Shown: one piece after another, positions 1 to 44,348 of the stretch
Numbering within the stretch: the first letter of the stretch is position 1
How the letters are laid out: each line of letters starts with the position of its first letter
Notes under the pieces: model-generated
What the model saw: the letters and a program-made list of their open reading frames with translations, nothing else
Databases searched by the model: none
What the model was told of the DNA's origin: nothing
Source of the DNA: a virus
Lineage: Duplodnaviria; Heunggongvirae; Uroviricota; Caudoviricetes
Strand: one strand, 5' to 3'
Virus record (IMG/VR): IMGVR_UViG_2740892273_000003
Length of the DNA stretch: 44,348 bases
Program-made: the position numbers and the translations under genes

Positions 1-90
1 GAACAGGAGGGACAGCTGATAGAAACAGAAGCCACTGGAGCACCTCAAAAACACCATCATACACTAAATCAGTAAGTTGGCAGCATCACC
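1..90 (-). mobile_element. insA: IS1 terminal segment (terminal inverted repeat plus first ~12 codons of insA); element continues beyond the window start
   Basis: Reverse complement of 1-90 reads GGTGATGCTGCCAACTTACTGAT... followed by GTG GCT TCT GTT TCT ATC AGC TGT CCC TCC TGT TC (VASVSISCPSC), matching the IS1 end and InsA N-terminus from memory; similarity stops abruptly at 90/91. Confidence 0.75.
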
Positions 91-723
91 AGCCTTCTTG
101 AGGCTACCACCTGTTTTCAGGTGTCATTCAGACGTGATTTGCCCCAGATTGGGAAAGCACGCTTTTTTCTCAGCTATCGTCCTCTTATTTTGCCGTTACA
201 TTTCTTTTTGCATTCTAATGATTAATTTACAATAATAATATCGGTAATTATTGAGTAATAATAAATTAATTATTGCAAATGTAATTTAATTCCATCTTCG
301 CGTTATATTCCAATCTTTAATCTCCGCATGGAACAAGTTGCATGCGTGACTATATTAAGACGACTTATAACCACCAAAACATTTGCTTTGCAAGCAAAAA
401 CAGTGACCATTGACTCTAAGAAAATTCCGATCTATTGTTAGGGTCATCAAAGTTACTTAACAGTATTCCGAAATGAAAATACAAAGCAAGCTAATTGTCT
501 TATTAAACATTATTATTGCATTTATATTATTTGAGCTTTTAGCTCAAAAATTTGGTTTGAGTACATTATTTTAAAGCAAGATAAACAATATCGGGCACTC
601 TAGTTTTTATAATTAACAATTAAACGTCCATAAAATGTTATTTACTTTTCTTCGCTATTGTCATATCTTAATATAGTGGCTTACGCCACTCTACTTTCAT
701 CACATTTTGTACGTTTATGTACT

Positions 724-755
724 CGCCATGAAGCTCTTTCATGGCGATTTTTTAT
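724..755 (+). terminator. Intrinsic terminator on plus strand (CGCCATGAA-gctct-TTCATGGCG then T-run)
   Basis: 9-bp perfect stem, 5-nt loop, followed by ATTTTTTATT; points toward the tfa 3' end, implying a plus-strand transcription unit in the AT-rich 91-720 region. Confidence 0.5.
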
Positions 756-839
756 TCTTAATCCAAGAACATACTCCCTACCTATAGCAAAATCACTTTT
801 TTAACAAAAGAATAACGTATTTAGGTAATCATTACGAAT

Positions 840-1421
840 TTACCCTATAGGTGCTACTGGCCATTCAATATCCGGTGCAGTTGATGTATCAACACGGTTC
901 AGCAACACCCGATACTTTTTCCAAGCTTCCAGCAACAAGGTTTCTTTCTCCGTTGCGATCTCCAGATCCACAGCATCCTGAAGCGGCGCTATATGCTCAC
1001 TGGCTACCTGCATCAGGCTGTTTTTTGTTTCTTCCGCCTCCCGGATCCGGAACAGTTTTTCTGCTTCCGTATCCTTCACCCAGGCTGTGCCGTTCCACTT
1101 CTGAAACTCCCCTTCCGGCGACAACCAAGTAACATTTTCCGGTAACGGACCGAGTTCAGAAATAAATAACGCGTCGCCGGAAGCCACGTCATAAACCGTT
1201 TTACCCCGATGATCTTCAACGAGATGCCACGATGACTCATCACTGTTGAAAACAGCCACGAAACCAGCCGGAATATCTGGCGGTGCAATATCGGTACTGT
1301 TTGCAGGCAGACCTGTATGAGGCGGAATATATGCATCACCTTCACCAATAAATTCATTAGTTCCGGCCAGCAGGTTATAAATTTTTATGGTCCGTGCTTG
1401 TTCACTCATTCTGAATGCCAT
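840..1421 (-). CDS. tfa: Tail fiber assembly protein (lambda Tfa-like, 193 aa)
   Basis: ORF length and position immediately downstream of the side tail fiber gene; start overlaps stf stop. Confidence 0.8.
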
Positions 1422-4400
1422 TATGCGAGCCTCACAATATAGTTAAATGCGATGTTTTTGACGGTGTTTTCCGCGTTACCAGCAGCGTTAACGGTGATGG
1501 TGTGTCCATGTGAACCAATCGCAACAGAGTGCGTATGAGCACCAATACCGACAGTATGCGCGTGTGCACCCGCAGATGCTGCTGTGCCGGACAGTGAGTG
1601 TGTATGGTTTCCTTCTGAAGATGATTTACCTACCCATTGGGAGGTGCCACTGGTTAATGAGCCACTGATACCAACCTGATTAGTCCCGCTAACTTGAGTA
1701 CTCCCTGCCGGAAACATTCCAGTAGGTTGACTCCCGCTATTCGTTCTGGGCCCAGTCTGACTATGTTGGTGGGCCCCAGCTGAACTTGTAGAGCCGCTCA
1801 GACTGTGCGTATGCGCCCCGGTGTTATTCGTGGATTTAGTGCCGTAATCAAACGACGATGTGGTTTTCGTCCCCAAATCCGTACTGGATGCGCTGGCGCT
1901 GTGGGTGTGCGATTTAATGCCATCCTGTTCCTGAGACAATACGGCACGACCACTGGCGGGCTTGCCCTTAATCGTCCAGCCACGCATATCAGGGATCACG
2001 CCTGACGGATAAGCGGCTGCAAGTTTCGGGTAAGCAGATTTGTCAAAAGTCTGCCCCTGCATCAGGGCATAACCAGACGGAACGGTATCTGATGGCCACG
2101 GGATTGGTGCACCGACTGGATAAAACTCTGCAGGAGGATGAGCCGAGGTGTAAAGCTGCGCCCACGGCGACCAGTTTGCGTCGGTCGTATCCCGTCGTGA
2201 ACGAATAAATGCCGGAGCATGAGCACCGCTTGTACCACTCCAGCCGATGAGTAACTCACCTTCGCCAACGGCTGTCATCCCTTTCAGGTGAATGATATTT
2301 CCATACGCTGTTGGATATCCGTTGTTATACACCTCGTATAACTCAAGACCTGCTGCCCCCTGCGTATTGTCTGTCAGCGCGGCTACCCGACCTTTTGAAG
2401 CCAGATTAACTGATGATACTGCTGTTCCACCTGACGGTAGCGCCCCGATCTCTGATGCCGTTGGCTTATTTCTGGAGTTATAGTCCCTTCGCCAGCCAGG
2501 TGAATAATCTGTTCCGTGATTAATATAGGTAAACTGGGCGTTGGTTGTTCCGCCACCGCTGGATGTGGTCGGAGTGGTAATGCGGATCGTCATCGCTGAC
2601 TTTATCCCCATTACTTCAATGACAGCTCCGGCGAGATGAATATTACCGCAGCCAGTATCAGTAATGATTTTATTATTGCCATAAGACCAGGAACCCTTGC
2701 ACATCCAGTATGGATGGTTAAATGCTCCCTGAGAATCCAGCCACTCGATAAACTGTGCAGTCGTCCAGTTTCCTGTTGTTGTGCTTACTGACCCACCGAA
2801 GGCACGGCAGGCACCAATATTTTTCGTAAAGGTGTCTTTGCCAGGGATATCCGCACCGTTCTGATCTTTCTGCAGACGTTTCTCAGCATTGTCATTGGCT
2901 GCTTTTACTGCCTTTGGCGTTGCCGCCAGCGTTTCAGACGTGCTGTTGGTCGCGCTGCTTAGCTGGATTATCCCTTTCTGTGCTGTCGTTGCATCCTGTG
3001 CGGTGTATTTCCCGTTAGCCAGGTCATACGCGGCCTTAACGGCTTTTGGTGTTGCCGCCAGTGACTCGGAAGTGCTGTTAGTCGCACTACTGAGCTGTAC
3101 TATCCCCTTTTTCGTCGTGCTCGCATCCTCAAGCGCCACGGCGGATGCAATATCCTCTGCCCGTTTTGCCGCTGTCTCAGCGCGCGTTGCTGCAGATTCC
3201 GCCGTACTTTTGCTCTGAGCTGCTGCCGTCGCACTACCAGCAGCCTCTGTCGCCTTCGTGGATGCCGTCGTGGCGCTGCCCTTCGCTGCTGACGCCTGTC
3301 TGGTCGCCTCATCTTTTGAAGCAGACGCCGATGATGCCGATGACGCCGCCGAACTGGCGGACGATGCGGCAGCCGTTTTTGAGGATTCTGCACGGGTTTC
3401 CGACGCTTTCGCGTTCGTTTCGGATGTCTTCGCTGCGGAAGCTGACCTCGCTGCTGCCGTGGCCTGCTCAGTGGCTTCGCCAGCCTTCGTTGTGGCTGTT
3501 GAAGCGGATGATGCGGCGCTTTCTGCCGATTTTCCGGCGGCGGTGGCACTGGCTGAGGCCTGCCCGGCACTTGTTGACGCGGCGCTGGCAGACGACGCAG
3601 CCGCTGTTTTTGAGCCTGCCGCAGCTGAGGCACTCTGTCCCGCTGCCGTTTCAGAAGACCTGGCGTTCGTCTCGGACGTTTTGGCCGCCTTCGCAGAATT
3701 TGCAGCCGCCGTCGCCGAGGAAGCTGCGCTACTGGCGCTTGATGATGCGTTCGTTTCTGATGATTTTGCCGCCTCTTTTGAAGCCGACGCATCCCGGGCT
3801 GAGGTGGCAGCTTCTGACGCTTTCGTGGTCGCGGTGGATGCAGAAGTGGCTGCTGATTGTTGTGACGCTGCCGCATTCGTTTCTAACGTTTTCGCCGCAC
3901 CGGCACTGGTAGCCGCCGCGCTTTTTGAGGACTCTGCAGCGGCAGCACTTTTTGAGGCTTCAGTGGCCTTTGTTGATGCCGTTCCTGCGCTGGAAGACGC
4001 TGACTGAGCCGACGAAGCGGCCTGTCCGGCTGACGTGCTGGCTGCACGTGCTGAATCTGCAGCATCAGTCGCATGGGTTGCCGCCTCACGGGCTGATGTG
4101 CTGGCATCGCTGGCTGATTTCTTCGCGGCTGCCGTGTTCTGTGCCACCGCGGACGCGTTACGCGCCACCTCTTCCACCATCAGCTCAAAACGGCGCAGTG
4201 CCTCCGGACGGGCATCATCCTCCGTCATGGCACCGAGAAAATCATTCAGCGTACCGGGTCGGGAATCTTCATACACGGTGATGGTCCCGGCATGTGACGG
4301 CGGGAATCCTTCCACCAACAGAATAACGCTGTACTGACCGTACTCAACGTCCATGCTGTAACGCCCGGCTTCATCCGGATTTTCTGAGGCCAGCGTGTTC

Positions 4401-4510
4401 ACCACCACCGTGGTGCTGTTACGTTTTGCTTTCAGCTGGATTGTGCAGTTCTGTACCGGTTTTCCTGTGCCGTCTTTCAGTACACCTGAAATCTTTACTG
4501 CCATATTCAC
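1421..4510 (-). CDS. stf: Side tail fiber protein (1029 aa) with long Ala/Ser/Thr-rich low-complexity segment and C-terminal His-x-His repeats
   Basis: Duplicated KGI(V/I)[11 protein letters not shown](S/T)[11 protein letters not shown] fiber repeats; C-terminal GNHTHSLSG...AHAHT...AHTHS...GHTIT motif typical of phage tail fibers; sits between lom and tfa as in lambda. Confidence 0.8.
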
Positions 4511-4513
4511 CCC

Positions 4514-4542
4514 ACAAAAAAGCCCGCCTGAACCGGCGGGCT
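4514..4542 (-). terminator. Intrinsic terminator downstream of lom
   Basis: Minus strand reads AGCCCGCC-ggttca-GGCGGGCT followed by TTTTTTG. Confidence 0.5.
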
Positions 4543-4568
4543 GTCATAACACTGTGTTACCTGGCTAA

Positions 4569-5085
4569 TCAGAATTTATAACCGACACCCACGATGAAAC
4601 CGTCAGTGCGCCAGAGACGTGTTGCTGTGGCGACCGTCATCACTTCCGGTCAGCACATCGTGCGTTTTCCCCTTATTGTCAGTTACGCGGATATAATCCC
4701 CGGAAAAAGTCGACACACGGCTGTAAGCCACACCCGCCATCGCATACGCGCTGAACCATTCATTCACGCGCACAGACGGCCCCGCCATTACGCTGAACCA
4801 GCGGTTACGAACGGAATCTTCATGCCAGCGGGTATCGCTGTAACGGGTCAGCTGGCGATTCTTGTCTCCTGCATAGCTGAATGACGTCACCAGCCCCAGC
4901 GTATCCGTAAACTCATAACGGTATTTCACGTTAATCCCGTTCAGATCATCACTGCCGGGAACGTTGGTCCGGGCATGAAGATACCCCGCGCTCAGCGTGG
5001 ACTGATGTTCAGACGCCCATGCAGGCGCACCGGATACGGCCAGGCAAATGGCTGCGGACAAAATGGCTGCACAAACTTTACGCAT
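4569..5085 (-). pseudogene. lom: lom-like outer membrane protein gene, 3' region disrupted by a frameshifting deletion
   Basis: ORF 4603-5085 matches the lambda Lom N-terminal ~158 aa and stops after ...NTSLAH; the expected C-terminal strand DGFIVGVGYKF-stop is present in a different frame at ~4569-4604, so ~83 nt appear to be missing relative to lambda lom. Confidence 0.55.
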
Positions 5086-5108
5086 AATTACCTCTCGCTT
5101 TTCTGCAA

Positions 5109-5133
5109 TAAAAAAGGCGTCATTCCTGACGCC
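5109..5133 (-). terminator. Intrinsic terminator downstream of J
   Basis: Minus strand reads GGCGTCA-ggaa-TGACGCC followed by TTTTTTATT. Confidence 0.5.
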
Positions 5134-5155
5134 ATTTATTGGGGTTATAAATATT

Positions 5156-8100
5156 TCAACGAATACTGATGCCGGAAGCCGCTTTTTTGGTCACAATCAC
5201 CGTACAGTCGGTGATATTGCCTGCCCCCTGATTGCCTTTCTGGAAAATCTTAAACTCCAGAGTGACGCTACCACCACCACTAGGCATATCAATAACTGCA
5301 CTGTAACTACCGGGAATGGCACCTTTAGTTTCTCTGGATGCGATTAATACGCCGTTTTTGCGAACTTCAAAACCATAACCCGTGTATCGCGTGCCTCCTG
5401 GGTTATTTCCGCTCCCCGGATCGTCATACGCTATACCGTTAAAAATAATGGGCGGAATAATAATCTGGCGGTCAAAGTTATGATCATCGCTTATGGTGAC
5501 TGTAACCGTCCCGTTTGGTGTTTCCGTGTTACCCCACGTACCAGCCTGTTTCGGAAATGATTTGGATACAGCTTTAACGAAGTCACCTCTGACCTGAGTC
5601 GCCTCCAGCATGCCCTTAATCGTACAGTTTTCATTTACCGTGACATTGTTGAGCGTCCCGGCGTTCGCATTCACACTGCCACTGATATCCGCATTTTTAG
5701 CGGTCAGCTTTCCGTCCGGAGTCAGGGAAAATGCCGATGGATTTCCACCGCTGGTAATGGTGGGGGCCGTCAGGCGTTTCAGGAACACGTCGTTCATGAA
5801 TATCTGATCGCCCTGACCAACAAACATCGGTTTTGTGTTGCCATTCGCAGGATTAACCATCGCAATCCTGTCCGCCGCCAGCAGCACCTGACTCTGCATG
5901 CCGTCAGGGGTGTTCTCAATACCGGCACCAATACCCGCGATATAAAGGCGTCCGTCCTGCATCTGCTGCAGCTTCACAGCCCACATGCTGTTCAGGTTAT
6001 TATTTGTATCAACCTGAACCTTCTGTATCTGCTGAATTGCCGCACTCTGGTCTTCCAGTTTCTTATTGACGGTCTGCGTGATTTCATTGCTGACATCCGT
6101 AATGGACGTCCTGATTTCAGCCAGGTCAGGCGCAAGCTGACCGTTATCAATCTGCGTCCACAGCTCCTGAGCCAGATGGGTTTTCCCTATCTCGCCTTTG
6201 AAAAAATCCAGATAACCGGATGCATCATCACTCGGCTGACCAACAGCCTCCACGAATGCCGATTTGCCAACGGTGTTCACACTGCGGATATAAAAGTAAT
6301 AATCATGGCCCGGTTTGATATTGATACTGGCGGCTATCCAGTACAGCGCCGTGCCAAGATAGCGTGCTGTGGTTTCAACCTGCCTGATATCCGCAATCCG
6401 CTTTTCCGAGAACCAGAACTCAAACTGTACCGTCGGATCATAAACCGCAAGATGCGGCGTGGCGGTTATCTGAAAATAGCCCGGCGTCAGCTCAATCCGC
6501 GACAGCGCTGCCGGTGCGGCAATCCGGAACGATACCGACGCCGGATCGCCCTGCTGCCCCCACGCATTTACTGCCCGGACTGTCAGCCTGTAGTTCCCCA
6601 GCGCCAGTTGTGTGAAGCGGTAAGTGGTTTCCGTCGTCCGGGCCGTGCTGACCAGCCGCTCACTGCCGTCATCCGCTGTTACGGTCAGACGGAGCAGGAA
6701 GCTCACGCCCTTCACCACCTTCGGCGTGTCCCAGCGCGCCAGCACCTGATATTCCCCGCTGTCTGCGGTGACTTCGGCAGTCAGGTGCTGCACCGCTGGC
6801 GGCGTGACACCATTCACCGTGCCGCTCTGGTCGCCGTCAAAGTGCGCCCCGTTATCCACGATGGCTTCTTTTTCCGGCACATGCTGCACGGCGGTGATGG
6901 CATACGTGCCGTCGTCGTTCTCACGGATACTCACGCAGCGGAACAATCGCTGGTGCAGCGTCGGCAGCTTCAGCCCCCACACGCTGTATTCAGCAACACC
7001 GTCAGGAACACGGCTCACTTTTACCTTCACGCCGTCGGTGACGGACTGGACCTCCACGCTGACCGGATTCCCCTGCCCGTCAACCAGGCTTATCAGCGTG
7101 GTGCCGGAGGATGGCAGCGTGATTTCACGGTCGAGCGTCAGCGTCCGGGTCTGGCTGTTCACCGCCAGCACGCGCCCGCCGGTGCGGATACCGGCATAGT
7201 CATCATCGCAGATTTCAATGACATCGCCCGGTACATGACGAAGCCCTTCAGCACCCACGCTGAAATCCACGGTCTGCGTCTCCAGCAGTTCCGTTTTAAT
7301 CAGCCACAGCCCGGCGCGGTGTGCCTGCCCCCGGCTGGTACAGCCAAAGGCATCCATCTTCGTGACGTTACGACCGTAACGGACAATGGCCTGCGTATCC
7401 TCCACAAGCTCTGTCGCCGTCTCCCAGCCGTTATCCGGGTCAATCCAGTTCACCTCAACGGCATTATGGCGGTCTTTCAGGGCGCTGAAACTGTAGCGGA
7501 ACGGCGCGCCATCATCCGGCATCACCACATTACTGCGGTTATAGGCCCACACCTTATCCGACTGTCGGTCCTGCACGAACGTCAGCGTCTGCCCGTTCCA
7601 TACCGGCATACAGCGCATCGCCGAGCAGAAATCACTGAGCACATCCCACGCCTTGCGCTGTGTGGTCAGCCAGGCATTACAGGTGATGCGCGGCTCCGTG
7701 CTGCCAAAGCCGTCCGGCACCGACTGGTCACAGTACTGGCCGATGACATACAGCGCCCATTTATCCACATCTGCCGCACCAAGACGTTTCCCCATGCCAT
7801 AGCGCGGATGGGTCAGCATATCCCACAGACACCAGGCCATGTTGTTGCTGTATGCCGGTTTTAACGTTCCGTCCCAGATACCGCTGTATTGCCGCGTCTG
7901 CGGATTATAGTTCGACGGCACCTGCAGAATGCGCCCGCGAAGATGATAATTACGGCTCACCTGCTGGCTGCCGAACTGCTCCGAATCCACCTGTACGCCG
8001 ACCAGTGCCGTGTTCGGGTAGCACTGTTTCACATCGATGATTTCGGTGTATGACGACCAGAGCGTTTTGTTCTGCAGCTGGTCTGTGGTGCTGTCTGGCG

Positions 8101-8350
8101 TCATCCTGCGCATCCGGATATTAAACGGGCGCGGCGGCAGGTTATCCACCACCACCGAGGCCAGATACTGCGAGGTGGTTTTGCCCTTAATGGTGATGTC
8201 TTTTTCCGTCACCCAGCCACCGTTACGCTGTATCTGAACCAGCAGGCGAACTTCAGACGGATTCCTGTCTCCCTTTGAGGTGGTTTCCACCAGTGCCTGC
8301 ACACCGAAGGTAAAGCGCAGACGGTCAATGTTTGCCGACACTTTACCCAT
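5156..8350 (-). CDS. J: Tail tip / host specificity protein J (1064 aa; about 68 aa shorter than lambda J because of an N-terminal in-frame deletion)
   Basis: Near-identity to lambda J from [35 protein letters not shown] onward; begins MGKV then joins directly to SANIDRL; an in-frame TGA lies two codons upstream of the ATG. Confidence 0.85.
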
Positions 8351-8370
8351 TCCTCACGCTCCATAAACGA

Positions 8371-8390
8371 CAAAACCGCCCGCAGGCGGT
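8371..8390 (-). terminator. Weak hairpin in the I-J intergenic spacer
   Basis: ACCGCC-tgcg-GGCGGT followed by TTTTG on the minus strand. Confidence 0.3.
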
Positions 8391-8410
8391 TTCACATAAA
8401 ACATTTTGCA

Positions 8411-9082
8411 TCAGCGACCAATCACCACAACCTGACCACCGTCCCCTTCGTCTGCCGTGCTGATCTCCTGAGATACCACACGTGACCCCACGCGCATTTC
8501 ACCATACAGAACAGGCATAACATTGCCCTGGGCAACCATGTTATCCAGTGAGGAGAAATAGGTGTTCTGCTTACCGTTATCCGTTGTCTGTGTGCGGGGA
8601 GTTCTGGCTTTCGGTGCCAGCATCTGAGCCACACCGCCGAGCACCATACTGGCACCGAGAGAAAACAGAATGCCGGTCATACCACCGGCACCAATGGCAG
8701 CCCCCCATGCTGCAAGGGTGGCTCCGGCGGTAAAGAATGATCCGGCAATGGCGGCTGCTCCCAGGACAATCTGGAATACACCACCTGACTTGGCCCCGGC
8801 GACTCTGGGAACAATATGAATCACAGCGCCGTCAGGCAGAGCCTCATGTAACTGTGCCGTTAATCCGGACGTGCTAACATCCTGCCCGGCAATACGCACC
8901 TGATACCAGCCGTCGCTCAGCTTCTGACGAAACGCAGGGAGCTGTGTGGCCATCGCCCGGATGGCTTCGGCACCCGTTTTCACACGAAGGTCGATGCGGC
9001 GGCCAAATCGTTGCAAATCCCCGTAAAGGCAGATGCGTGCCATGCCCGGTGACGCCAGAGGGAGTGTGTGCGTCGCTGCCAT
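8411..9082 (-). CDS. I: Tail assembly protein I (223 aa)
   Basis: Length identical to lambda I; position between K and J; Gly/Ala-rich C-terminal region. Confidence 0.8.
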   Translation of the reverse strand: MAATHTLPLASPGMARICLYGDLQRFGRRIDLRVKTGAEAIRAMATQLPAFRQKLSDGWYQVRIAGQDVSTSGLTAQLHEALPDGAVIHIVPRVAGAKSGGVFQIVLGAAAIAGSFFTAGATLAAWGAAIGAGGMTGILFSLGASMVLGGVAQMLAPKARTPRTQTTDNGKQNTYFSSLDNMVAQGNVMPVLYGEMRVGSRVVSQEISTADEGDGGQVVVIGR

Positions 9083-9723
9083 TTGTCGGTATACCTCTCT
9101 CGTTTGCTCAGTTGTTCAGGAATATGGTGCAGCAGCTCGCCGTCACCACAGTAAATGGCGGCATGATTCGGCACCGATGAACCAAAACAGCACAGCAGCA
9201 CATCGCCCGGCTGCGCCGCTGACAACGGCACCTGATACAGCCCTGTGGCCTCCAGATTATCCAGATAGAGATTCTGACCGTGACGCCACCAGTCATCCTC
9301 ACGATGAAAATCCGGCATCTCAATCCCCGCCAGATGGTAAGCATCCCGGAACAGCGTGTAACAGTCCGTCACCCCGTGCTCAAAGCGCCGCCCGGTAAGA
9401 TGTGGCACACAGCGGAACTTGTGAATCGCCCCCCGGCAGACCAGCCACCACGGCAAATCACTCTGCACCTGCAGCCGCCGGTCGGCCTCACTCAGCCAGG
9501 GCAGACCACCGGGGTGGCTGTGGACCAGTGCCACAATCTCACCCTGCATCTCTGCCTGCAGCCAGTCTTCCGGCGACATACGGAAATACGCCTCCGGCTC
9601 ACCGGAGATATTCACGCAGGGGAAATATCTTTCCCCCTCCGGCGTTCTTACCACGAAGCCGCACGACTCCGCTGGAGCACATCGCCGGGCGTGCGCCAGA
9701 ATCGCTGATTCTGTCTCTGTCAT
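8980..9723 (-). CDS. K: Tail tip assembly protein K (MPN/JAB plus NlpC/P60-like regions)
   Basis: HSHPGG motif and Cys/His-containing C-terminal half; position between L and I; overlaps I start. Confidence 0.75.
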   Translation of the reverse strand: MTETESAILAHARRCAPAESCGFVVRTPEGERYFPCVNISGEPEAYFRMSPEDWLQAEMQGEIVALVHSHPGGLPWLSEADRRLQVQSDLPWWLVCRGAIHKFRCVPHLTGRRFEHGVTDCYTLFRDAYHLAGIEMPDFHREDDWWRHGQNLYLDNLEATGLYQVPLSAAQPGDVLLCCFGSSVPNHAAIYCGDGELLHHIPEQLSKRERYTDKWQRRTHSLWRHRAWHASAFTGICNDLAAASTFV

Positions 9724-9728
9724 GGGAT

Positions 9729-10427
9729 TTACTGCGAAAGTTTGTTAATGGAAAGGAAGCCGCCAAAGTTGCCGACGTTATTGCGAAACTTACAGCCACT
9801 CAGGCATTTGCTGCATTTATCCTTCGTGATGTCGGACGTTGGCTGGTCATATTCATCCGCGACCGCCGGACCGTGATAACCGCACTCATCGCCGCGATAG
9901 GTCCAGGTGCAGGTGTTGGCCAGCATGATACGTCCCGGAAAAACAGCGCCATCTGTTTCCGTCGGCGTGGACAGTACAAAAGAGGCACTCACCGCGCTCA
10001 GTTCGCTGCACTGCTCAATGCGCCAGCGGCTGATCACCTCCTGCTCCGGATCGGCGTCACTGTTTCCGTTGACGAAGTTCACCGCATCCAGAAAACGGGC
10101 GTAAACCTTACGCCGGACCACCGTTCCGCCGACCAGACTCTGTAGATCTTCCGCCATCCCGGTGACCATACCGTACAGGTTAGAAACCATCAGCGTGGGG
10201 CGCGTACTGGTGCCTTTGCCATTCAGTTCAAAACCACTCCCCTGAATGGGATACGGCTGATACTGTCGCCCCTGCCAGGTGACCGGCTCACCTTTTTCGT
10301 TCTGCTCATTACAGAAAAAATAACGTTCTCCACCGACCTCTGTCAGATCGATTTCCCAGAGCACCACGCTGGCCGACTGCTCCGCACGGGTGCATTCATT
10401 CAGTGTTTCCTGCCGGATATCCTGCAT
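9729..10427 (-). CDS. L: Tail tip protein L (232 aa)
   Basis: Length identical to lambda L; Cys-rich C-terminus; gene order M-L-K-I-J. Confidence 0.8.
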   Translation of the reverse strand: MQDIRQETLNECTRAEQSASVVLWEIDLTEVGGERYFFCNEQNEKGEPVTWQGRQYQPYPIQGSGFELNGKGTSTRPTLMVSNLYGMVTGMAEDLQSLVGGTVVRRKVYARFLDAVNFVNGNSDADPEQEVISRWRIEQCSELSAVSASFVLSTPTETDGAVFPGRIMLANTCTWTYRGDECGYHGPAVADEYDQPTSDITKDKCSKCLSGCKFRNNVGNFGGFLSINKLSQ

Positions 10428-10756
10428 CAGTTCACCACCTGTTCAAACTCTGCGCTGAACTCAACACGCAGCATACTGACCCGCGACGACCATTTTGCGC
10501 AGGTCACCTTTATCTGCCGCCACTCATAAGGCGGCGTCCACAGAAAGGCTTTCCAGCCCCCGTGCTCTTCCAGAAACGACTCCAGTACCATGGCCTCCTC
10601 ACGGGGGACAGAAAGCGTCACGCTGTACGTTTTCAGGTTGGCATTCAGCCCGGCAGGCGCTCGCTGGGAATAGCCATCACCAAAGCGCACCTTTCTTACA
10701 GAAGGGGCCGAAGCCACATCCATACCGGGTTTCACTTTCCAGCGGAAGGTTTTCAT
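10427..10756 (-). CDS. M: Tail tip protein M (109 aa)
   Basis: Length identical to lambda M; follows the tape measure gene. Confidence 0.8.
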   Translation of the reverse strand: MKTFRWKVKPGMDVASAPSVRKVRFGDGYSQRAPAGLNANLKTYSVTLSVPREEAMVLESFLEEHGGWKAFLWTPPYEWRQIKVTCAKWSSRVSMLRVEFSAEFEQVVN

Positions 10757-13314
10757 CGTCCACCTCCGGAGAACAGGCCACCATCACGCATCTGTGTCTG
10801 AATTTCATCACGGGCACCCTTGCGGGCCATGTCATACACGGCCTTCATCATCTGTGGACCTGGCAGACCATTCGTACCGTCGTTCTGAATCACCACGTGA
10901 TTGTTCTGATTAAAATTAATGCCTTCAGCCCGCCGCATCTGCGCCGGACTTCCGGCACCGCCCACATAACCACCTTCCGCATAGCCGCGCATCAGCCGGT
11001 AGAGATTCCCCACGCCAATCCGGCTGGTTGCCTCCTTCGTGAAGACAAATTCACCACGGTGAACAATCCCCGCTGGCTCATATTTGCCGCCGGTTCCCGT
11101 AAATCCCCCGGTTGCAAAATGGAATTTCACCGCAGCGGCCTGAATGGCTGTACCACCTGACGCGGATGCGCCGCCACCAACAGCCCCGCCAATGGCGCTG
11201 CCGATACTCCCGACAATCCCCACCATTGCCTGCTTAAGCAGAATTTCTGTCATCATGGACAGCACGGAGCGGGTGAAGCTGCGCCAGTTCTGTTCACTGC
11301 CGGTCAGCATCGCCGCCATATTCTGTGCAATACCATCAAAGGTCTGCGTGGCTGCACTTTTAACCTGTGACATACTGTCCGTGGCGCTCTCTTCCCACTC
11401 ACTCCAGCCGGACTTCAGGCCTGCCATCCAGCTCCCGCGAAGCTGGTCTTCAGCCGCCCAGGTCTTTTTCTGCTCTGACATGACGTTATTCAGCGCCAGA
11501 GGATTATCGCCATACTGTTCCTTCAGGCGCTGTTCCGTGGCTTCCCGCGCTGCCTGCCGGTCAGTCAGCCCCCGGTTTTTCGCATCAATGGCTGCCCGTT
11601 TTGCCCGTTGCTGCTGTGCGAATTTATCCGCCTGCTGCGCCAGCGCATTCAGGTGCTCCTGATACGTAACCTTGTCACCAAGTGCAGCCAGCTGGCGTTT
11701 GTACTCCAGCGTCTCGTCTTTATGCGCCAGCAGGGATTTCTCCTGTGCGGACAGCTGGCGACGTTGTGCCGCCTCCTCCAGTACCGCGAACTGACTTTCT
11801 GCCTTCCACAAATCCCGGCGCTGCTGGCTGATTTTCTCATTCGCTCCGGCATGCTTCTCCAGCGTCCGGAGTTCTGCCTGAAGCGTCAGCAGGGCCGCAT
11901 GAGCACTGTCTTCCTGACGATCGCCCGCATACACCTTCACGCCGGACTGTTTCGGCTTTTTCAGCGTCGCTTCATAATCCTTTTTCGCCGCCGCCATCAG
12001 CGTGTTGTAATCTGCCTGCAGGATTTTTCCGTCTTTCAGTGCCTTGTTCAGTTCTTCCTGACGGGCGGTATATTTCTCCAGCGGCGTCTGCAGCCGTTCG
12101 TAAGCCTTCTGCGCCTCTTCGGTATATTTCAGCCGTGACGCTTCGGTATCGCTCTGCTGCTGCGCATTTTTGTCCTGTTGACGCTGTTGATCTACCCTCT
12201 TTTGGGCTGCATCCCGCTCCAGGCGTTTTTTTTCACGATCATCCCAGTAACGCGCCCGTGCTTCATCGTTAACGAAATAATCATCCTTGCGCAGATTCCA
12301 GATGTCGTCTGCTTTCTTAAACGCAGCCTCTGCCTTAATCAGCATCTCCTGCGCGGTATCAGGACGACCAATATCCAGCACCGCATCCCACATGGATTTG
12401 AATGCACGTGCAGTCCTGTCTGCCCAGGTCTCCAGCGTGCCCATGTTCTCTTTCAGGCGGCGGGTCTGGTCATCAAACCCTTTCGTTGCGGCCTCGTTCG
12501 CCGCCTGCAATGCCCCGGCTTCATCGCCGGAACGCTGCAACTGAGCAACATACGCAATCTGCTCCGCCGTCACGTTATGGAACTGGCGTGCCATCGCCGT
12601 CAGCCCCGACGTCGGGTCTGTGGTCAGCTTCCCGAAGGCTTCAGCGACCTTGTCCACCTCCACGCCGGATGCATAGGAGAAACGCGCCACACTCTGGCTG
12701 ATGGACGCAATCTGAGCCTCACCGCTTACCCCCGCCTTAACCAGTGCGCTGAGTGACTCGCTGGTCTGGTTAAACGTCAGCCCTGCCGCCTGCCCGGCTC
12801 TGGACAGGACCAGCATACGATCTGCCGTCAGTCCCGCCTGATTACCGGAAAGGACCAGCGTTTTGTTGAAATCGGACAGGGTTGAGTTGCCCTGATACCA
12901 GGCATACGCCAGCGCACCGGTCGCCACCGCCAGCGAGGTGGCCCCCACCATCGGCAGGGTGATCGCGCCGGCAAGCCCCCTGAACATGGGGATCATCCCG
13001 CCGAAGGAGTCCTTAACCTGACCACCCTGTTGCAGCAGGATCAGCCAGGGATTCTGCCCCCCTGCAAGCTGCGTGGCCACGTCGGTGAACTGTGCAGGCA
13101 GCATACGCATGGCGGCTTTATACTGCCCGACGGAAATCCCCGCTTTCTGTGCAGCCAGCGCCTGTCGGCTCAGCGACTGTTCAACGACTGCCGCTGTTTT
13201 TTTCGCATCACTTTCCGTACCGGAAAAATGACGCCTGACTCTGGCCATCTGCTCGTCAAATCTGGCCGCATCCAGACTCAAATCAACGACCAGATCGCCT
13301 ACCGGTTCAGCCAT
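10753..13314 (-). CDS. H: Tail tape measure protein H (853 aa)
   Basis: Length identical to lambda H; coiled-coil rich middle; Gly-rich C-terminus; follows G/GT. Confidence 0.85.
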   Translation of the reverse strand: MAEPVGDLVVDLSLDAARFDEQMARVRRHFSGTESDAKKTAAVVEQSLSRQALAAQKAGISVGQYKAAMRMLPAQFTDVATQLAGGQNPWLILLQQGGQVKDSFGGMIPMFRGLAGAITLPMVGATSLAVATGALAYAWYQGNSTLSDFNKTLVLSGNQAGLTADRMLVLSRAGQAAGLTFNQTSESLSALVKAGVSGEAQIASISQSVARFSYASGVEVDKVAEAFGKLTTDPTSGLTAMARQFHNVTAEQIAYVAQLQRSGDEAGALQAANEAATKGFDDQTRRLKENMGTLETWADRTARAFKSMWDAVLDIGRPDTAQEMLIKAEAAFKKADDIWNLRKDDYFVNDEARARYWDDREKKRLERDAAQKRVDQQRQQDKNAQQQSDTEASRLKYTEEAQKAYERLQTPLEKYTARQEELNKALKDGKILQADYNTLMAAAKKDYEATLKKPKQSGVKVYAGDRQEDSAHAALLTLQAELRTLEKHAGANEKISQQRRDLWKAESQFAVLEEAAQRRQLSAQEKSLLAHKDETLEYKRQLAALGDKVTYQEHLNALAQQADKFAQQQRAKRAAIDAKNRGLTDRQAAREATEQRLKEQYGDNPLALNNVMSEQKKTWAAEDQLRGSWMAGLKSGWSEWEESATDSMSQVKSAATQTFDGIAQNMAAMLTGSEQNWRSFTRSVLSMMTEILLKQAMVGIVGSIGSAIGGAVGGGASASGGTAIQAAAVKFHFATGGFTGTGGKYEPAGIVHRGEFVFTKEATSRIGVGNLYRLMRGYAEGGYVGGAGSPAQMRRAEGINFNQNNHVVIQNDGTNGLPGPQMMKAVYDMARKGARDEIQTQMRDGGLFSGGGR

Positions 13315-14145
13315 ACCGGACTCCTCCTGCGATCCCTTCTGATACTGTCATCAGCATTACGTCATCCTCCGTCATGTCCGCCACATCCGGGGAAGCGGGG
13401 ATAACTTCATTCCCGTCCGGGCCAAAGCGGACACCTCCGGCAAGCCCTGCCGCTTTCTGCATCAGCACATCATCTTCAGGCTCTTCGTCAGCCTCGCGCC
13501 GGTTCAGCAGACTGAAATCCAGCGGATGCATCTCCGGATCGCTGAAAAACAGGCTGAGCACGGTGTACGTCAGCCCGGAAAAGTGCATATCCAGCAGAAC
13601 ATCATGAAAATAATGGGTACTGTAAAAGCGGTGCCAGTCGGCATACTCCGTGGATGACATCCCGGCAAGCATGGCGCGCCAGTCGGGTCGCCCCATCTCA
13701 CGCGCCAGTTTCAGGGCAAAACTCAGCTCACCGTCGAACACTTTCCCGCAGAAACAGGCTCTGCAGGCCCGGCGTCCTCTGCCTGTTCAGGAGCATCATT
13801 CACCACAAACTCATACATACCGGACAGCCGGTACACCACGTTTTCAGCATGAGAAATTGCCTCTGTGGGCCAGGTGGTAAGCACTTCCTGCTCAATCTGT
13901 TTAACGGCTTCATTCATGGACGGCATCTGCGTCTTCTTCGGATGGTTATGCCACAGGGACATCGCAACCACAAAAGCGCCGGTTCTGATGGCGTCTTCCA
14001 CAGTAAACTTCCGGTTGCTGTCTGACTCCGCCTGTTCTGCCTGCCGTTTCATCAGGTCGAGATGCTCAATACGCTGCAGGGCTGACAGTTCAGAAAGCGT
14101 GACGGTCACACCGTTATGTTCAAATGATTCGGTTTTCAGGAACAT
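13307..14145 (-). CDS. GT: Tail assembly chaperone GT, produced by programmed -1 frameshift from G into T
   Basis: Slippery heptamer GGGAAAG (minus strand, ~13741-13747) near the G 3' end; the -1 frame continues as VFDGELSFALKLAREMG... (T ORF, 13307-13741). Confidence 0.75.
13723..14145 (-). CDS. G: Tail assembly chaperone G (140 aa)
   Basis: Length identical to lambda G; ends ...PVSAGKCSTVS over the slippery site. Confidence 0.8.
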   Translation of the reverse strand: MFLKTESFEHNGVTVTLSELSALQRIEHLDLMKRQAEQAESDSNRKFTVEDAIRTGAFVVAMSLWHNHPKKTQMPSMNEAVKQIEQEVLTTWPTEAISHAENVVYRLSGMYEFVVNDAPEQAEDAGPAEPVSAGKCSTVS

Positions 14146-14160
14146 CGCTGACTCTCCGGA

Positions 14161-14931
14161 TTAACTGGCGGTGACGTTGATTTCTGCAACCGCAGCAAAC
14201 TCACCATTACCAGATACGACCGGAATGTTGACCTTGCCTGCAGCAACACCTTTCACGGTGATGGTCATACCACTGACCGACACGGTGGCTTTTGTTTTAT
14301 CCGCAGACACCGCACGGAAGCTCTTGTCGGTTGCGCCATCCGGCTGGAATGCCACGGTCAGCGTGGTGCTCTGCCCTTTCACTACGGAAGCACTGGCGGG
14401 TGTCACCGTCATGCCGGTCGTCGCCGTCACCGTGCTGCGATCTTCTGCCATCGACGGACGTCCCACATTGGTGACCTTCACCGTGCGGGTAATCACCTCC
14501 TTCGCCGTCACCGCCTTACCGATACTGCTGACCCAGCCACGGAACACATCGACCGTGCCGTTCGGGAAGCGGATTTTATAGGCACGGGTATCACCTTCAT
14601 TAAACCACGCCAGCAGCGCCTGCTGCCCCTGCTCTCCGGGCATCCACGCCAGCGTGAAGCTGGTATCTCCGGCAGATTTCTGCCCCTGCCCGGTCGCAGT
14701 CCAGTCTGCATCTTCATCATCGAGATAGCTGTCGTCATAGGACTCAGCGGTCAGTTCGCCGGGCGTCAGGTCTTTAACTTTTGCCAGACGCGACCAGTCA
14801 ACGTCTGAAAGCGGGTTCGCATAAGGGTCACCGCTCCCCTTATAAACCCACAGGGTGGTCCCGGCACCTTTCACCGGCATTGTAGGATTTGGTACAGGCA
14901 TAGCGTCCTCACATTTCATAGATAATGACAT
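14161..14931 (-). CDS. V: Major tail protein V (256 aa)
   Basis: Position upstream of G; Ig-like C-terminal region rich in Thr/Val/Ser. Confidence 0.8.
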
Positions 14932-15304
14932 AAGTCAGATCGGCTGAACTCCACAGGCCCGCATCATCGTCGCGCCGGTAGTCATAGCCGCTGGCCACCA
15001 TACTGGTGATCAAATCTGACAGTGCCGGGATATCGCTCATCACAGGATAAATCCGGGACTCCATCCACGAATCCAGCTCTGAATCCGGCACCTGAGCAGG
15101 CAGGAAAACTTCAATATGCAGCTCCGCCTGCCAGGTATCGCTGTCCAGCTCTTCGCCCGTGTATTCAGCGCCGGTGAGATAAACGGCAATTGCCGGAAAA
15201 TCTTCCTCATCAAAAACAGCGGGGCGACCATCAAAAAGCGTCGCCCCGGTGTCATGCTTCTCCAGTGCATCCAGTACGGCTGCACGGAGTTCAGTATGTT
15301 TCAT
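14909..15304 (-). CDS. U: Tail terminator protein U (131 aa)
   Basis: Length identical to lambda U; gene order Z-U-V. Confidence 0.8.
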
Positions 15305-15879
15305 CGCTTTATTACCATTCTCAGTTGATGCTGCAGCGCATAGCCCAGCTCTTTCGGAAGACGTTCACGCCGTATCCGTTCAATATTCTGTTTAAACGCC
15401 GTGGTCAGCGGCACCGCCATCGGGATTTTCACCACATCAATGGGGTAACGGTTTTTCCCGGCCACACGCTGCATAACATGCCACCGGCCGTTTTTCAGTT
15501 GCTGAATAAACGCGCCGGGAATACGACGGTTACCCACCACAAGCACGCTGCCGCCACCTTTCAGGGATGAACGCTGCCCCTTTTTATGACGCCTGCGGCG
15601 GGACAGGACAACCCGCGCATTACCCAGCTTGATTACGGGCAAATCCCCCCGGTTAACTTTGATTCTGGCCTGCGGATTTTTGACCGTGGCCCTTTTCAGC
15701 CTGGCCCTTTCCTTTACCAGTTTCCGGCGTACCTTTGTCTCACGGGCAACCTGTGACGCAGACTGCGATATCGCGGATGAAGCAACGCGGTTAATGGCCA
15801 TTGCGGCGGCACCGGGCACCGCCGTTTTGCTGATACGGCTGAGGTTTTCAACGGCCTGCTCAAGACCTTTTATGGCCAT
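15301..15879 (-). CDS. Z: Tail completion protein Z (192 aa)
   Basis: Length identical to lambda Z; position. Confidence 0.8.
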   Translation of the reverse strand: MAIKGLEQAVENLSRISKTAVPGAAAMAINRVASSAISQSASQVARETKVRRKLVKERARLKRATVKNPQARIKVNRGDLPVIKLGNARVVLSRRRRHKKGQRSSLKGGGSVLVVGNRRIPGAFIQQLKNGRWHVMQRVAGKNRYPIDVVKIPMAVPLTTAFKQNIERIRRERLPKELGYALQHQLRMVIKR

Positions 15880-15890
15880 ACATCCCCCTT

Positions 15891-16244
15891 TCAGCGGCGA
15901 CGGTTAACGGCAGGCGGTACGCCCCGTCCAAGCCAGAGATGACAACTTCCGCCATCATCCGGCGAAACCCGATCTACCCAGAAATTTTCCTCACCGATGG
16001 TCAGCGTGTCTCCACGCCGCAGCTGCCGCACCTCATCAGTCCGGACAAACAGGGACGGGCTGGAGCCTTCAACGCGCACGCCCTGTCCGGCATAGCTGAT
16101 ATTTTCAGGGTCATCAAAAACACCACGTATCACCGCACCTGACTGCTCACCGGATGTCATGGTGGCTGACGTTCCCATGTACCCGCGTATCGTTTCATCG
16201 GCGCGGGCAATGGCAGCATCGAACAGGTTATCGAAATCAGCCAC
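15891..16244 (-). CDS. FII: Head-tail joining protein FII (117 aa)
   Basis: Length identical to lambda FII; position. Confidence 0.8.
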   Translation of the reverse strand: MADFDNLFDAAIARADETIRGYMGTSATMTSGEQSGAVIRGVFDDPENISYAGQGVRVEGSSPSLFVRTDEVRQLRRGDTLTIGEENFWVDRVSPDDGGSCHLWLGRGVPPAVNRRR

Positions 16245-16255
16245 AGCGCCTCCCG

Positions 16256-16693
16256 TTATTGCATTCTGGCCAGGCCGCGCTCTGTCATTTCGGCTGCCAC
16301 ACCGGCAGAGACACGAAACGCCGTTCCCGGCAGCACAAATGCCACAGGTTTATCCCGCGTGGCGTGAAGTGCATCAGTATGCAGCGTCACCAGTGCCACG
16401 ACCGTGACCAGTTCAGCCGTATCCTGAATCACGGTATCCGGCTGCGCTGATACCACCTCATTTTCATGCCCGGTCAGCACATTTTCCCGGCTGAGAGGGG
16501 TGTCCTGACCGGCAGTTTCATCCGTGTCATCAAGCTCTTCTTCCAGCTCTGCCACACGAAGCGCCAGTTCTTCTTTCGTTCCCGTCAAACTGACATCGCG
16601 GTTCAATTGCTCACCCAGCTCCTGAAGACGGGCAATCAGTTCATCTTTCGTCATGAACTCCTCCACAGAGAGAAAATGGCCCCGAAGGGCCAT
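16256..16693 (-). CDS. FI: DNA packaging protein FI-like (145 aa)
   Basis: Position between E and FII; acidic linker region. Confidence 0.65.
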   Translation of the reverse strand: MALRGHFLSVEEFMTKDELIARLQELGEQLNRDVSLTGTKEELALRVAELEEELDDTDETAGQDTPLSRENVLTGHENEVVSAQPDTVIQDTAELVTVVALVTLHTDALHATRDKPVAFVLPGTAFRVSAGVAAEMTERGLARMQ

Positions 16694-16695
16694 GA

Positions 16696-17721
16696 TTACG
16701 CCAGTTGAACGGACACGAACTCATCAGGATCAGCCAGCAGCATCAGCGGTGCTGACTGAATCATGGTGAACTCACGCGCCGGATCGCCGGTGGTCACCCA
16801 GTTTTTCGGGTAACGGGCAGAAGCGTTAATGCCTTCGCGCTGTGCGTCCGCATCCTGAATGCAGCCATAGGTGCGCAGACCGCGAGCCTGAGTGTTCCCC
16901 AGCACCATCGTGTTGTCCGGCAGGAAGTTCTTTTTGACGCCGTTTTCCACGTACTGTCCGGAATACACGACGATGGCCACATCGCCATACATTCCCTTAT
17001 AGGACACCGCTTTGCCCAGGTCTTTTACCGCTGTCTCCAGCTCGGAATGAGAGCCGCGACGGGTATCCAGCTTCTCCTTGACGGCTTTGAAGGAACGGAA
17101 CAGCGCCCAGCCTTTCGGGTCAAACACGATGATATTCACCACACCGCTGGCGTTCAGCGCGTAGGCTTCGATATCGTCGGTCGGGTCATACGTGGACTTG
17201 TCACGCTTGCTCCACTCCGTGACGCCGGACTGTGTGATGTTGTTCGCCGCACTGCGGCCCATATCCACCTCAACCGGATCGAAGGCTTCACCGGTCATGG
17301 TGTATTTGCCCTTGAGCACGGCAGAAACTGCCTGCATCTCTTCGACCTGAGCAATGGCCAGCTCTTCGTCACGCATGTTCTGCATGATGATGCGACGGCG
17401 GCGGTAAGCCGGGTCCGCCAGATTCTGCGGATCTTCATCCGGCAGGCGACGCAGGGTCATCTGCGGATTCACCTCATGCTTGGGTTTGACATATCCCGGC
17501 GTAAATTCAGAGGTGGAGCCGCCACGGGAACGGATAACCTCACCGGAAACAATCGGCGAAACGTACAGCGCCATGTTTACCAGTCCCGGAATTTGTGAGA
17601 GATAGACTTTCTCCGTAGTGAAGGGATAGCTCTCACGGAAAAAGAGACGCAGAAACAGCGGATCAAACTTAAATTTCTGCTCATTTGCCGCCAGCAGCTG
17701 GGCGGTTGTGTACATCGACAT
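16696..17721 (-). CDS. E: Major capsid protein E (341 aa; track ORF extends 9 codons upstream)
   Basis: Sequence from MSMYTTAQLLAANEQKFKFDPLFLRLFF matches lambda E as recalled; length 341 aa from that start. Confidence 0.85.
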   Translation of the reverse strand: MSMYTTAQLLAANEQKFKFDPLFLRLFFRESYPFTTEKVYLSQIPGLVNMALYVSPIVSGEVIRSRGGSTSEFTPGYVKPKHEVNPQMTLRRLPDEDPQNLADPAYRRRRIIMQNMRDEELAIAQVEEMQAVSAVLKGKYTMTGEAFDPVEVDMGRSAANNITQSGVTEWSKRDKSTYDPTDDIEAYALNASGVVNIIVFDPKGWALFRSFKAVKEKLDTRRGSHSELETAVKDLGKAVSYKGMYGDVAIVVYSGQYVENGVKKNFLPDNTMVLGNTQARGLRTYGCIQDADAQREGINASARYPKNWVTTGDPAREFTMIQSAPLMLLADPDEFVSVQLA

Positions 17722-17776
17722 AAAAAAATCCCGTAAAAAAAGCCACACAGGCGGCCTTTAGTGATGAAGGGTAAAG

Positions 17777-18109
17777 TTAAACGATGCTGATTGCCGTTCC
17801 GGCAAACACGGTCCGTTTTTTCGTCTCGTCGCTGGCAGCCTCCGGCCAGAGCACATCCTCATAACGGAACGTGCCGGACTTGTAGAACGTCAGTGTGGTG
17901 CTGGTCTGGTCAGCAGCAACCGCAAGAATGCCAACGGCAGCACCGTCGGTGGTGCCATCCCACGCAACCAGCTTACGGGTGGAGGTGTCCAGCATCAGCG
18001 GGGTCATTGCAGGCGCTTTCGCACTCAATCCGCCGGGCGCGGTTGCGGTATGAGCCGGGTCACTATTGCCCAGCGGCTGGTAATGGGTAAAGGTTTCTTT
18101 GCTCGTCAT
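17777..18109 (-). CDS. D: Capsid decoration protein D (110 aa)
   Basis: [12 protein letters not shown]... matches lambda D as recalled; track ORF has 2 extra upstream codons. Confidence 0.85.
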
Positions 18110-18118
18110 AAACATCCC

Positions 18119-19418
18119 TTACACTGGTGTGTTCAGCAAATCGTTAACGGCATCAGATGCCGGGTTACCTGCAGCCAGCGGTGCCGGTGCCCCCTGCATC
18201 AGACGATCCAGCGCAGTGTCACTGCGCGTCTGTGCACTCTGTGGTGCTGCGGCCAGAATACGGCGGGCCGTTTCCACGGTCATACCGGGGGTTTCGGCCA
18301 GCACGCGTGCCTGTTCTTCGCGTCCGTGAGCCTCCTCACAGTTGAGGATCCCCATAATGCGACTGTTTTCTGCCGCAACCGCTGCGGTGATCTGCGCGTT
18401 CACGTCCGGCTGCGCCGCGCTGGCGTTCTCGCCCTCCGTCGCTTGCACCACGCCAGTAACGTCAGCCTGCGAAGCAGTGGCTGAAACAGTTGTTGATTGA
18501 GTCTCTTTGGTCATTCGCCCTCCTGAGAGACGGGATTTACGTGCATCCAGTGCATCACGCATGACGGTGATCGCATCGGTACTGTTAACAAGTTCATCAG
18601 CCAGTCCGGCATCAATGGCCTCCTGACCGCTGTACACTGCAGCCTCGGTATCCAGCACAGCCTGCACGGACAGGCCGGTATATGCCGACACCTTCTGTGC
18701 AAACATCCGGCGGGTTGCATCCATCCGGGACTGCAATGTTTCCCGGACATCATCCGGTAGATGGCTGTAGGGGTTGCCATCCACCTTATGGCTGCCGCTG
18801 TAAATCAGCGTGATTTCCACGCCCTGTTTCTCCAGTGCAGCGCCGTAATTACTGTGAGCCATCATGACGCCGATGGAGCCTGTCCGGGCGGTCTGCGTGA
18901 CCAGACGCCGGGAGGCGGCACTGGCAAGCAGCTGACCTGCGCTGCAGTTCATGTCATTGGCCAGCGCCCATACCGGCTTTATGTCACGCACACGGGCGAT
19001 GATGTCAGCGCAGTCAAATGCTCCCGCCACCATTCCGCCCGGTGTGTCCATATCGAGCAGAATGCCGTCCACCATCGGGTCGCTGGCAGCCTGTTGCAGA
19101 CGGGCGATAATGCCGTTGTAACCGGTCATCCCCGAGTACGGCTGCAGCGCCCGCGTCCGGCTGACCAGCGTGCCGGACACCGGCAGCACGGCGATGCCGT
19201 TCATTACCTGATAACTGCGGGCCTGTCGTGGTCCGTCATCATCACCGGATAACGCCAGCGCCGCGGGTGCCTCTCCGGCAGTCAGGCTGTCGCCGGATAC
19301 TGCATCCGTCAGGCAGCTGATCCCAAGCTGGCCTGCAAGCGCACAAAAGAAAACCCGCGCATAGGCGGGTTCAAGCATCAGCGGCTCATTAAAAGCCATG
19401 CTGGCAATATGCGGGAGA

Positions 19419-19438
<20 letters not shown>
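18119..19438 (-). CDS. C: Capsid assembly protease / scaffold C (about 439 aa from a GTG start)
   Basis: Sequence from (V)TAELRNLPHIASMAFNEPLMLEPAYARVFF matches lambda C; the track ORF (to 19573) is an upstream in-frame extension overlapping B. Confidence 0.7.
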
Positions 19439-23119
<3,681 letters not shown>

Positions 23120-23145
<26 letters not shown>

Positions 23146-23665
23146 TCAGCAACCCCGGTATCAGTTCATCCAGCGCGGCTGCTTTGTTCATGGCTTTGAT
23201 GATATCCCGTTTCAGGAAATCAACATGTCGGTTTTCCAGTTCCGGAAAACGCCGCTGCACCGACAGGGGGATCCCGTCGAGAATACTGGCAATTTCACCT
23301 GCGATCCGCGACAGCACGAAAGTACAGAATGCGGTTTCCACCACTTCAGCGGAGTCTCTGGCATTTTTCAGCTCCTGTGCGTCGGCCTGCGCACGCGTAA
23401 GTCGATGGCGTTCGTACTCAATAGTCCCTGGCTGGAGATCTGTCTCGCTGGCCTGCCGCAGTTCTTCAACTTCCCGGCGCAGCTTTTCGTTCTCAATTTC
23501 AGCATCCCTTTCGGCATACCATCTTATAACGGCGGCAGAGTCATAAAGCACCTCATTACCCTTGCCACCGCCTCGCAGAACGGGCATTCCCTGTTCCTGC
23601 CAGTTCTGAATGGTACGGATACTCGCACCGAAAATGTCAGCCAGCTGCTTTTTGTTGACTTCCAT
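23120..23665 (-). CDS. nu1: Terminase small subunit Nu1 (181 aa)
   Basis: MEVNKKQLADIFGASIRTIQNWQEQGMPVLRGGGKGNEVLYDSAAV... is near-identical to lambda Nu1 as recalled. Confidence 0.9.
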
Positions 23666-23699
23666 TGTTCATTCCACGGACAAAAACAGAGAAAGGAAA

Positions 23700-23880
23700 C
23701 GACAGAGGCCAAAAAGCCCGTTTTCAGCACCTGTCGTTTCCTTTCTTTTCAGGGGGTGTTTTAAATAAAAACATTAGGTTACGGCGAAGAAGAACGGAAA
23801 CGCCTTAAACCGGAAAATTGTCATAAATAGCGAAAACCCGCGCGCCTTCCGCCCCGTAACCTGTCGGATCACTGGAAAGG
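23700..23880 (-). other. cos: cos site (cosB with Nu1/IHF-binding region, and cosN)
   Basis: Minus strand reads ...ACGGGGCGGAAGGCGCGCGGGTTTTCGCTATTTATGACAATTTTCCGGTTTAAGGCGTTTCCGTTCTTCTTCG..., closely matching the lambda cos region; the candidate 12-nt cohesive end GGGCGGAAGGCG lies at ~23843-23854. Confidence 0.7.
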
Positions 23881-23955
23881 ACCCGCAATGATAATAATTA
23901 TCATCTGCATGCCGCAACACCTGAAAGTCAACGCGCCCTGAAAGCTGATTTGCTG

Positions 23956-24270
23956 TTACAAGCAATGCTTTTTTCTTTTTGTTTTATTGCTCATTGCCAC
24001 CAACTGTTCAGCCATCTCTCTTGTCACACTACCAGAAACCCTTTCTTGAATTTTCACAGAAAATTTTCTGGATGTAGTAGCATCGACATTAAAAAATCTG
24101 GATGTCATCAGGCAGTTATTAACAATTGGCATCAGCTCACTTACGATTGTAAAAAATTCCCGGTAAAGCTCATTTTGCTTTTCAACACACAGCTTTCCAC
24201 AATCGTCCAGCTTACGCTCAAGAGCACTTAACCTTTCCATTATTGAATTAATTTTTTGCAACTCTTTCAT
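23956..24270 (-). CDS. Hypothetical protein (104 aa) between the lysis genes and cos
   Basis: ATG at ~24270 preceded by AGGAGG at 7-nt spacing; the longer track ORF (to 24531) is an upstream extension running through a centromere-like palindrome. Confidence 0.5.
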   Translation of the reverse strand: MKELQKINSIMERLSALERKLDDCGKLCVEKQNELYREFFTIVSELMPIVNNCLMTSRFFNVDATTSRKFSVKIQERVSGSVTREMAEQLVAMSNKTKRKKHCL

Positions 24271-24294
24271 CAAAACCTCCTGACAAAGATACCG

Positions 24295-24310
24295 TGCGAC
24301 CACGGTCGCA
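24295..24310. repeat. sopC-like centromere palindrome copy 1 (TGCGACCACGGTCGCA)
   Basis: 16-bp inverted repeat with 7-bp arms TGCGACC/GGTCGCA; one of five copies in the window. Confidence 0.6.
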
Positions 24311-24514
24311 CGCTCCTGAATACATGCCCTGTTTCTTCCACCCTCGCACAGGACTGGCGAGCATGAGGGACAAACCCGCGAATCATTAGCGCGGTAAAAA
24401 CCCGGTGTGCATCGTTTTTGATTATTTCCGCACACTCGCGCAGAGGAGTTCCCCGTCGGGCTACGGTCATGGTTAATGCGGAAATACGGCGACGATGCAG
24501 CGCGGTATTTAATG

Positions 24515-24530
24515 TGCGACCACGGTCGCA
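24515..24530. repeat. sopC-like centromere palindrome copy 2 (TGCGACCACGGTCGCA)
   Basis: Identical 18-mer GTGCGACCACGGTCGCAC to copy 1, about 220 bp away in the same orientation. Confidence 0.6.
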
Positions 24531-24550
24531 CACGAGAAACAAAGAGATTT

Positions 24551-24862
24551 TTATGCTACAGAGGAACAAGCTGGCGGGTAATTCAGCGTAGTGAATACCG
24601 GCATCTCCATCTTGTATGCGTAATGATACTCAGCAGTTGCTCCAGCAGACGCTTTCCAGCCAGGAAGCATCAAAATAGCATCAGCACAACGAAGCATTGC
24701 AAAGCAAATATCCATGTATTCACGTTGTGTCAGACCATTAGGCAAAGTGGCTGGATTCAAGACAGAGTGACCATGTCGTGACAAACGATCTGCCTCTTTA
24801 TTAAAGGCGTCACGATTAAAGTTCTCATATCCAGTCATTGGCCCGGCAATATAAATTTTCAT
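24551..24862 (-). CDS. DUF4406-like protein (103 aa, nucleoside 2-deoxyribosyltransferase-like fold)
   Basis: MKIYIAGPMTGYENFN...VLNPA pattern recalled for DUF4406 proteins; occupies the post-Rz position. Confidence 0.45.
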   Translation of the reverse strand: MKIYIAGPMTGYENFNRDAFNKEADRLSRHGHSVLNPATLPNGLTQREYMDICFAMLRCADAILMLPGWKASAGATAEYHYAYKMEMPVFTTLNYPPACSSVA

Positions 24863-24903
24863 TCACTATCCAACAAATTGAGTTCGTTTTTGATACAGAG
24901 GGA

Positions 24904-25371
24904 TTAATTCGGGCATTGCGTCTTGATGTATTCCTGAAGCGTTCTCAGTGCTGTCTGGTCTCTGATGATTCCGTCCCGGATACCGAGAACGTTTCGTCCA
25001 GCAACTGGAGAGAGTTCGACGGTGGCATCATTGCCCATGCCGGAGGCGCTGGAGGTTTCGGCTGAGGATGGCACAGAGCATTTTCCTTTGACGAGCACCC
25101 GACCACCATTATCAAGCTTGCGCCGAAGAGCATCATTTTCAGCTTTCGCATCAGCCAACTCCTTCGTGTATTTTGCATCGAGCGCAGCAACATCACGCTG
25201 ACGCTGCTGCATGTCAGCGATGGTGGCGGTCGCCTGCTTCAGCTCACTGACTTTTTTATCACGCTGTTCTTTGTAGGCGATGGCGTTATCACGGTAATGA
25301 TTAACAGCCCACGACAGGCAGACGATGATGCAGATAACCAGTGCGGAGATAATTGCGGTTACTCTGCTCAT
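24904..25371 (-). CDS. Rz: i-spanin Rz
   Basis: [31 protein letters not shown]... (N-terminal TM, then coiled coil) matches the lambda Rz N-terminus; start overlaps R stop. Confidence 0.8.
24945..25151 (-). CDS. Rz1: o-spanin Rz1, embedded in Rz in the +1 frame
   Basis: [21 protein letters not shown]... has a lipobox (VVGC) followed by a proline-rich segment [11 protein letters not shown], as in lambda Rz1. Confidence 0.7.
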
Positions 25372-25868
25372 TGCTGCCCCCACAAACAGACTTCACGCTC
25401 AATCTCACGGCGAGTCATCAGCCCTTTCCATTGCTTGCCGCCAGCATATGTCCAGCGACGTAGTTGATCACATGCACCTTTGATATCGCCCTGGTTGATT
25501 TTGCGAAGAAGTGTCGATGTTCTGAAATTGCCTGCACCCACGTTGTAAACGAACGAGTAAAGAGCACCACGCGTTGTTTCCGGTATATCGACTTTGATGT
25601 ACGGGTTAATTTGTCTGGCGACAGTAGCAAGGTCTTTATTCAGGAGAGCTTTGCATTCTGCTTCGGTATACGTTTTACCGAGCATAATGTCTTTTCCTGT
25701 ATGCCCGTAACATACAGTCCATACACCAACGATGTCTTTGTAGGGGTTATGTCTCACACCTTCCAGACCATCGTTGCCGCTCGGACCAGAGATGAGCACA
25801 GATGCTATGGCAATAGCCCCGCCACCAATAGCAGTTGCGACAGCTTTGCGTAATGATGACTGCATCAT
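25368..25868 (-). CDS. R: SAR endolysin (T4-lysozyme-type muramidase with N-terminal signal-arrest-release domain)
   Basis: Gly/Ala-rich weakly hydrophobic N-terminus [18 protein letters not shown] followed by the E...D...T catalytic triad region [24 protein letters not shown]. Confidence 0.7.
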
Positions 25869-26137
25869 ATTTCCTTCGGTGCTCTCTTTCCCAATTCACC
25901 AATAACCATCGCCGTGGCGGAAATATTATTGGCATCAGTTTTATCCAATATGTCCTGCAATATCTTCGTGCGCTTCATCTGCTCGCGTTTATTGAGCCGG
26001 TATGTAAGTACACCGAGGATAATGCTGAACGCGACACCGATAATGAAGCCCCAATCCTGCAATGACAGGCTGGCAAAGAACGCAGTAAGACCAGCACTAC
26101 CATAAGATGCGCTGCTGTATCGTTCATCCATCTTCAT
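25865..26137 (-). CDS. S: Class II holin, pinholin-like (90 aa)
   Basis: Dual-start MKM..., two hydrophobic segments ([11 protein letters not shown] and [16 protein letters not shown]), charged C-terminus; immediately upstream of a SAR endolysin. Confidence 0.6.
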
Positions 26138-26232
26138 ATCTCTTACCTCGCAATAGTTGCTGAGGTTTCGGCTTGGAAACTATACGGCGAGAAATAACCC
26201 CATCAAAAACGGCAGGGGAATATATTCTTCAG

Positions 26233-27354
26233 TTACTCAAATAACTTTTTCACTTCATCAACTGTCTGAAGATAACGTTCACCCTCAATCTCAATACCGA
26301 TTGCCTGACGACCTAACTTCAGCGCGGCTTTAATAGTAGAGCCTGATCCCATAAAGAAATCGGCAACGATATCTCCGGGGCGGGAACTACTTTTTATAAT
26401 ATGTTCCATCATCGCTGCAGGTTTTTCACATGGGTGCTTGCCAGGATAATATTGCACAGGAGGAAACTCCCATACATCGGTATAAGGTACATCAGCAGTA
26501 ACATGAAATGGGCGGCGCAAATTTTCATACTGAGCCTTCAAATCATCATACTGCTTCTTTACTTCCTCATAACGCAATTTCAGATCGCTATAACGCTTTT
26601 CATGTTCTGAATAATCAACATTAAAAGGATATGGACACGGGACACCGAGTGAATCTGCCTTCCTGCGAAATAATTCGCATAGTTTATTAAAATCACTTAA
26701 TGATGGAAGCCGCCACTGCGAATAAGAAAACCAGTGCGAACACATCTGCTTTCCTGTTGCTGAATTAATGTCTGCGGCTGATATATCTAACTGACGGCGA
26801 GCCAGCGAAAAAGCATCAATTAGTGGAGAAAAAATATTTTTTCTTAAATCTGCACATTTTGAAGCATAACCTGACTGACCTTTAGCATAACCTGACGCGC
26901 CGTAATGCTCTGCAAATAATATTCTTTCAGTGGCAGGAAAATAAGCCCTTAAACTTTCTTTATGACAACCGCGCCACATACCACTGGGTTTAGCCCAAAT
27001 GATATGGTTCAGAACATTGAAACGGTCGCGAGTTAATAATTCAATTTTTGACGCAAGGCGAGAGCCGGTAAACATATACAGGCTGCCATTAGGGGCCAAT
27101 ATCCGCCAAAATTCTGCCAAAAATTCATCAATCCACCCCAAAAAGTCAGCATCGCTATCCCACTGGTTATCCCATGCGTTAGCCTTTACGCCGAAGTATG
27201 GTGGGTCTGTTGCAATCAAATTGACCGAGTTATCAGGGATGGTTTTGATAAATTGCAGAGAATCTGCGCAAACGAGTTGCGCGCCATGAATATTAGTGGT
27301 TTTGAACATAGCTATTATTTTTTTGCCTGGGTAAGCTAACCCGGCGATGCGCAT
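26233..27354 (-). CDS. Orphan DNA amino-methyltransferase (N6-adenine or N4-cytosine); true start may be the internal MFKTT
   Basis: DPPY motif near the N-terminus (LIATDPPYFG) and FxGxG AdoMet motif near the C-terminus (DFFMGSGST); no adjacent restriction endonuclease gene. Confidence 0.75.
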   Translation of the reverse strand: MRIAGLAYPGKKIIAMFKTTNIHGAQLVCADSLQFIKTIPDNSVNLIATDPPYFGVKANAWDNQWDSDADFLGWIDEFLAEFWRILAPNGSLYMFTGSRLASKIELLTRDRFNVLNHIIWAKPSGMWRGCHKESLRAYFPATERILFAEHYGASGYAKGQSGYASKCADLRKNIFSPLIDAFSLARRQLDISAADINSATGKQMCSHWFSYSQWRLPSLSDFNKLCELFRRKADSLGVPCPYPFNVDYSEHEKRYSDLKLRYEEVKKQYDDLKAQYENLRRPFHVTADVPYTDVWEFPPVQYYPGKHPCEKPAAMMEHIIKSSSRPGDIVADFFMGSGSTIKAALKLGRQAIGIEIEGERYLQTVDEVKKLFE

Positions 27355-27443
27355 CGCGGGTGGGCTTTAGGTTCAGCCTATAGCTCTGGCATGGGTTGAC
27401 CGCAGGACAAGCTGCAACTTGTCCTGCACCCACTTTTCAGGCA

Positions 27444-27467
27444 CAAAAAAACCGCCATAAAGGCGGC
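27444..27467 (-). terminator. Intrinsic terminator (tR'-like) between a candidate late promoter and the methyltransferase/lysis/virion genes
   Basis: Minus strand reads GCCGCC-tttat-GGCGG followed by TTTTTTT; preceded by hairpin GTTGGGT-tttttgt-ACCCAAC and followed by a 10-bp-stem hairpin GCAGGACAAG-n6-CTTGTCCTGC. Confidence 0.6.
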
Positions 27468-27505
27468 TTGTTGGCTGTTGGGTACAAAAAACCCAACTTA
27501 ACAAA

Positions 27506-27534
27506 ACAATAACTAAAAACCGTAATTTTGCCAA
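27506..27534 (-). promoter_or_regulatory. Candidate late promoter (PR'-like): TTGGCA, 17-bp spacer, TATTGT
   Basis: Sigma70-like hexamers on the minus strand ~30 nt upstream of the hairpin/terminator series; a centromere-like palindrome sits just upstream. Confidence 0.45.
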
Positions 27535-27554
27535 GCTTTTTCGTTTTTGTGCTG

Positions 27555-27570
27555 TGCGACCGTGGTCGCA
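27555..27570. repeat. sopC-like centromere palindrome copy 3 (TGCGACCGTGGTCGCA, opposite orientation)
   Basis: Same arms as copies 1 and 2 with the central dinucleotide GT instead of AC; extended palindrome CTGTGCGACCGTGGTCGCACAG. Confidence 0.6.
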
Positions 27571-27576
27571 CAGTTT

Positions 27577-27804
27577 TTAGAAAGTTGCCTGCTTATATTC
27601 ATCGGTCAAAGAATATCGACCAGACCCGCTACGCTTTGCAACCCCAAAACAGATCATCTGTTCGATGATAAATTCAACGGCAGCTTGACTCAAAAAACAG
27701 GCTTCGCTTAACTCTTTCAGGGAAATGCGTGGGTATCCACGCATAACACATTCCACACTCAGGGCCGCTTCAGTCATATTTCCACGAATTTCATTAATAT
27801 TCAT
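27577..27804 (-). CDS. Hypothetical small protein (75 aa), possible winged-helix DNA-binding protein
   Basis: ORF with a helix-turn-helix-like segment ISLKELSEACFLSQAAVEFI; immediately upstream of the candidate late promoter. Confidence 0.45.
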   Translation of the reverse strand: MNINEIRGNMTEAALSVECVMRGYPRISLKELSEACFLSQAAVEFIIEQMICFGVAKRSGSGRYSLTDEYKQATF

Positions 27805-27817
27805 AACGCCTCTCTAA

Positions 27818-28057
27818 TCAATCTTGAAACTGGAAATCAACATCAGCCATAAAGCGGTTCAACTCAGCCAGTTTTGGCCCCATAGTCCCAACTAAGCGAC
27901 CAGCCAGTCGGTCTGCCAGGTTGGTACTGTTGAAACCATATTCCTTTTCGAAACGTTCAACCTTCTGCCACAACTCATACAGTTCGTTAGCTATCTCCGC
28001 AACGTCGTCGCGCATTTTTTCGTTACCTTGATAATTCATAATATCCTCCAAATTCAT
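27818..28057 (-). CDS. Hypothetical acidic small protein (79 aa)
   Basis: ORF in an operon with the 75-aa gene; divergent from the toxin-antitoxin pair. Confidence 0.45.
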   Translation of the reverse strand: MNLEDIMNYQGNEKMRDDVAEIANELYELWQKVERFEKEYGFNSTNLADRLAGRLVGTMGPKLAELNRFMADVDFQFQD

Positions 28058-28204
28058 ATAGTTAGTGGGTTATTGCCCCTCAATGACACGAACTGTAACT
28101 CTGCCAAACGAACACATCCAGTGTTATTTTTCACTTTTTAGTGAAATTTTTAATTTGCGCTTTTTTCTTGTTTTGGTGTATTTTATGGCTATGGAGGCTA
28201 TAAT

Positions 28205-28516
28205 ATGTTTAACGTGATAACCCACCCTGCAGCACTGGATGAACTGCTTGAACTACCAGATGATTTGCGAGGTCGCATGACCAGATTAATTGAGCGACTG
28301 GAGAAGGAAGGCAACAAACTGAAGATGCCCCATAGCCGTGTAATAGGTGGAGGGCTTTTTGAACTACGAGTAGGGGATAAAAACATCGCAAGAACGCTGT
28401 ACGCCTACGCGACTGGTAACGAAATTTATCTATTGCATGCATTTGTAAAAAAGACACAGAAAACACCGGTGAAGGCTATTGAAATCGCCAGAACTCGCCT
28501 GAAGGAGATGAACTGA
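28205..28516 (+). CDS. Type II toxin, RelE/HigB superfamily (N15 gp49-like, 103 aa)
   Basis: Small basic protein resembling gp49-like/HigB toxins; GGAGG RBS 7 nt upstream; encoded upstream of an HTH protein with ATGA start/stop overlap; opposite strand to flanking phage genes. Confidence 0.65.
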   Translation: MFNVITHPAALDELLELPDDLRGRMTRLIERLEKEGNKLKMPHSRVIGGGLFELRVGDKNIARTLYAYATGNEIYLLHAFVKKTQKTPVKAIEIARTRLKEMN

Positions 28517-28803
28517 TGAAAGCGAAAGGCATCCCGTTTAACGAAGTAAAAGAAAAACTTCTCAACACTCCAGAAGCCATCAAAGGATATGAAGAGGCCG
28601 ATAAAGAGCTGGAGATGGTCGAAATGTTATACGAAATGAGGGAAAGAGCAGGTTTAACGAAGTCAGCTCTGGCTGAACGAATGGGATTGCGCCCGTCAGC
28701 TATCAGCCGCCTGGAAAGCAATCCTTTAGGGGCAAGCATGAAAACTTTATCAAAATATGCCCAAGCATGCGGTGCAACGATTAATATTAATGCCGTCTAT
28801 TGA
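28516..28803 (+). CDS. HTH (XRE-family) antitoxin, HigA-like (95 aa)
   Basis: Helix-turn-helix segment LTKSALAERMGLRPSAISRLE; translationally coupled to the toxin gene. Confidence 0.65.
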   Translation: MKAKGIPFNEVKEKLLNTPEAIKGYEEADKELEMVEMLYEMRERAGLTKSALAERMGLRPSAISRLESNPLGASMKTLSKYAQACGATININAVY

Positions 28804-28846
28804 TTAGACCCTTTTCGCTACCCCGTCCAGAAGGGCGGGGTGTGTA

Positions 28847-29065
28847 TCAATGATGCAAACACTCAACAGCAATAACTTGTTGGCAATTCTGAGCAATCTC
28901 CCGCGACATACTAACAAGTCGTGAAATCTCGCCAAGATGCAAGCTGGCTTCTGGAGAAGCCAGAGCAACGCTAACCAGATCCAAAACGGCGTCGATGTCT
29001 TTTAGGTTTGATCCGAGTTCTTCAAGAGTTGATACAGGTGCTTCAGTCATTGAATCTAATACCAT
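28847..29065 (-). CDS. Small protein (67-72 aa) downstream of a LexA box; candidate SOS-inducible antirepressor
   Basis: ORF with alternative ATGs at ~29065 and ~29050; a LexA-box-like sequence lies ~25 bp upstream. Confidence 0.45.
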   Translation of the reverse strand: MVLDSMTEAPVSTLEELGSNLKDIDAVLDLVSVALASPEASLHLGEISRLVSMSREIAQNCQQVIAVECLHH

Positions 29066-29087
29066 TTAATTAAAAAAGGTTATTTGA

Positions 29088-29107
29088 TACTGTATAAAAT
29101 TACAGGG
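29088..29107 (-). promoter_or_regulatory. LexA box (SOS operator) overlapping a candidate promoter
   Basis: TACTGTATAAAATTACAGGG fits CTGT-N8-ACAG with an AT-rich centre; on the minus strand it overlaps TTGAGT-17-TACAGT promoter-like hexamers. Confidence 0.6.
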
Positions 29108-29134
29108 TAAAACTCAAATTTTATAGCCAACTTT

Positions 29135-29289
29135 CAATGGATTAACTGGTTAAATATCTTTGTAGTCCGATACTTATGTTCCCTTCCTACGCCTCGCCCA
29201 ACCACTTTCAAAAGCCCATCACCACCATCAGAAAAGCTCTTTTCGCTCCGTTTTCGTATCATTTCAAAAAGCAATGCCTTTTTGTCCAT
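29135..29289 (-). CDS. Unannotated small ORF (about 50 aa) with a strong Shine-Dalgarno sequence
   Basis: ATG at ~29289 preceded by GGAGGG at 5-nt spacing; translation MDKKALLFEMIRKRSEKSFSDGGDGLLKVVGRGVGREHKYRTTKIFNQLIH; below the track's 60-aa cutoff. Confidence 0.3.
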
Positions 29290-29298
29290 TTATCCCTC

Positions 29299-29312
29299 CG
29301 TGACCAGTCACA
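29299..29312. repeat. Palindrome CCGTGACCAGTCAC (GTGAC-N2-GTCAC), copy 1 of 2
   Basis: Shares the 14-bp core GTGACTGGTCACGG (reverse complement) with the palindrome at 40633-40652. Confidence 0.5.
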
Positions 29313-29634
29313 CTTTGAGCGCAAGTTTCAGCCTCGTGGTTGTAAGGTGGCATGAGCCTTCACCATCAAAAATGCATTCTGAAACAGGCATTTTTTGACC
29401 ACATCGCGGACAAGTAGTAGATAGCTGTTTCTGCAACTCCTTATAGTTTTTCCTGATCAGCAGTCCGATGACTTCGTTCTCTGAATATGGAACTCGCCCT
29501 GGTCTACGCAATACACAAATTTCCCCCAACATACGTAACTCGTCAGGTTCCAGAATCCAGTCACGTCTTGATGTTCCTTCCTTCTTCAACCGTTCCCTGC
29601 GTCTTCTTTGCCGTTCTGCCGGTGTCAGCGCCAT
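29308..29634 (-). CDS. Hypothetical protein (108 aa) with basic N-terminus and CxxC motif
   Basis: ORF; Arg-rich N-terminus MALTPAERQRRRRERLKKEG and CPRCG motif. Confidence 0.5.
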   Translation of the reverse strand: MALTPAERQRRRRERLKKEGTSRRDWILEPDELRMLGEICVLRRPGRVPYSENEVIGLLIRKNYKELQKQLSTTCPRCGQKMPVSECIFDGEGSCHLTTTRLKLALKV

Positions 29635-29649
29635 AAATCCTCCTGAAAA

Positions 29650-30180
29650 TTACTTAACCCAATTAACTACACCGCCAGCGGCCACAACCGCCCTTTCACA
29701 GTCACGCTCATATCTCAAAGGTTGAAATACACCATCAATAAAATATTTATCTCCACCAAACGCTGCAGGAAGTGAAACAGAAAACTGAATATGACCATCC
29801 GGAGTTACCGGAGAGTTGCCAGCCAGTCTACGCAACACAGCCTTAACGGCCTCAATACGGTCATCATCAACTTTTTCTACAATATTGGAATTTAAATACT
29901 TCGAAGCCTTGCTATGCCAATCGCTGGTTTTAGGGTCTTGTCCATCCATCAAACGCCAAGCTTCAGCGATTAACTCATAGCCAGTGACAGTGGCTTCCTG
30001 CGCATCACCAATAAGTCGTGTAATCTCTCTTTCAAGCCGACCGCCTAGCTCTGTTTTAGTGCAATGTTCTGACCAATCGCCAGCCTCAAGCAGCGCGAGA
30101 ATGCTTAAAATATCGTCCAATAGAACGGTAGTATTATCGACTTCCTTCTGAAACTCACCGGCTACTGATTTATGCATCAT
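29650..30180 (-). CDS. Hypothetical protein (176 aa)
   Basis: ORF in the early-right operon; contains a PVTPDGHIQFSVSLP segment related to the PVTPDGWISCSERMP segment of the neighbouring DUF551-like protein. Confidence 0.5.
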   Translation of the reverse strand: MMHKSVAGEFQKEVDNTTVLLDDILSILALLEAGDWSEHCTKTELGGRLEREITRLIGDAQEATVTGYELIAEAWRLMDGQDPKTSDWHSKASKYLNSNIVEKVDDDRIEAVKAVLRRLAGNSPVTPDGHIQFSVSLPAAFGGDKYFIDGVFQPLRYERDCERAVVAAGGVVNWVK

Positions 30181-30479
30181 TCGTCATCCTCATCTGAGTC
30201 ATCCTCATCACAGGATGAGAGTAGTGGGTTAGTCATTCGCCCTACTTGAGTGGCGTAGCCACGCCGACAGAGATTGCGCAGCACACTGTATATTTCGAAC
30301 ATCTCGGTTCGTTCATCACCAACATCAAGCTCAGATGCTATAGCGTGGCATTCAGTCGCGAGAGCCGATATTTTCTGAAATAACTCTGCTTTATTCACTC
30401 TTCGACTCCTGCGGCGGTTCTGGTAGTGGCATCCAGTGAGTTGCTTGCTCAATACCATTACCCGGCTTAATCGTTGCAT
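30177..30479 (-). CDS. Hypothetical acidic protein (100 aa as given; start uncertain)
   Basis: ORF overlapping the 3' end of the upstream gene by ~89 nt; poly-Asp/Glu C-terminus; true start likely internal. Confidence 0.3.
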   Translation of the reverse strand: MQRLSRVMVLSKQLTGCHYQNRRRSRRVNKAELFQKISALATECHAIASELDVGDERTEMFEIYSVLRNLCRRGYATQVGRMTNPLLSSCDEDDSDEDDE

Positions 30480-31140
30480 CTCCGCGCCGAAAGGTGCTTC
30501 CGGTATAGCGTGCGGAGCATATTAGCGGTTCAACCAGAGAGCTATCGAAATTCACCGAAATAAGCACGTTCTGGCCCTTTTCAGGCATTCGCTCACTACA
30601 GCTTATCCAACCATCCGGAGTTACCGGATAGTTGCCAGCCTCATACGCGACCCTTATCCAGTGCATAAGCATTTCAGTACTTACACATCCACAATCAACA
30701 TCAATTTTGTCATGCTGCTGTTCCAGCCATTGCTCAAAAGTTAACTTGTAAGTTTGGCTTACAGGTTTGGCTTCCAGTTCTGCTATGTGATTTTTGGCTG
30801 ATTCCAACTCAATCGACAATTTTTCCAACTGCTCTTTATGATTTTTATATTCCTGATATGCGTGCCAAGACTGACCTTTGCGCACACTATCAGTGATATC
30901 AGTAATCTGTTCTGGTGTTAGCGTGGTCAGTGGCTGTGATGGGAAAATAAGCACTTTCCCGGAATCCCAATCAAAACCAGCGTGAATTGACTGAACCTCA
31001 ACTGAAGGTGTTGAACCAATGCTGCCAGGCGAATGAACAACGATTGTTACATCCATATCGCGACGATGGCTGTGGTTGTTGGACAAAATACGATTCAACA
31101 AAATACGATTCACCAACTCAGAAAATTTAGAAAATTTCAT
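30391..31140 (-). CDS. DUF551-domain protein (249 aa)
   Basis: C-terminal WISCSERMPEKGQNVLISV...WMPLPEPP pattern typical of DUF551 proteins from lambdoid early regions. Confidence 0.55.
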   Translation of the reverse strand: MKFSKFSELVNRILLNRILSNNHSHRRDMDVTIVVHSPGSIGSTPSVEVQSIHAGFDWDSGKVLIFPSQPLTTLTPEQITDITDSVRKGQSWHAYQEYKNHKEQLEKLSIELESAKNHIAELEAKPVSQTYKLTFEQWLEQQHDKIDVDCGCVSTEMLMHWIRVAYEAGNYPVTPDGWISCSERMPEKGQNVLISVNFDSSLVEPLICSARYTGSTFRRGDATIKPGNGIEQATHWMPLPEPPQESKSE

Positions 31141-31505
31141 GCTGATTCACCTTTCTCTGCTCTCTCCTGTCGGAACATCACTATCATCAGGTCGCCTTTT
31201 GTCGCTATCTTGGCTGTTGTGCCTGGCTCAATGCGGCTAAGTTCAAATGCGTCATAGAACGCCTCCAACGCTTTCTGGCGTTTTTCCTGTTTGCGGCGCT
31301 TTCCCCACTGCTTTAGAAAAACAGAGGCCGCCCACTTCCCCGCACTGAACATGATGTAAAACCAACCGAGAAGTGCCAGACCGGTATTTAGGGCCGTATC
31401 GATCGTTATCGTGGTGTCGATATTCACTACGCCACCTCCTGAAAATTTCCCTGATAAAACGCCAACACACGCTGCATAACTTCGCTCTTCCGACAATCGT
31501 GACAA
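31137..31505 (-). CDS. Hypothetical membrane protein (122 aa as given; start uncertain)
   Basis: ORF overlapping the upstream gene by ~79 nt; one predicted TM segment LALLGWFYIMFSAGKWAASVF. Confidence 0.3.
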   Translation of the reverse strand: MSRLSEERSYAACVGVLSGKFSGGGVVNIDTTITIDTALNTGLALLGWFYIMFSAGKWAASVFLKQWGKRRKQEKRQKALEAFYDAFELSRIEPGTTAKIATKGDLMIVMFRQERAEKGESA

Positions 31506-31846
31506 ATCATGTTCAAGCGCCTGTCGTAACGACGTATTTCTCCGTCAGGTAATGACCAGATAAGGTCTGGATCAACCACTACCGATTTCTTCGGCTTTAC
31601 TCTTGATAGTTTTTTACGGGCGTTTTGCCAGTCCTTGCGTGCTTGTGCAGACAGAAATATCCCGGAGCCAGAGATATACAAATCACCGCTGGCAGCAAGC
31701 TCTCTTGATAAACGACTAACAGCACACCGGCTAATACCAGTTTCATCCGCAAGTTGCCTAACCGTTCCTCGTCCATTCAGGCGCACGAGTTCCACAATTT
31801 GTTTATTCAGTTCTTCCCTCTGTTCTGGTGTAAAAGCCTTTGCCAT
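31427..31846 (-). CDS. HTH DNA-binding protein (139 aa)
   Basis: Helix-turn-helix-like segment VRQLADETGISRCAVSRLSRELAASG. Confidence 0.5.
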   Translation of the reverse strand: MAKAFTPEQREELNKQIVELVRLNGRGTVRQLADETGISRCAVSRLSRELAASGDLYISGSGIFLSAQARKDWQNARKKLSRVKPKKSVVVDPDLIWSLPDGEIRRYDRRLNMICHDCRKSEVMQRVLAFYQGNFQEVA

Positions 31847-32445
31847 TACGATTCTCCTTGCCCTTTTACAAGACGGGAGAAAATTGCGGATACATATTTA
31901 GCCTGATGAATAGCATCAGCCAGGGCATTGTGTCGTTCGCCATCAAATGGCATATCTTTTTTAGGATTAAAACCAATAAACTGACCAAGATTAACGATTG
32001 TTCGAACATCCTGATCATTAAAATATTCCCACGGACAGGCTAAGCCAACGCGCTCATAAGCACCGCGTAAAATTACATTATCGAACGTTGCTCCATTTCC
32101 CCATACTTTCAACTTTTTTAAATTACATGCATGGCAAGTAATAAAGTGTGATAATTCAAAAAGTGCATCCTTAATATCAAGGGCATCATTAGTACAAATA
32201 GCGGCTCTGGCTTCCTTGCTCTGTTTCAACCACCATAAAATGGTATCACCATCGGCGATACCACCATTCAACATCGAGCTTCTGAGATTCACTGGCACAT
32301 AAAAGGTAGGACCTAATTCCTCACTTTCTGGAGAAAAAAACACTGCCCCGATAGAAACAATTGCAGCACATGTATTAGTACCCATTGTTTCAAGGTCAAT
32401 CATTACATCAGACCGTTTCCTGTCGTAAATAATCTGATTAGTCAC
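31846..32445 (-). CDS. DEDD-type 3'-5' exonuclease (199 aa)
   Basis: N-terminal MIDLETMG (Exo I motif) and C-terminal H...ALADA (Exo III-like motif). Confidence 0.65.
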   Translation of the reverse strand: MTNQIIYDRKRSDVMIDLETMGTNTCAAIVSIGAVFFSPESEELGPTFYVPVNLRSSMLNGGIADGDTILWWLKQSKEARAAICTNDALDIKDALFELSHFITCHACNLKKLKVWGNGATFDNVILRGAYERVGLACPWEYFNDQDVRTIVNLGQFIGFNPKKDMPFDGERHNALADAIHQAKYVSAIFSRLVKGQGES

Positions 32446-32468
32446 GAATAATTATCCTCAACGTTTAT

Positions 32469-32672
32469 CTATACCCAAAACTTCTGTTGATATGTTCTGG
32501 ATGGTTTTGGCGCTCTTTCTGATTCAGGTAAATGAACATAAACGCAATATCCATCACCTAAAAAATCAGAACGAACAACCAGAACTTTCTTACCACGCCG
32601 CCGATAAGTATCTGAAAGACGCTCTGCTTCATCATGCGTCATCGGCCCCTGCTTAAATGGCGTTATTTTCAT
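32469..32672 (-). CDS. Hypothetical small protein (about 67 aa from MKITPF)
   Basis: The track ORF starts inside a centromere-like palindrome; the internal ATG gives a 67-aa product. Confidence 0.4.
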   Translation of the reverse strand: MKITPFKQGPMTHDEAERLSDTYRRRGKKVLVVRSDFLGDGYCVYVHLPESERAPKPSRTYQQKFWV

Positions 32673-32973
32673 TTTCTTGTGCGACCACGGTCGCACCCTC
32701 TCTGATTTCCAAGTAACGCTTAATCCAAAGATTTTCTATATGCTTATTACCTGGCTGATTTGATAAATACCAATCGGCAATTACAGACTGCTTATTACTA
32801 TCTGGTCGTGTCCTGTAACCACAAGTTGGACACCAGATAACATATTCATTTCTTACCCCCGAATACCTTAATTCTGGCTTCGACGGTTTCCTGAACATAA
32901 CTTGTTTACAAAGGCAGAATGGCACTTCCTGCCCGATGGCGTTTGATGATTTCACTGCGCTTCTCCGCCGCAT
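32653..32973 (-). CDS. Hypothetical protein with zinc-ribbon-like motifs (106 aa as given)
   Basis: CxC...CxxC spacing (FCLCK ... WCPTCGY); start uncertain (internal MFRKP also possible). Confidence 0.4.
   Translation of the reverse strand: MRRRSAVKSSNAIGQEVPFCLCKQVMFRKPSKPELRYSGVRNEYVIWCPTCGYRTRPDSNKQSVIADWYLSNQPGNKHIENLWIKRYLEIREGATVVAQENENNAI
32680..32695. repeat. sopC-like centromere palindrome copy 4 (TGCGACCACGGTCGCA)
   Basis: Same 16-bp palindrome in the early-right operon, at the junction of two small ORFs. Confidence 0.6.
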
Positions 32974-33616
32974 TTAATAATGCAGTTCGATTTAAGCTCA
33001 GACATCGCGACTTAATTAAAAGCCAGCGTTCTTTATAATCTTGTCTCCAGCTATCAATAGATATATTCAGTAGAAAACTCAGATGCCTGTCCTGTTCTCT
33101 CTCATCAACTGCCTCAGCACACGTAAGTTCTGACTTAACCTGCTGTGCCGCGTAATAAATCAATTTTCTCATGGCTTTTTTCGTGGAGGCCTTCATTTTT
33201 TTAAACCCGCCACCCGAATGCGCAACCAGAAAATCAAGCCATAACCACTGACAAACAATCACATCATTGTTGTAGTCAGGCTTGCATCCGTAGCAATAAT
33301 AAAGCCAGGCTGATTCCTCGTTATTCAACTGACCAATAGCCCTGCGCCAGCTGGCGCTCTGAAAATCAATATCAGTGAGCAACATTGATGATTGTTTAAA
33401 TGTTTTGCCCTGGTGGAATCTAACCGGCTCAGCAGGAACAGACACTTCGTATGAGTTATCATCACCTACACTGATTGACCGGACTGGTTTATTGTTAAAG
33501 CGTCCTGATCTGCCTAGACGCATCTGCTCAAGCTGGACCTCTAGGATGCCACGCTGGCGATAATGAATATCAGCCAATGCCGTGGAGACGCAGCTGCGTA
33601 TATACTCAAGCTCCAC
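32906..33616 (-). CDS. Hypothetical protein (236 aa) translationally coupled to cro; possible late regulator, function not established
   Basis: ORF overlapping the cro 3' end; contains a CxxC pair (YYCYGC); no family recognised by eye. Confidence 0.45.
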   Translation of the reverse strand: MELEYIRSCVSTALADIHYRQRGILEVQLEQMRLGRSGRFNNKPVRSISVGDDNSYEVSVPAEPVRFHQGKTFKQSSMLLTDIDFQSASWRRAIGQLNNEESAWLYYCYGCKPDYNNDVIVCQWLWLDFLVAHSGGGFKKMKASTKKAMRKLIYYAAQQVKSELTCAEAVDEREQDRHLSFLLNISIDSWRQDYKERWLLIKSRCLSLNRTALLNAAEKRSEIIKRHRAGSAILPL

Positions 33617-33854
33617 GCTTACGGCTCTCCTTAATCGACTGCTTTACCCGCCGAGTTGTAAAGTCACTCTTCAGCTTGTAAGCAGTACGAACTTCAATAT
33701 CACTTTGCCGCAATGAAGGAATCTCTCCAGCGGTTAACCATTGGTAAACAGCACCGGGTGTTACACCTACCCCAGCCGCTGCTTTTTCTACACTGCCAAA
33801 GTGGCGAATAAGTTCTTCTGGTTTCATGCGGTTATTATAAGCAATAAATCGCAT
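33606..33854 (-). CDS. cro: Cro-like DNA-binding protein (82 aa)
   Basis: Small HTH protein (AAGVGVTPGAVYQWL) transcribed divergently from the repressor gene across an operator-containing 64-bp spacer. Confidence 0.7.
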   Translation of the reverse strand: MRFIAYNNRMKPEELIRHFGSVEKAAAGVGVTPGAVYQWLTAGEIPSLRQSDIEVRTAYKLKSDFTTRRVKQSIKESRKRGA

Positions 33855-33870
33855 TTAAAGCCAGCTATAA
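33855..33870. promoter_or_regulatory. Operator-like site TTAAAGCCAGCTATAA between cro and cB
   Basis: Imperfect copy of the adjacent 16-bp palindrome; located at the cro start. Confidence 0.5.
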
Positions 33871-33880
33871 TAAATAAATT

Positions 33881-33896
33881 TTATAGCCAGCTATAA
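33881..33896. promoter_or_regulatory. Operator-like palindrome TTATAGCCAGCTATAA between cro and cB
   Basis: Perfect 7-bp inverted arms TTATAGC/GCTATAA with a 2-bp centre, flanked by AT-rich promoter-like sequence. Confidence 0.55.
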
Positions 33897-33918
33897 GAAG
33901 ATCATTTATGATTAAGCT

Positions 33919-34515
33919 ATGAAAACACGAGGCGAACGACTGAAAGCACGCCGTTTAGAGATGAAGCTGACGTTGCGAGAAGTTGCTGAGGCTGTCGATA
34001 TCTCTATTGCAGGCGTCCAAAACTTAGAACGTGGCGACGTAATGCCGTCACTGGAGATAGGTATTGCCCTGGCTAAATGCTTACGCAAGCCAGTGCATTG
34101 GGTGCTGTATGGGACAGAATATGACCCTGATCGCATTCCTGTTATTGGCACAACTGAAAGTGGACCTGATGAAGAGTGGAAGCCAGGACAGGTTCCAAAT
34201 ACTGAGCGATTCCTGCCATTCATCAGCCAGCGCAATACTGTTTATGCGTTAACTATCAGCAATCTGGCGCAGGGAAACTATCAGCCTGGCGATTTTCTCC
34301 TGGTCGATTCTGCGCTGGAACTGGTCCCCGGCGAGGATGTTCTGGTTCGTGATACTGCAGGAAATATCACCATCCAGCGCCTGGCCCGTTTTGATGATGA
34401 AAATTACTATCTGGACGGAACAAATTCACAACGCGCTATCTTCAGGAAAAGCGATCTTGAATTTGTTCACCAAATAGTCGGAACGATCAAATCATTCATG
34501 GTTGAGGGTAGATGA
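33919..34515 (+). CDS. cB: Prophage repressor, cB/cI-type (HTH_XRE N-terminal domain plus LexA/S24-like C-terminal domain that appears to lack the catalytic Lys)
   Basis: N-terminal HTH LREVAEAVDISIAGVQNLERG; the C-terminal domain aligns by eye to the cI/LexA peptidase fold (PGDFLLVD) but has QRLAR where the catalytic Lys is expected. Confidence 0.75.
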   Translation: MKTRGERLKARRLEMKLTLREVAEAVDISIAGVQNLERGDVMPSLEIGIALAKCLRKPVHWVLYGTEYDPDRIPVIGTTESGPDEEWKPGQVPNTERFLPFISQRNTVYALTISNLAQGNYQPGDFLLVDSALELVPGEDVLVRDTAGNITIQRLARFDDENYYLDGTNSQRAIFRKSDLEFVHQIVGTIKSFMVEGR

Positions 34516-34616
34516 CTTAATACGGGGTTTATTGTTTGCTGTAAATCTGGTTTAATGCAGAGCATATGTTCTGTGGGTTGACTCAGGTTACAGCAGCAGA
34601 AAAAAGACGAAAAAAA

Positions 34617-34645
34617 ACCCGAGTCGGCAAACTCGGGTCCTTTTC
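34617..34645 (+). terminator. Intrinsic terminator between cB and repA
   Basis: A-tract, ACCCGAGT-cggcaa-ACTCGGGT, then CCTTTTC. Confidence 0.6.
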
Positions 34646-34760
34646 AGGAAGCAGCCACAGTAACGCGACGGATTCCGTCAATTCAAGATGCGTTTATTGT
34701 GGCTGCTCCTGCGGATTTTTTCAACCCGAAAAAACATAATTCGCATGGAATGGCTAAAAA

Positions 34761-37700
34761 ATGACATTAAACGATTTCTATGCGGATCGCTTTGGCAGCG
34801 ATCCGTTCTCGCTAATTGAAGCAGCACGGGATGAACTAACCGAGCTGGCACAGATGGCTGGTATCAACTGGTCTGCCTGTTCCGACAACATCCAACTCAA
34901 CCCTCGCGGGGGTGTTGAGCGTTACTCTTCATACAATAAAACATCCCCAGAAGCTCTCGAAAAGAGCCTCAAAGGACGCGTAGAAATTTACTCCCGGCTG
35001 GAACACAGCAAAGGGATTGATTACCCGTTCATTAACTTCGTCCATAAAGGCAGCGATGCTGGCTCATGGAGCGGTTTCTCCTTCCTGTTTTCTGAATATC
35101 GCCGTGAGCAACAACGGAATAATGCGACCGTGGTCGCACAACCGGAAGAAGAACGGGCAAGAATAGAACGTCAGGCCGAAGCACGTCGTCGCCGTGAAGA
35201 ACAAAAACGAATTAATGACCTGAAAAACAACCAAATGGACCATGAACGTTTGCTGGGATGGCTGGCATTCCACAGTGCTTGGGAACATGCTCCTGCAGAA
35301 GACGGCTCATGGCCATATGCGATTAAAAAAGGTATTCGTGACGTTTTTAATTCGTGTGATGTGCGTCGCGTGACCAGTCACGACAGCGCAAAATGGAGCA
35401 GGGGGCCAACCACGTATATGGCTATCCCTCTGGCTCACCTGGACGGTCGTTACGATGGTCGTATTGTTGGTTGGCAGCGAATCGACAAACAAGGTGGAAA
35501 ATACCAGACCAGCGCCGTAACCAGCGGCGATTTCGTCGGTGCCTGCTTTGTTATCGGTGAGCTGAAAGGGGCGCAAAACATCGCTGTTACAGAAGGTTTT
35601 GCTACTGGTGCATCCATCTGGCTTGCCACGAAAAAAGATAAACGCTTTGACGCTGTGGTTGTCGCTGTATCCGCTAACAACATGGTTCATGTTGTGGAAC
35701 AACTGGTAAACATGTACCCGGCGGCAAAAATCACCTGCGCACTGGATAATGACCGGAAATCAGCTACAGAAGGAAAAGGGAATACCGGCCTGCGGACTGG
35801 CTATGAAATCTTATCGAAATTCAACGATGTCCGCTGCGTCTATCCAACTTTTGAAGACGATCCGCAAATGGAGTGCAGTGACTTCAACGACCTGCACAAA
35901 CTACGTGGACTTCGTGAAACAGCACGTCAACTGTTTGCAACTGCAAACCGCCTGAAAACTGGCACTGATTTGCTATCTCTGACGCTCAACCGCCTGAAGA
36001 CAATTAAGCGGGATAACCGTCGTACTTTTGCCAAAGAGCTGCTGAGAGCAGTGGATATTGGCATGCTAACCTGTCCGGTTCCTAACAGTCCGTCAGACTT
36101 ATTTAACATGTTCTGCATCGTCCTGCGTGAAATTGGGCTGGAAAATATCTATCGCGCTACGGTAAAAGACCACATTGCCCGTCGCCTGAATAAAAAGTGC
36201 CGTATTGCCCAGGCTCCGCGCTCATTCAGCGAACGAATAACTGATCCCAATAAACGTCCTCAACATATCACCTATAAGCGTTTTGAAACTTCGGTAATGA
36301 CCGATGACGTCCTGAAGTATGTGCAATCACTACAGGGGATAGTCATCGTTCGTGCTGGTATGGGTTCCGGCAAATCTACTGGATTGTTACGACCTTTAAT
36401 GCATAGCTCAGAACGTGGTATCTCTGTTGCTCACCGTGTTTCCCTTATTGGTGGCCTGTGGGAAATGATGACAGAAGGAAAAGGTGTAAAAGCCGATATC
36501 CTGCACTATCAGGACCCTGGCTATCAGGAAATGGCTCCATACGCCAGTAAACTGACCATCTGCATAAACTCGATTGTTAAAAACTGCTGGCAACCATTGA
36601 TGCGCCAGCACGACTATTTTGGCTTTGACGAGGCCACGCAAGGGCTACGTGCCGTTCTTTCCGGTCGGGCTATGGAAAACCCGGTGGCTGTATTCAATAC
36701 GTTAATTGACGCGCTGGCCAGAACGGAACAACACCCAATAATGGTGGATGCTGATGCGAACGATCTGCTGGTTGACCTGGCTGAACTGGCTATGAAACGC
36801 CGTGAAGAACTAGGTTTACCGGCATGGCTGCAGATCCACGTAATTGAATTACCTGTTGATGTTCGCAACCGCGAAACAGGTGAGCCAATCCGGGTTTTTT
36901 ATACAGAAAAAGATCGCATTATGACCGAGGTGGTGAAAGCTGTATCGAATGGCGAAAAAATCATGTTGGCCACCGACAGCTCCACCTTTGCAGAAGATGT
37001 GACCGCCACCCTGAGAATGCATTTTCCTGGTAAGAAATTTCTGTGTGTAAACCAGAAAAACAAACCAGAGCCAGAAGTTGAAGCATTTACCAATCAACCG
37101 AAAAAGATGGTCAAAAAATACGACGGCCTGATTTATAGCCCGTCTATTTCATCCGGTGTGTCGATTGAGCAAAAACATTTTGACCGTCATTTCGGCATGT
37201 TCTGTGGTGAAGTTGTACCCAGCGACGCAGTGCAAATGCTACGCCGCGACCGTACAGCAAAAGAATTTATTATCGGCTTTGATAAAGCTCGCGCAAAACG
37301 TGAAACTGACCCGCAAAAAATAGAACGAGCATTCGCCCAGGCATTGCTTGCTACCGCAGGCATGAACGGTGAACTGACGGATGTCGTTTTCGATGGCGAC
37401 CGTATATCAATGGGGGTGGCCAATACCGACTTTACCAGGATGAAAATTAAAGCAGCCGCAATTGAAGCGTCTGCGCGTAACGACTACGCCAGCAACATGA
37501 TCTGCATCATGCACAGCGACGGTTATAAGGTATCGCCGCTGGCCACCGATTATGCTGCGAATGATATCGGTAAAGATCTGCGTAAAGAAGCGCGGGATAT
37601 TGTGTGGGAACAGACACTGGATCTGCATCTCAATACAGAAACTCCACAAGAATCAGAGCGTGAAGAACTGCTAAAAAAACGCGCGCTGACGCTTGAAGAA

Positions 37701-38756
37701 CAAGCAAAACTTGTCCGCTGGGATATTGAGAACGAACTGAAACTACCGGTTGAAGAAGGCACGCTGAAATTCTATTTCGATGGTGCTCGAGACAAAGTTC
37801 GCCGCTATGAAACAATGCTTTTAGATGAGGTAACAGCTCGTCGTTACGACCGGGAAGAAGCAGCCATCAATTTTACCTACGCATACCGTCAGGCGGGACA
37901 GTGGCAATATTTTGTAGTGACCGCGATGACTCGCGAGCAGGCTGATGATGTCTTTAAAACTAAATTCCCTGGAATAATCGACTACAAGGTAAAAGCTACT
38001 CCTACTGTTGAAGTCGGGGCGCGCGGTTTCTATGCGCTTAAATCAGCAACTCTCCGGCAGTACTTTATCGACTGCGGTATCAACCCTGAGACTATGACCG
38101 GCGAGGCGACTCAGGAGCGTCTCAAATTCGCTCGAGATAACCTCATGACAGCCGAACGCCGTGACCTGTTGAATAACGTTCTGCACATTGGTGGTTTTAT
38201 GACGCCAAAAGGGAAGCCTAAAGTGCCGGAAGCGTTGTTTAAAAACATTTGCGACTCTCTTGGCCTTAAAACAGGTAAACGTCGCGGCAGAGACGGCGAT
38301 AAGCGTCCAACCTTGCGTTTTGTTGAGCCTGAATCAGCGGCATTTATGCTGGATATTCTTGTTCAGCGTCAGAAAGATGGCCTAACCCTAAAAACGCGTA
38401 AAGCCGAGAAGACAGCCATCGAAATGGATCGCGATTTGGATCTCAATATATATATGGATGATAAAACGCGATCCACAAACGAGCAGGTTCAAAACGCCCC
38501 TCATTCAGTAATTTCTGAGGCTTTGGCCGTATTGCCGGTGGCTGTTCCTGAGTCCTGGGCGATGAGTGCGCTTTCCGGTGAGGAGCTGGCCACTATGTCA
38601 TCATGGTCATCAGCCAGCATAGCTATGACGTTTGCATCTCTGTATCTCACAGAGTTCATGGATCACTTGTCCAGCAATGAATTGCGGCGGTTACGAGAAT
38701 ACATTACCGGGAATAGCTCATGCAGCTACGAAGAGCAGGGCGCTTTCTATGGGTAA
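34761..38756 (+). CDS. repA: Replication protein RepA, multidomain primase-helicase (1331 aa, N15 RepA-like)
   Basis: Toprim-like primase motifs (NIAVTEGFATGASI; CALDNDRK), Walker A (GMGSGKST) and Walker B (YFGFDEAT) in the central region; size close to the ~1.3 kaa N15 RepA as recalled. Confidence 0.8.
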   Translation: MTLNDFYADRFGSDPFSLIEAARDELTELAQMAGINWSACSDNIQLNPRGGVERYSSYNKTSPEALEKSLKGRVEIYSRLEHSKGIDYPFINFVHKGSDAGSWSGFSFLFSEYRREQQRNNATVVAQPEEERARIERQAEARRRREEQKRINDLKNNQMDHERLLGWLAFHSAWEHAPAEDGSWPYAIKKGIRDVFNSCDVRRVTSHDSAKWSRGPTTYMAIPLAHLDGRYDGRIVGWQRIDKQGGKYQTSAVTSGDFVGACFVIGELKGAQNIAVTEGFATGASIWLATKKDKRFDAVVVAVSANNMVHVVEQLVNMYPAAKITCALDNDRKSATEGKGNTGLRTGYEILSKFNDVRCVYPTFEDDPQMECSDFNDLHKLRGLRETARQLFATANRLKTGTDLLSLTLNRLKTIKRDNRRTFAKELLRAVDIGMLTCPVPNSPSDLFNMFCIVLREIGLENIYRATVKDHIARRLNKKCRIAQAPRSFSERITDPNKRPQHITYKRFETSVMTDDVLKYVQSLQGIVIVRAGMGSGKSTGLLRPLMHSSERGISVAHRVSLIGGLWEMMTEGKGVKADILHYQDPGYQEMAPYASKLTICINSIVKNCWQPLMRQHDYFGFDEATQGLRAVLSGRAMENPVAVFNTLIDALARTEQHPIMVDADANDLLVDLAELAMKRREELGLPAWLQIHVIELPVDVRNRETGEPIRVFYTEKDRIMTEVVKAVSNGEKIMLATDSSTFAEDVTATLRMHFPGKKFLCVNQKNKPEPEVEAFTNQPKKMVKKYDGLIYSPSISSGVSIEQKHFDRHFGMFCGEVVPSDAVQMLRRDRTAKEFIIGFDKARAKRETDPQKIERAFAQALLATAGMNGELTDVVFDGDRISMGVANTDFTRMKIKAAAIEASARNDYASNMICIMHSDGYKVSPLATDYAANDIGKDLRKEARDIVWEQTLDLHLNTETPQESEREELLKKRALTLEEQAKLVRWDIENELKLPVEEGTLKFYFDGARDKVRRYETMLLDEVTARRYDREEAAINFTYAYRQAGQWQYFVVTAMTREQADDVFKTKFPGIIDYKVKATPTVEVGARGFYALKSATLRQYFIDCGINPETMTGEATQERLKFARDNLMTAERRDLLNNVLHIGGFMTPKGKPKVPEALFKNICDSLGLKTGKRRGRDGDKRPTLRFVEPESAAFMLDILVQRQKDGLTLKTRKAEKTAIEMDRDLDLNIYMDDKTRSTNEQVQNAPHSVISEALAVLPVAVPESWAMSALSGEELATMSSWSSASIAMTFASLYLTEFMDHLSSNELRRLREYITGNSSCSYEEQGAFYG
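35123..35138. repeat. sopC-like centromere palindrome copy 5 (TGCGACCGTGGTCGCA), inside repA
   Basis: Same palindrome embedded in the repA coding sequence (encodes NATVVAQ). Confidence 0.6.
38424..38476. other. Candidate replication origin inside the repA 3' region
   Basis: Imperfect inverted repeats GGATCGCGATTT / AAACGCGATCC containing GATC sites, flanking an ATATATATAT tract. Confidence 0.35.
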
Positions 38757-38940
38757 TCAGTGGATATTATCTTTGTGTCTCTTGCTTTGTGTGTTCCAGC
38801 AATGGTTTTGGTTCATAGATCGAAAGTCTCACAAGGAAAACATGAAGGCCAGGAAGGCGATGTTTCGTGGTGAACAACTCGCGCAGACTTATCGTATGTG
38901 GAAACGCTTCTATCGTGATTTTTCGGTGAACGGGGAGTAA
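38749..38940 (+). CDS. Small membrane protein (63 aa) translationally coupled to repA
   Basis: ATG overlaps the repA stop (TATGGGTAA); hydrophobic N-terminus ILSLCLLLCVFQQWFWFI. Confidence 0.4.
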   Translation: MGNQWILSLCLLLCVFQQWFWFIDRKSHKENMKARKAMFRGEQLAQTYRMWKRFYRDFSVNGE

Positions 38941-38944
38941 AAAT

Positions 38945-39271
38945 ATGTCTACTACTGCATTTTTGGACAAACTTGATTACCGTCAGCTGCAGTTCTGCCG
39001 GGATGAATGCGATCGACGCATTAAGGCTATCCAGGAGGAAGAAAAAAAGGTCGCCTGGGCTGTAACAGATCGTGGCCTTATCTTTGGCTGGTTCCGTACG
39101 GAGGATTACCTGAAAGCAGTGGAATTATTGGCGCGTAAGGCTGCTGAGCGTTGGGAACGAGCCGACAAGGAAAACCCGGAGACGAAGTATGAACTGAATC
39201 TCTACATCGAGGGCAACCGTCTACCATTGTCAGAGTATAACGCTTTGTTTGCTGATGGTGAGTGGGGTTAA
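38945..39271 (+). CDS. Hypothetical protein (108 aa)
   Basis: ORF in an operon downstream of repA. Confidence 0.45.
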   Translation: MSTTAFLDKLDYRQLQFCRDECDRRIKAIQEEEKKVAWAVTDRGLIFGWFRTEDYLKAVELLARKAAERWERADKENPETKYELNLYIEGNRLPLSEYNALFADGEWG

Positions 39272-39273
39272 AA

Positions 39274-39669
39274 ATGGCTGTTCAATCATACAAATACGAA
39301 TCCCCTTTGGATAAGGGATACATTCGTATCAAGTTAAGTCGTTCTCAACATAAGGCTATTTTTAAGGTAAGGAAAATTCGCATATTGGATGCGTATGCGT
39401 ATTACTACAACGGTGAAAATGTTGTTGTTGAACACTTTCTTGCACGATGGTTTGTAGCTCTGATTTTTGTCCCTCTCCTGTTAATTGGTACTTTTGTGGA
39501 TGGTTTTCCTAGTACATGGCGGGAGATAAAGAAAGGCCTATTCCCGCGTAAGTACGGCAGATTTTCGCAAGATAGCTGGCGAGTTATACCTGGTAAACAT
39601 TCTGTGGATGAGCAGCCGATTGTTGATTACTGGTTGAAGCGTATGGCTGATGCTAAAAAAGTTGATTGA
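39274..39669 (+). CDS. Hypothetical membrane protein (about 131 aa), AT-rich
   Basis: One central TM segment WFVALIFVPLLLIGTFV; GC content visibly lower than flanking genes. Confidence 0.45.
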   Translation: MAVQSYKYESPLDKGYIRIKLSRSQHKAIFKVRKIRILDAYAYYYNGENVVVEHFLARWFVALIFVPLLLIGTFVDGFPSTWREIKKGLFPRKYGRFSQDSWRVIPGKHSVDEQPIVDYWLKRMADAKKVD

Positions 39670-39758
39670 ATAGTGATGACTGTTCAAGTTAAACCGTTCT
39701 CGGCATATTTTATTTAATGGAATAACATATTATTAATCAAATAGGTTAAGTTAATATT

Positions 39759-40571
39759 ATGCGTAACAAAAAAACAACAGCTTTATTACTCTCTATCTTG
39801 TTATTATCTGGATGCACTTATCAATATGATAATAAGGCATCAACGGACGTTGAGTATAAATTCGAAAAAGAAAAAAGAGTACCTATCAACTCTGTTGGTG
39901 ATTTTAGCAGCAAAATACTCACAGGTAAGGAATTTAATAGAATTATTGCATCAAAGATAGATGATGGTTCATGGCGTGGATATGTCGTTCACTCATTAAC
40001 ATACGCGCCATACAACAACGTTTTAACATCTCAAGGTTTGTCTATCCCTAGAAGTATCACATACTCAGGAACATATCTTAACCGTGATTTTGTTGAGAAT
40101 AGCGGTAGTGATAGCGTGATAACATCTCGAGATATGTCTGGATGGTATGGTTTTCATGTCGATTCCTCTGAAATAACAAAGCATGGAAGCTATGTTGGTG
40201 CTAATGCTTTTGGAATATCTGCTGATGTAGAAGTGTTAAATACTTTAGGTGCCGAAATTATCTTTGGTAGTACACAAATAAATGAAGGGAACCCTGAAAC
40301 AATATGGGCAGATATTGATATAAAAGGACAAATACCAAAAGATGTTAATGTAAAAGACCTTAGAATTGAATATTTAGCAAAGATAAATGGGTTAAGCAGT
40401 AATCATATTGATATAACATCACCTACTATTTTTAACCCGTCAGATATGAGCCATAAAACTCAGGTTTTTATGGGTGAGTTATTAGCCGCGCGCCTAATAA
40501 ATATTAAAACGGGAGAAATTTATCCAGTACAGCTAGAGTGGGTGTTCCGTTCGCGTGAGGCTTTCTTATAA
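39759..40571 (+). CDS. Lipoprotein (270 aa), AT-rich moron-like gene
   Basis: Signal peptide with lipobox LLLSGC; markedly AT-rich coding sequence; followed by a perfect hairpin GAACAAT-aac-ATTGTTC. Confidence 0.55.
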   Translation: MRNKKTTALLLSILLLSGCTYQYDNKASTDVEYKFEKEKRVPINSVGDFSSKILTGKEFNRIIASKIDDGSWRGYVVHSLTYAPYNNVLTSQGLSIPRSITYSGTYLNRDFVENSGSDSVITSRDMSGWYGFHVDSSEITKHGSYVGANAFGISADVEVLNTLGAEIIFGSTQINEGNPETIWADIDIKGQIPKDVNVKDLRIEYLAKINGLSSNHIDITSPTIFNPSDMSHKTQVFMGELLAARLINIKTGEIYPVQLEWVFRSREAFL

Positions 40572-40632
40572 CGGAACAATAACATTGTTCATGTTCTGAT
40601 CGTTTGTTCAAGCAAACTATAAAAACACCTGT

Positions 40633-40652
40633 CCCCGTGACTGGTCACGGGG
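40633..40652. repeat. 20-bp palindrome CCCCGTGAC-TG-GTCACGGGG upstream of the antirepressor locus (GTGAC-N2-GTCAC copy 2)
   Basis: Perfect 9-bp arms with a 2-bp centre, too tight for an RNA hairpin, so more likely a protein-binding site; shares a 14-bp core with the 29299-29312 site. Confidence 0.5.
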
Positions 40653-40699
40653 TAAAATGTCTTTGCAAATTATTGACGTGTGCGTCGTTTTGGAGGTAA

Positions 40700-40786
40700 A
40701 GTCACCTCGCTGCGGTAAATCCCGCAGTCGGGACTTCGCAATCCTGGCAAAACGAAGCGCACAACACGCGCCAGCGTGTTTTTTTG
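40700..40786 (+). ncRNA. Candidate small regulatory RNA (P1 c4 / N15 CA-like) preceding icd-ant
   Basis: Promoter-like TTGACG (~40673) with a weak -10; hairpin CTGCGG-taaatc-CCGCAG; intrinsic terminator ACACGC-gcca-GCGTGT then TTTTTTT at ~40764-40786; lies directly upstream of an icd-like gene. Confidence 0.4.
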
Positions 40787-40951
40787 TGTGTATAGACCTG
40801 CGCATATCCGAATTATGGTGGCTCAGGTGGGGCTGACTTCGGTCGGGCCGGTTTCTTCGTTTACCGGTATTGCGAACCCCGCCTGGGCTACCACCAATAA
40901 AGAGATTCGCAACTCTGGTGGTAGCACGACCAATAAAACGGAGTGCATACC

Positions 40952-41116
40952 ATGTTCAAATTCAAATTTGCGGCAGTCGTTCGCACAGACAAAAAGTCCC
41001 ACATTCATCATCTTTCCACTATCGCGTCATCTGAACGGGAAGCTCGTCGCCAGTTCGCCAGCCGGTTTGTCCTGGTATTGTCTGCCCGTATTCCGGTGCG
41101 CGAGGTGGCTGCATGA
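40952..41116 (+). CDS. icd: Icd-like cell division inhibitor (54 aa)
   Basis: MFKFKFAAVVRTDKK...EREARRQFASRFVLVLSARIPVREV fits the pattern recalled for P1-type Icd-like proteins; GGAG RBS. Confidence 0.55.
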   Translation: MFKFKFAAVVRTDKKSHIHHLSTIASSEREARRQFASRFVLVLSARIPVREVAA

Positions 41117-41346
41117 ATCAGGTAAAAATGAACACTGTTGGCCTGCTGGAATCGTTGGATGAACGTCTGGCTCAGGTCTATGCGCTCGTATCATCAGCCC
41201 ATCGGACAGTCTCCAGTTGTGAGGCGTCGATTTACCTCTCAGAGGCTGGAAAACTTCTGCAGATTGCGTGTGAGTTAACGCATGAAGCACAGGGATATTC
41301 TGCGTCTCTCTCGTCGCACTTGCTGCGCGATAAGGAGGCTGAATGA
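41113..41346 (+). CDS. Hypothetical protein (77 aa) in the icd-ant operon
   Basis: ATGA overlaps with both the upstream and downstream genes. Confidence 0.5.
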   Translation: MNQVKMNTVGLLESLDERLAQVYALVSSAHRTVSSCEASIYLSEAGKLLQIACELTHEAQGYSASLSSHLLRDKEAE

Positions 41347-42125
41347 GCGCGTTAGCAGTCTTTTCCTTTCAGGAAGAGCATCAGGTTCGTGTAGTGATGA
41401 TTAACGGTGAGCCGTGGTTTGTGGCTAAGGATGTATGTGATGCTTTAAGACTCGTTAATTCCCGGAAGGCGCTAATGTCTCTGGATGAGGATGAAAAGGG
41501 TGTAACTTTAAGTTACACCCCTGGCGGAGAGCAAAAGCTAAATATTATTTCAGAGTCAGGTCTATACACCCTGATCCTCCGCTGCCGTGACGCGGTGAAG
41601 CAAGGCACAACAGCTTGGCGGTTTCGCAAATGGGTAACGAACGAAGTCTTGCCCTCTATTCGCAAAAATGGAGAGTACGTTTACATCGAGCCTGAGCCAA
41701 TGCGAGCAGCGGAGCCGTTGAACTGGAGGCAGAAAGAGTATCTGCGAGGGCTGATTAACGATATAGCACAAAGTTTTCAGTACCGAAATGCCTGGATTAG
41801 CGGTGTATGGTTAGCTTTGCGTCGGGCGTGTCGTAATCCATCCCCGAACCCCATAACGGTTGATGATTTGCCAGCAATTACGGCAGAACTGCGCCGGATT
41901 TTGACGGCTGCTGAGTCGGCATTGGGGAACATGCGCACGTATGAACGAGAGTTGTTGCGTGATGTTGTTCGTGGGGGTAGGCGGAGTATGTCGTGTGGTG
42001 ATTTACCCATCACCGATATTAACTCTGATCTGGAAAAGGCGTTACCCGCGCATTTTGAACTGGCAGTTCAAAAACTTGAGCAGTTATCCGCGCAGCTAAA
42101 GCCAGCAGAAATCACCAATAAATAG
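41343..42125 (+). CDS. ant: Antirepressor with Bro-N domain (260 aa)
   Basis: N-terminal FSFQEEHQVRVVMINGEPWFVAKDVCDALRL...SESGLYTLILR...KWVTNEVLPSIRKNG matches the Bro-N domain pattern. Confidence 0.7.
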   Translation: MSALAVFSFQEEHQVRVVMINGEPWFVAKDVCDALRLVNSRKALMSLDEDEKGVTLSYTPGGEQKLNIISESGLYTLILRCRDAVKQGTTAWRFRKWVTNEVLPSIRKNGEYVYIEPEPMRAAEPLNWRQKEYLRGLINDIAQSFQYRNAWISGVWLALRRACRNPSPNPITVDDLPAITAELRRILTAAESALGNMRTYERELLRDVVRGGRRSMSCGDLPITDINSDLEKALPAHFELAVQKLEQLSAQLKPAEITNK

Positions 42126-42147
42126 GGTTGACCAGCCCGAATTTATG

Positions 42148-42164
42148 CCCTTCTTAGAGAAGGG
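42148..42164 (+). terminator. Hairpin CCCTTCT-tag-AGAAGGG just after ant
   Basis: Perfect 7-bp stem; no T-run, so terminator function is uncertain. Confidence 0.3.
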
Positions 42165-42261
42165 AAGCCTCGCAGTCGGGGCGGTGATGTCTGTGGTTGC
42201 AGCCGCGTTTCCTCCGTTACTTCTGCCCTTTGCAGGGGGCAGGCGAGGTAGGTCACACAAC

Positions 42262-42285
42262 AAGGCACCGTTAATTCGGTGCCTT
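42262..42285. terminator. Bidirectional terminator between convergent ant and telN
   Basis: AAGGCACCG-ttaatt-CGGTGCCTT with flanking A/T. Confidence 0.55.
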
Positions 42286-42296
42286 TACTGTATGCT

Positions 42297-44198
42297 TTAA
42301 CCGAAATATGTCAGCCATGCTAACTGCATTGCTGACATGGGGCTGTTTGCACTGCCGGACCACGCATAATTCTGGCCATTATAATGAAACTCAACAACGT
42401 ATGAGCCATCACCAATATTTCTCACCGGCTTAAATACCGGCTTAGATACAGGCGAAGAAGGTGCAGGCGGTTGCTGTTCTTCTACGCTATCTTCCTCTTC
42501 CTCTTCCTCTTCCTCTATCTCAATTTCGTCGTCATCCAGATCGTCATCCTCTGATAATTCATCCGCCAGTTCAGGTATTGCTTCCAGTTCTTCTTCGTCA
42601 GGCATAACGATTTCTGGAGTATCTATTTTCAGTTGCCATTGTCCGTTTTCGCCAACAAATTGCCCCAGAGCATCAGCAGCAAATTCCAGGTATCGACTAA
42701 TCATTGTTGGGCTAAATTTGAACGCTCTTAGAGTGCTGTTCGTGATTTTTATAGAGGGGTCCTGCTCTACCAGCTGCTTAACTGTGTTATGCAGACGAAC
42801 CCCGGCATCTCCTCTGGCGAATCCAGGCATTTCGTCATCAAGCTGCTGCAATGCTTCCAGCCTGGTATTTTCGTTTCCAGTATTTGGCCTCCATGTCTTT
42901 GAGAAGTTGGCCAGCTTGAATTGCTTATAGTGTAATTGAGTGTTTTCATCGTCATGGCCTAAAATTTCCATAAAGAAAACATCTTCATCTACGTTTTTCC
43001 AACGAGGATCTACGCGGAAAAACATTTCATACGCAATACGGGCATAAATAGCACGACTATCTTTATAAACACGGCGGTCATCTTTGAAAAATGATTTAAC
43101 CCACGGGTTAAAAGCCTTTGCTAATATGGCATTAATACGTCCGTTTTCAGAGCGTGTGTCGTTATCTCCATAACCTTTAACGACATCATCAAAATCAGAT
43201 GCTGCTGGGCATGAGCGAAGTACATTTATTAAATAAACAAATGTTTTTGCTTCGCATAATGTATATATTTTTCTGGTTATATCATCAGAAGTTCTTTTTT
43301 TAGCTTGGCCTAAAAAATCAACGGTATACTTACCAGAAACAGTAAATGTACCTTGATACATAATCTCAATCATTCGTCTTCCTGACAATGCAGCAAGTGC
43401 AAATGCCAAAGGAGCCATACCTGAACGAGTGTTTAGATTATTTAATGTAGCAGGGCTATTTATAATATCGTAAATAGCTTGCATATATTTAGGGTAATCA
43501 ATGACCACCACGTTACGTTTCTTATTGTGCAGAACGTCCGCCCATCGTTGCTGGATAGATGCACGTTCGGCAGGGCTTAGTTGAAGATGATAGAGAATCT
43601 CATGGTTAACTTTTAGCTGATTCAACTCCTCAAGTAAGGCAGATCCTTGCTGTAGTAATTTATATAAATAATCGCGCTTATCTTTCCAGTTATCGCTGGT
43701 TAAATCAGAAATGGCGAATTGCCACTCTTTATATTTATTTGATAATTTCAATAACTTATTATGACTTTTGTTATCGCCAATTCTGATATTAGATAAATCT
43801 TCTGATAGAGGGAGAATTAATTTTAATTTTGCCTGTAAAGCTGACATTCTCTGGCGAATATCGGCAGCAGGTAGAGAAAGCCATGACAATAGCTCCTCAT
43901 TATATAAAGGATACTTTTCAGATAGGCGATGTATATTTTTTTCAAAGCTATGATGAAGTTTATCATCAAACCGTTTTCTGGCCCTGCTCATATAGGCATT
44001 GAATGTGTTGGCTGTAATTCTTTTTTCTAATCCTTTCCCCCTAAACTTTCGCTTGTCATTAAATAATGCATTTTTAAATTTTAATGCAACAGCCTTTATT
44101 TTTTTTGTTTTCTCCCCTTGAGGACGGTCAGAGTTATCTATTGACTCAACATCGCTAACAAGTGAGTTTATTAATTCACCGATTTTTACTTTGCTCAT
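42297..44198 (-). CDS. telN: Protelomerase (telomere resolvase), TelN-like (633 aa)
   Basis: N-terminus MSKVKIGELIN..., internal blocks such as RITANTFNAYMSRARKRFDD and WRPN..ENTRL, and a C-terminal acidic tract match the N15 TelN protein as recalled; length is close to the 631-aa N15 protein. Confidence 0.8.
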   Translation of the reverse strand: MSKVKIGELINSLVSDVESIDNSDRPQGEKTKKIKAVALKFKNALFNDKRKFRGKGLEKRITANTFNAYMSRARKRFDDKLHHSFEKNIHRLSEKYPLYNEELLSWLSLPAADIRQRMSALQAKLKLILPLSEDLSNIRIGDNKSHNKLLKLSNKYKEWQFAISDLTSDNWKDKRDYLYKLLQQGSALLEELNQLKVNHEILYHLQLSPAERASIQQRWADVLHNKKRNVVVIDYPKYMQAIYDIINSPATLNNLNTRSGMAPLAFALAALSGRRMIEIMYQGTFTVSGKYTVDFLGQAKKRTSDDITRKIYTLCEAKTFVYLINVLRSCPAASDFDDVVKGYGDNDTRSENGRINAILAKAFNPWVKSFFKDDRRVYKDSRAIYARIAYEMFFRVDPRWKNVDEDVFFMEILGHDDENTQLHYKQFKLANFSKTWRPNTGNENTRLEALQQLDDEMPGFARGDAGVRLHNTVKQLVEQDPSIKITNSTLRAFKFSPTMISRYLEFAADALGQFVGENGQWQLKIDTPEIVMPDEEELEAIPELADELSEDDDLDDDEIEIEEEEEEEEDSVEEQQPPAPSSPVSKPVFKPVRNIGDGSYVVEFHYNGQNYAWSGSANSPMSAMQLAWLTYFG

Positions 44199-44289
44199 CT
44201 TTCCTCTCCTGATTATCCGCTCGGATTATCGTAACACAATTTGAGAATAAGATAACTAATAACGCGTTAACTTAGGCACAAACTAACAG

Positions 44290-44327
44290 AACACAATAAC
44301 GGATAATAAATAAAAACACAATATCGG
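44290..44327. repeat. Two direct copies of AACACAATA(A/T)CGG, 25 bp apart, ~90-130 bp upstream of telN
   Basis: Both copies contain a CACAAT core resembling the outer TelN-binding repeats of the N15 telomere-resolution site as recalled; the window ends 21 bp later. Confidence 0.35.
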
Positions 44328-44348
44328 AACGTTAAAATTTGTTCCTTG

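Follow-up and report, generated by a model that had tools for sequence, protein, structure and literature searches.

An IS1-bounded contig of an N15-type phage-plasmid with a tail-fibre end of probable chromosomal lambdoid prophage origin

The window, i.e. the whole stretch of 44,348 nucleotides analyzed here, is likely to be a contig of an N15-type phage-plasmid that was broken at an IS1 repeat and whose tail-fibre end was recombined from a chromosomal lambdoid prophage. The break at position 1 is repeat-induced, and an IS1 end at such a contig break is a known kind of occurrence. A single feature is mildly out of the ordinary: the tail-fibre end of a phage-plasmid appears to be of chromosomal-prophage origin and to be bounded by a pre-existing IS1. 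The main features are listed in Table 1.

Table 1. Features of the window, with the evidence for each
Feature	Position	Strand	Evidence
IS1A-type insertion sequence, left end (IRL side)	1..90	(-)	90/90 identity and InsA start
AT-rich non-coding spacer, chromosomal lambdoid-prophage type	91..839	.	97-98.5% identity to L001, L002, L015 and L036
Tail fibre assembly gene tfa, 193 aa	840-1421	(-)	Pfam Caudo_TAP, E 8e-44
Side tail fibre gene stf, 1029 aa	1421..4510	(-)	ORF list
lom, 3'-truncated, 160 aa (usually 199)	4603..5085	(-)	Comparison with relatives
Tail tip gene J with in-frame 303-bp deletion	5156..8350	(-)	Comparison with sibling contig L010
N15-type replication gene repA, 1331 aa	34761..38756	(+)	~98% identity to pG749_3 gene
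Protelomerase gene telN, 633 aa	42297..44198	(-)	Four TelK/ResT Pfam domains
telN upstream region towards the telL telomere	44199..44348	.	Mapping to pG749_3 palindrome

Results

The IS1 terminus and the contig break

The first 90 nucleotides of the window agree without a mismatch with positions 679-768 of a complete IS1 (768 bp) of E. coli MLI023K1 (L001, NZ_CP116913.1), which is annotated by PGAP as an IS1A-family transposase. An exact match of 90 bp to a known insertion sequence is far beyond chance. The terminal inverted repeat lies at about 68-90. The GTG start of insA is found at position 35, about 55 bp inside the left end and reading towards position 1, and translation of the minus strand from 35 to 1 gives the InsA N-terminus VASVSISCPSC. 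The IS1 match has a sharp limit at 90/91, and homology to the IS1-free sequences L002 and L015 begins exactly at 91. The earlier note had described an exact IS1 terminus with the InsA N-terminus and an edge at 90/91, about 0.75 kb downstream of tfa; both descriptions are confirmed, the distance being 749 bp. The element is cut 90 bp in by the contig edge. In L001 and L036, which have the same junction, the IS1 is complete and carries a transposase annotated as frameshifted.

Exact-protein look-up showed that the window is the entire WGS contig CWVW01000021.1 of draft assembly GCA_001261435.1. The exact Tfa protein is present on only 6 contigs, named from Shigella sonnei only, and the host is apparently S. 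sonnei. The genome of this species is rich in IS1, and short-read assemblies of Shigella and E. coli are commonly interrupted at IS1 copies. Five sibling draft assemblies, with an identical tfa and 99.4-99.9% identical DNA, have contigs that stop at the same IS1 end. The overlaps of these sibling contigs into the IS1 end are 90, 83, 81 or 48 bp, or the contig stops 4 bp short of the junction; varying overlaps into one repeat would be the expected output of de Bruijn assemblers at different k. A whole contig that breaks off in an IS1 end, together with five siblings that do so at varying depths, identifies the break as repeat-induced: the short-read assembler went no further, as the host has multiple copies of IS1. 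Among the possibilities left side by side by the earlier note (insertion, deletion or inversion endpoint, or repeat-induced break), the siblings thus favor the last one, and a simple insertion is made unlikely by a junction shared by 79 genomes (see below). According to a large survey, most N15-type phage-plasmids come from S. sonnei, and their genomes assemble poorly (bioRxiv 10.1101/2025.09.12.675607).

The N15-type backbone and the telL end

All four domains expected of a protelomerase (TelK_N, muzzle, catalytic and stirrup) were matched in TelN with Pfam E values of 1e-50 to 5e-25. The pG749_3 gene to which repA is ~98% identical is annotated 'plasmid replication protein, CyRepA1 family'; the Pfam matches of repA (Toprim, Herpes_ori_bp) are weak. 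An HTH/S24 repressor gene and Q adjoin repA and belong to a cB/cro/Q immunity region. The part of the window from 24 to 44 kb aligned to N15-type linear plasmids only, mostly at 97-100% (e.g. pG749_3, NZ_CP014491.1, and PhiR46_1, PV340565.1), and phage N15 itself shows ~76% DNA identity to this backbone, over N15 genes 33-40. The lambda-like head/tail cassette at 6-24 kb matches its counterpart in pG749_3 at 95-100% identity. The gene order is that of the linear-prophage permutation, with telN and the tail fibre genes at opposite ends: reading from telL at the right end, repA is followed by the lysis, head and tail genes and then by stf-tfa. On the strength of its TelK/TelN domains, the 97-100% identity over 24-44 kb and this gene order, the element appears to be an N15-type linear phage-plasmid in linear-prophage arrangement, and its earlier assignment to the N15 type is upheld. 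Two overlapping ORFs (103 and 95 aa) at 28205-28803 (+) occupy the position of the RelE/ParE toxin and HTH antitoxin genes of pG749_3. This pair is likely a plasmid addiction module.

The final 40 nt of the window correspond to positions 4888-4927 of the pG749_3 stretch L004, in which the palindrome axis lies at 4967/4968. The telL hairpin tip is predicted 41 nt past the window end and 191 nt from telN, compared with a distance of 192 nt in N15. The tel half-site of pG749_3 agrees with the telRL half of N15 in 25 of 28 positions. Many complete linear-plasmid records terminate at the equivalent of window position ~44348, and contigs with an identical TelN stop 178-254 bp upstream of telN, the corresponding value for the window being 150 bp. 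Because the linear-plasmid records, the identical-TelN contigs and the pG749_3 axis coincide there, the right contig end would be the telL end, just short of the hairpin tip. Both contig ends are then structurally explained, one by the IS1 repeat and the other by the telL hairpin.

The ORF list of the 44,348-nt window contains no sopA or sopB, and a motif search of the window found neither CCATTATACG nor CGTATAATGG, the core motifs of tel (tel core sequence: CCATTATACGC). The earlier remark that the window lacks sopAB and the tel site is therefore correct. Their expected place is another matter: they had been placed between the tail fibre genes and telN, and in the linear arrangement the sopBA-telR arm is located at the far end of the molecule, the other end being telL. 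We infer that their absence from the window is an assembly effect at the IS1 and hairpin ends, and not evidence of loss. None of the contigs carrying the exact TelN of the window has an IS1 end on the sopB side.

Several public records of N15-type plasmids were found to be irregular. The 62.6-kb record of pG749_3 (L003/L004) is a fold-back of a ~48.4-kb hairpin-ended molecule, with telN-telN and sopA-sopA mirrored. The complete S. sonnei N15-type plasmid NZ_CP061364.1 (L038) was considered as a possible carrier of IS1 at the tail-fibre end; the record simply stops inside stf, without sopAB. NZ_CP148393.1 was rejected as an N15-type comparator, as it is an integrase-bearing circular element. 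Some public 'complete circular' N15-type plasmid records are fold-back or truncated artefacts.

The tail-fibre end

Chromosomal prophages and the N15-type plasmid pE16EC0316-2 have an stf that is 95-98% identical to that of the window. In this plasmid, stf-tfa is shared with the window from position 858 onward only. The tail-fibre module differs between pG749_3 and pE16EC0316-2. In N15-type relatives this module is bounded distally by the tfa 3' segment, and pG749_3 has kept a 111-bp tfa relic beside sopB. N15-type phage-plasmids vary mainly in their tail genes, and their structural cassette is shared with lambdoid phages (bioRxiv 10.1101/2025.09.12.675607).

Two genes next to this module are damaged. 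About 84 bp are missing from lom near 4609-4614, so that the last beta-strands are lost; the same truncation is present in the sibling contig L010, and the NCBIfam matches of the product (OmpX/Ail-like) cover its N-terminal part only. In J, residues ~4-104 have been removed by a deletion at window 8339-8341, which joins MGK to VSANIDRL and has no flanking repeat. Full-length J, of 1165 aa, is present in L010, which is 99.8% identical to the window. Judging from J, the phage is probably tail-defective. Besides, an Rfam IS009 match was obtained at L015 6790-6900 on the minus strand, with 121.5 bits for a gathering score of 117. It overlaps the tfa 3' region (window ~880-990) and is cut by the edge of the searched stretch.

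The AT-rich spacer and its junction with IS1

The spacer between IS1 and tfa has a GC content of about 35% and is the tfa-proximal remnant of the intergenic region between tfa and an AraC-family gene. Window 91-857 is covered by no PLSDB plasmid and by none of the plasmids of complete E. coli genomes. Matches spanning window 91-3000 or 1-12000 are in chromosomes only, and N15-type plasmids align from 858 only. The exact IS1/flank junction (window 31-150) was found in 79 of 5,426 complete E. coli genomes; among the junction matches listed (30 records), all are chromosomes. The uninterrupted site (L015 5941-6060) is present in 831 of the 5,426 genomes, at 936 places, of which 0 are on plasmids. 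The view that the spacer and its IS1 junction represent N15 cargo has to be abandoned, as the block belongs to chromosomal lambdoid prophages and the empty site was never found on plasmid records.

In L001 and L036, which are prophages located at bio/ybhB, the complete IS1 lies 222 bp from the AraC-family gene. The IS1 of L001 replaces 550 bp of the L015-type empty site, upstream of this gene. No 8-9-bp target-site duplication is present at the IS1 of L001, the chromosomal copy sharing the junction, which lies between ...CAGCCAATAA and AGCCTTCTT.... Because 550 bp of the L015 site are replaced, this IS1 is explained by an insertion with an adjacent deletion and without target duplication. The lack of a duplication in L001 rules out a simple insertion and does not argue against the identity of the IS1. 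Since the junction is shared by 79 genomes, with the same far-side spacing in L001 and L036 and the 550-bp deletion in L001, the junction of the window appears to have been inherited from the chromosomal prophage lineage. It would predate the plasmid context and would not be a fresh insertion into the phage-plasmid.

Other IS1 copies and candidate features were met in this region. In L007 (NZ_OY754364.1, 5323-6090), a prophage at argW/intS, an IS1 is located in the same intergenic region with both junctions different; it replaces 904 bp, cutting the 5' end of the AraC-family gene. This suggests repeated IS1-mediated adjacent deletions in the region between tfa and the AraC-family gene. L008 was rejected as a further carrier of the junction, having ~900 bp of other sequence between IS1 and the homologous DNA. 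The AraC-family gene beyond IS1 could not be assigned to AppY, as it gave only sub-threshold YdeO/GadX-like matches, and it was kept as 'AraC-family, AppY-like by position'. For a tRNA-Ser-like fragment to the left of the junction in L002, the role of an att site was discarded: L015 has it too, elsewhere in the chromosome, which makes it prophage cargo. A fragment resembling the 3' end of a tRNA or tmRNA, L015 5832-5883, lies in the 550-bp stretch that L001 lost to IS1, and the window does not have it. ARAGORN made no tRNA call at the tRNA-like fragment, which may be a relic of an old att site. Within the spacer of the window, a 33-aa hydrophobic ORF, MKIQSKLIVLLNIIIAFILFELLAQKFGLSTLF, is present at 473-574 (+), with a weak match to the small stress-response membrane protein YncL (E 1e-5, below the cut-off). 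Terminator-like hairpins are found at 530-548 and 723-747 (+); downstream of the 33-aa ORF, such a hairpin precedes a T-run.

Mosaic structure

A sliding comparison divides the window into three zones. From 1 to ~6 kb it aligns to the chromosomal prophage type only, from ~6 to 24 kb to both types of element at 95-100%, and from ~24 to 44 kb to the N15 type only. Because normal N15-type plasmids have sopB 33 bp after tfa, the left ~6 kb would be chromosomal-prophage-type DNA joined to the N15 backbone. DNA of the chromosomal type passes tfa and continues up to IS1; therefore, the distal joint lies at or beyond IS1, and IS1 is probably this joint. At least 80% of window 12-26 kb is held by 2,906 complete genomes. 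This abundance of the structural cassette provides ample homology for exchange between prophages and plasmids. The co-occurrence of the rare tfa variant with the backbone was also considered, and the blocks concerned (274 for RepA, 2,943 for the methylase and 1,233 for a 176-aa protein) are too common to inform. The recombinant arrangement is in no complete plasmid of the collections, its support being one draft contig.

Discussion

The most likely history of the window would be a recombination between a phage-plasmid and a chromosomal lambdoid prophage. One crossover may have taken place inside the ~18 kb of structural genes, where identity is 95-100%. IS1 could have supplied the second joint, either by homologous exchange between two of its copies or by forming a cointegrate, with subsequent resolution at the homologous tail genes. 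The sopBA-telR arm (~2.7 kb) would then be located beyond IS1 on another contig, and the molecule would measure ~47.8 kb, which is within the capacity of a lambda-type head. That lambdoid elements exchange tail-fibre ends in mosaic fashion is well documented. Gene exchange between phage-plasmids and integrative phages has also been described (PMC10879196).

The contig could also be a chimera created during assembly, if a chromosomal lambdoid prophage and a normal N15-type plasmid had been threaded together through their near-identical structural genes. The clean split of the window into chromosome-only (1-6 kb), shared (6-24 kb) and plasmid-only (24-44 kb) zones is what such an artefact would produce. 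No plasmid of a complete genome carries the left block, and sibling contigs break variously in stf, lom and the tape-measure gene, suggesting that other lambdoid copies are present there. However, the shared regions in representative genomes are typically 95-99% identical and not the same, which would keep de Bruijn paths mostly separate; truly identical stretches would break a contig rather than fuse two, and the window is an unbroken 44-kb contig. The private in-frame deletion in J also implies reads spanning it, and swaps of the tail-fibre module do occur among N15-type plasmids, as seen from pG749_3 and pE16EC0316-2. We consider a chimera unlikely.

Quite unlikely, too, is that IS1 marks a true structural joint at which the phage-plasmid captured the cargo end of a prophage (possibly with the AraC/AppY-like regulator) or, alternatively, was fused to the chromosome or deprived of its sopAB-telR arm. 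If true, a linear replicon with hairpin ends would here have undergone natural IS-mediated exchange or cointegration with a chromosome. A real truncation mediated by IS1, with loss of sopAB and/or telR or fusion to the chromosome, would mean that the element is no longer a self-partitioning linear plasmid. The missing sopAB and telR would agree with this, as would the adjacent deletions made by IS1 in the same region of chromosomal copies (550 bp in L001 and 904 bp in L007), and the damaged J and lom could indicate that the phage is already decaying. The telL end, however, is apparently intact and at its usual position, implying an active linear replicon, which needs telR, and the repeat fully explains the contig break. 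Such a truncation is thus improbable.

A simple de novo insertion of IS1 into the phage-plasmid is very unlikely. On this reading the AT-rich block would belong to the plasmid's own cargo, the insertion would show a target duplication of 8-9 bp, and sopB would follow at once. IS1 does prefer AT-rich targets, the host is rich in IS1 and the second, different junction pair of L007 shows that the region is repeatedly hit or remodelled, but the nucleotide-identical junction in 79 complete genomes with the same far-side spacing in L001 and L036 points to shared descent, L001 has a 550-bp deletion and no duplication, and the AT-rich block is in none of the N15-type plasmids examined.

The window is of little importance on its own. 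If the recombinant is real, it would be a tidy case of IS-bounded chromosomal prophage DNA moved onto a linear phage-plasmid. The practical value lies elsewhere: an apparent lack of sopAB and tel in draft N15-type contigs is to be read as an effect of assembly.

Comparison with known systems

With IS1 (IS1A, 768 bp), the window is identical over the outermost 90 bp, which hold the inverted repeat and the start codon (GTG) of insA, and here too the element behaves as an assembly-breaking repeat. The difference is one of extent, as the window holds only 90 bp of the 768-bp element.

The chromosomal lambdoid prophages at bio/ybhB, with DLP12-style gene names (E. coli 2009C-3133, MLI023K1 and STEC316), are collinear with the window from 1 to ~25.9 kb at ~97%, and their IS1 junction is identical to that of the window. 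IS1 is followed in them by the AraC-family (YdeO/GadX/AppY-like) gene, by IS fragments and by ybhB. Where the window has the N15 backbone, after the terminase genes, they carry lysis, Q and replication genes of lambdoid type.

The window and the N15-type plasmids have in common TelN, repA, the cB/cro/Q immunity region, the lambda-like structural genes and a linear-prophage permutation ending at telL. They differ at the other end. In N15 itself the tail fibre gene is followed by gene 26 (UmuD-like), sopB, sopA and telRL, and then by telN. In the N15-type plasmids (L006, L016-L025 and L037), tfa is followed after 33 bp by sopB and sopA and, ~465-540 bp further, by telR. In the window, by contrast, tfa is followed by the 749-bp AT-rich spacer of chromosomal type and by IS1, with no sopAB or telR seen in its 44,348 nucleotides.

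Follow-up and report, generated by a model that had tools for sequence, protein, structure and literature searches.

Lambdoid morons are units of promoter, gene and terminator situated between phage genes, such as lom and bor of lambda, gp15 of HK97, and cor of phi80 and N15. Prophages of pathogenic E. coli also carry Hfq-dependent small RNAs (PasA-D, Esr41, AgvB/AsxR, DicF and IpeX), which are short intergenic units with a conserved unpaired stretch and an intrinsic terminator ending in a U-tail. On the bacterial side, YncL (b4598 in K-12) is a stress-induced inner membrane protein of 31 aa. The Salmonella yncL gene is carried by a short transcript that depends on sigma-S and was first catalogued as the sRNA STnc1110 (PMC5437024), and producing YncL or YohP results in membrane depolarisation and nucleoid condensation, with the depolarisation upon YncL production in E. 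coli being partial and sublethal (PMC12542507).

The window, which is the whole 44,348-nt stretch of Caudoviricetes DNA that was analysed, carries at ~296–757 what is probably a two-part moron in the b-region of lambdoid E. coli phages, as judged from sequence comparison. It is located just beyond stf-tfa and oriented towards them, and each of its parts appears to relate to a known kind. The features of this region, in window coordinates, are as follows.

1–90, minus strand: IS1 end, outside the cassette, with the left inverted repeat GGTGATGCTGCCAACTTACTGAT on the minus strand at 68–90
91–175, no strand assigned: 85-bp element found again close to the ends of other lambdoid prophages
328–441, plus strand: 37-aa chance ORF, its start codon often lost
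410–438, plus strand: sigma-70-like promoter candidate for the small gene (TTGACT, 17 nt, TATTGT, with a C just before the -10; 9/12 of the consensus)
473–574 (stop included), plus strand: yncL-like gene for a 33-aa single-pass small membrane protein, MKIQSKLIVLLNIIIAFILFELLAQKFGLSTLF, recognised by homology and dN/dS
575–633, no strand assigned: spacer between gene and RNA block, with 56% identity and 8 gap columns against the diverged lineage
641–669, plus strand: weak promoter candidate for the RNA (TTTACT, 17 nt, TATCTT; read from the sequence, 8/12)
675–755, plus strand: candidate small RNA or conserved 3' RNA domain of ~80 nt, recognised by fold z-score and 94% identity; predicted hairpin 675–690, single strand 691–708 (UCUACUUUCAUCACAUUU), hairpin 709–722, terminator stem 723–747 and U-run from 748
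840–1421, minus strand: tfa (tail fibre assembly), a 193-aa ORF on which the cassette converges; every matching genome annotates it as "tail fiber assembly protein"

The original prediction described an AT-rich, gene-poor spacer beyond tfa holding two short plus-strand ORFs that lack Shine-Dalgarno sequences, and a plus-strand terminator at 724–755 that would end a transcript converging on tfa, all of which was borne out. The G+C content across 151–850 is 19–38%, compared with 45–59% in tfa/stf, and the ORF listing for 91–839 contains short ORFs only, none reaching 60 aa, the longest being 52 aa (77–235, with its start inside IS1) and 48 aa (658–804). Both ORFs have the predicted coordinates, 328–441 (37 aa) and 473–574 (33 aa), and no GGAG, GAGG or AGGA occurs in the 20 nt 5' of either ATG. 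The terminator stem was placed at 723–747 with a U-run to ~757, and the layout is that of a plus-strand unit ending there and facing tfa, within which there is also an Rfam IS009 match at 880–1078. ORFs of such short size are frequent across the stretch, and a real one can be separated from a chance one by comparative data only.

The IS1 end at the left edge of the region had been overlooked. As positions 1–90 are the end of this element, the left edge of the spacer at position 91 is an IS junction and not a natural boundary. Genome 2009C-3133 has an identical junction with an IS1A transposase annotated there, and in the uninterrupted relatives L001, mEp332 and ev099 the leftward sequence runs on to a gene for an AraC-family regulator. 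The 85-bp element at 91–175 has standalone matches of 93–100% identity in O157:H7, O26, O111, ST131 and APEC genomes; two of these were inspected, one of which lies beside DUF1076 (NleG-type) cargo near uspF/ompN and the other near zinT.

Positions 440–780 of the window are present in 827 of 5,426 complete E. coli genomes (~15%), with the cassette found at three integration sites (bio/ybhB, ydfJ and sitABCD). Among 50,697 phage records, the exact DNA was found in the isolated phages mEp332, the record of which gives MG1655 as host, ev099 and PhiR70_1. A tblastn search with the peptide gave no match in those records, even in these three phages, probably owing to low-complexity filtering, and has no value as a negative. 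K-12 Qin lacks the cassette at the corresponding site, and this variation among related prophages in the presence of an AT-rich cassette agrees with the suggestion made previously of a moron-type cargo site past stf-tfa. The cassette resembles the lambdoid morons in its position past the tail-fibre genes, its deviant base composition, its patchy presence in related phages, and in having a gene with its own promoter-like site, the activity of which is predicted, and terminator. It differs from them in its cargo, which for the lambdoid morons is a protein of ordinary size and here would be a 33-aa protein and a putative RNA, and it is for this reason that gene callers have overlooked it. PGAP has no annotation at the cassette in the genomes listed, the peptide was called as a gene three times among ~15 billion predicted proteins, and a HMMER scan of 1.84 billion representatives returned nothing beyond the peptide itself and a single variant of 43 aa. 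Outside E. coli, searches of one genome per species for 185,579 species gave no match to an exact 22-mer of the seed or to back-translated peptide patterns. No PHROG or Rfam family covers the gene or the RNA, and a full-text literature search found no description of the RNA or the peptide.

The ORF at 473–574 is very probably a real gene. In a profile search against 18,950 NCBIfam models, YncL (NF000537) was the sole match to its product (E 1.3e-5, 25.0 bits), and the same model was the sole NCBIfam match for all three protein variants, at 25.0, 23.5 and 22.5 bits (E 1e-5 to 7e-5). As these 22.5–25 bits are under the curated whole-protein cut-off of 35 bits for this equivalog model, on which K-12 YncL itself scores 68.6 bits, the product is to be regarded as a YncL paralogue or relative and not as an equivalog. 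BLASTP against K-12 YncL gave 39% identity over 28 aa (11/28 identical, 18/28 similar; E 2e-7). The alignment score to YncL was 60, which was reached by none of 20,000 composition-preserving shuffles (maximum 51), and by none of a further 20,000 in which the N-terminal, membrane and C-terminal parts were shuffled separately (maximum 53). On these alignments the product is homologous to YncL in the broad sense, something that was overlooked in the first reading of the sequence.

The phage protein and YncL are similar in length (33 and 31 aa), and both have Met, then a short basic N-terminus with Ser5 and a Lys or Arg at position 6, followed by one hydrophobic helix with Asn at position 12 and then (K/R)-F-G; the predicted hydrophobic stretch of the phage protein comprises residues 7–24. 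The C-termini differ, being LSTLF in the phage protein and WFI in YncL. At the gene level, both are short stand-alone units with a stem-loop 3' of the ORF, but K-12 yncL possesses the Shine-Dalgarno sequence AAAGGTGG, whereas the phage gene has no such motif within 20 nt of its ATG in either lineage. The phage gene is also phage-borne and AT-rich, with no similarity to yncL at the DNA level.

Comparison of the main lineage with the sit-linked lineage gave a dN/dS of 0.09 (11 synonymous and 7 non-synonymous changes over 19.7 and 79.3 sites), and the remaining two lineage comparisons gave 0.04 and 0.06, indicating purifying selection on the frame. The ORF is intact at 33 codons in all 78 copies that cover it, and in the diverged lineage a 5-nt indel is found directly 3' of its stop codon. 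The neighbouring ORF 328–441, in contrast, decays. ACG or AAG replaces its ATG in 37 of the 73 related copies covering it, most of those 37 also stop after 5 or 25 codons, and indels are present within the stretch in the diverged lineage. Since the start codon is missing in about half of the related copies, this ORF is not conserved and, on this comparison, is no gene. The 33-aa ORF, with dN/dS values of 0.04–0.09 and a significant YncL match, is unlike a chance ORF, and the small membrane peptide proposed for it gains support at the level of the gene.

The terminator is, on folding and comparative grounds, part of a discrete and highly conserved candidate RNA of ~80 nt, which had also been overlooked. 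Its stem at 723–747 has 11 pairs (5 of them G-C), a 3-nt loop and the tail TTTTTTATTC. Terminator-like sites in positions 1–3000 of the window number 3, against 2.7 ± 1.7 expected, and promoter-like sites number 6, against 5.5 ± 2.5 expected, neither of which is above chance; it is by fold stability and conservation, and not by site count, that the 723–747 terminator stands out. The minimum free energy (MFE) of the block is -27.1 kcal/mol, compared with -10.3 ± 2.5 for shuffled sequences (z = -6.6), and none of 200 shuffles was as stable. Positions 691–708 are unpaired in both the MFE and the centroid structures. The block displays hallmarks of Hfq-type sRNAs, namely a stable fold, a stem of 10–11 pairs at 723–747 followed by UUUUUU, and an unpaired predicted seed that is more constrained than its flanks. 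Across 84 full-length copies, gathered by anchoring on the terminator alone as an independent anchor, the stretch 689–712 (CTCTACTTTCATCA[C/T]ATTTTGTAC) has a single C/T variable site, with the one exception of L035, in which one base is inserted at the last position. Variation within the stems is low: three single changes preserve wobble pairing, a few pairs are broken at the ends of helices, and no pair is altered at both of its positions.

The extent of this conservation can be seen against the diverged lineage, which consists of the copies L006, L010 and L032 and three metagenome copies, and on which the conservation argument mainly rests; most of the apparent conservation elsewhere reflects shared ancestry, as nearly all copies are closely related. 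Identity to this lineage is 73–85% upstream, 81% in the promoter and leader, 80% in the ORF, 56% in the spacer between gene and RNA, 80% in the RNA promoter, 94% in the RNA and 65% in the spacer between RNA and tfa. The RNA block at 94% therefore exceeds its flanks at 56–80%, with the reservation that recombination breakpoints lie near the terminator (L042 is of the main type to the left of it and of the sit type to the right), so that a recently exchanged patch could mimic selective conservation. The conserved block is bounded on one side by the first hairpin of the predicted RNA and on the other by its U-run. Both promoter candidates are partly retained. The lineage of 80% identity has the -35 of 410–438 and the surrounding bases (CATTGACTCTAAGA) unchanged, with TATCGT as the -10. 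At 641–669, which is missing from the promoter scan list because it matches the consensus at 8/12, the diverged lineage retains TTTACT and has TAAGTT as its -10; an alternative -10-like TATAAT is found at 608–613 (TACAAT in the diverged lineage).

The candidate RNA shares the short intergenic layout, terminator with U-tail and conserved unpaired stretch of the prophage sRNAs PasA-D, Esr41, AgvB/AsxR, DicF and IpeX, but is none of these, and no Rfam family reaches its threshold on 675–755. Lambda-type side tail fibres use OmpC, which would make a MicC-like RNA appealing at this site. MicC (RF00121) was rejected, as it scored 22.8 bits (E 0.37–1.4) against a 90-bit gathering threshold, and the MicC-like 5' part, at 634–674, is only 80% conserved, which is the background level, and lies upstream of the conserved block. 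Esr41 (RF02676) scored 15.6 bits (E 1.8–6.9) against a threshold of 102 bits. The global alignment with Esr41 of O157:H7 was marginally above shuffles (p about 0.01), and the two RNAs have the order of elements and the 11-nt string CAUCACAUUUU in common, but Esr41 pairs with cirA through UCUCCAUGGGGUA, which the candidate RNA does not contain. Repression of cirA or bfr in the manner of Esr41 was likewise rejected as a lead, with shuffled seeds as good in 77% (cirA) and 19% (bfr) of cases; with a longer seed that includes hairpin 2, cirA and bfr ranked 2 and 4 among 71 start regions and failed the shuffle control. The complement of the probe for PasB of EPEC E2348/69 is absent from the window even at 3 mismatches, and the PasB locus (NC_011601, 1466261–1466343) lies between a tail assembly gene and gpJ; with locus and sequence both different, the candidate RNA is not PasB. 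The two are alike in being near the Rfam IS009 match in tfa, and in strains other than EPEC and EHEC each is often the sole such RNA (bioRxiv 10.64898/2026.05.13.724894). Limited target searches of the window and four K-12 loci gave nothing above chance, the matches inside the prophage being only common AUGAAAG-type 9-mers at two start codons, which were judged to be chance.

The alternative that survives best, though it is doubtful, is that there is only one gene, with 675–755 forming the 3' UTR and terminator of a yncL-like mRNA, a single transcript of ~310 nt from 410–438, and with the block conserved for stabilisation of the mRNA and insulation of tfa/stf from antisense transcription, having no role in trans. 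This agrees with the lack of a terminator between the ORF and the block, the weakness of the promoter candidates of the block (8/12), and the finding of neither a target nor covariation. The stem-loop 3' of K-12 yncL and the short transcript on which Salmonella yncL lies (PMC5437024) also point in this direction. A plain terminator, however, needs neither 18 near-invariant unpaired nucleotides nor two additional hairpins. Moreover, the 59 nt between ORF and block are the least conserved of the segments compared, bar a 15-column stub of the tfa end (53%), and the 56% identity and indels of this spacer argue for the gene and the block being two separately constrained units. One lineage, L009, also retains the block following a deletion that removed ORF 473–574. 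An RNA derived from a 3' UTR, as known for other sRNAs, would blur the distinction between a single gene and a two-part cassette.

It is very unlikely that the region is filler, that is, decaying phage DNA with a fortuitously open ORF and, in the hairpin block, a recombination linker joining phage modules. The region is indeed mosaic, with left junctions that differ in three lineages, IS1 has struck it at least twice (at 90/91, and within the RNA block in L060), and PGAP annotates nothing at the cassette. Neither the dN/dS of 0.04–0.09 nor the significant match to YncL would be expected of a chance ORF, however, and the adjoining chance ORF 328–441 does decay. A mere linker would also not account for conserved-block edges that match the first hairpin and the U-run of the predicted RNA.

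The weakest alternative, a type I toxin-antitoxin pair in which a nearby small RNA represses translation of a hydrophobic 33-aa membrane toxin by base pairing, is not supported and appears highly improbable. The peptide is small, hydrophobic and without a Shine-Dalgarno sequence, membranes depolarise upon production of its homologue YncL (PMC12542507), and a conserved candidate RNA adjoins the ORF. Like the phage protein, the type I toxins TisB, ShoB, Ibs, Ldr, Hok, ZorO and DinQ are small hydrophobic single-helix peptides, but no sequence similarity to them was found (alignment scores of 18–35, against 60 for YncL). The defining RNA partner of the type-I-toxin label given earlier, a cognate antisense or partially complementary RNA, was not found either. 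The candidate RNA follows the ORF in tandem on its strand and is neither antisense nor divergent; no minus-strand terminator was detected in 262–640, and the single minus-strand promoter-like site (664–635) is lost in the diverged lineage, leaving no conserved antisense promoter. The duplex of the RNA (675–753) with the 440–640 mRNA has an energy of -26.1 kcal/mol, compared with -23.8 ± 3.9 for shuffled sequences, 24% of which were as good, seed-only pairing with the ORF mRNA was matched by 77% of shuffles, and one lineage retains the RNA without the ORF. By analogy with the membrane depolarisation caused by YncL (PMC12542507), the toxin idea is nevertheless not absurd in spirit.

Under the preferred reading of a two-part moron, the small gene would probably be transcribed from the promoter-like site at 410–438 and translated without a Shine-Dalgarno sequence, and the ~80-nt RNA would be produced either from its own weak promoter or as a processing product of transcripts reading through from the small gene. 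The predicted layout of the RNA, with a 5' hairpin, an 18-nt near-invariant single strand, a small hairpin and a U-tailed terminator, matches that of Hfq-type base-pairing sRNAs, and it may depend on Hfq and use the single strand at 691–708 to act in trans on mRNAs of the host or phage. The terminator would stop cassette transcription from entering tfa/stf in the antisense direction. By analogy with YncL, the protein would be expected in the inner membrane, where it may change the membrane state of the lysogen.

A further, rather unlikely reading is that the two parts form a lysogenic-conversion pair, in which a phage copy of a stress peptide alters the energisation of the inner membrane and a co-inherited sRNA rewires host mRNAs to fit. 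If so, the pair could block the entry of superinfecting-phage DNA or shift the lysogen towards tolerance and low metabolism; small membrane proteins with such effects are found at this site in other phages, as with HK97 gp15 and phi80 Cor. With a presence in ~15% of complete E. coli genomes, it would then rank, for E. coli, with the most widespread phage cargo genes that lack annotation.

Annotation routinely overlooks small proteins and sRNAs. Here, host YncL gains a phage-borne relative, and the few prophage sRNAs known from outside EHEC and EPEC are joined by a candidate. Phages mEp332, ev099 and PhiR70_1 offer a starting point for lysogen tests of both parts. If both are expressed, the cassette may influence the physiology of the membrane, tolerance of stress or the exclusion of phages in a large proportion of E. 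coli lineages, commensal and multidrug-resistant.

The AT-rich spacer at 91-839 of the window contains no ORF of at least 60 aa in the ORF listing, and G+C, at 45-59% in the tail-fibre genes, drops here to 19-38%. This lack of longer ORFs, the two short ORFs and the plus-strand terminator of the original prediction were all recovered in place by ORF listing and site scan, the second short ORF with the peptide sequence already quoted. The features are as follows.

328-441, plus strand, ORF of 37 aa
473-574, plus strand, ORF of 33 aa
723-747, plus strand, stem of a terminator-like hairpin, followed by TTTTTTATTC
840-1421, minus strand, tfa ORF
1421-4510, minus strand, side tail fibre gene, ORF of 1,029 aa

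Neither promoter-like nor terminator-like sites exceed the shuffle expectation over the first 3 kb, and their presence alone is therefore no proof. In the side tail fibre ORF the central part is very long, repetitive and rich in Ala, Ser and Thr, and homologues of this ORF in related prophages range from 3.0 to 3.4 kb, which suggests repeat expansion and contraction. A full-length match to the Rfam family IS009 (880-1078, minus strand, 218 bits) lies wholly within the tfa coding sequence; the "RNA family" here coincides with protein-coding DNA.

Four lines of evidence, namely homology, a composition control, purifying selection and frame retention, indicate that ORF 473-574 is a gene. YncL is its sole NCBIfam match (E 1.3e-5; residues 1-28 align with positions 1-28 of the 30-position profile), and two other natural variants of the peptide match the same profile with E values of 3.7e-5 and 7.5e-5. 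With BLASTP, 28 residues align to K-12 YncL (sequence taken from b4598) at 39% identity and 64% positives (E 2e-7). The alignment score of the peptide with YncL is reached by none of 20,000 plain shuffles of the peptide and by none of 20,000 that kept the N-terminal, membrane and C-terminal segments separate. The HMM score of 25 bits is below the curated cut-off of 35 bits, and the product is therefore a relative of YncL, not YncL itself. Between the main lineage and the diverged lineage next to sitABCD the ORF is 80% identical, the same divergence as its surroundings, with 11 synonymous and 7 non-synonymous changes (dN/dS 0.09; 0.04 and 0.06 for the other two lineage pairs). The 33-codon frame and its length are intact in all 78 copies covering the ORF, and the diverged lineage has a single indel nearby, right after the stop codon. 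Counting against the gene, neither lineage has a Shine-Dalgarno sequence. ORF 328-441 is, judged from its related copies, not a gene and was discarded: ACG or AAG replaces ATG at the start in 37 of the 73 copies covering it, in most of these 37 the frame also stops after 5 or 25 codons, and the stretch carries indels in the diverged lineage.

Upstream of the yncL-like gene lies a promoter-like site at 410-438 (TTGACT, 17 nt, TATTGT), whose -35 and flanks are identical in the diverged lineage and whose -10 is immediately preceded by C in both lineages. A C in this position is a feature that favours sigma-S. Salmonella yncL is sigma-S-dependent (PMC5437024), and a sigma-S preference of the 410-438 site is something that we only infer. 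What the peptide does can likewise only be inferred, from YncL alone. Heat shock and minimal medium both raise YncL, and the protein has been described as stationary-phase-induced; its cleavage is RseP-dependent in vivo, a result not reproduced with purified RseP, and cells made to produce it show a lowered membrane potential and a condensed nucleoid (PMC12542507, PMC10470546). RefSeq genomes carry no annotation beneath the cassette match, the peptide has been called as a gene three times among ~15 billion proteins, no PHROG family covers it, and its sequence was found in no paper in the literature.

The terminator forms the 3' end of a discrete block, 675-755, that stands out in the comparison of the window with the diverged lineage.

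Identity of window segments to the diverged lineage
262-409, upstream of the promoter: 73-85%
Promoter and leader: 81%
ORF: 80%
575-633, spacer: 56%, with indels
634-674: 80%
675-755, RNA block: 94%
756-839: 65%

The predicted fold of the block has an MFE of -27.1 kcal/mol, against -10.3 +/- 2.5 for shuffles (z = -6.6), and comprises a hairpin (675-690), 18 unpaired nucleotides (691-708, UCUACUUUCAUCACAUUU), a second hairpin (709-722) and the terminator (723-747) with its U-run. Copies were gathered from viral and metagenome contigs with the terminator sequence as the only anchor; across the 84 that are full-length, the stretch preceding the terminator differs at one C/T site only, except that a single copy carries an extra base at the last position of this stretch. 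The few stem changes preserve wobble pairing (U-A to U-G, C-G to U-G, G-C to G-U) or lie at helix ends; no pair is changed on both sides, and covariation therefore speaks neither for nor against the fold. In O169:H41 strain 2014EL-1345-2 (4990-5110 of the NZ_CP024223.1 locus) a deletion of ~1 kb has removed the yncL-like ORF and all DNA upstream of the block, ending within a few nucleotides of the block's first hairpin. The block is thereby fused to a remnant of tfa, which supplies a TATATT box ~10 nt upstream. The terminator is now read as the 3' end of a conserved candidate sRNA. Its candidate promoters are both weak (TTTACT, 17 nt, TATCTT at 641-669; alternatively TATAAT at 608-613), and the RNA could be made from its own weak promoter or, just as well, be cut out of a transcript that reads through from the small gene.

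No Rfam family reaches threshold anywhere in 91-839, the best sub-threshold matches being MicC (22.8 of 90 bits) and Esr41 (15.6 of 102 bits), and literature text searches did not find the sequence of the block. Esr41 of O157:H7 has the same order of elements and shares the string CAUCACAUUUU, and the overall alignment is only marginally above shuffles (p about 0.01); however, Esr41 pairs strongly with the cirA ribosome-binding site through a segment missing from the block, whose own predicted pairing with cirA and bfr is unremarkable. No targets were found in the limited sequence searched. Another plausible match was PasB, a prophage sRNA of recent description, which has been reported both to lie near IS009/tfa and to occur commonly in non-EPEC strains (bioRxiv 10.64898/2026.05.13.724894). 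This identity was rejected, the PasB sequence being absent from the window; in E2348/69 the PasB locus lies between a tail assembly gene and gpJ, unlike the block. Elsewhere in the window, at the far prophage end, isrK (40709-40784, plus strand, 52.8 bits) is directly followed by C4 antisense RNA (40811-40898, plus strand, 82.3 bits), both above Rfam threshold, a pairing that points to a P1/P7-type region for RNA-based control of immunity or of an antirepressor (40709-40898).

The 33-aa ORF had been likened to a type I toxin, and its reading as a small membrane peptide stands, now as a YncL homologue that lacks annotation and is under purifying selection. Three points argue against a type I toxin-antitoxin pair: ORF and RNA lie in tandem on the same strand, the RNA has no complementarity to the ORF's mRNA beyond chance, and there is no conserved antisense signal in the cassette.

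The proposal that this is a moron site is supported by the distribution of the AT-rich module (~262-296 to 840), which has three settings downstream of tfa: lambda-site prophages (bio/ybhB); Qin-site prophages (ydfJ) in many genomes, with ~96% identity over 262-840 and 98-99% over 440-780; and one prophage next to sitABCD, at ~80%. Of 5,426 complete E. coli genomes, 827 contain positions 440-780, in every case on the chromosome, and three isolated phages (four records) contain the whole of 91-840; the module was not found outside E. coli among species-representative genomes. It is missing from K-12 Qin, which has the first ~290 bp beside ydfJ in common and then other cargo (ynfT, ydfK, pinQ). 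There, ynfT (6891-7004 of the Qin locus, between ydfJ and tfaQ) encodes a small hydrophobic protein of 37 aa with no sequence relation to the yncL-like peptide, and the site may be one where small membrane proteins recur as cargo. The Qin-site version of strain D6 has an annotated gene for a 65-aa hypothetical protein on the cassette strand (4563-4760, plus strand of that locus), between the ydfJ-proximal prophage end and the cassette.

Positions 91-175 form an 85-bp element containing two short inverted repeats, AGCCT..AGGCT and CACCTG..CAGGTG. By itself, and at 93-100% identity, it is found again near the outer ends of further lambdoid prophages (O157:H7, O26, O111, ST131 and APEC), in one example beside NleG-type (DUF1076) cargo close to uspF/ompN and in another close to zinT; it may mark a module boundary or serve in recombination. 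Beside it, window 68-90 is, on the minus strand, the left inverted repeat of an IS1, and strain 2009C-3133 has the identical junction, with an annotated IS1A transposase. In the uninterrupted relatives, strain TUM9757 and phages mEp332 and ev099, the sequence runs leftwards for ~750 bp to a minus-strand AraC-family regulator gene (a further moron, from which the window's IS1 separates the cassette), then to transposase fragments, and after these to int/xis or the bio-ybhB flank. The DNA left of IS1 in 2009C-3133 is not contiguous with that of TUM9757, and ~550 bp beside IS1 appear to have been lost. The IS1 at window 1-90 has no matching target duplication in this junction-sharing genome (2009C-3133 locus 5233-6000 against TUM9757 locus 5245-6000). 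A second, independent IS1 lies inside the candidate sRNA of IMGVR_UViG_2563366948_000001 (~12559-12630), right before the terminator stem; its right end adjoins GTACTCGCC, and the seed and 5' hairpin are replaced. The AT-rich stretch appears to be a repeated IS1 target.

The cassette is best read as a two-part moron whose cargo would be a YncL-like membrane peptide together with a base-pairing sRNA or, as a minimum, a conserved 3' RNA domain; the terminator common to both parts would also screen the late genes from antisense transcription. Its interest lies in how widespread and overlooked it is, and in how easily it may be tested.

Follow-up and report, generated by a model that had tools for sequence, protein, structure and literature searches.

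How much of the J protein has been lost at the N terminus in this element, and can a working tail still be made with what is left? We addressed this question in a stretch of viral DNA of 44,348 nt (hereafter the window; IMG/VR virus record IMGVR_UViG_2740892273_000003, Caudoviricetes), where gene J, encoding the tip attachment or central tail fibre protein, is present as a deletion allele, a 1064-aa ORF at 5156..8350 on the minus strand. A preliminary description of the sequence had correctly given the lengths of this protein and of lambda J (1064 versus 1132 aa) and the direct joining of MGKV to SANIDRLRF, both of which agree with the ORF list and BLASTP; from these it had deduced an in-frame N-terminal deletion of ∼68 codons, covering lambda J residues 4-71. 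The deletion is real and in frame, but its size is 101 codons. BLASTP against lambda J (1132 aa, from J02459) pairs window residue 5 with lambda residue 106, where SANIDRLRF begins (its earlier placement ‘∼100 residues into’ lambda J was close), and a DNA alignment with lambda and with the prophage of E. coli 120899 has a single gap of exactly 303 bp. By both kinds of alignment the missing segment is lambda J residues G4-T105, swapped in the window protein for one Val. Thus the pairwise alignment with lambda J, which had been suggested as a check, confirms the deletion and corrects its limits to residues 4-105. The net shortfall of 68 aa relative to lambda arises because the 101 lost residues are offset by 33 extra ones, situated in the fibre and receptor-binding part of the protein: a 28-aa shaft insertion and small indels in the receptor-binding domain (BLASTP).

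The closest full-length J that we found belongs to a prophage of E. coli strain 104 (1165 aa). Window J residues 5-1064 align with residues 106-1165 of this protein at 97% identity with no gap, and the 101 residues are the only length difference between the window protein and this representative of its own J type. Identity to lambda J from residue 106 on is 80% (BLASTP). In the displayed alignment with lambda DNA, the upstream flank of the gap has one mismatched base, ∼22 nt before the ATG, and the downstream flank is ∼97% identical. Judged by these alignments the lesion is discrete, with flanks 97–100% identical to relatives, and chance is not an issue. The translation start region (8351..8365, minus strand) is unchanged: GGAGCGTGAGGA stands ahead of the ATG, all 15 bases ahead of it are those of lambda, and an in-frame TGA two codons upstream leaves no room for a longer start, as the preliminary description had pointed out from the translation. 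The allele thus keeps its native ribosome-binding site, ATG, reading frame and stop codon. In the Pfam search of window J the Phage-tail_3, Ig_J, Ig_J_second, Phage_Tail_Tip and Ig_GpJ_C profiles all exceeded their cut-offs and were covered almost completely. The C-terminal third of J (5156-6160, minus strand), which carries the 28-aa shaft insertion, has a receptor-binding domain strongly diverged from the LamB-binding domain of lambda. Since this domain is diverged from lambda and 97% identical to strain 104 J, the receptor recognized by the window protein may differ from LamB.

Assembly of the lambda tail is initiated by J (PMC3224144). The preliminary description had assigned the lost segment to the tail-tip hub, and the lambda structures bear this out, with the HDII-insertion at residues ∼1-71 and FNIII-A at residues 72-215 (PMC10721106; PMC11101478). 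The N terminus of gpJ forms strands β1-β4 of the HDII-insertion domain (β4 being residues 65-71), while FNIII-A (residues 72-215) is inserted before β13 (216-223) (PMC10721106). The HDII-insertion domain is completed by the C terminus of gpL, which complements the N terminus of J; one domain of T5 pb3 is the counterpart of the N terminus of gpJ plus the C-terminal Fe-S domain of gpL (PMC10721106). In the lambda tip gpI contacts both the HDII-insertion and FNIII-A (PMC10721106; PMC11101478). Both HDII-ins1 and HDII-ins2 of gpJ move on tip opening, and it is ins2 that defines where the DNA channel is narrowest (PMC11101478).

When mapped onto these limits, the deleted segment is, by analogy with lambda, β1-β4 of the HDII-insertion together with the start of FNIII-A, both domains being cut internally. 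The conserved N-terminal ∼70 residues, which make up HDII-insertion β1-β4, are absent from window J (BLASTP, DNA alignment). The FNIII-A (HDII-ins2) remnant, equivalent to lambda residues 106-215, lies at 8009..8338 on the minus strand, as delimited with the published domain limits (PMC10721106), Pfam and AlphaFold2. The Pfam profile FNIII-A_GpJ (PF24801, 126 positions) is matched from position 24 to 125 by window residues 6-106, versus 3-125 in lambda. An AlphaFold2 model of a full-length relative has strands at 23-30, 35-42, 45-47, 64-71, 83-93 and 100-104, all in the deleted part, and the remnant is predicted to lack the first two β-strands of FNIII-A (83-93 and 100-104 of the full-length relative). 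The mean pLDDT is 68.9 for the N terminus of the full-length relative and 59.0 for the truncated N terminus of the window protein, where it falls to 28-38 in the stretch expected to pair with the missing strands (residues 99-140). The low values are taken as consistent with structural damage, and not as proof of it; the models, of moderate confidence, are used here for strand positions only and are too weak to judge stability.

The lost N-terminal segment is present, wholly or partly, in every other sequence of the conservation alignment, into which fragments from a homologue search with the first 200 aa of the window protein were also fed; 15 of 17 sequences begin at their own N terminus. It is conserved down to 43–49% identity (Actinobacillus and a Rhodocyclaceae bacterium) and is found in closer sequences from Morganella, Edwardsiella, Yersinia and Salmonella as well. 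We also considered attachment of the side tail fibre to the deleted region of J and rejected it, the Stf collar being located at the gpV/gpM junction (PMC12617516).

To what extent such an allele occurs elsewhere was assessed with two junction queries (401 and 80 bp), which were compared with 5,426 complete E. coli genomes and 50,697 phage records. In both collections all of the best-ranked matches, which are the ones listed, consist of two pieces 303 bp apart, several of them 100% identical on both sides; a one-piece 100% match would have come first. No plasmid in PLSDB spans the junction, none covering more than one side, and the exact junction string has no match in IMG/VR, the GTDB species representatives or the JGI metagenomes. 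The exact 1064-aa protein is not on record. The homologue search with the first 200 aa returned short partial J fragments only, none reaching the MGKV start, which makes it uninformative on other short J proteins. Within the databases searched the short-J allele is a singleton. J itself is common: J-like copies occur in most of the E. coli genomes searched, and the genomes that have any carry them at a median of 2 places. Impaired virion assembly or adsorption, which had been suggested earlier, is plausible, and it agrees with the conservation of the segment in distant homologues and with the failure of these searches to reveal a second copy of the junction.

The genes whose products meet the deleted segment are intact. 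Gene I (8411..9082, minus strand) codes for the tail-tip plug or assembly protein, the structural partner of the deleted J segment in lambda (PMC10721106), and matches in tblastn the full annotated 190 aa of the I protein of plasmid pZ1323HEC0355-3 at 98% identity. Gene L (9729..10427, minus strand), encoding the hub HDI and Fe-S domains, is matched over 232 of 232 aa, also at 98% identity. From Nu1 to I, every morphogenesis protein is full length and 92–100% identical to its counterpart in pZ1323HEC0355-3 (tblastn), and tblastn with the annotated proteins of this plasmid shows that the gene order M-L-K-I-J-lom-stf-tfa is kept in the window.

Downstream of J, lom (4603..5085, minus strand) is a pseudogene of 160 aa versus 199 aa in relatives, owing to an 83-bp frameshifting deletion; tblastn recovers residues 1-159 of 199 only. 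A four-way DNA alignment places this deletion between two CTGGCG direct repeats, of which the copy at 4609-4614 remains, and slipped mispairing between the repeats explains it.

The rest of J bears no mark of decay. In a comparison of five J genes, the codon changes specific to one J (synonymous/non-synonymous) number 27/15 in the window, 31/13 in strain 104 and 19/10 in strain 120899; these lineage-specific counts give no signal of relaxed selection on the rest of J. The deletion is probably recent, because the remainder of the gene has no sign of relaxed constraint; the full length of the other morphogenesis genes also argues for recency.

We favour, as the probable explanation, a recent one-off and unselected deletion in J, probably one that inactivates the tail, in an E. 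coli phage-plasmid that persists as a plasmid. The extent and the frame of the deletion are read from the sequence itself, and it is to loss of function that structure, conservation and rarity together point. Alternatively, and this is the main rival reading, the short J could be functional, the HDII-insertion and FNIII-A being dispensable and a working tip still being nucleated, perhaps with altered stability or triggering. We consider this unlikely, even though the allele has much of the appearance of a tolerated one: the reading frame is kept, start and stop are in place, no downstream domain is damaged, there is no non-synonymous excess in the rest of the gene and every partner gene is intact. 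In-frame status alone says little either way, as one in three random deletions would keep the frame. HDII-ins1 and HDII-ins2 are, moreover, lineage-specific, some siphophage hubs being devoid of them (PMC13243795), and the hubs of T4, 80alpha and T6SS likewise have neither of the two (PMC10721106), so that the hub core could still assemble. In lambda, however, the gpI plug is anchored by these insertion domains, which also pair with gpL, and the cut in window J, instead of following domain borders, removes four strands of one domain and two of the other. Conservation of the segment across distant homologues tells against dispensability, as does the absence of any such allele from the best-ranked matches, out of thousands of J copies.

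The deletion junction itself is codon 4 (GTG, Val; 8339..8341, minus strand; alignments and blastn). The coding strand reads ATG GGT AAA GTG TCG GCA across it, where relatives have AAA GGC at the left endpoint and ATC ACG TCG at the right one (DNA alignment). The G at 8341 agrees with the left flank and the G at 8339 with the right flank, while the T at 8340 (coding strand) agrees with neither. In blastn against strain 104 J the HSPs stop at 8339 and resume at 8341, leaving out 304 nt of the relative; hence, 304 nt have been swapped for 1 nt at window position 8340. The residue preceding SANIDRL is Thr in all 53 of the 53 relatives where it is readable, and a putative parent with GTG at codon 105, which would provide a GTG right flank, has no match in IMG/VR. 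Slipped mispairing was considered as the origin of the J deletion and rejected, as its endpoints are without repeats: no direct or inverted repeats bridging them were found in the relatives. On these alignments the junction is an illegitimate joint without microhomology. It arose in a repeat-independent event with a net removal of 303 bp, either by loss of 304 bp and addition of one T, or by loss of 303 bp along with a C>T change.

As to the DNA that surrounds J, comparison with known plasmids identifies the window as a contig of an N15-like telomere phage-plasmid (TelN, RepA) with a lambda-like morphogenesis arm, and not as a lambda prophage, a context that the preliminary description had left unregistered. 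The N15-like right arm spans 24300-44348, with cB, cro and Q at around 32900-34515. Positions 25001-44348 are 97–98% identical to E. coli plasmids with a protelomerase and a CyRepA1-family RepA. The CyRepA1-family plasmid replication protein RepA (34761..38756, plus strand) matches RepA of pZ1323HEC0355-3 over 1331 of 1331 aa at 99.85% identity, and the TelN-like protelomerase (42297..44198, minus strand) matches its counterpart there over 641 of 641 aa at 97.8% identity (both by tblastn). TelN, RepA, cB, Cro, Q, a RelE/ParE pair, a methyltransferase and lysis proteins are all full length and 96–100% identical to those of pZ1323HEC0355-3; a few small hypothetical proteins of the N15-like arm are divergent, split or absent with respect to this plasmid. 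The join between the lambda-like and N15-like arms is the same as that of pZ1323HEC0355-3, which is a finished plasmid.

Several further features of the window may be noted. In the RelE/ParE pair, at 28205-28803 on the plus strand, a RelE/ParE-family toxin of 103 aa, which is 100% identical to that of the relative, adjoins an HTH antitoxin (95 aa), and such a toxin-antitoxin pair would favour plasmid retention. The regions 39759-40571 (plus strand) and 29308-30479 (minus strand) contain ORFs of 270, 176, 100 and 108 aa that have no Pfam match and sit where the window aligns partly or not at all with pZ1323HEC0355-3; they are possible accessory cargo. The interval 23910-24333, between Nu1 and a DUF4406 gene, gives no blastn alignment to this plasmid, whereas the flanking genes align; by analogy with lambda, cos would be expected here.

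At the right, the window ends 150 bp past the protelomerase gene, stopping 21 bp before the place where pZ1323HEC0355-3 has its 42-bp telO palindrome (window position 44348 is equivalent to position 3308 of segment L003 of that plasmid, where the palindrome is at 3246-3287). At the left, positions 1..90 (minus strand) are the terminal 90 bp of IS1, matching sequence that lies under annotated IS1A transposase genes. Positions 1-420, which include the junction of IS1 with AT-rich DNA, have a single-piece 99.3% match in 79 complete E. coli genomes. The ∼750 bp at 91-840 appear AT-rich by eye and hold no ORF of at least 90 aa. The layout of this end, IS1 followed by the AT-rich stretch, tfa and stf, is shared with the strain 104 chromosomal prophage beside bioA/ybhB, and this left end was probably acquired by recombination. 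Genes of the sopAB-type partition system (sopA/parB) and of an invertase or recombinase, which in pZ1323HEC0355-3 follow the fibre genes at L003 74-2809, gave no tblastn match in the window. Since the window ends in IS1 where sopAB would follow, the partition genes may be on another contig; alternatively, the IS1 event may have removed them. Given its termination in IS1 on one side and 21 bp before the telO position on the other, the window has the look of a draft contig from a linear phage-plasmid.

These ends bear on a further alternative, in which J is full length in the real molecule and the deletion was introduced by sequencing or assembly. A window resembling a draft contig that stops inside IS1 and just short of a telomere palindrome, the several near-identical J copies that are usual in an E. 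coli genome and would complicate assembly, and the uniqueness of the allele are all in keeping with an artefact, yet we judge it distinctly improbable. Collapse of repeats in assembly could not create the J junction because no direct or inverted repeats link its endpoints; the orphan base at the junction is typical of a real illegitimate joint; and the flanks are collinear, matching one J type throughout. The contig may still be chimeric, which would alter the replicon context and leave the lesion in J as it is.

That the truncated J is kept as a poison subunit, co-trimerizing with the near-identical J of co-resident or superinfecting lambdoid phages and blocking their tail assembly, is hardly credible: its trimer-forming fibre and hub core are indeed intact and 95–100% identical to J of other E. 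coli prophages, and J-like targets are present in most E. coli genomes searched, but there is no sign of the spread or recurrence that selection would produce, J, as a late-operon gene, would be expressed only once the element is induced, and the same contig bears other plain decay lesions (lom and IS1). Nothing points to a dominant-negative role, and we hold it very unlikely that the short J will prove either dominant-negative against competing lambdoid prophages or evidence that the lambda tip works without an intact HDII-insertion/FNIII-A cone.

Returning to the unselected, probably tail-inactivating deletion in a phage-plasmid, its consequences can be outlined by analogy with lambda. The product of the allele would be a 1064-aa J with intact HDII, HDIII, HDIV, FNIII-1/2, shaft, fibre and receptor-binding domain, lacking HDII-insertion β-strands 1-4 and the first two strands of FNIII-A, with neither domain cleanly removed. 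In lambda, these two domains join the Fe-S domain of gpL to complete a composite domain, hold the gpI plug via β-sheet augmentation and provide the cone that closes the tip. With both of them cut, the tail tip would most probably not be formed or not be sealed, and induction would yield DNA-filled heads and few or no infectious particles. The element would survive by plasmid replication (RepA, TelN and the RelE/ParE-type pair), for which virions are not needed; a tail-defective copy can persist because the element is a phage-plasmid.

A phage-plasmid with a probable tail knockout and the rest intact is in line with the view that virion genes are under relaxed selection where an element is maintained as a plasmid. 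The allele also offers a natural test of the need for the HDII-insertion/FNIII-A cone in assembly of the lambda tip and in retention of the gpI plug. At the same time, gene J is very well known and the element is of a known kind; the short J, new as an allele, is in this respect one more mutational lesion.

Four known systems are the nearest to what we have described. Lambda gpJ (1132 aa; PDB 8IYK, 8XCG and 9E7M) shares with window J its position in the series M-L-K-I-J-lom-stf, the same Pfam series, ∼95% identity over lambda residues 106-820 and the identical 15 bases before the ATG; window J differs in the absence of G4-T105, in the 28-aa shaft insertion and in the divergent C-terminal receptor-binding domain. 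The J of the strain 104 prophage (WP_001695588.1, NZ_CP029164.1) is like window J in its receptor-binding domain and in the stf, tfa, AT-rich stretch and IS1 that lie downstream; unlike the window, this prophage has a complete J N terminus and an intact lom, is chromosomal, beside bioA/ybhB, and does not lie on an N15-like replicon. The E. coli N15-like linear phage-plasmid pZ1323HEC0355-3 (NZ_CP148365.1) shares the backbone and its join to a lambda-like arm running from Nu1 to tfa, but has a full-length J (1131 aa), an intact lom, sopAB, the invertase and the telO palindrome. Finally, the defective (cryptic) lambdoid prophages of E. coli resemble the window in having deletions and IS insertions in late genes; in contrast to them, decay in the window is minimal, the other head, tail, lysis and regulatory genes that we compared are full length, and the lesion in J is in frame.

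Follow-up and report, generated by a model that had tools for sequence, protein, structure and literature searches.

Five copies of a 16-bp palindrome in the window, as we refer to the whole 44,348-nucleotide stretch of viral DNA analysed here (IMG/VR record IMGVR_UViG_2740892273_000003), are very probably the dispersed parS-like centromere sites of an N15-type Sop partition system, as judged by sequence comparison. The window is an N15-like (Ravinvirus) linear phage-plasmid. This reading is supported by sequence identity, synteny, lineage-wide conservation, covariation of protein and site and linkage to sopAB in an identical relative; the sequence match, the synteny and the covariation with the SopB helix strongly support the original prediction, which had envisaged an N15-style dispersed SopB centromere. 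Binding by SopB, activity in partition and any effect on transcription are predicted for the window sites by analogy.

Sequence and number of the palindromes

An exact-match search of the window for TGCGACCNNGGTCGCA detected exactly five copies, at the same coordinates as in the original prediction (Table 1). The sites had the 16-bp form TGCGACC-NN-GGTCGCA, were perfect in all five cases with no sign of decay, and had central dinucleotides, from site 1 to site 5, of AC, AC, GT, AC and GT. Four of the five extended to an 18-bp palindrome, GTGCGACCNNGGTCGCAC, while the copy in repA instead read ATGCGACC...GCAC. The palindrome was present in 0 of 100 dinucleotide-preserving shuffles of the window, and raising the tolerance to two mismatches added no sites in the window. 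All five sites fell within 11 kb, between 220 bp and 5 kb apart; none was present in the head/tail arm (23.6 kb) at up to two mismatches. Comparison of 43 sites from nine replicons indicated that the arms were invariant and the centre free (AC, 20; GT, 20; TC, AT and GC).

Table 1. Palindromic sites and neighbouring features of the window
Feature	Position	Strand	Description
IS1 copy, terminal 90 bp	1..90	-	Left boundary of window; IS1A transposase under match
104-aa gene	23956..24270	-	Directly downstream of site 1; part of lambdoid cos-proximal module
Site 1	24295..24310		GTGCGACCACGGTCGCAC, 18-bp palindrome; 24 nt upstream of ATG of 104-aa gene (minus strand)
Inter-site segment, ~170 bp	24328..24503		Between sites 1 and 2; copy of lambdoid cos-proximal sequence
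Site 2	24515..24530		GTGCGACCACGGTCGCAC; 21 nt downstream of stop of DUF4406 gene
DUF4406 gene, 103 aa	24551..24862	-	Homologue of N15 gene 57; site 2 after its stop
Late promoter-like element	27449..27534	-	-35 TTGGCA at 27534-27529, -10 TATTGT ending at 27506 (scan)
Intrinsic terminator after late promoter-like element	27469-27449	-	Pattern scan
Site 3	27555..27570		GTGCGACCGTGGTCGCAC; 20 nt upstream of late-promoter -35; equivalent of N15 IR3
Site 4	32680..32695		GTGCGACCACGGTCGCAC; downstream of Q; equivalent of N15 IR2
Q-like late antiterminator, 236 aa	32906..33616	-	PF06323
repA, 1331 aa	34761..38756	+	N15 gp37-type primase/replicase
Site 5	35123..35138		ATGCGACCGTGGTCGCAC; inside repA codons 121-126 (N-A-T-V-V-A); equivalent of N15 IR1
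Protelomerase TelN, 633 aa	42297..44198	-	Window ends 53 bp before telL terminus

Positions of the sites

Two of the sites lie beside expression signals, as had been proposed: site 1 adjoins the AGGAGG of the 104-aa open reading frame, and site 3 lies next to the late promoter. The collection contained the exact 104-aa protein in 595 indexed blocks, some of them from chromosomes of >1 Mb. Sites 1 and 2 form a 220-bp doublet that replaces IR4 after the lysis/DUF4406 genes, site 2 being in the position of N15 IR4 and of phiKO2 site 48618, which in phiKO2 follows gp58. The ~170-bp segment between them has a second copy in PhiR46_1 (19604-19775), recurs at 44048-44224 of CP148393, a lambdoid element without Sop, and is joined to site 1 in chromosomal prophages. 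Site 3 is conserved together with the promoter and terminator in an alignment with N15 41100-41262 and phiKO2 45360-45520. A -35, a -10 and a stem-loop are annotated in the N15 record at the positions aligned to the late promoter-like element, which by this homology is the predicted Q-dependent late control region. A DNA methyltransferase gene lies at 26233-27354. Site 4 is located within the final codons of a QD1-like open reading frame (G-A-T-V-V-A-Q), the ATG of the next gene being 38 nt downstream, and its upstream flank differs from N15 35870-36010 and phiKO2 40285-40425 by mostly third-position changes. Site 5 occupies an identical codon position and frame in N15, phiKO2, Klebsiella 48ST307 and PY54.

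Comparison with N15, phiKO2 and related elements

The window sites are of a kind already described, the dispersed SopB sites of N15, recognized since 1999-2001 and also marked in the phiKO2 record; the N15 centromere sites were reportedly the subject of work by Ravin and Lane in 1999 and by Grigoriev and Lobocka in 2001. N15 carries palindromes at 33480, 35931, 41125 and 45562, three exact and one with one mismatch, in agreement with the four scattered sites given for this phage in the original prediction. The arms are identical to those of the window, and the copies are likewise scattered along the right arm of what is also a linear phage-plasmid: one at repA codon ~121, one beyond Q, one preceding the late -35 by ~20 nt and one behind the genes of the lysis region. 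N15 differs from the window in having four sites instead of five, a single IR4 where the window has two sites 220 bp apart with a lambdoid cos-proximal segment between them, a repA copy with one mismatch instead of a perfect 16-mer, different central dinucleotides and a backbone with only ~75% identity. The window sites thus have the arm sequence, the free 2-bp centre and the conserved dispersed positions of N15-type IR sites. [quoted passage not shown]

In phiKO2 (NC_005857), four features are annotated as 'putative plasmid partitioning site' (37905, 40345, 45384 and 48618). This phage and the window have the 18-mer and all four genomic contexts in common, and the phiKO2 SopB has a DRN helix; phiKO2 differs in having four sites and a structural module that is HK97-like and not lambda-like. 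The 220-bp doublet was common to PhiR46_1, pEC21Z151-46K and ten further N15-like contigs, and the five-site layout was shared by these ten. Site counts in relatives ranged from 4 to 8; the complete N15-like relatives examined that have sopAB all had 4 to 6 sites, Klebsiella 48ST307 had at least 7, and no site was present in a lambdoid element that shares the tail module and lacks sopAB. The five copies, originally regarded as a departure from the four of N15, are therefore the standard number in this E. coli lineage.

Site type and SopB specificity

The sopC centromere of F (TGGGACCACGGTCCCA) consists of 10 to 12 tandem copies in 43-bp repeats next to sopB (10 in NC_002483). It resembles the window sites in being a 16-bp palindrome for a SopB-family ParB, and its arms differ by one position each (TGGGACC in F and TGCGACC in the window), as originally stated. 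The F sites are clustered in a tandem array, whereas those of the window are kilobases apart. The F-type sequence TGGGACCNNGGTCCCA was absent from the window even at one mismatch, and a clustered centromere of the F sopC type was rejected on this and on the spacings. Chromosomal parS sites are 16-bp palindromes scattered over the replicon that nucleate ParB complexes (PMC3597684). The parS sites of chromosomal ParB/Spo0J proteins differ from those of the window in having the consensus tGTTNCACGTGNAACa, and chromosomal ParB is only distantly related to the SopB family (PDB matches of PhiR46_1 SopB, E of ~1e-4).

The Yersinia element PY54, which encodes spyAB, resembles the window in being a linear phage-plasmid with dispersed palindromes, one of which is at the same repA codons, but has F-type arms and an F-type SRK helix. 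Eight perfect TGGGACC-NN-GGTCCCA copies were present in PY54, together with three that had one mismatch. Both arms of its repA site have changed together (GGG ACC ACG GTC CCA, encoding G-T-T-V-P), at the cost of an Ala-to-Gly and an Ala-to-Pro replacement. A (V/I)DRNI recognition helix was found in the SopB of PhiR46_1, of two contigs with a TelN identical to that of the window, of N15 and of phiKO2; the PhiR46_1 and contig proteins, which belong to relatives and not to the window itself, read VDRNIISR or IDRNIITR. An ISRKI helix, in the form ISRKII(T/M)R, was present in F SopB (PDB 3mky) and PY54 SpyB, and the SAR arginine was invariant in the SopB proteins compared. The recognition helix and R219 are the specificity determinants of SopB (PMC3597684), and F SopB, with its SRK recognition helix, does not use N15 sites (PMC7205306). 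In these alignments, the type of palindrome tracks the recognition helix, DRN accompanying N15-type sites and SRK accompanying TGGGACC sites.

Location of the partition genes

SopA and SopB had no match in the window by tblastn, in accord with the reported absence of the sopAB operon. This absence had been considered noteworthy; however, the operon is probably missing because the window stops short of the partition genes. Window positions 24761-44348 were 100.000% identical to contig JASYPC010000037.1, where sopA and sopB follow on the far side of the tel site, and contigs with a TelN identical to that of the window also carried SopA and SopB. In complete relatives, sopB-sopA-telR would follow the tail-fibre genes, at the place where the window has IS1. 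The start 90 bp into IS1 and the stop 53 bp short of telL are typical contig breaks and not biological ends. In S. sonnei Ss046 and in CP104423, chromosomal lambdoid prophages matched window positions 1-23918 at 99.9% identity, with the 1029-aa Stf exact and the junction with IS1 shared. The sequence may have arisen by recombination or as a chimera of assembly, and its own linkage to sopAB is putative. Proteins identical to RepA and TelN occurred only on contigs of ≤200 kb, never on a chromosome-sized one. A 'plasmid' record of S. sonnei 6207 (CP061364) had five sites and no sopAB.

Copies of the sites in chromosomal prophages

Among 5426 E. coli genomes, site 1 with its flanks was found at 37 chromosomal versus 15 plasmid places, and the context of site 3 was found on plasmids only; the IR4-class context was also present on a chromosome. 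The chromosomal prophages with the site 1 context were lambdoid and lacked Sop, TelN and RepA. Site 1 is on the late/cos-proximal module, as is an IR4-class site in some genomes. This module occurred in prophages in two forms, the ~170-bp segment followed by the IR and the 104-aa gene or an IR ~270 bp upstream of Nu1, and homology between genomes broke off precisely at the borders of site 1 (query positions 39-96 or 1-57 in partial matches). The persistence of site copies in Sop-less prophages indicated that not every copy is tied to a cognate SopB. It is conceivable, if improbable, that the 18-bp palindromes act as crossover points for module shuffling between phage-plasmids and integrated prophages and that the chromosomal copies are orphan centromeres bound by the SopB of a co-resident N15-like plasmid.

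Discussion

An unlikely alternative to a working N15-type centromere is that the molecule has truly lost sopAB, as a recombinant with, or integrated beside, an IS1-bounded chromosomal lambdoid prophage, leaving the palindromes as relics that are non-functional or served only in trans by the SopB of another replicon. The near identity of the left part of the window to the Ss046 and CP104423 prophages, the five sites without sopAB in CP061364 and the clear persistence of single copies in Sop-less chromosomal prophages would all fit such a loss. The ends of the window nevertheless look like contig breaks, in a different assembly the right arm recurs exactly and in one piece with sopAB, RepA and TelN were never on chromosome-sized contigs and five perfect copies do not have the appearance of relics.

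Formation of RNA hairpins or intrinsic terminators in place of a protein-binding DNA site is very unlikely. Every site trivially folds as a hairpin, a stem with a T-rich tail was flagged on the minus strand of site 1, and in N15 a stem-loop (45560-45584) over IR4 is annotated as a putative rho-independent terminator. Against this, the scan flagged just one of the five copies, folding z-scores were unremarkable for four of the five and a 2-nt spacer cannot loop without breaking pairs; a rho-independent terminator would need a GC-rich hairpin with a loop of at least 3 nt directly before a U tract, and the other four copies were not flagged for such a pattern. Furthermore, the arms of homologous sites are invariant while their flanks vary, two copies lie within coding sequence in a fixed frame, and the PY54 arms switched in concert to the F type alongside the SopB helix, a change for which a generic hairpin has no need. 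It is likewise very improbable that the likeness to Sop sites is coincidental and that the palindromes are recognized by some other factor with sequence specificity, for example a regulator of the phage, a restriction-modification enzyme or methylase or a recombination system. Homology that ends exactly at the borders of site 1 would be consistent with a function at recombination junctions, and a methyltransferase is encoded on the element. The sites are, however, identical to the N15 SopB sites used experimentally (PMC7205306), their type follows the SopB helix and not a methylase or repressor in N15, phiKO2, PY54 and F, and the CB repressor operators are different sequences that are annotated separately in N15.

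For the preferred reading as a dispersed Sop centromere, a mechanism can be drawn from homology and from established work on the F and N15 Sop systems. A dimer of the cognate SopB would bind each 16-bp palindrome through the recognition helix of its helix-turn-helix, of the N15 type (...DRNI..R), with a further contact predicted for the conserved arginine equivalent to R219 of F SopB. Bound SopB would nucleate a larger partition complex, which would stimulate the SopA ATPase on the nucleoid, and copies of the low-copy linear prophage would thereby be separated before division. The sopA-sopB genes would be at the opposite physical end of the linear plasmid, beside telR and outside the window. 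As the putative Q-dependent late promoter lies directly beside site 3 and site 4 comes after Q, SopB at these two sites probably modulates late transcription too. In the original prediction, SopB binding could couple partition to gene silencing; the link published for N15 is that its Sop system reportedly promotes the expression of late genes (Ravin, Rech and Lane, 2008).

The five sites can be annotated in common E. coli/Shigella N15-like plasmids, for which current records, PhiR46_1 among them, have ParA, ParB and the tel sites labelled and the centromeres unmarked. N15 and phiKO2 versus F and PY54 constitute a clean natural specificity switch, in which one base pair per arm tracks recognition-helix changes of the S189D/K191N type, and this switch could guide the engineering of ParB-parS pairs. 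The perfect site in Sop-less chromosomal prophages illustrates how centromere-like sequences hitch-hike in the exchange between phage-plasmids and prophages. If chromosomal copies are indeed bound by the SopB of a co-resident plasmid, there would be cross-talk of plasmid partition with the prophage in the chromosome or with a lambdoid phage that superinfects the cell, for example in the form of titration, incompatibility or altered late expression.

Five sopC-like palindromes in an N15-like phage-plasmid

An exact search of the window detected exactly five copies of TGCGACCNNGGTCGCA (24295, 24515, 27555, 32680 and 35123; sites 1 to 5, respectively), in agreement with the number and positions of the original prediction. 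This number was far beyond chance: none of 100 dinucleotide-preserving shuffles of the window had a match to the palindrome. No extra site was detected anywhere in the window when up to two mismatches were allowed. All five sites were located within 11 kb, and none was present in the 23.6-kb structural arm. An 18-bp palindrome, GTGCGACCNNGGTCGCAC, was found in four of the five copies, while the copy in repA began with an A. The central dinucleotides of sites 1 to 5 were, in order, AC, AC, GT, AC and GT. Sites 4 and 5 were both intracoding, with the same 15 nt being read in one common frame.

The window represents a linear phage-plasmid of the N15-like group (Ravinvirus), in the orientation opposite to that of the N15 map. 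Its closest phage records were PhiR46_1 (98%) and YDC107_1, and N15 and phiKO2 matched its Q-cB-repA block at about 75%. The right end was 53 bp short of the telL terminus annotated in PhiR46_1, and the first 90 bp were the end of an IS1 copy. The stretch from the tail-fibre assembly gene to IS1 (91-840) was AT rich and contained no ORF of at least 80 aa, with the GC content of the first 2 kb averaging 43%; this stretch is common to the ends of chromosomal lambdoid prophages and was absent from the compared N15-like plasmids, where sopB comes instead. A second plasmid maintenance module, located between sites 3 and 4 (28205-28803, plus strand), consisted of a toxin of the RelE/ParE family (103-aa Gp49) and a 95-aa HTH antitoxin, which are homologues of N15 genes 49 and 48.

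Features of the window and of PY54, with positions where assigned
Feature	Position	Strand	Context	Record or loci
Lambda-like tail, head and terminase genes	1-23665	minus		window
Lysis cassette, DNA methylase, early genes, Q		minus		window
cB repressor and 1331-aa RepA		plus		window
Protelomerase TelN	right end			window
cos-proximal module	23956-24503		site 1, 104-aa gene and 170-bp segment	window; compared loci L153-L163, L296, L297
Site 4	32681-32695	minus	15 in-frame nt of the site, GCG ACC GTG GTC GCA = A-T-V-V-A; last codons (C-terminus) of QD1-like ORF	window
Site 5	35124-35138		15 in-frame nt of the site, GCG ACC GTG GTC GCA = A-T-V-V-A; RepA codons 122-126	window
PY54 perfect F-type sites	508, 6566, 26513, 31240, 34394, 39870, 40976, 44409			NC_005069.1

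Correspondence with N15-type centromere sites

The same arms were detected at four places in N15, in line with the count originally given for this phage. The copy at 33480 is in repA and has one mismatch, those at 35931 and 45562 follow Q and gene 58, respectively, and the one at 41125 precedes the annotated -35 of the late promoter by 21 nt. The N15 centromere sites IR1 to IR4 have been described, flanks included, as GTGCGACC-NN-GGTCGCAC (PMC7205306). Four features of the phiKO2 GenBank record, annotated as "putative plasmid partitioning site," matched the N15 sites in both 18-mer and context. At site 5, the repA codons and frame were the same as in N15, phiKO2 and Klebsiella 48ST307. Site 4 aligned with IR2, with flank differences mostly at third codon positions, and site 3 aligned with IR3, with the site, a TTGGCA -35, the -10 and a downstream terminator all being conserved. 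Site 2 was located after a DUF4406 gene (a homologue of N15 gene 57), just as a phiKO2 site follows gp58. The palindromes are well explained as a further member of the known N15-type dispersed Sop centromeres, and the difference in copy number is trivial.

The presence of five sites rather than four, which had been singled out as unusual, is not special in N15-like elements. The five-site layout with its 220-bp doublet was also detected in PhiR46_1, pEC21Z151-46K and ten further N15-like contigs, the latter from independent assemblies and metagenomes. Plasmids of E. fergusonii and S. sonnei had five sites in an arrangement differing from that of the window, and counts elsewhere were four (N15 and phiKO2), six (E. 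albertii), at least seven (Klebsiella 48ST307) and at least eight (PY54). The three sites in repA, after Q and at the late promoter were fixed, and the number varied between the lysis genes and cos. The doublet encloses a segment of ∼170 bp that is a second copy of lambdoid cos-proximal sequence. YDC107_1 (CP025712.1) and metagenome contig ERZ19635430 contained inverted duplications arranged head to head around the telomere, with protelomerase and RepA each present twice, as expected from assembler read-through at a hairpin end; records of this type overstate the number of sites.

Location of sopA and sopB

The partition genes were absent from the window, as originally predicted, with tblastn searches using SopA and SopB giving no match. 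In complete relatives, the tail-fibre genes and telR flanked sopB-sopA at the plasmid end opposite telN, and in contigs with a TelN identical to that of the window, SoPB_HTH and ParA genes lay directly beyond the tel site. Contig JASYPC010000037.1 was 100.000% identical to window 24761-44348 and then ran into sopA and sopB. The most plausible explanation for the absence of the genes is thus that the window stops before reaching them.

The two arms of the window differed in their closest matches. Window 1-23918 shared 99.9% identity with a lambdoid prophage in the chromosome of Shigella sonnei Ss046 (CP000038.1) and in related chromosomes, such as CP104423; the match took in both the IS1 junction and the tail fibre (Stf, an exact match over 1029 aa). 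Identity to N15-like plasmids was only 96-98% for this arm. For the right arm, identity was 100% with a contig of an N15-like plasmid, the junction being near 23918/23919. The window may be a natural recombinant or a contig merging a plasmid and a chromosomal prophage at their shared cos-terminase region. A recombinant truly lacking sopAB would leave the five sites orphaned, which we consider unlikely. One other record, S. sonnei 6207 plasmid unnamed1 (NZ_CP061364.1; 42.4 kb, labelled circular), had five N15-type sites and no sopA or sopB detectable by tblastn; it ends inside the tail-fibre gene and appears to be a linear phage-plasmid whose assembly was cut short.

SopB as the putative reader of the palindromes

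Within the same genome architecture, the Yersinia linear phage-plasmid PY54 has a specificity class opposite to that of N15 and phiKO2. Eight perfect and three one-mismatch copies of TGGGACC-NN-GGTCCCA were dispersed through its genome; this is the sopC sequence of plasmid F, where ten copies occur at a 43-bp spacing. At the same repA codons, the PY54 copy read GGG ACC ACG GTC CCA, both arms having switched together, and this switch forced Ala-to-Gly and Ala-to-Pro changes in RepA. As both arms had changed at the cost of altered RepA residues, selection acts on the DNA palindrome and not on the protein.

An alignment of SopB proteins detected a parallel switch. PhiR46_1, two contigs with a TelN identical to that of the window, N15 and phiKO2 had (V/I)DRNI in the recognition helix, while F SopB (PDB 3mky) and PY54 SpyB had ISRKI; the arginine equivalent to F R219 was invariant across the aligned proteins. 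The recognition helix and R219 are determinants of sopC specificity (PMC3597684). Furthermore, N15 SopB makes foci on an array of IR sites, whereas no foci form on this array with a hybrid SopB whose domains for DNA binding and dimerization are those of F (PMC7205306). The arms were invariant over 43 exact sites in nine replicons, with a centre of AC, GT, TC, AT or GC. In one of ten otherwise collinear N15-like contigs (L289, position 9785), the equivalent of site 3 had a central GT instead of AC, such that the palindrome core was inverted relative to its flanks. CP148393 was rejected as an N15-like relative, being an excised lambdoid prophage; it was kept as a Sop-less negative control, and no site was detected in this element, which has the same tail-fibre module without sopAB. 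Judged from sequence comparison, the covariation of site and helix is the strongest non-experimental evidence pointing to SopB as the reader.

A role of the palindromes as terminators or RNA hairpins was rejected for four of the five sites. Site 1 does fit a terminator pattern on the minus strand, but the other four sites lack one, two sites are intracoding, and the arms are constant while the flanks vary. A generic hairpin, moreover, would have no need to change both arms along with the SopB helix. For 23600-36000, Rfam yielded sub-threshold chance matches only, and thus no known RNA family accounts for the sites or the inter-site segment. There was no support for another DNA-binding factor as the reader, the site type following SopB in four systems.

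If they act as their F and N15 homologues do, SopB dimers would bind each palindrome, and bound SopB would seed partition complexes that engage SopA, such that the low-copy linear prophage would be segregated. SopB at sites 3 and 4 probably also influences Q-dependent late transcription. Silencing had been proposed for such binding; however, Ravin, Rech and Lane are said to have found in 2008 that the N15 Sop system facilitates late expression.

Site 1 and orphan copies on chromosomes

Integrated lambdoid prophages commonly have, close to cos, the 104-aa gene that lies downstream of site 1, and GTGCGACCGTGGTCGCAC was located 40 bp upstream of this gene at all 10 loci retrieved for the exact protein. 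A context search of 5426 complete E. coli genomes detected the site-1 context at 37 chromosomal and 15 plasmid places and the site-3 context at 0 chromosomal and 16 plasmid places. An ordinary lambdoid prophage of E. coli AR_0089 had exactly one site (NZ_CP032265.1, 1636560-1636575) without a ParB, TelN or RepA gene, and in two other chromosomes the palindrome was either upstream of Nu1, at a distance of about 270 bp, or flanked by DUF4406 and a 286-aa gene. The presence of the site-1 module in Sop-less prophages showed that the lysis-cos sites do not always go with a cognate SopB. The chromosomal copy was a single, perfect N15-type site on a mobile module; this does not count against the original prediction, for which the contrary outcome was a similar density of the palindrome in unrelated host chromosome. 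Across 596 Gbp of species-representative genomes, the listed matches to GTGCGACCNNGGTCGCAC were mostly single, in unrelated high-GC taxa and roughly at chance level. The only multicopy case in a distant taxon among the matches listed was an alphaproteobacterial contig (Stellaceae MAG DATEKH010000142.1), with two copies of GTGCGACCTCGGTCGCAC 2.7 kb apart (3316 and 6041).

Partial BLAST matches stopped exactly at the palindrome edges (query 39-96 or 1-57), and in elements that lack site 1, the 170-bp segment ended about 17 bp from where this site would be. As matches broke at the edges of the palindromes (window 24294-24311 and 24514-24531), these sites lie at mosaic junctions, and the palindromes might be crossover points between modules.

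Overall, the palindromes are a real feature of an already-known kind, and as a further N15-type dispersed Sop centromere they are of low interest as a discovery. What is mildly novel is confined to the orphan copies and the junction positions in chromosomal lambdoid prophages. Phage-plasmids and phages are known to exchange genes (PMC10879196), and the simplest reading of the chromosomal copies is that they are hitch-hikers in this exchange.

Follow-up and report, generated by a model that had tools for sequence, protein, structure and literature searches.

The two identical 18-bp palindromes that lie between the lysis genes and cos of the N15-like phage-plasmid studied here are most probably loading sites for a SopB (ParB) protein of the N15 type, which together constitute a doubled "IR4" near cos and belong to a set of five dispersed sites. 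We adopt this reading because of four lines of evidence, namely the sequence identity with a known N15 site, the conservation of position, the conservation of the palindrome arms, and the cognate genes carried by complete relatives. The pair differs from the arrangement in N15 in copy number and context only, and nothing supports a regulation by the pair of the DNA between or beside the two copies.

The palindromes in the window

The window, i.e., the whole stretch of 44,348 nt analysed in this study, reads as a contig of an N15-like (Ravinvirus-type) linear phage-plasmid, and it can be aligned with N15 over most of its length, in reverse orientation and with ~70-77% identity. The exact 18-mer GTGCGACCACGGTCGCAC occurs on the plus strand at 24294-24311 and again at 24514-24531, in the same orientation, with a period of 220 bp and a spacer of 202 bp, just as the initial annotation had described; the interval 24295-24530 given there is bounded by the outer ends of the two 16-bp cores. 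When up to three mismatches are allowed, five sites (10 strand-matches) are found in the window vs 0.02 expected from shuffled sequences, and each of the five palindromes consists of 7-8-bp arms and a 2-bp centre. Along the minus strand the order is Rz, the DUF4406 gene, the lysis-proximal site, the spacer, the cos-proximal site, the GGAGG motif with the 104-aa ORF, the cos-like sequence, Nu1 and the large terminase subunit. The placement of the pair between the lysis genes and cos, which had also been noted at the outset, therefore agrees with the gene map, with Rz and DUF4406 on one side and the cos-like sequence and Nu1 on the other. The features to which the following text refers are listed below.

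23120-23665, minus strand: Nu1
23843-23854, minus strand: putative cosN 12-nt cohesive-end sequence GGGCGGAAGGCG, 8 of 12 bases matching the annotated N15 cohesive end GGGCGGCGTCCG
23956-24270, minus strand: 104-aa ORF with RBS GGAGG at 24277-24281; N-terminal fragment of the phrog_2571 family (function unknown)
24294-24311, no strand assigned: cos-proximal palindrome, core 24295-24310, TGCGACC-AC-GGTCGCA, exact match
24312-24513, minus strand: spacer of 202 bp, the core of which (~24315-24503) is a widespread non-coding lambdoid module
24514-24531, no strand assigned: lysis-proximal palindrome, core 24515-24530, exact match
24551-24862, minus strand: DUF4406 gene (nucleoside 2-deoxyribosyltransferase-like; Pfam PF14359, E = 3.7e-34), homologue of N15 gene 57
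24904-25383, minus strand: Rz
26233-27354, minus strand: methyltransferase gene
27554-27571, no strand assigned: third site, positional equivalent of N15 IR3, ~200 bp upstream of the methyltransferase gene
32679-32696, no strand assigned: fourth site, positional equivalent of N15 IR2, directly downstream of the Q-like antiterminator ORF
32906-33616, minus strand: Q-like antiterminator ORF
34761-38756, plus strand: repA-like ORF
35122-35139, no strand assigned: fifth site, positional equivalent of N15 IR1, within the repA-like ORF
42297-44198, strand not given: protelomerase gene (tblastn)

The lysis-proximal palindrome is located 20 nt past the stop codon of the DUF4406 gene, whose product is 83% identical to N15 gp57 (tblastn), and related phage-plasmids and prophages have kept this palindrome together with its flanks. 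The cos-proximal palindrome precedes the RBS of the truncated phrog_2571 ORF on the minus strand; it is the copy that the initial annotation had called downstream and had put ~15 bp from that RBS, a description which holds when read along the minus strand, with the distance to GGAGG corrected to 12 nt. The DNA outside the cos-proximal 18-mer is unrelated to that outside the lysis-proximal one. By simple arithmetic, the centre-to-centre distance of 220 bp amounts to ~21.0 helical turns, which puts both sites on the same face of the helix.

As to the cos side, we place cosN, as a candidate, directly upstream of Nu1. The 104-aa ORF matches positions 1-102 of the 291-position phrog_2571 profile and has no family match in a Pfam search, and its homologues have a length of 286 aa in PhiR46_1 and of 198 aa in YDC107_1; it is probably a deletion remnant adjoining cos. 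A tblastn search of the window with the N15 proteins detected neither sopA nor sopB. Positions 1-90 are identical to an end of IS1, and since the window starts inside this IS1 end, the contig is broken at position 1. In N15 and its relatives the partition genes adjoin the telomere, and the sopA and sopB genes of the source element, if present, must lie beyond the contig break.

Correspondence with N15 and its relatives

The core of both copies in the window, TGCGACCACGGTCGCA, is the same as that of N15 IR4 (N15 45562-45577) at all 16 bp, and the IR4 oligonucleotide listed in Table 4 of PMC7205306 has the same 16-bp core. N15 carries four copies of TGCGACC-NN-GGTCGCA, at 33480, 35931, 41125 and 45562. 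Lane and co-workers joined N15 IR1-IR4 into an N15 centromere at which foci of N15 SopB form (PMC7205306, Table 4 and text). Through the window-N15 alignment, the third to fifth sites of the window map onto IR1-IR3 and the pair occupies the IR4 region; by context, repA harbours IR1, the Q-like gene is closely followed by IR2, and IR3 precedes the methyltransferase gene and the late region. Across IR1-IR3, the arms are identical to those of N15 at 41 of 42 positions, with the 150-bp flanks being 61-78% identical and the central dinucleotide differing at two of the three sites. According to our own calculation, an arm identity of 41/42 has a chance of ~1e-5 at a background identity of ~71%. Invariant arms around a free central dinucleotide are the pattern that would be expected of a site for a dimeric DNA-binding protein. 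In N15, IR4 is located ~0.8 kb from cos, between gene 59 and gene 58, the latter a cytosine methyltransferase gene that the window lacks, and the N15 record labels it only as a putative rho-independent terminator hairpin.

The identical site-spacer-site block is present in YDC107_1 and PhiR46_1. The latter is a complete telL-to-telR genome with the identical pair and five sites in total, whose SopA and SopB are 93% and 74% identical to those of N15, the central region being well conserved. With the core equal to N15 IR4 and with SopA and SopB encoded by complete relatives that have the same pair, the proposal of the initial annotation that the 18-mers are centromere sites is supported. Since neither sopA nor sopB is within the window, we infer binding of the cognate SopB from these relatives, and by analogy with them SopB binding and partition would take place at the pair. 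Judged from the biology of N15 and F, SopB dimers on each palindrome of the plasmid prophage would nucleate a partition complex, SopA would position this complex, and the two sites, at a distance of 220 bp, would work together as a single point of slightly stronger nucleation.

The block is also found in at least 23 PLSDB plasmids, from E. coli, E. albertii, E. fergusonii and Shigella sonnei, as well as in 25 complete E. coli records (14 plasmids and 11 chromosomes). The comparison with N15-like genomes that had been suggested together with the initial annotation thus finds the pair in many relatives and no scars of a duplication. A second allele of the block, 3-4% diverged, has both cores perfect in plasmids (L015, L019); alleles that differ by only 3-4% give the conservation of the cores, as a sign of purifying selection, little statistical power.

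The number of sites varies naturally. The N15-like plasmid pZ1323HEC0355-3, with sopA, parB and protelomerase genes, has the lysis-proximal copy only and four sites in total. An E. fergusonii plasmid (L014) carries one site by the DUF4406 gene and another one 1.75 kb away, on the cos side of the spacer; this plasmid also provides a copy of the site with a single mismatch. Three sites occur in the lysis-cos region of an IMG/VR contig (L033), at 10744, 12430 and 12650, where a second spacer copy, partly deleted, has the third one on its cos side, in addition to the pair. A single IR4 in the style of N15 is seen in a Pseudocitrobacter N15-like contig. Among the species-representative genomes, no match was found for two sites 195-212 bp apart, and the exact 18-mer is represented there mostly by single chance matches in GC-rich Actinobacteria, further matches being the Pseudocitrobacter contig and an Escherichia sp. 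chromosome with a one-sided form of the block (see below).

In the record of YDC107_1 (CP025712.1), the protelomerase, antirepressor-region and repA genes are given twice, in inverted arrangement, at ~34650-46701, with a sixth site at 45081. This inverted duplicate looks like an assembly read through a hairpin telomere, and not like real gene content.

The spacer, its crossovers and alternative readings

Homologues of the spacer core, with 82-96% identity, occur in 424 phage records and 3181 of 5426 complete E. coli genomes, and of 143 copies whose flanks were examined, 123 have no site on either side. In HK630 (lambda-type) the module lies between a p78-like gene and bor, and in a DLP12-like prophage between ylcI and iss; in the window-N15 alignment, N15 is without it. 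A protein-coding role of the spacer, through ORFs of 99 aa and 191 aa, was considered and rejected in view of single-base indels among close relatives. A promoter scan detected no sigma-70-like promoter in the spacer on either strand. The promoter TGGACA...TACAAT that is annotated in the homologous segment of lambda and HK630 has the form CGGTCA...TACGGC in the window as well as in the majority of lambdoid copies, so that a bor-type promoter is not conserved. An Rfam scan of 23600-25000 at E <= 1 found no family in the spacer, with chance miRNA and lncRNA matches outside the spacer only.

The segment 24322-24508 of the spacer has a conserved secondary structure which is specific to the sense of the late transcript (minus strand). 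The RNAalifold consensus fold reaches -43 kcal/mol on the minus strand vs -24 on the plus strand, with 99.3% of cells paired across 51 distinct spacer homologues. Compensatory changes are seen at four pairs, through G.U intermediates that work only on the minus strand, and the covariation score, which derives from few independent events, is 0.092 vs 0.060 for shuffles and 0.013-0.055 for slid controls. The spacer may represent a structured element, not described before, of the late mRNA of lambdoid phages.

Concerning the origin of the arrangement, the pair probably results from modular recombination of N15-like phage-plasmids with resident lambdoid prophages, the lysis and packaging modules of the two being almost identical, and a lambdoid non-coding spacer would thereby have come to be bracketed by two copies of the site. 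Later crossovers, either in the spacer or between the 18-mers, have then probably led to the one-, two- and three-site forms and carried sites into integrated prophages. In the one-sided forms the spacers are chimeric, with the site-linked allele next to the site and the ordinary lambdoid allele elsewhere, and at least five different breakpoints are present among six examples; because of these chimeric spacers and differing breakpoints, we regard the one-sided forms as independent crossover products of a two-site parent. Genomes of the PhiR46_1 type have a second copy of the spacer, 92% identical and nearer to cos, and a crossover between the two spacer copies would give exactly the "spacer + site + DUF4406" forms of L009 and L016. 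In a similar way, a crossover between the two 18-mers would give the collapsed single-site form L010, which has exactly the outer flanks of the pair.

The identical block is also located in an integrated lambda-like prophage beside sbcB in the chromosome of E. coli MS1657 (L013, 20378-20613). This prophage comprises an integrase, N, a cI-like repressor, rexA, cII, the nin region and Q, whereas neither partition genes nor a further site were found in the 41 kb examined. Further integrated lambda-like prophages with N15-type sites and no partition genes are L007, L008, L009, L010, L018 and L150. In complete E. coli genomes, the two site-plus-spacer junctions were found in 44 and 27 genomes, at 33 chromosome vs 15 plasmid places and 18 vs 12 places, respectively, all of these counts being lower bounds, as a diverged allele escapes the junction search. 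Since the block exists in prophages without Sop and the junctions are commoner on chromosomes, the sites can be maintained in the absence of SopB, at least temporarily. A decayed lysis-proximal site, AGCGACCACGATCGCA, is shared by one chromosomal lineage (seven records); it fits a relaxed selection without SopB, as a single event, and the only other decay seen is the mismatch in one plasmid copy (L014). The head and packaging genes of the phage-plasmid lineage are ~98% identical to those of resident E. coli prophages and ~77% identical to those of N15, hence there is ample homology for exchange. Both kinds of partner are present together in E. coli Z1323HEC0355, in which the prophage in the chromosome (NZ_CP148363.1) has the site followed by the spacer and the N15-like plasmid (NZ_CP148365.1) has the spacer followed by the site; a single exchange within the spacer would restore the block with two sites there.

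Several other explanations of the pair have to be weighed against the SopB-site reading. That the palindromes are mainly recombination joints, as short linkers or cruciform-prone hot spots between lambdoid and N15-like modules, and that their doubling is a by-product, seems unlikely to us. It would suit the exchange of neighbours around the site, since three left neighbours (the phrog_2571 gene, the spacer end and a cos-side sequence) and two right ones (the DUF4406 gene and the spacer start) occur in four observed combinations, and it would equally suit the two contexts (L010 and L014) in which the copies have collapsed by exactly 220 bp, as well as the existence of a three-site form. However, the best-documented breakpoints are inside the 190-bp spacer and not at the 18-mers, a length of 16-18 bp makes a poor substrate for homologous recombination, and the conservation of the arms at IR1-IR3 across ~25% divergence would be left unexplained. 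A role as joints is compatible with the SopB-site reading rather than exclusive. A broader and quite improbable version is that the palindromes double as portable recombination joints and, with the spacer, drive the exchange of modules between phage-plasmids and prophages, thereby seeding SopB decoy sites in E. coli chromosomes; if this were true, chromosomal SopB sites could disturb the partition of incoming N15-like plasmids (centromere incompatibility). As for the two identical direct 18-mers being the scar of a recent local tandem duplication, or, since they are palindromic and can also be read as terminal inverted repeats, the ends of a small transposable element, we consider both extremely improbable. 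Only 18 bp are repeated, no target-site duplication exists outside the 18-mers, every occurrence of the block is at one and the same lysis-cos locus (median, one place per genome), and the spacer is foreign lambdoid DNA known from thousands of genomes without sites. A tandem duplication or MITE-like element is contradicted by these observations, and the footprint of a duplication, which the initial annotation had offered as an option, does not agree with a spacer that is an independent lambdoid module normally without sites.

Spreading of ParB or SopB can silence nearby promoters, which is established for F and P1. The idea put forward with the initial annotation, that SopB, when bound to the two palindromes, makes the spacer loop or silences it and keeps the neighbouring 104-aa gene repressed, can draw on this fact, on the 12 nt that separate the cos-proximal site from the RBS of that ORF, and on the spacing of 220 bp, which at ~21 helical turns makes looping sterically possible; a silencing assay is also mentioned in PMC7205306. 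It is nevertheless very unlikely to apply here. The spacer has no promoter-like site on either strand that could be silenced, the 104-aa gene is within the Q-dependent late operon, and this supposed target is truncated in the window, with 104, 198 and 286 aa among relatives that have the same pair. In addition, the neighbours of the sites vary freely and the block is unchanged in prophages that have no SopB. The absence of a promoter, the truncated ORF and the retention of the block without Sop together speak against looping or silencing of the segment or the gene.

We give still less weight to a role of the palindromes in the late transcript, whether as hairpins, as weak intrinsic terminators, or by a mutual pairing which closes a processable domain (e.g., for RNase III), and regard it as highly improbable. 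The terminator label of IR4 in the N15 record points in this direction, as does the cos-proximal copy, which in a lenient scan is scored as weakly terminator-like on the minus strand with the tail GTATCTTTGT. The minimum-free-energy fold of the minus strand (24285-24540) pairs both copies in a 19-bp helix with two G.U pairs that encloses the spacer (the corresponding plus-strand helix has a mismatched centre), and the conserved strand-specific fold of the spacer and the persistence of the block in Sop-less prophages can be cited for it as well. On the other hand, the lysis-proximal copy has no U-tract and fails the terminator scan, and the terminator-like matches total 3 vs 1.5 +/- 1.2 in shuffles, which is not above chance. 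A terminator would have no purpose within the repA ORF or at the two other conserved positions that have the same palindrome, and the invariant arms of the palindrome with their free centre carry the signature of a dimeric DNA-binding protein site. Moreover, any two copies of a palindrome pair with each other automatically, and the z-scores of the fold are modest (-2.5 and -2.9).

Significance and relation to known systems

With the two 18-mers read as SopB sites, a natural variant is added to the textbook picture of N15 with its four dispersed sites: in an E. coli lineage with lambda-like packaging genes, the number of cos-proximal sites ranges from one to three and the total can be four or five. 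This copy-number series makes a ready-made set for studying how the number and spacing of sites affect ParB loading and plasmid stability. Frequent exchange of DNA between phage-plasmids and prophages is also documented, with mapped crossover points, and it is through this exchange that plasmid centromere sites are found in many E. coli chromosomes. The known mechanism of partition is unchanged, and the value of the result is mostly one of annotation, in that the palindromes should be labelled as SopB sites and not as terminators.

The nearest known arrangement is IR4 of N15, which shares with the pair the 16-bp core, the 7-bp arms with a variable 2-bp centre, and the region between the area of gene 57 (DUF4406) and cos. 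The difference is that N15 has one site near cos and four in total, whereas the lineage of the window has two, 220 bp apart, and five in total; related elements carry one, two or three sites in the IR4 region. Furthermore, the local flanks of the pair are not homologous to the interval between gene 58 and gene 59 of N15, and the pair brackets a lambdoid module absent from N15.

The centromere sopC of F, a type Ia ParABS centromere, has the same palindrome architecture, but consists of tandem 43-bp repeats each with a 16-bp SopB site. An F-type core, TGGGACCACGGTCCCA (as in L017), shares 12 of 16 positions with TGCGACCACGGTCGCA, with two differences per arm. It was reported that N15 SopB uses both the N15 and the F type of site, while F SopB cannot use N15 sites (PMC7205306). 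The arms of sopC are TGGGACC in place of TGCGACC here, and the pair of the window is without the 43-bp periodicity, being split by 202 bp of unrelated DNA. An F-type sopC centromere was accordingly rejected as an identity of the pair, the arms being wrong and the two copies standing 220 bp apart with no 43-bp tandem array. In a Salmonella N15-like plasmid of a different terminase type, pAR-0403 (L017), there are two F-type cores, TGGGACC-NN-GGTCCCA, at 178-193 and 1355-1370, 1.2 kb apart and near the packaging genes, so that the presence of more than one centromere site close to packaging genes is a recurrent feature, here with another site specificity.

Dispersed chromosomal parS sites are scattered around an origin region, and ParB is loaded at them. 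The sites of the window resemble them in that several identical short palindromes over ~11 kb are presumed to nucleate one partition complex, and differ from them in belonging to a plasmid-prophage system, in their SopB specificity of the F/N15 family, and in their location in the phage regulatory, late and cos regions. Finally, the palindromes with their spacer are like the linkers at the module boundaries of lambdoid phages, as they stand at mosaic junctions and the spacer serves as a site of crossover between phages. Unlike such linkers, the 18-mer has an independent and documented role in protein binding, and its own use in crossovers is only suggested by the combinations of its neighbours.

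Follow-up and report, generated by a model that had tools for sequence, protein, structure and literature searches.

The segment at positions 27443-27572 of the window (the whole 44,348-nt stretch of viral DNA analysed here, IMG/VR record IMGVR_UViG_2740892273_000003) is very probably the Q-dependent late-operon switch of an N15-like linear plasmid-phage. This assignment is based on the sequence elements present in the segment, on their conservation, on orthology with N15 and phiKO2, and on the family to which the Q protein of the window belongs. For this phage we infer the start site, the pause element, the location of Q binding, read-through by Q and the effect of SopB as follows. Host sigma-70 RNA polymerase would start at the promoter at 27534-27506 on the minus strand, make an RNA of ~55-57 nt with a 5' hairpin, and stop at the terminator at 27469-27443, leaving the methyltransferase, lysis, packaging and morphogenesis genes off. 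Because this terminator stands between the promoter and the first late gene, late expression would need read-through. Upon derepression of the early operon, the Q82-family antiterminator, translationally coupled to cro and encoded 5.4 kb upstream, would be made and would load on the polymerase near the promoter, most likely while sigma-70 holds it at TAAGTTGGG around +1. The Q-modified polymerase would then pass the terminator into the methyltransferase, lysis, cos, terminase and morphogenesis genes, while the SopB palindrome, centred at -63.5, would tie the plasmid partition protein to the late promoter.

Elements and conservation of the late control region

The window carries genes for a protelomerase (42297-44198), a cB-like repressor and cro, together with lambda-like terminase genes and lysis genes, and is therefore an N15-like (Ravinvirus) linear plasmid-phage. 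Over the stretches compared it was ~99.7–100% identical to Escherichia phage YDC107_1 (Ravinvirus); in one comparison PhiR46_1 and YDC107_1 both matched it at 100% across 26200-28200, and one base differs in the 321 nt around the late region. The YDC107_1 record also shows an apparent inverted duplication around the protelomerase gene. The late genes are all on the minus strand, so the control region is to be read on that strand. Within the late operon the methyltransferase gene is followed by those for holin, lysozyme and Rz, by cos and by the terminase genes.

Read on the minus strand from 27572 to 27443, the segment consists of a SopB-type palindrome, a sigma-70 promoter, a small 5' hairpin (hairpin 1) and an intrinsic terminator with a U7 tail (Table 1). 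The promoter-like hexamers, hairpins and strong terminator that the first-pass annotation had described at 27440-27576 are thus all present in this orientation, and the centromere-like site that it had placed just upstream of the promoter is a genuine N15-type SopB palindrome. Together, the -35 and -10 hexamers match the consensus at 9 of 12 positions, the TTGGCA being invariant across all N15-type relatives, and the A-rich segment ahead of them may be a UP-like element. Six bases follow the -10 hexamer before AAGTTGGG, with the predicted start at the A at 27499. The terminator stem (27469-27449) and the U7 tract (27451-27445) lie 30-56 nt past this start, which predicts a terminated RNA of ~55-57 nt, and the terminator ends ~135 nt upstream of the methyltransferase gene, the first of the late genes.

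Table 1. Positions in the window of the elements of the late control region and of the genes discussed with it.
Feature	Positions	Strand	Basis and annotation
gp51-like (75 aa) and gp50-like (79 aa) genes	27577-28057	-	directly upstream of the control region; named gp51 and gp50 in relatives
SopB-type palindrome TGTGCGACCGTGGTCGCACA (TGTGCGACCACGGTCGCACA in minus-strand reading)	27553-27572		N15 IR3 orthologue; phiKO2 homologue is the 'putative plasmid partitioning site'
Conserved A-rich segment GCACAAAAACGAAAAAGC between palindrome and -35	27535-27552	-	alignments of 8 and of 45 relatives
-35 hexamer TTGGCA	27529-27534	-	promoter scan; equals the annotated minus_35_signal of N15 and phiKO2
17-nt spacer AAATTACGGTTTTTAGT	27512-27528	-	variants tabulated among relatives
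-10 hexamer TATTGT	27506-27511	-	promoter scan; aligned with minus_10_signal TATCTT (N15) and TATCGT (phiKO2)
Candidate sigma-70-dependent pause element TAAGTTGGG	27492-27500	-	-10-like TAAGTT at -1 to +5, then GGG at +6 to +8
Hairpin 1 (+3 to +23): GUUGGGU, 7-nt loop, ACCCAAC	27477-27497	-	folding; 7-bp stem
Intrinsic terminator (tR' analogue) AAGCCGCC-UUUAU-GGCGGUUU	27443-27469	-	terminator scan and folding
Conserved, highly structured segment (~130 nt)	27310-27440		between terminator and methyltransferase start codon
DNA methyltransferase, first late-operon gene	26233-27309	-	Pfam N6_N4_Mtase, E=1e-46; ORF map; YDC107_1 annotation
Q antiterminator gene (236 aa, Q82 family)	32906-33616	-	PF06323; phrog_304; tblastn to N15 Q and phage 82 Q
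cro	33606-33854	-	Pfam P22_Cro, E=2e-22

In the 10 kb scanned, promoter-like sites (15 versus 13.9 expected from shuffles) and terminator-like sites (11 versus 10.0) both occurred at chance frequency. The significance of the control unit lies instead in its fold (z = -5.2 for the first 124 nt of the transcript), its site upstream of the late genes, its conservation and its correspondence with N15 and phiKO2, not in matches to a consensus. The correspondence is base for base, and covers the annotated late promoter, terminator and partition site of N15 (AF064539, 41162-41250) and phiKO2 (AY374448, 45384-45510). In the N15 record the 'putative rho-independent terminator' AACCGCC..GGCGGTTTTTT, the minus_35_signal TTGGCA and the minus_10_signal TATCTT occupy exactly aligned positions, while in phiKO2 the 'putative late promoter', the terminator and the 'putative plasmid partitioning site' coincide with elements of the window. 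An earlier reading of the region as lambda-style, Q-dependent PR'/tR' control is supported by this orthology, by a terminator that follows its own promoter ~135 nt before the late genes, and by the presence of a Q82-family gene.

Conservation was assessed in a BLAST-collected set of eight sequences (N15, MStein-2023a, phiKO2, three Klebsiella phages, PY54 and the window) and in a larger set of 44 distinct sequences that added loci from pattern scans of IMG/VR and GTDB. Since GTTGG and the terminator's 3' half were both part of the scan pattern, their conservation in the larger set follows by construction; the other features conserved there count as independent evidence. In the eight-sequence alignment, the conserved blocks were the palindrome, GAAAAAG-TTGGCA, the -10 hexamer, TTTTTCTA(A/T)GTTGG and the terminator; both the invariance of the terminator (8/8) and the presence of TA(A/T)GTTGG (8/8) were seen here independently of the scan pattern. 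All 44 sequences had a good sigma-70 promoter with a 17-nt spacer and a -10 hexamer ending exactly 6 nt ahead of A(A/T)GTTGG, so that the order -35, 17 nt, -10, 6 nt, A(A/T)GTTGG, 5' hairpin, terminator forms a fixed geometry among these relatives. Control-region homologues were found in 210 plasmid records. The GTDB pattern scan mostly returned unrelated terminators, and its genuine-looking loci were only three, from Enterobacterales.

Transcripts of gp50 and gp51, two genes of the same strand whose ends lie 24 nt ahead of the palindrome core, would run into the terminator. Taken with the chance frequency of promoter-like hexamers, this could be read to mean that the terminator just ends the gp50-gp51 unit and that the hexamers are an ordinary or chance promoter of the methyltransferase gene, without any role for Q. 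We consider such an arrangement extremely improbable, as the terminator follows the conserved promoter and would cut short the transcripts made from it, and as the promoter-hairpin-terminator geometry is fixed in the 44 relatives, including some, such as L083 and L103, with a different upstream context. Furthermore, a Q82-family gene is present for which there is no other candidate target, and the annotators of both N15 and phiKO2 assigned the same late promoter.

Hairpin 1 was found in all 24 distinct variants of the region, with 23 G-U pairs, each of which would become a C-A mismatch if the opposite strand were read, and its fold was more stable on the minus strand than on the plus strand in every variant but one, where the two were equal. 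Since these G-U pairs work on the sense strand only, they are direct comparative evidence for use of the region as minus-strand RNA made from an upstream start, in agreement with the assigned promoter. Conservation of hairpin 1 as a sense-strand RNA structure, like the sRNA-gene anatomy of the unit, would also suit a stand-alone gene for a trans-acting small RNA of ~56 nt, with the late genes driven from elsewhere. There is very little likelihood of this, as no other promoter/terminator pair lies between the unit and the late genes, and an Rfam search of 26000-29000 (E<=1) gave no family at its gathering score (AgrB, 27.3 bits versus 40; RyhB, 26.3 versus 55). ARAGORN likewise found no tRNA or tmRNA genes. 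Lambda-type late promoters also yield a short terminated RNA, the 6S RNA in the case of lambda, and this too counts against a separate small-RNA gene.

The Q gene and the predicted loading of Q

The first-pass annotation had recognised no Q gene next to the late control region and had left the 236-aa protein coupled to cro as the remaining candidate. Q is indeed not adjacent, its gene lying 5.4 kb and ~13 ORFs upstream of the late promoter (27534-27506) that is its presumed target, but it is easily recognised. The 236-aa protein matched Pfam PF06323 ('Phage antitermination protein Q') with 283 bits (cutoff 25; E=2e-84), residues 2-229 of 236 aligning with profile positions 2-219 of 220, and matched phrog_304 ('anti-termination protein Q-like') with E=2e-72. 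In tblastn comparisons it was 67% identical to the N15 protein annotated 'Q: antiterminator' (U45242) and 28% identical, over 93% coverage, to phage 82 Q (X92588; E=8e-21). The ORF overlaps the end of cro by 11 nt; N15 Q is annotated at the same position, adjoining cro (U45242), and the YDC107_1 record calls an ORF of identical length 'phage antitermination Q family protein'. Judged by family membership, the ORF beside cro is unambiguously a Q82-family antiterminator. Q proteins fall into three unrelated families, of which PF06323 is the Q82 family, and the mechanism of the latter is stated to be open (PMC9388147). A PDB sequence search with the 236-aa Q returned no relative.

By contrast with this clear assignment, the 75-aa and 79-aa proteins encoded immediately upstream of the control region matched no Q family in Pfam and PHROG searches, and neither of them is a Q. 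The PHROGs that they matched are of unknown function; the 75-aa protein had weak winged-helix/HTH Pfam matches and nothing else, and the 79-aa protein had no Pfam match.

The candidate pause element contains TAAGTT, the sole -10-like element in the early transcribed region of the window. In lambda the -10-like pause hexamer is AACGAT, at +1 to +6. The lambda element has GGG at +7-9 and a pause at +16, while in phage 82 an extended -10-like element is accompanied by GCC at +15-17, and the polymerase pauses on a U at +25 (PMC5001585). The phage 82 promoter was reconstructed for this comparison from the near-identical PhiR47_2, in which TTGCAA-17-TATATT is followed by TGaTATTTT and GCC at about +6 to +17, and which fits the published description of phage 82. 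The pause geometry of the window thus appears lambda-like, with a pause predicted near +15/+16. As the candidate pause element is at -1 to +5 here versus +9 to +14 in phage 82, the geometry of loading may differ from either model.

TA(A/T)GTTGG(G/C) is invariant even in the PY54 class, in which Q identity is only 31%. Constancy of the motif despite this divergence is as expected of a site read by host sigma-70, not of one read by Q. Because GTTGG doubles as the 5' arm of hairpin 1, its conservation may have a second cause. The Q-binding element of lambda and of phage 82 sits in the spacer between -35 and -10 (PMC4914094). Among the relatives of the window, it is the upstream half of this spacer that varies between phage subgroups whose Q proteins differ, and we regard the spacer AAATTACGGTTTTTAGT as a candidate Q-binding element.

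The partition site and the structured element beyond the terminator

The core of the palindrome upstream of the promoter (GTGCGACCGTGGTCGCAC, 27554-27571) matches the N15 SopB sites IR1-IR4 (PMC7205306, Table 4), and the IR3 oligonucleotide of that study is the N15 site beside the late promoter. A pattern search of the window found five such sites, at 24294, 24514, 27554, 32679 and 35122 (0.02 expected by chance), four of them exact and the last with 1 mismatch. No ParA or ParB genes were found among the window ORFs checked; sopAB is probably outside the window, whose two ends are formed by the protelomerase gene and by tail genes.

The position of the site relative to the predicted start was compared among the 44 relatives. 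In the N15-type class (core GTGCGACCNNGGTCGCAC) its centre is at -63.5 (±1), whereas in the PY54-type class, which has a core of the F sopC type (TGGGACCNNGGTCCCA), it is at -52.5, and once at -51.5. The Klebsiella phages carry a second copy of the N15-type core, centred at -110.5. The centres of the two classes are 11 bp, or one helical turn, apart, and the site has therefore kept its helical face while the ParB specificity changed. This retention of helical phase across two ParB specificities may be new. That the site is retained next to the promoter fits a published claim on Sop and late expression: the title of a study by Ravin, Rech and Lane (2008, J Bacteriol 190:3538; cited in PMC11652158) credits the N15 Sop system with facilitating late gene expression.

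Centres at -63.5 or -52.5, one helical turn apart, are also typical positions for an activator, and gp51, with its weak HTH match, is encoded adjacent to the palindrome. It could thus be proposed that the main switch for the late genes is not antitermination but an activator bound upstream, with SopB at the palindrome and gp51 as the two candidates. This seems very unlikely to us: an activator would leave the terminator 55 nt downstream unsolved, the -35 and -10 hexamers are already good (9/12), and one relative, L091, keeps both the promoter and the terminator while having no palindrome. An auxiliary role for SopB, on the other hand, belongs within the Q-dependent switch rather than competing with it.

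Between the terminator and the methyltransferase gene, the structured segment contains a long covarying hairpin (plus-strand coordinates 27402-27427) above a lower stem (27393-27396 with 27428-31) and a 5-nt bulge. Compensatory changes were seen in 8 of the 11 upper-stem pairs, 97.9% of cells were paired versus 82.4% in shuffles, and the covariation score of 0.48 versus 0.18 was reached by none of 500 shuffles; sliding the partners by 1-3 columns abolished the pairing. Stems were assessed from per-sequence folds and a minus-to-plus re-alignment, since RNAalifold failed for most stems on the mixed alignment of N15-type and PY54-type sequences, in which registers were shifted. A coding leader was rejected, as the groups differ by single-base indels and the in-frame ATG of the group to which the window belongs is absent from the other group.

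The pairing in this element fits the plus strand better. Standard pairs in the hairpin and lower stem made up 98.4% of cells on the plus strand versus 90.7% on the minus strand, and of the wobble cells, 26 (in six column pairs) suited the plus strand and two (in two column pairs) the minus strand, a polarity opposite to that of hairpin 1. The plus strand is also locally G+T-rich at the element, against the trend of the flanking genes. Its folding energy was lower in 27 of 27 variants; this is largely an effect of composition, the shuffle-controlled z-scores of the strands being similar (-4.9 and -4.2), and was not used as evidence for the strand. At the same time, no relative has a sigma-70 promoter for a plus-strand RNA (at least 8/12 matches, within ~135 nt), and on the plus strand the hairpin is followed by just a short, unconserved U-run. 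The element at 27310-27440 matches no Rfam family, and when a second pattern scan looked for it beyond the N15-like phages, the hits were all chance matches within coding sequence.

The covarying element of ~130 nt, which may be new, could be either a sense leader or a convergent antisense RNA. We tentatively suggest, as a possibility that is rather doubtful at present, that 27310-27440 specifies a plus-strand RNA converging on the short transcript of the late promoter and, separately, that the phased ParB/SopB contacts the late transcription complex directly. If so, the plus-strand RNA could act in cis as an antisense lock on leaky methyltransferase, holin and lysin transcripts in the plasmid-prophage state.

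Prior knowledge and comparison with known systems

Reading the region as a Q-dependent late control region is correct, and such a region is already known here, because the sequence is in GenBank, the corresponding features of N15 and phiKO2 are annotated, N15 Q is annotated by cro (U45242), and a connection of Sop with late expression has been published. Full-text literature searches for descriptions of the N15 late promoter returned reference-list citations only, and a 2025 paper on telomere phages contains no transcriptome data. In terms of annotation, the late promoter, the terminator, the Q gene and one centromere site are now fixed for a family of phage-plasmids common in E. coli and Klebsiella; in the records deposited for the closest relatives these features carry no annotation. 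The separation of Q from its target and the fusion of a partition site to the late promoter restate a known oddity of N15-like phages. To this the comparative data add the helical phase of the partition site over two ParB specificities and the structured element after the terminator; the Q82 family, for which a sequence search gave no solved structure, is of remaining interest.

N15 is the closest of the known systems. With N15, and also with phiKO2, the window shares the order of gp50-gp51, palindrome, TTGGCA-17-TATNNT, AAGTTGGG, 5' hairpin, CCGCC/GGCGG-U7 terminator, structured leader and methyltransferase gene. In N15, Q (gene 40) likewise adjoins cro and is remote from its target; over 272 nt the two regions are 83% identical, and the N15 centromere site is IR3. 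The two differ in that Q is only 67% identical, in that the upstream half of the spacer is AAATTACGG in the window versus AAACAGCTA in N15, and in that hairpin 1 has a perfect 7-bp stem in the window but wobble pairs in N15.

The PR'-qut-t82 region of phage 82 also combines a sigma-70 promoter with a nearby terminator upstream of the late genes, and its Q is of the same family (PF06323, of which Q82 is the type member). However, the phage 82 promoter overlaps the 3' end of Q, whereas Q is 5.4 kb away in the window; its pause element is TGaTATTTT with GCC at +9 to +17 and the pause at +25, compared with TAAGTT at -1 to +5 and GGG at +6 to +8 in the window; and it has no partition site.

The logic of PR'-qut-tR' in lambda is the same, with a pause-like element at +1 to +9 in lambda and at -1 to +8 in the window, but the lambda Q protein belongs to an unrelated family (PF03589; PMC9388147). 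The terminated RNA of lambda is ~194 nt long (termination at +193; PMC4914094), compared with ~56 nt in the window, and lambda has no centromere site. In the usual lambdoid order Q lies immediately upstream of the promoter, an order that the mechanism does not require and that is found neither in the window nor in N15.

Compared with the sopC/SopB system of the F plasmid and with IR1-IR4 of N15, the palindrome of the window is of the N15 type, while the corresponding position in PY54-type relatives is occupied by the F-type core TGGGACCNNGGTCCCA. The site upstream of the late promoter in the window is a single copy fused to that promoter rather than a tandem centromere array, and its role is presumed to be regulatory as well as in partition.

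A structured element beside the methyltransferase gene

The stretch between the late terminator and the start codon of the methyltransferase gene was found to contain a conserved, covarying, structured element. Its long hairpin carries compensatory changes in 8 of 11 pairs, a degree of covariation reached by none of 500 shuffles. Wobble cells fit the plus strand far better, with 26 compatible with that strand versus 2 with the minus strand. A sigma-70 search of the window and its relatives found no plus-strand promoter for the element, and an Rfam search found no family for it.

In the surroundings of the late control region, the window differs from its relatives YDC107_1 and PhiR46_1 solely at 27428, within the lower stem of this conserved hairpin. 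On the plus strand the window has A here, a base shared by none of the other 19 aligned relatives: 18 carry G, and L091 carries C. This A turns a U-G pair into a U-A pair in plus-strand RNA, and a C-A mismatch into a U-A pair in minus-strand RNA.

In relatives of the PY54/Klebsiella class, ATGAAAAACACTGTAAAAATAAACAGTGC, in the first ~30 nt of the methyltransferase open reading frame (alignment columns 370-400), is near-invariant in nucleotides and contains a hairpin (CACTGT..ACAGTG); the codons that follow it are variable. These features suggest that an RNA or DNA constraint overlaps the start of the methyltransferase gene in this class.

Annotation and assembly of related records

In the N15 record (AF064539), gene 52 (methylase) is annotated as starting ~230 nt downstream of an ATG (41393 versus 41621) that aligns with the methyltransferase start of the window and other relatives. 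N15 gene 52 may have been annotated too short. The YDC107_1 record (CP025712.1, 34650-38833) contains protelomerase open reading frames in both orientations, around 36.6-37.5 kb, a pair that looks like an inverted duplication arising from assembly through the hairpin telomere.

Neighbouring genes and SopB-type palindromes

The run of minus-strand genes from the early operon to gp50-gp51 is broken by a plus-strand pair encoding Gp49 (HigB-like) and HTH_3 proteins (28205-28803), whose promoter region holds an inverted repeat, CACTTTTTAGTG (28120-28150). Here Rfam gave a RyhB-like match that is probably due to chance, at 26 bits where the gathering score is 55. For the Q82-family protein (32906-33616), a sequence search found no relative among solved structures (best match E=0.82); the mechanism of this family has been named as an open question (PMC9388147).

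Positions of the structured element and the palindromes in the window
Feature	Window position	Strand	Location and remarks
Structured element, ~130 nt	27310-27440	both	late terminator to methyltransferase start codon
ParB/SopB palindrome	27553-27572		adjoins late promoter; centre -63.5 in N15-type phages
SopB-type palindrome	24294-24311		between lysis genes and cos/Nu1
SopB-type palindrome	24514-24531		between lysis genes and cos/Nu1
SopB-type palindrome	32679-32696		just downstream of Q
SopB-type palindrome, 1 mismatch	35122-35139		within repA-like gene

The palindrome adjoining the late promoter was compared across relatives L001-L134, among which one (L091) lacks it at this site. Klebsiella phages have a second copy by the late promoter, centred at -110.5 relative to the predicted start site. 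In PY54-type phages the palindrome has an F sopC-type core, TGGGACCNNGGTCCCA, and its centre, at -52.5, lies 11 bp closer than in N15-type phages.

Follow-up and report, generated by a model that had tools for sequence, protein, structure and literature searches.

A probable Gp49/Tad-Ata (HigBA-like) addiction cassette, orthologous to N15 gp49-gp48, inverted within the early operon of an N15/phiKO2-type linear phage-plasmid

The locus studied here is a pair of overlapping genes at positions 28205-28803 of a 44,348-nt stretch of viral DNA (Caudoviricetes; IMG/VR record IMGVR_UViG_2740892273_000003), the whole of which is called the window. All coordinates are those of the window. The two genes, their ribosome-binding sites and their neighbours are as follows:

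27577-27804 and 27818-28057, minus strand: left-hand neighbour genes
28193-28197, plus strand: Shine-Dalgarno sequence of the toxin gene, GGAGG, 7 nt 5' of the ATG and kept in most aligned relatives
28205-28516, plus strand: toxin gene, 103 aa, ATG start, a Gp49/Tad/HigB-type RelE-fold protein and predicted mRNA endonuclease
28502-28507, plus strand: Shine-Dalgarno sequence of the antitoxin gene, AAGGAG, 8 nt 5' of the ATG and within the 3' end of the toxin gene
28516-28803, plus strand: antitoxin gene, 95 aa, ATG start, an XRE-type helix-turn-helix (HTH) protein with an N-terminal extension
28847-29065, 29308-29634, 29650-30180 and onward, minus strand: right-hand neighbour genes

The original prediction for this DNA was of a toxin gene overlapped by the gene for an HTH antitoxin. 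Both reading frames are present where they had been placed and overlap by 1 nt, the junction reading TGATG, so that the last base of the toxin stop codon TGA (28514-28516) is also the first base of the antitoxin start codon ATG (28516-28518). Both genes are intact, and with this overlap and the internal Shine-Dalgarno sequence they have the layout of a translationally coupled pair. The pair had also been described as lying on the strand opposite to all of its neighbours, and the nearest genes on either side are indeed all on the minus strand, making the pair the only inverted unit within a long co-directional operon. Both the GC skew and the AT skew change sign locally across the two genes, as is expected because the pair is a strand-inverted coding island. 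No third co-oriented ORF was found beside the pair, either here or in N15 and phiKO2, and in the window the converging gene lies 43 nt past the antitoxin gene.

The element that carries the pair is an N15/phiKO2-type linear phage-plasmid, that is, a plasmid-prophage. The DNA of the window is similar to that of N15-like plasmids and phiKO2, five sopC-like palindromes are dispersed along it, and it encodes the following:

32906-33616, minus strand: antiterminator Q
33606-33854, minus strand: Cro
33919-34515: CB-like HTH/S24 repressor
34761-38756: RepA-like primase-helicase, 1331 aa
42297-44198, minus strand: protelomerase with all four TelK domains (TelK/TelN protelomerase domains)

The toxin-antitoxin pair lies downstream of cro and Q within a run of minus-strand genes. 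The label 'early-right region', under which the pair was originally filed, is apt, since the pair sits inside the operon that begins with cro and Q. Six plasmids from E. coli and E. fergusonii match the 2 kb around it at 99.1-99.9% identity, and many others do so at about 95%. In all of these plasmids RefSeq gives the first product as 'type II toxin-antitoxin system RelE/ParE family toxin' and the second as 'helix-turn-helix transcriptional regulator'. No Rfam family was found in or beside the module.

The product of the first gene matched the Pfam Gp49 profile (PF05973) over profile positions 1-90 of 90, with a score of 101.6 bits (cut-off 23.9) and an E value of 2.5e-29. This is the profile match that had been foreseen for the first ORF, and it is far beyond chance. 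The Gp49 family takes its name from gp49 of N15. An NCBIfam profile search of the toxin gave no match. When solved structures were searched with the toxin sequence, S. pneumoniae HigB (6AF3_A) was matched with an E value of 5.5e-5, and M. tuberculosis HigB1 was also matched.

The toxin was modelled with AlphaFold from an alignment of 39 homologues (pLDDT 88.5, pTM 0.82). The modelled protein consists of a four-strand sheet plus helices, including a C-terminal helix at residues 89-102. In a Foldseek search, the top match of the model was ribosome-bound M. tuberculosis HigB1 (7NBU), with a TM score of 0.79 and 27% identity, and further matches were to 7AWK (the HigB1 crystal form), to S. pneumoniae HigB, and then to YoeB and RelE, with ParE weaker. 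A RelE/HigB (RelE/BECR) fold is thus predicted with confidence, together with the long C-terminal helix that has been described as typical of Gp49-like toxins (PMC9098466). The earlier identification of the first product as a gp49/HigB-like toxin is supported by the full-length PF05973 match, by orthology to N15 gp49 and by this HigB fold model.

Residues of the toxin were paired with catalytic residues of characterised toxins by HMMER alignment to the HigB structures in combination with published mutagenesis (PMC9098466, PMC7984235), which gave these correspondences:

E53: E66 of HigB1 and E66 of S. pneumoniae HigB
R55: R68 of HigB1 and R68 of S. pneumoniae HigB
F80: F93 of HigB1 and F90 of S. 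pneumoniae HigB
K82: K95 of HigB1 and K92 of S. pneumoniae HigB
Q85: Q98 of HigB1
K86: K99 of HigB1

In addition, R63 is likely to correspond to R77 of HigB1 and R73 of S. pneumoniae HigB, a pairing that requires a shift of the loop register by 1-2 residues relative to the HMMER alignment. In the family alignment of 39 sequences, E53, R55, R63, F80 and K82 are invariant. With the residues at the catalytic positions conserved and the fold as modelled, the toxin looks catalytically competent. PF05973 toxins are described in a review as ribosome-dependent mRNases with a toxin-first gene order (PMC11980606), and some toxins of the Gp49 family, such as M. tuberculosis HigB2 and HigB3, are non-toxic (PMC9098466).

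The product of the second gene matched Pfam HTH_3 at residues 38-88 with an E value of 1.6e-12, again far beyond chance, its XRE-type HTH being placed at residues 36-89, in agreement with the HTH_3/XRE match anticipated for this ORF. Against NCBIfam, only sub-threshold matches to antitoxin HTH domains of the HipB, MqsA and Y4mF type were obtained, and the name given to the gene by NCBI is 'helix-turn-helix transcriptional regulator' only. A search of solved structures with the antitoxin sequence returned HipB, HigA2 and S. pneumoniae HigA (6AF3_B, E value 0.008). The two products of the pair therefore match the two chains of one and the same complex, S. pneumoniae HigBA, the toxin matching chain 6AF3_A and the antitoxin chain 6AF3_B.

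Judged by protein sequence and gene order, the pair is the orthologue of gp49-gp48 of Escherichia phage N15 (NC_001901, genes 49 and 48), and Klebsiella phage phiKO2 has the equivalent pair. Identity of the toxin is 92% to N15 gp49 and 91% to phiKO2 Gp49, and that of the antitoxin is 86% to N15 gp48 and 83% to phiKO2 gp48; a handful of conservative substitutions set the proteins apart from those of N15. The lengths of the N15 proteins (103 and 95 aa) and their one-base stop/start overlap are those of the window pair, whereas in phiKO2 the toxin has 104 aa and the overlap is 4 nt. The N15 and phiKO2 pairs also have the gp47-like and gp50 genes as their neighbours, and they likewise run against the direction of the operon around them. 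N15, phiKO2, Klebsiella telomere phages and 35 plasmids all keep the pair intact in the same position, with protein identities of 88-100%. In PY54-type relatives a tblastn search gave no match.

The region 5' of the toxin gene contains the following candidate control elements:

28129-28146: perfect dyad TTTCACT-tttt-AGTGAAA, centred about 67.5 nt 5' of the toxin ATG, putative operator
28155-28184, plus strand: candidate sigma-70 promoter read by eye, with TTGCGC at 28155-28160, a spacer of 16 or 18 nt, and TGTATT or TATTTT within 28177-28184
28162-28184: degenerate second copy of the dyad region (direct repeat D1), overlapping the -10 region of the candidate promoter

The dyad sits upstream of the -35 sequence, not on it. 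At the promoter-like site, N15 has TTGTGT-17-TATATT and the chromosomal homologues have TTGAGT-17-TATATT or TTGAGT-17-TATTAT; when N15, phiKO2, Xenorhabdus and Yersinia are aligned, the site reads TTGnGT-17-TAT(A/T)(T/A)T. Transcription from the window site is predicted to start near 28189-28191. The candidate promoter is weaker here than that of N15, its spacer being 1 nt shorter and its -10 sequence being TGTATT in place of TATATT, an A-to-G change. Because the promoter is weaker here than in N15, expression of this copy of the module is only assumed.

The original prediction had the module driven from a divergent promoter. What stands of this is a conserved promoter-like site upstream of the toxin gene, which is weak in this copy and falls below the threshold of the consensus promoter scan; the scan gave no match at a sensible position, and its number of matches equalled the chance expectation. 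The sole plus-strand match of the scan, at 28035-28062, was rejected as a chance match; it overlaps the start of gp50 and is not conserved in N15. On the minus strand, inspection of the shared intergenic region by eye yielded only poor, non-conserved candidates for a gp50 promoter, so that a divergent promoter pair cannot be asserted. The same intergenic region contains a 21-nt inverted repeat (28038-28058 and 28184-28204), and the two divergent ribosome-binding sites, one GGAGG...ATG per strand, account for it. In the 2007 study of N15 by Dziewit and co-workers, the system reportedly stabilised heterologous replicons, its toxins were said to be bactericidal, and two promoters were said to be present; an internal antitoxin promoter in the toxin gene is reported as well. 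For such an internal antitoxin promoter within the window's toxin gene, no convincing match was found by eye and none in the scan.

The dyad has 7-bp arms, and no second perfect copy occurs in the window. It is kept together with the promoter-like region in N15 and phiKO2, the 147-nt intergenic region being well conserved, and in the N15 record it is annotated as a putative rho-independent terminator. About 90 nt 5' of the ATG can be aligned with the Xenorhabdus and Yersinia chromosomal copies. This shared segment holds both the promoter-like site and the dyad, and it is at the dyad that the similarity of the chromosomal copies to the window's upstream region starts. In eight of twelve relatives, with the Buttiauxella group left out, the best perfect dyad is centred 66.5-72.5 nt before the ATG, although its arms differ between lineages (CAC/GTG, CTC/GAG, CTAT/ATAG, TAAC/GTTA and AGTTA/TAACT).

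The changes in the dyad are symmetric. In an alignment of nine sequences centred on the dyad, 5/9 pairs changed on both sides and there was no one-sided (wobble) change, a degree of covariation that was reached in 0/500 shuffles and was far lower in slid-register controls; the register was picked from the best dyad of each sequence, and the sample is small and its sequences are related. The recognition helix of the antitoxin is PSAISR in lineages that have the same dyad, and QSGINS, PPAINR, PSTITQ or STGISR in lineages with other dyads. The comparison is suggestive of a dyad that changes in step with the antitoxin recognition helix, a correlation that is confounded by phylogeny. The dyad at 28129-28146 is thus probably the operator of the antitoxin and a part of the cassette; a possible alternative role is that of a small insulating hairpin. 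If it is a co-evolving operator, the dyad might also mark the 5' edge of a mobile cassette. Upstream of a chromosomal homologue from Buttiauxella that is 70% identical, a dyad of the N15 type was sought and is absent, a GGGAAA-n-TTTCCC dyad being located there about 40 nt before the ATG. The operator assignment is therefore limited to the closer relatives.

Downstream of the pair, the 43-nt gap between the antitoxin gene and the converging gp47-like gene contains a GC-rich 9-bp hairpin at 28820-28841 (ACCCCGTCC-agaa-GGGCGGGGT). A 59-nt segment with this hairpin has a folding energy of -22.4 kcal/mol (z -3.45) on the plus strand and -15.0 kcal/mol (z -1.06) on the minus strand. A terminator scan of 27500-29400 called no site, the hairpin being passed over because it has no U tract. 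The convergent terminator that had been proposed to close the module is supported in part only: a GC hairpin folds well on the plus strand, but it has no U tract and the scan was negative. It is possible that the hairpin acts as a weak or bidirectional terminator. In N15, by contrast, a canonical terminator follows gene 48 at the equivalent place (L002 3129-3161) in a gap of about 380 nt, and the sequence between is rearranged relative to the window.

The same gene arrangement was found outside the N15-like elements. In 15/15 related loci examined, the toxin gene comes first and an overlapping HTH gene second, with overlaps of 1 to 14 nt, and the pairing of toxin and HTH protein is found in distant phyla as well. 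Chromosomal copies were located at these sites:

Buttiauxella: between hydrogenlyase genes
Xenorhabdus: adjoining formate dehydrogenase genes
Yersinia: near mfd

The pair behaves as an autonomous cassette, present in unrelated genomic contexts.

The pair is very probably a type II, toxin-first ('reverse order') addiction cassette of the Gp49/Tad-Ata (HigBA-like) group, orthologous to N15 gp49-gp48. The key events in its proposed action are as follows. By analogy with characterised relatives, the toxin would enter the ribosomal A site and cleave translated mRNA, causing growth arrest, and the antitoxin would bind and neutralise the toxin. With its XRE HTH the antitoxin, alone or in complex, would also repress transcription of the operon; the most likely binding sites are the dyad at 28129-28146 and the degenerate repeat that covers the -10 sequence. 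Work on N15 suggests the consequence of losing the linear prophage, a low-copy element: in the daughter cell left without it, the labile antitoxin would decay and the stable toxin would halt growth. With growth arrested in prophage-free cells, the module would therefore back up the Sop partition system, keeping the plasmid-prophage in the population.

Of the roles considered for the module, plasmid addiction has the strongest support. The plasmid-prophage addiction put forward at the outset draws support from the N15 gp49-gp48 orthology, from the literature on that locus, in which it is handled as a functional toxin-first type II or plasmid-stabilising module (PMC2701414, PMC3581621, PMC5906591, PMC12977533), and from the plasmid-prophage nature of the host element. 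A homologous pair from SXT stabilised a test plasmid yet was dispensable for the maintenance of SXT itself (PMC2654960). Since the SXT pair is dispensable and some toxins of the family are non-toxic, stabilisation of the native element is not guaranteed.

The occurrence of the promoter-dyad-toxin-antitoxin unit at unrelated chromosomal sites in Xenorhabdus, Yersinia and Buttiauxella also fits a purely selfish mobile cassette of two genes, inserted between gp47 and gp50 in an N15-like ancestor and of no benefit to the phage-plasmid. Such an insertion would agree with the standing of the pair as the sole inverted unit of a long co-directional operon and with the lack of a tblastn match in the PY54-type relatives. 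However, intact retention at one position in N15, phiKO2, the Klebsiella telomere phages and the 35 plasmids argues for purifying selection, and mechanistically a selfish cassette is no different from an addiction module. We regard a cassette of no benefit to its carrier as unlikely.

Prophage toxin-antitoxin modules often defend their host, and the pair could mainly serve abortive infection or another anti-phage defence, in which an incoming phage would cause loss or displacement of the antitoxin, and the freed mRNase would stop translation while the phage cycle was still incomplete. There is a precedent within the family, the Gp49-family HigB of an E. coli TAC system, where abortive infection is triggered by the major tail protein of lambda (PMC11980606), and the toxin weakly and partially matches the C-terminal domain of NsnC in PADLOC (E value 2.6e-7, residues 43-95). 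The TAC precedent, however, has a SecB-like phage-sensing chaperone that is absent here. PADLOC-DB 2.0 gave no system-level match, the partial NsnC match being accompanied by generic HTH matches to several unrelated models, and in a survey of N15-like elements no complete defence system turned up (bioRxiv 10.1101/2025.09.12.675607). A mainly defensive role is accordingly rated as quite improbable.

Because the module is antisense within the cro-Q early operon, with a weakened promoter and a U-less terminator, it could also be proposed to work as a conditional roadblock or sensor. If this were true, convergent transcription of the early and toxin-antitoxin operons, or release of the toxin upon induction or superinfection, would couple prophage maintenance, lytic timing and the exclusion of other phages. 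We consider this proposal a speculative one and give it little credence. That the HTH protein is mainly a transcription regulator of the phage, with the upstream ORF an inactive toxin remnant, would suit the NCBI name of the second gene and its location in a regulatory, early region, but it is scarcely credible given the residues kept at the catalytic positions, the confidently predicted toxin fold, the tight toxin-antitoxin coupling maintained over many phyla, and the single dyad in the window, which gives no sign of other regulated targets.

On the preferred reading as an addiction cassette, an N15-like linear phage-plasmid carries the standard addiction module of its family intact, which is of little significance beyond correct annotation. 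An intact addiction module helps to account for the way in which such 'cryptic' elements are stably carried by Escherichia and Shigella isolates, and the regulatory anatomy, namely the dyad and the U-less hairpin, would be useful for the design of reporter or stability assays.

Among known systems, classical HigBA (Rts1, E. coli K-12; PF05015 / PF09907) shares with the window pair the toxin-first order, the RelE fold and the HTH antitoxin, and it is autoregulated at palindromes. It belongs, however, to other Pfam families, with no significant sequence match to the pair and with much weaker structural matches (5YCL and 6KML, E value about 0.05). In S. pneumoniae HigBA (6AF3/6AF4), the counterparts of R55, F80 and K82 of the toxin are the active-site residues R68, F90 and K92; identity is only about 25%, and in vitro activity was reported to be possibly ribosome-independent (PMC7984235). 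In structure, the toxin model is most similar to HigB1 of HigB1-HigA1 from the M. tuberculosis TAC system (Rv1955/Rv1956; 7NBU, 7AWK), a ribosomal A-site mRNase with a long C-terminal helix (PMC9098466). The antitoxin of that system needs a SecB-like chaperone, whereas the window module is without such a third gene.

[quoted passage not shown] Tad-Ata shares with the window pair the toxin-first order and the XRE-HTH antitoxin, and it stabilises plasmids (PMC2701414, PMC5906591). Its host is an alphaproteobacterium and its carrier a circular plasmid, whereas the window pair is on a phage.

The closest known system is N15 gp49-gp48 itself, and the module is therefore already known, as a Tad-Ata / HigBA-like pair that is annotated likewise in public records. 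The earlier note on this DNA did not recognise the pair as a copy of the family's characterised founding member. According to its title, the paper of Dziewit et al. (2007, J Bacteriol 189:1983) concerns a toxin-antitoxin stabilising system encoded by N15. Makarova et al. described Tad-Ata, placed N15 gp49 in the family of its toxin and showed the relationship to RelE (PMC2701414). Sala et al. cited the 'chaperone-less gp49-gp48 locus of the E. coli N15 prophage' as a relative of M. tuberculosis HigBA (PMC3581621), Armalyte et al. counted Dziewit 2007 among the validated toxin-first modules with a GP49 domain (PMC5906591), and a phage-plasmid paper of 2026 cites Dziewit 2007 for phage-plasmid addiction modules (PMC12977533). 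To this known module the present comparison adds two points: a dyad of the cassette, annotated as a terminator in N15, that shows symmetric covariation, and, in this lineage, a weakened promoter together with a U-less hairpin in place of the N15 terminator.

The dyad upstream of the toxin gene (TTTCACT-tttt-AGTGAAA, window 28129–28146) is already marked in the GenBank record of N15 (L002), where it lies 5′ of gene 49 and is labelled 'putative rho-independent terminator':

L002 2424–2444 (equivalent to window 28126–28146), N15 dyad, GenBank annotation

Comparison across contexts showed that the dyad moves together with the toxin–antitoxin cassette and covaries symmetrically, and operator therefore seems a more fitting label for it. 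The chromosomal toxin homologues of Buttiauxella and Dryocola (loci L004, L013, L014, L016, L017 and L018; 67–71% identical) carry a different dyad, GGGAAA-n-TTTCCC, which sits about 40 nt 5′ of the toxin ATG across the promoter region, with TGACA-type repeats farther upstream. This second dyad suggests that operator specificity may have switched within the toxin–antitoxin family.

A perfect TATAAT hexamer is present between the Shine-Dalgarno sequence and the ATG of the toxin (window 28199–28204). It is probably incidental, since it has no −35 partner and is replaced by TATACT in N15 and TATGCT in phiKO2.

At the other end of the cassette, the gap between genes 48 and 47 is about 380 nt in N15 (L002 3100–3480) but only 43 nt in the window (28804–28846). 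The N15 gap contains a canonical terminator with a 15-bp stem and a T run, whereas the window gap contains a different hairpin, in which the GGCGGGG arm is reused and the T run is absent. The difference is a local rearrangement inside the lineage.

The palindrome GTGCGACC-NN-GGTCGCAC occurs five times in the window, against a chance expectation of 0.02:

24294–24311, palindrome
24514–24531, palindrome
27554–27571, palindrome
32679–32696, palindrome
35122–35139, palindrome

A phiKO2 site annotated 'putative plasmid partitioning site' matches the copy at 27554, and the five palindromes are the sopC-type centromere sites that lie scattered through N15-like prophages. The toxin–antitoxin module lies about 650 nt from one such site.

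Other features of the window were as follows:

40709–40784, + strand, isrK (Rfam, gathering-score match, 52.8 bits)
40811–40898, + strand, C4 antisense RNA (Rfam, gathering-score match, 82.3 bits)
41343–42125, + strand, Bro-N domain ORF
880–1078, − strand, IS009 RNA (Rfam, full-length match, 218 bits)
26233–27354, − strand, N6/N4 DNA methyltransferase, 373 aa

The isrK and C4 matches lie just 5′ of the Bro-N ORF, and the linear prophage thus appears to carry an antirepressor immunity locus of the P1 c4/ant type. The IS009 match falls inside an ORF (840–1421) that lies in the structural block, at its tail-fibre end. The methyltransferase, at 373 aa, compares with about 285 aa for the N15 gene 52 product and about 354 aa in phiKO2, so that its length is variable among N15-like elements.

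What the first reader, a model, noticed from the sequence alone, without database searches (positions are those of the whole stretch)
28847..29130. LexA box upstream of a small ORF: candidate SOS-inducible antirepressor
TACTGTATAAAATTACAGGG is a good CTGT-N8-ACAG SOS box and overlaps promoter-like hexamers driving a 67-72-aa ORF. N15-type phages are reported to induce through a LexA-controlled small antirepressor rather than repressor autocleavage, which fits the non-cleavable-looking repressor here.
Basis: partly seen in the sequence, partly recalled or inferred. Interest (0 to 1): 0.6.

Follow-up and report, generated by a model that had tools for sequence, protein, structure and literature searches.

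The report
SOS-controlled antirepressor gene of N15-like prophage
This is the counterpart, in an N15-like linear plasmid prophage of E. coli, of the known N15 antC gene: a small protein kept silent by the host LexA repressor and made after DNA damage to switch off the phage repressor. It is a correct but ordinary finding.

Summary
TACTGTATAAAATTACAGGG lies at 29088-29107. It is the only strong LexA-type site in the window: 19.5 bits against 10.6 for the next best, and within the 13.0-28.6 bit range of 18 E. coli SOS boxes. It overlaps the -10 hexamer of a weak but conserved promoter on the minus strand (TTGAGT-17-TACAGT). That promoter precedes a 67-aa ORF (28847-29050), or 72 aa if translation starts at 29065.

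The window is an N15-like phage (Ravinvirus). The ORF is 57% identical to an unannotated ORF at the same map position in N15, between gene 47 and the gene 48/49 toxin-antitoxin pair. That N15 ORF carries one of only two strong LexA boxes in the N15 genome; the other precedes the umuD-like gene. It is therefore N15 antC, the published LexA-controlled antirepressor.

Box, promoter spacing and ORF are conserved in all 27 related loci examined. The window's repressor is 78% identical to N15 CB and lacks the Ala-Gly site and the Ser and Lys residues needed for self-cleavage.

Binding of the protein to CB and induction by DNA damage are inferred from orthology, not shown here. A paralogue (41113-41346) sits in the C4-RNA-controlled immA operon. 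Verdict: already known; low interest.

The parts
29088..29107 (.). LexA (SOS) box TACTGTATAAAATTACAGGG; palindromic core CTGT-N8-ACAG at 29090-29105
   Evidence: 19.5 bits, the best site in the window by 9 bits; 14 of 20 columns invariant in 9 diverged relatives, against 18 of 80 in the rest of the upstream region.
29089..29094 (-). Putative -10 hexamer TACAGT, lying inside the LexA box
   Evidence: Read from the sequence; invariant in all relatives. The assignment as a promoter element is an inference.
29112..29117 (-). Putative -35 hexamer TTGAGT, 17 nt upstream of the -10
   Evidence: TTG is invariant and the spacing is conserved. The pair scores 8 of 12, below the threshold of the scan.
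28847..29050 (-). antC-like CDS, 67 aa plus stop, from the universally conserved ATG at 29050. An in-frame upstream ATG at 29065 would give 72 aa.
   Evidence: homologues; SPEASLH motif; substitutions fall 3rd > 1st > 2nd codon position; the ATG at 29065 is CTG or CGG in phiKO2 and KpLi5; phrog_6301 at 7e-35, phrog_10889 'anti-repressor' at 1.4e-6; two-helix hairpin, pLDDT 87.5.
28820..28841 (.). G+C-rich hairpin between the convergent antC and the antitoxin gene (28516-28803, +); a possible bidirectional terminator
   Evidence: hairpin CCCCGCCC/GGACGGGG; whole-region z-score only -1.2. One search found no canonical terminator because there is no T-run. Weak evidence.
33919..34515 (+). CB-type prophage repressor (198 aa), the inferred target of the small protein
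   Evidence: 78% identical to N15 CB. HTH_3 plus a sub-threshold Peptidase_S24 match. LexA Ala84-Gly85 aligns with Pro-Gly, Ser119 with Ala, Lys156 with Gln.

Best explanation
The region is the antC module of an N15-like linear plasmid prophage. In the lysogen, host LexA dimer binds the box at 29088-29107. The box covers the -10 hexamer and spacer of the antC promoter on the minus strand, so LexA blocks transcription. DNA damage activates RecA, LexA cleaves itself, and the promoter fires. A 67-aa (possibly 72-aa) two-helix hairpin protein is then made. It binds the CB repressor, which cannot cleave itself, and removes it from its operators. Cro, Q, replication and late genes are then expressed and the prophage enters lytic growth.

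Shown here: the box, its quality and conservation, its overlap with the conserved promoter-like hexamers, the coding nature and homology of the ORF, its synteny with N15, and the loss of self-cleavage residues in CB.

Inferred from orthology with N15 AntC and from the literature: LexA binding, damage inducibility, and AntC-CB binding.
For: (1) Taxonomic setting. The region is 92-93% identical in DNA to Ravinvirus phages YDC107_1 and PhiR46_1. telN, gp46, gp48 and gp49 are 77-92% identical to their N15 counterparts.

(2) Homologue in N15. tblastn finds it at N15 39604-39807, in the unannotated gap between gene 47 and gene 48 (57% identity, E 2e-17). The N15 sequence there carries CCCTGTGTTTATATACAGTA 37 nt upstream of the conserved ATG.

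(3) Identification as antC. A scan of the whole N15 genome finds only two strong LexA sites: 21658, before the umuD-like gene 26, and 39562, before this ORF. The next best site scores 10.4 bits. The latter is therefore the LexA-controlled antC.

(4) Conservation. The box or a one-mismatch version (phiKO2) is present at the same place in all 27 related loci examined. 14 of 20 box columns are invariant, against 18 of 80 in the rest of the upstream region.

(5) Site quality. 19.5 bits; verified E. coli boxes span 13.0-28.6; next best in the window 10.6; 4 of 200 shuffles reach it.

(6) Protein coding. The substitution pattern by codon position fits a coding gene. The family is conserved with an invariant SPEASLH motif. 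It matches phrog_10889 'anti-repressor'.

(7) Target repressor. CB is 78% identical to N15 CB and lacks the Ala-Gly site, the Ser and the Lys. N15 CB was shown to be non-proteolytic (PMC10432266).

(8) Literature. AntC of N15 acts against the prophage repressor and is LexA-controlled.
Against: - The primary paper (Mardanov & Ravin 2007) could not be read here. Equating the N15 ORF with antC therefore rests on exclusion, secondary citations and my recollection.
- The promoter hexamers are weak (8 of 12) and were not called by the scan.
- No clear Shine-Dalgarno sequence precedes either ATG in this window.
- No canonical terminator follows the ORF.
- AntC is only 57% identical to N15 AntC. It is only 78% identical to YDC107_1 AntC although the two CB proteins are 99% identical, so target specificity is not established.
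- No database names any family member; all are 'hypothetical protein'.
Confidence: 0.87

Rival explanations
1. The LexA box and promoter are functional, but the small protein does something other than inactivate CB. For example it could be an SOS-induced modulator of host functions (cell division, RecA), or it could act on another phage's repressor.
For: No binding data exist for this protein. AntC diverges (78% identity) while CB is 99% identical between this window and YDC107_1. Its paralogue sits next to an icd-like gene in immA. The fold is a generic helical hairpin with no informative structural neighbours.
Against: It is orthologous and syntenic with the N15 gene reported to act on CB. 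It matches a PHROG family annotated 'anti-repressor'. No DinI or other Pfam domain is found. It co-occurs with a repressor that cannot self-cleave and therefore needs an external inducer.
Confidence: 0.07
2. The palindrome is a chance or promoter-related AT-rich sequence that LexA does not bind, and the ORF is expressed only by read-through from the upstream early operon (gp46-gp47).
For: Four of 200 random 44-kb sequences contain a site this good. The outer positions of the promoter-distal half-site deviate from consensus (ACAGGG rather than ACAGTA). The promoter is weak by consensus. The upstream genes are on the same strand.
Against: The site lies exactly where N15 and all relatives have theirs, and its CTGT/ACAG cores are kept while flanking intergenic sequence diverges. 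Its score falls within the range of verified boxes. The published N15 antC is LexA-controlled.
Confidence: 0.03
3. The main product is an RNA. A LexA-controlled transcript runs into the convergent RelE/ParE-type toxin-antitoxin pair (28205-28803) and acts as antisense; the ORF is incidental.
For: antC and the antitoxin gene converge with only 43 nt between them, and no canonical terminator lies there.
Against: The substitution pattern and the invariant amino-acid motif show selection on the protein. The ORF is intact in every relative. A G+C-rich hairpin separates the two genes. Antisense read-through could still occur as a side effect.
Confidence: 0.03

Closest known systems
AntC of coliphage N15 (Mardanov & Ravin 2007, J Bacteriol 189:6333)
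   Same: Same genus-level phage type. Same map position, between gene 47 and the convergent gene 48/49 pair. Homologous small protein (57% identity). LexA box at the same distance from the start codon, overlapping the same TACAGT hexamer. The same kind of non-cleavable CB repressor (78% identity).
   Different: The protein is substantially diverged, chiefly in the C-terminal third. The box differs in spacer sequence (AATTTTAT against GTTTATAT). The neighbouring gp47 carries an internal deletion here. Nothing has been tested experimentally for this variant.
N15 gp31 in immA, presumably AntA, the antirepressor of Ravin et al. 1999
   Same: Same small-protein family. The window's copy (41113-41346) and AntC both hit phrog_6301 (1.5e-36 and 7e-35) and phrog_10889 'anti-repressor'. 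They share an S-x-E-A-S/T-L/I-H/Y loop motif.
   Different: It has a different control input: it lies in an operon behind an isrK-like element and a C4 antisense RNA, not behind a LexA box. It is only about 25% identical to AntC. The profile comparison is borderline on its own (E 1.6e-4, probability 50%).
Tum of coliphage 186, and GfoA/GftA of the Salmonella Gifsy prophages
   Same: Same logic: a LexA-repressed gene outside the immunity region encodes a small protein that binds and inactivates a repressor which does not self-cleave (PMC3121763).
   Different: No detectable sequence relationship was found here. Tum is 146 aa with a DinI-like half, whereas AntC has no Pfam domain. The Gifsy antirepressors lie in a dinI-irsA operon.
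smORF antirepressors of Vibrio telomere phages (Silpe et al. 2023, PMC10432266)
   Same: Small proteins of linear plasmid-like phages that inactivate the cI-type repressor without proteolysis.
   Different: Those are switched on by a phage-encoded transcription factor independently of SOS, and their repressors are autoproteolytic. Here the input is LexA and the repressor is non-proteolytic.

Membership tests
N15 AntC-type LexA-controlled antirepressor module | Small protein homologous to N15 AntC | tested here: met
   tblastn gives 57% identity over 68 aa, E 2e-17, to N15 39604-39807; see alignment A2. Caveat: that ORF is equated with antC by exclusion, not by reading the primary paper.
N15 AntC-type LexA-controlled antirepressor module | Same genomic position: downstream of gene 46/47 and convergent with the gene 48/49 pair | tested here: met
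   (annotated relatives); gp46, gp47, gp48 and gp49 homologues flank the ORF in the window.
N15 AntC-type LexA-controlled antirepressor module | LexA box overlapping the gene's own promoter | tested here: met
   The box at 29088-29107 contains the TACAGT -10 hexamer; TTGAGT lies 17 nt upstream. The arrangement is conserved in relatives including N15. The promoter itself is inferred.
N15 AntC-type LexA-controlled antirepressor module | Cognate CB-type repressor that cannot self-cleave | tested here: met
   78% identical to N15 CB. Ala-Gly, Ser119 and Lys156 equivalents are absent. The S24 match is below the Pfam cut-off. N15 CB is non-proteolytic in experiment (PMC10432266).
N15 AntC-type LexA-controlled antirepressor module | The protein binds CB and relieves repression | not testable with these tools
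   Needs pull-down or two-hybrid assays and reporter assays.
N15 AntC-type LexA-controlled antirepressor module | Transcription induced by DNA damage in a LexA/RecA-dependent way | not testable with these tools
   Needs qRT-PCR or reporter assays in lexA(Ind-), recA and lexA-null backgrounds.
E. coli-type LexA (SOS) box | CTGT-N8-ACAG palindrome with an A+T-rich spacer, scoring within the range of verified sites | tested here: met
   19.5 bits against 13.0-28.6 for 18 known boxes. The heterology index computed with this matrix is 7.8-8.7, against 0.3-9.3 for the training set.
E. coli-type LexA (SOS) box | Bound by LexA | not testable with these tools
   Needs EMSA or footprinting.
Self-cleaving S24 repressors (lambda CI / LexA type), considered for the window's CB | Ala-Gly cleavage site plus Ser/Lys catalytic dyad | tested here: not met
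   Alignment to E. coli LexA: Pro-Gly in place of Ala-Gly, Ala for Ser119, Gln for Lys156. N15 CB has Ile and Gln at the two catalytic positions.
186 Tum-type antirepressor | DinI-like C-terminal half and a length of about 146 aa | tested here: not met
   AntC is 67-72 aa with no Pfam family at E <= 0.01.
P22/P1 Ant-type antirepressors (Bro-N / ANT domains) | Bro-N or ANT domain | tested here: not met
   No Pfam hit for AntC. The Bro-N protein of this phage is a different gene, 41343-42125.

The most novel reading that the evidence does not exclude
The phage carries two paralogous helical-hairpin antirepressors, AntC behind a LexA box and an AntA-like protein behind a C4 antisense RNA. Two unrelated signals would then converge on one non-cleavable repressor. 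AntC diverges fast (78% identity) against a nearly fixed CB (99%). That could mean AntC has additional or shifting targets, such as cross-talk with co-resident prophages. The paralogy may already be described in papers I could not read.
Probability: 0.12. Interest if true: 0.4.

Novelty: already known. Interest (0 to 1): 0.18.

Why it matters
The finding confirms that this plasmid prophage uses the published N15 strategy for sensing DNA damage, so it adds no new principle.

Its practical value is for annotation. The gene is missing from the N15 RefSeq record. It is labelled 'hypothetical protein' (or mislabelled 'gp47') in every related record and protein cluster seen here, although about 200 Klebsiella, Escherichia and Enterobacter plasmid records carry it. 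Naming it, and noting the conserved LexA box, would let tools that predict prophage inducibility classify these common phage-plasmids correctly.

Tried and rejected
- Primary paper. Mardanov & Ravin 2007 is not held by PMC id or by DOI. Searches for open text giving antC coordinates found only secondary mentions.
- Promoter and terminator scan of 28700-29400. It returned nothing at its thresholds, so the promoter rests on conservation rather than consensus strength.
- Pfam on AntC. No family.
- Foldseek of the AF2 model against PDB and BFVD. No match with E <= 0.001, only generic helical hairpins, so the fold gives no functional clue.
- Exhaustive HMMER search of 1.8 billion representatives. 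Only 4 clusters, so the family is narrow. The source of the most distant member (P0014) was not found in the phage or plasmid collections.
- Genome-contig scan. Only 2 loci.
- Second CTGT-N8-ACAG at 11247. Considered and rejected as a LexA site: G+C-rich spacer, inside a tail gene, low score.
- Box regulating a + strand gene. Rejected: there is no ORF or conserved feature downstream on that strand, only the antisense of gp47.

Full report
**What is there.** The 20-mer TACTGTATAAAATTACAGGG lies at 29088-29107. On the minus strand the sequence reads TTGAGT (29117-29112), a 17-nt spacer, TACAGT (29094-29089), then about 37 nt, then ATGACTGAAG.... The LexA box covers the putative -10 hexamer and most of the spacer. 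The ORF runs on the minus strand from 29065 (72 aa) or 29050 (67 aa) to the stop at 28847-28849. It converges on a RelE/ParE-type toxin gene (Pfam Gp49) and an HTH antitoxin gene at 28205-28803 on the + strand. A G+C-rich hairpin at 28820-28841 lies between them.

**Is the box more than chance?** CTGT-N8-ACAG occurs twice in the window, against 0.5 expected. The other copy (11247) has a G+C-rich spacer and sits inside a tail gene.

I built a symmetrised weight matrix from the 18 E. coli LexA boxes tabulated in PMC3009722.
- The site scores 19.5 bits; the training sites span 13.0-28.6.
- The next best 20-mer in the window scores 10.6.
- Four of 200 Markov-shuffled sequences of the same size reach 19.5.

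On its own this is suggestive (about 2%). The decisive evidence is comparative.

**What the element is.** The surrounding 1.5 kb is 92-93% identical to Escherichia phages YDC107_1 (genus Ravinvirus) and PhiR46_1. Identical sequence occurs in E. coli and E. fergusonii plasmid records. The window encodes:
- a protelomerase, 77% identical to N15 TelN;
- a 1331-aa RepA-like protein;
- a Q antiterminator;
- a CB-type repressor.

It is therefore an N15-like linear plasmid prophage, in the opposite orientation to the N15 record.

**Homology of the ORF.** tblastn finds relatives only in N15-like phages of Escherichia, Klebsiella and Enterobacter. In N15 the match (57% identity, E 2e-17) falls at 39604-39807, in an unannotated gap between gene 47 and gene 48. 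In phiKO2 it is 'Gp47'. The N15 sequence there has CCCTGTGTTTATATACAGTA at the same distance from the conserved ATG.

I could not open the primary paper on N15 AntC, so I scanned the whole N15 genome with the matrix. It has only two strong LexA sites:
- 21658, directly before the umuD-like gene 26;
- 39562, before this ORF.

Everything else scores 10.4 bits or less. Secondary sources state that N15 induction starts with antC, that its product acts against the prophage repressor, and that it is LexA-controlled (PMC4488713, PMC3121763, PMC11652158). The ORF at 39.6 kb must therefore be antC, and the window's ORF is its ortholog.

**Conservation.** All 27 related loci examined carry CTGT-N8-ACAG at the same place, or ATGT-N8-ACAG in phiKO2. 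These comprise 18 IMG/VR contigs, seven phage records, and two genome contigs. In an alignment of nine diverged upstream regions, 14 of the 20 box columns are invariant, against 18 of 80 elsewhere. The invariant columns include the TTG of the -35, TATACAGTA, and the second ATG.

The first ATG (29065) is CTG or CGG in phiKO2 and KpLi5. The 67-aa form is therefore the only universally possible one. In E. coli-type phages the 72-75-aa form cannot be excluded, since gene callers disagree.

Pairwise substitutions fall 3rd > 1st > 2nd codon position in all 15 comparisons, and the protein has an invariant SPEASLH motif. So it is a real coding gene.

**The protein.**
- No Pfam family matches.
- It matches phrog_6301 ('unknown function', 7e-35) and, more weakly, phrog_10889 ('anti-repressor', 1.4e-6). 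N15 AntC matches the latter at 1.4e-8.
- The family is narrow: 4 clusters at 50% identity among 1.8 billion representatives.
- Every database name is 'hypothetical protein'.
- AlphaFold2 with 29 sequences gives a confident two-helix hairpin (pLDDT 87.5; helices 4-30 and 39-66), with SPEASLH in the connecting loop.
- Foldseek finds nothing significant in PDB or BFVD.

**The repressor.** CB (33919-34515) is 78% identical to N15 CB. It has an HTH_3 domain and a sub-threshold Peptidase_S24 match (21.3 bits against a 23.3 cut-off). I aligned it to E. coli LexA taken from MG1655. In that alignment Ala84-Gly85 corresponds to Pro-Gly, Ser119 to Ala and Lys156 to Gln. N15 CB has Ile and Gln at the two catalytic positions. 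N15's repressor has been shown not to be cleaved on SOS induction (PMC10432266).

**Mechanism.** LexA occludes the antC promoter in the lysogen. RecA-stimulated LexA cleavage derepresses it. The hairpin protein binds CB and lifts repression of cro, Q and replication. The first half is supported here by anatomy and conservation. The second half is inferred from orthology. As Lemire et al. note for this class of system, induction is in principle reversible, because the repressor is not destroyed.

**Weak points.**
- The promoter hexamers match only 8 of 12 consensus positions and are not called by the scan.
- No clear Shine-Dalgarno sequence is present in this window. Klebsiella relatives have GGTAGG 7 nt upstream of the ATG.
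- No canonical terminator follows the ORF.
- AntC is only 78% identical to that of YDC107_1 while CB is 99% identical. Specificity is therefore untested.

**Beyond the finding.** A tblastn with the most distant family member hit a second place in the window: ORF 41113-41346 (+), 77 aa.
- It is 63% identical to N15 gp31.
- It belongs to the same phrog_6301 (1.5e-36) and to phrog_10889 'anti-repressor' (1.3e-18).
- It aligns with the AntC profile at hhalign E 1.6e-4 and shares the S-x-E-A-S/T loop motif.
- It lies between an icd-like ORF and a Bro-N 'Ant' protein.
- It is downstream of an isrK-like element and a C4 antisense RNA.

This is the immA operon of N15 (icd-antA-antB). The phage thus carries two paralogous small antirepressor-type proteins under different controls. 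I cannot tell whether the literature already notes the paralogy.

**Verdict.** This is the known N15 AntC system in a congeneric phage, so novelty is 'already known' and interest is low. The useful by-product is annotation: the gene is absent from the N15 RefSeq record and unnamed everywhere else.

Noticed in passing
window 41113-41346 (+), with 40943-41116 and 41343-42125: A 77-aa paralogue of the AntC family (phrog_6301 at 1.5e-36; phrog_10889 'anti-repressor' at 1.3e-18; 63% identical to N15 gp31). It sits between an icd-like ORF and a Bro-N Ant-type protein, which is the immA operon. The phage therefore has two related small antirepressor-type proteins under different controls.
   Followed up: partly
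window 40709-40784 (+) and 40811-40898 (+): Rfam hits to isrK (52.8 bits) and to C4 antisense RNA (82.3 bits) lie directly upstream of the immA genes. This fits the P1/N15-type RNA control of the secondary immunity operon.
   Followed up: no
window 29134-29289 (-): The gp47-like ORF just upstream of antC is only 51 aa, against 73 aa in N15 and 80 aa in YDC107_1. It matches phrog_13995 in two stretches, which indicates an in-frame internal deletion of about 25 aa. Plasmid records at >=99.9% identity share it.
   Followed up: partly
window 33919-34515 (+) vs L001:10974-11570; window 28847-29050 vs L001:6647-6850: CB is 99% identical between this phage and YDC107_1, but AntC is only 78% identical. 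Either AntC evolves faster or the genome is mosaic at this locus. No covariation between the two proteins is evident.
   Followed up: partly
L022:4783-4802 (phiKO2), L024:4799, L025:4801: Klebsiella phiKO2-type phages have a second good LexA-like box, CACTGT(A/G)AAAATAAACAGTG (18.6-21 bits), at the annotated start of the DNA methyltransferase gene, downstream of the putative late promoter. The window has no counterpart.
   Followed up: no
N15 (L029) 21658-21677; window as a whole: N15's strongest LexA box precedes its umuD-like gene 26. The window has no homologue of N15 genes 22-28 (the umuD-like gene and sopA/sopB among them) at tblastn E <= 1e-3. Its left end is either truncated or differently equipped.
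   Followed up: partly
window 880-1078 (-): A strong Rfam hit to IS009 (218 bits, full length) lies inside or overlapping the 193-aa ORF at 840-1421.
   Followed up: no
L031 (NZ_BMZO01000013.1, Limoniibacter endophyticus, 52-kb contig): A contig filed under an unrelated genus carries an AntC and LexA-box region whose box 20-mer, upstream sequence and AntC protein sequence are the same as in Klebsiella phage KpLi5. This may be assembly contamination or an unexpected host.
   Followed up: no
phiKO2-type phage and plasmid records: tblastn with the distant family member P0014 finds two or more places per Klebsiella record but one per E. coli record at that threshold. The extra place is probably the immA paralogue, as in this window.
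   Followed up: no
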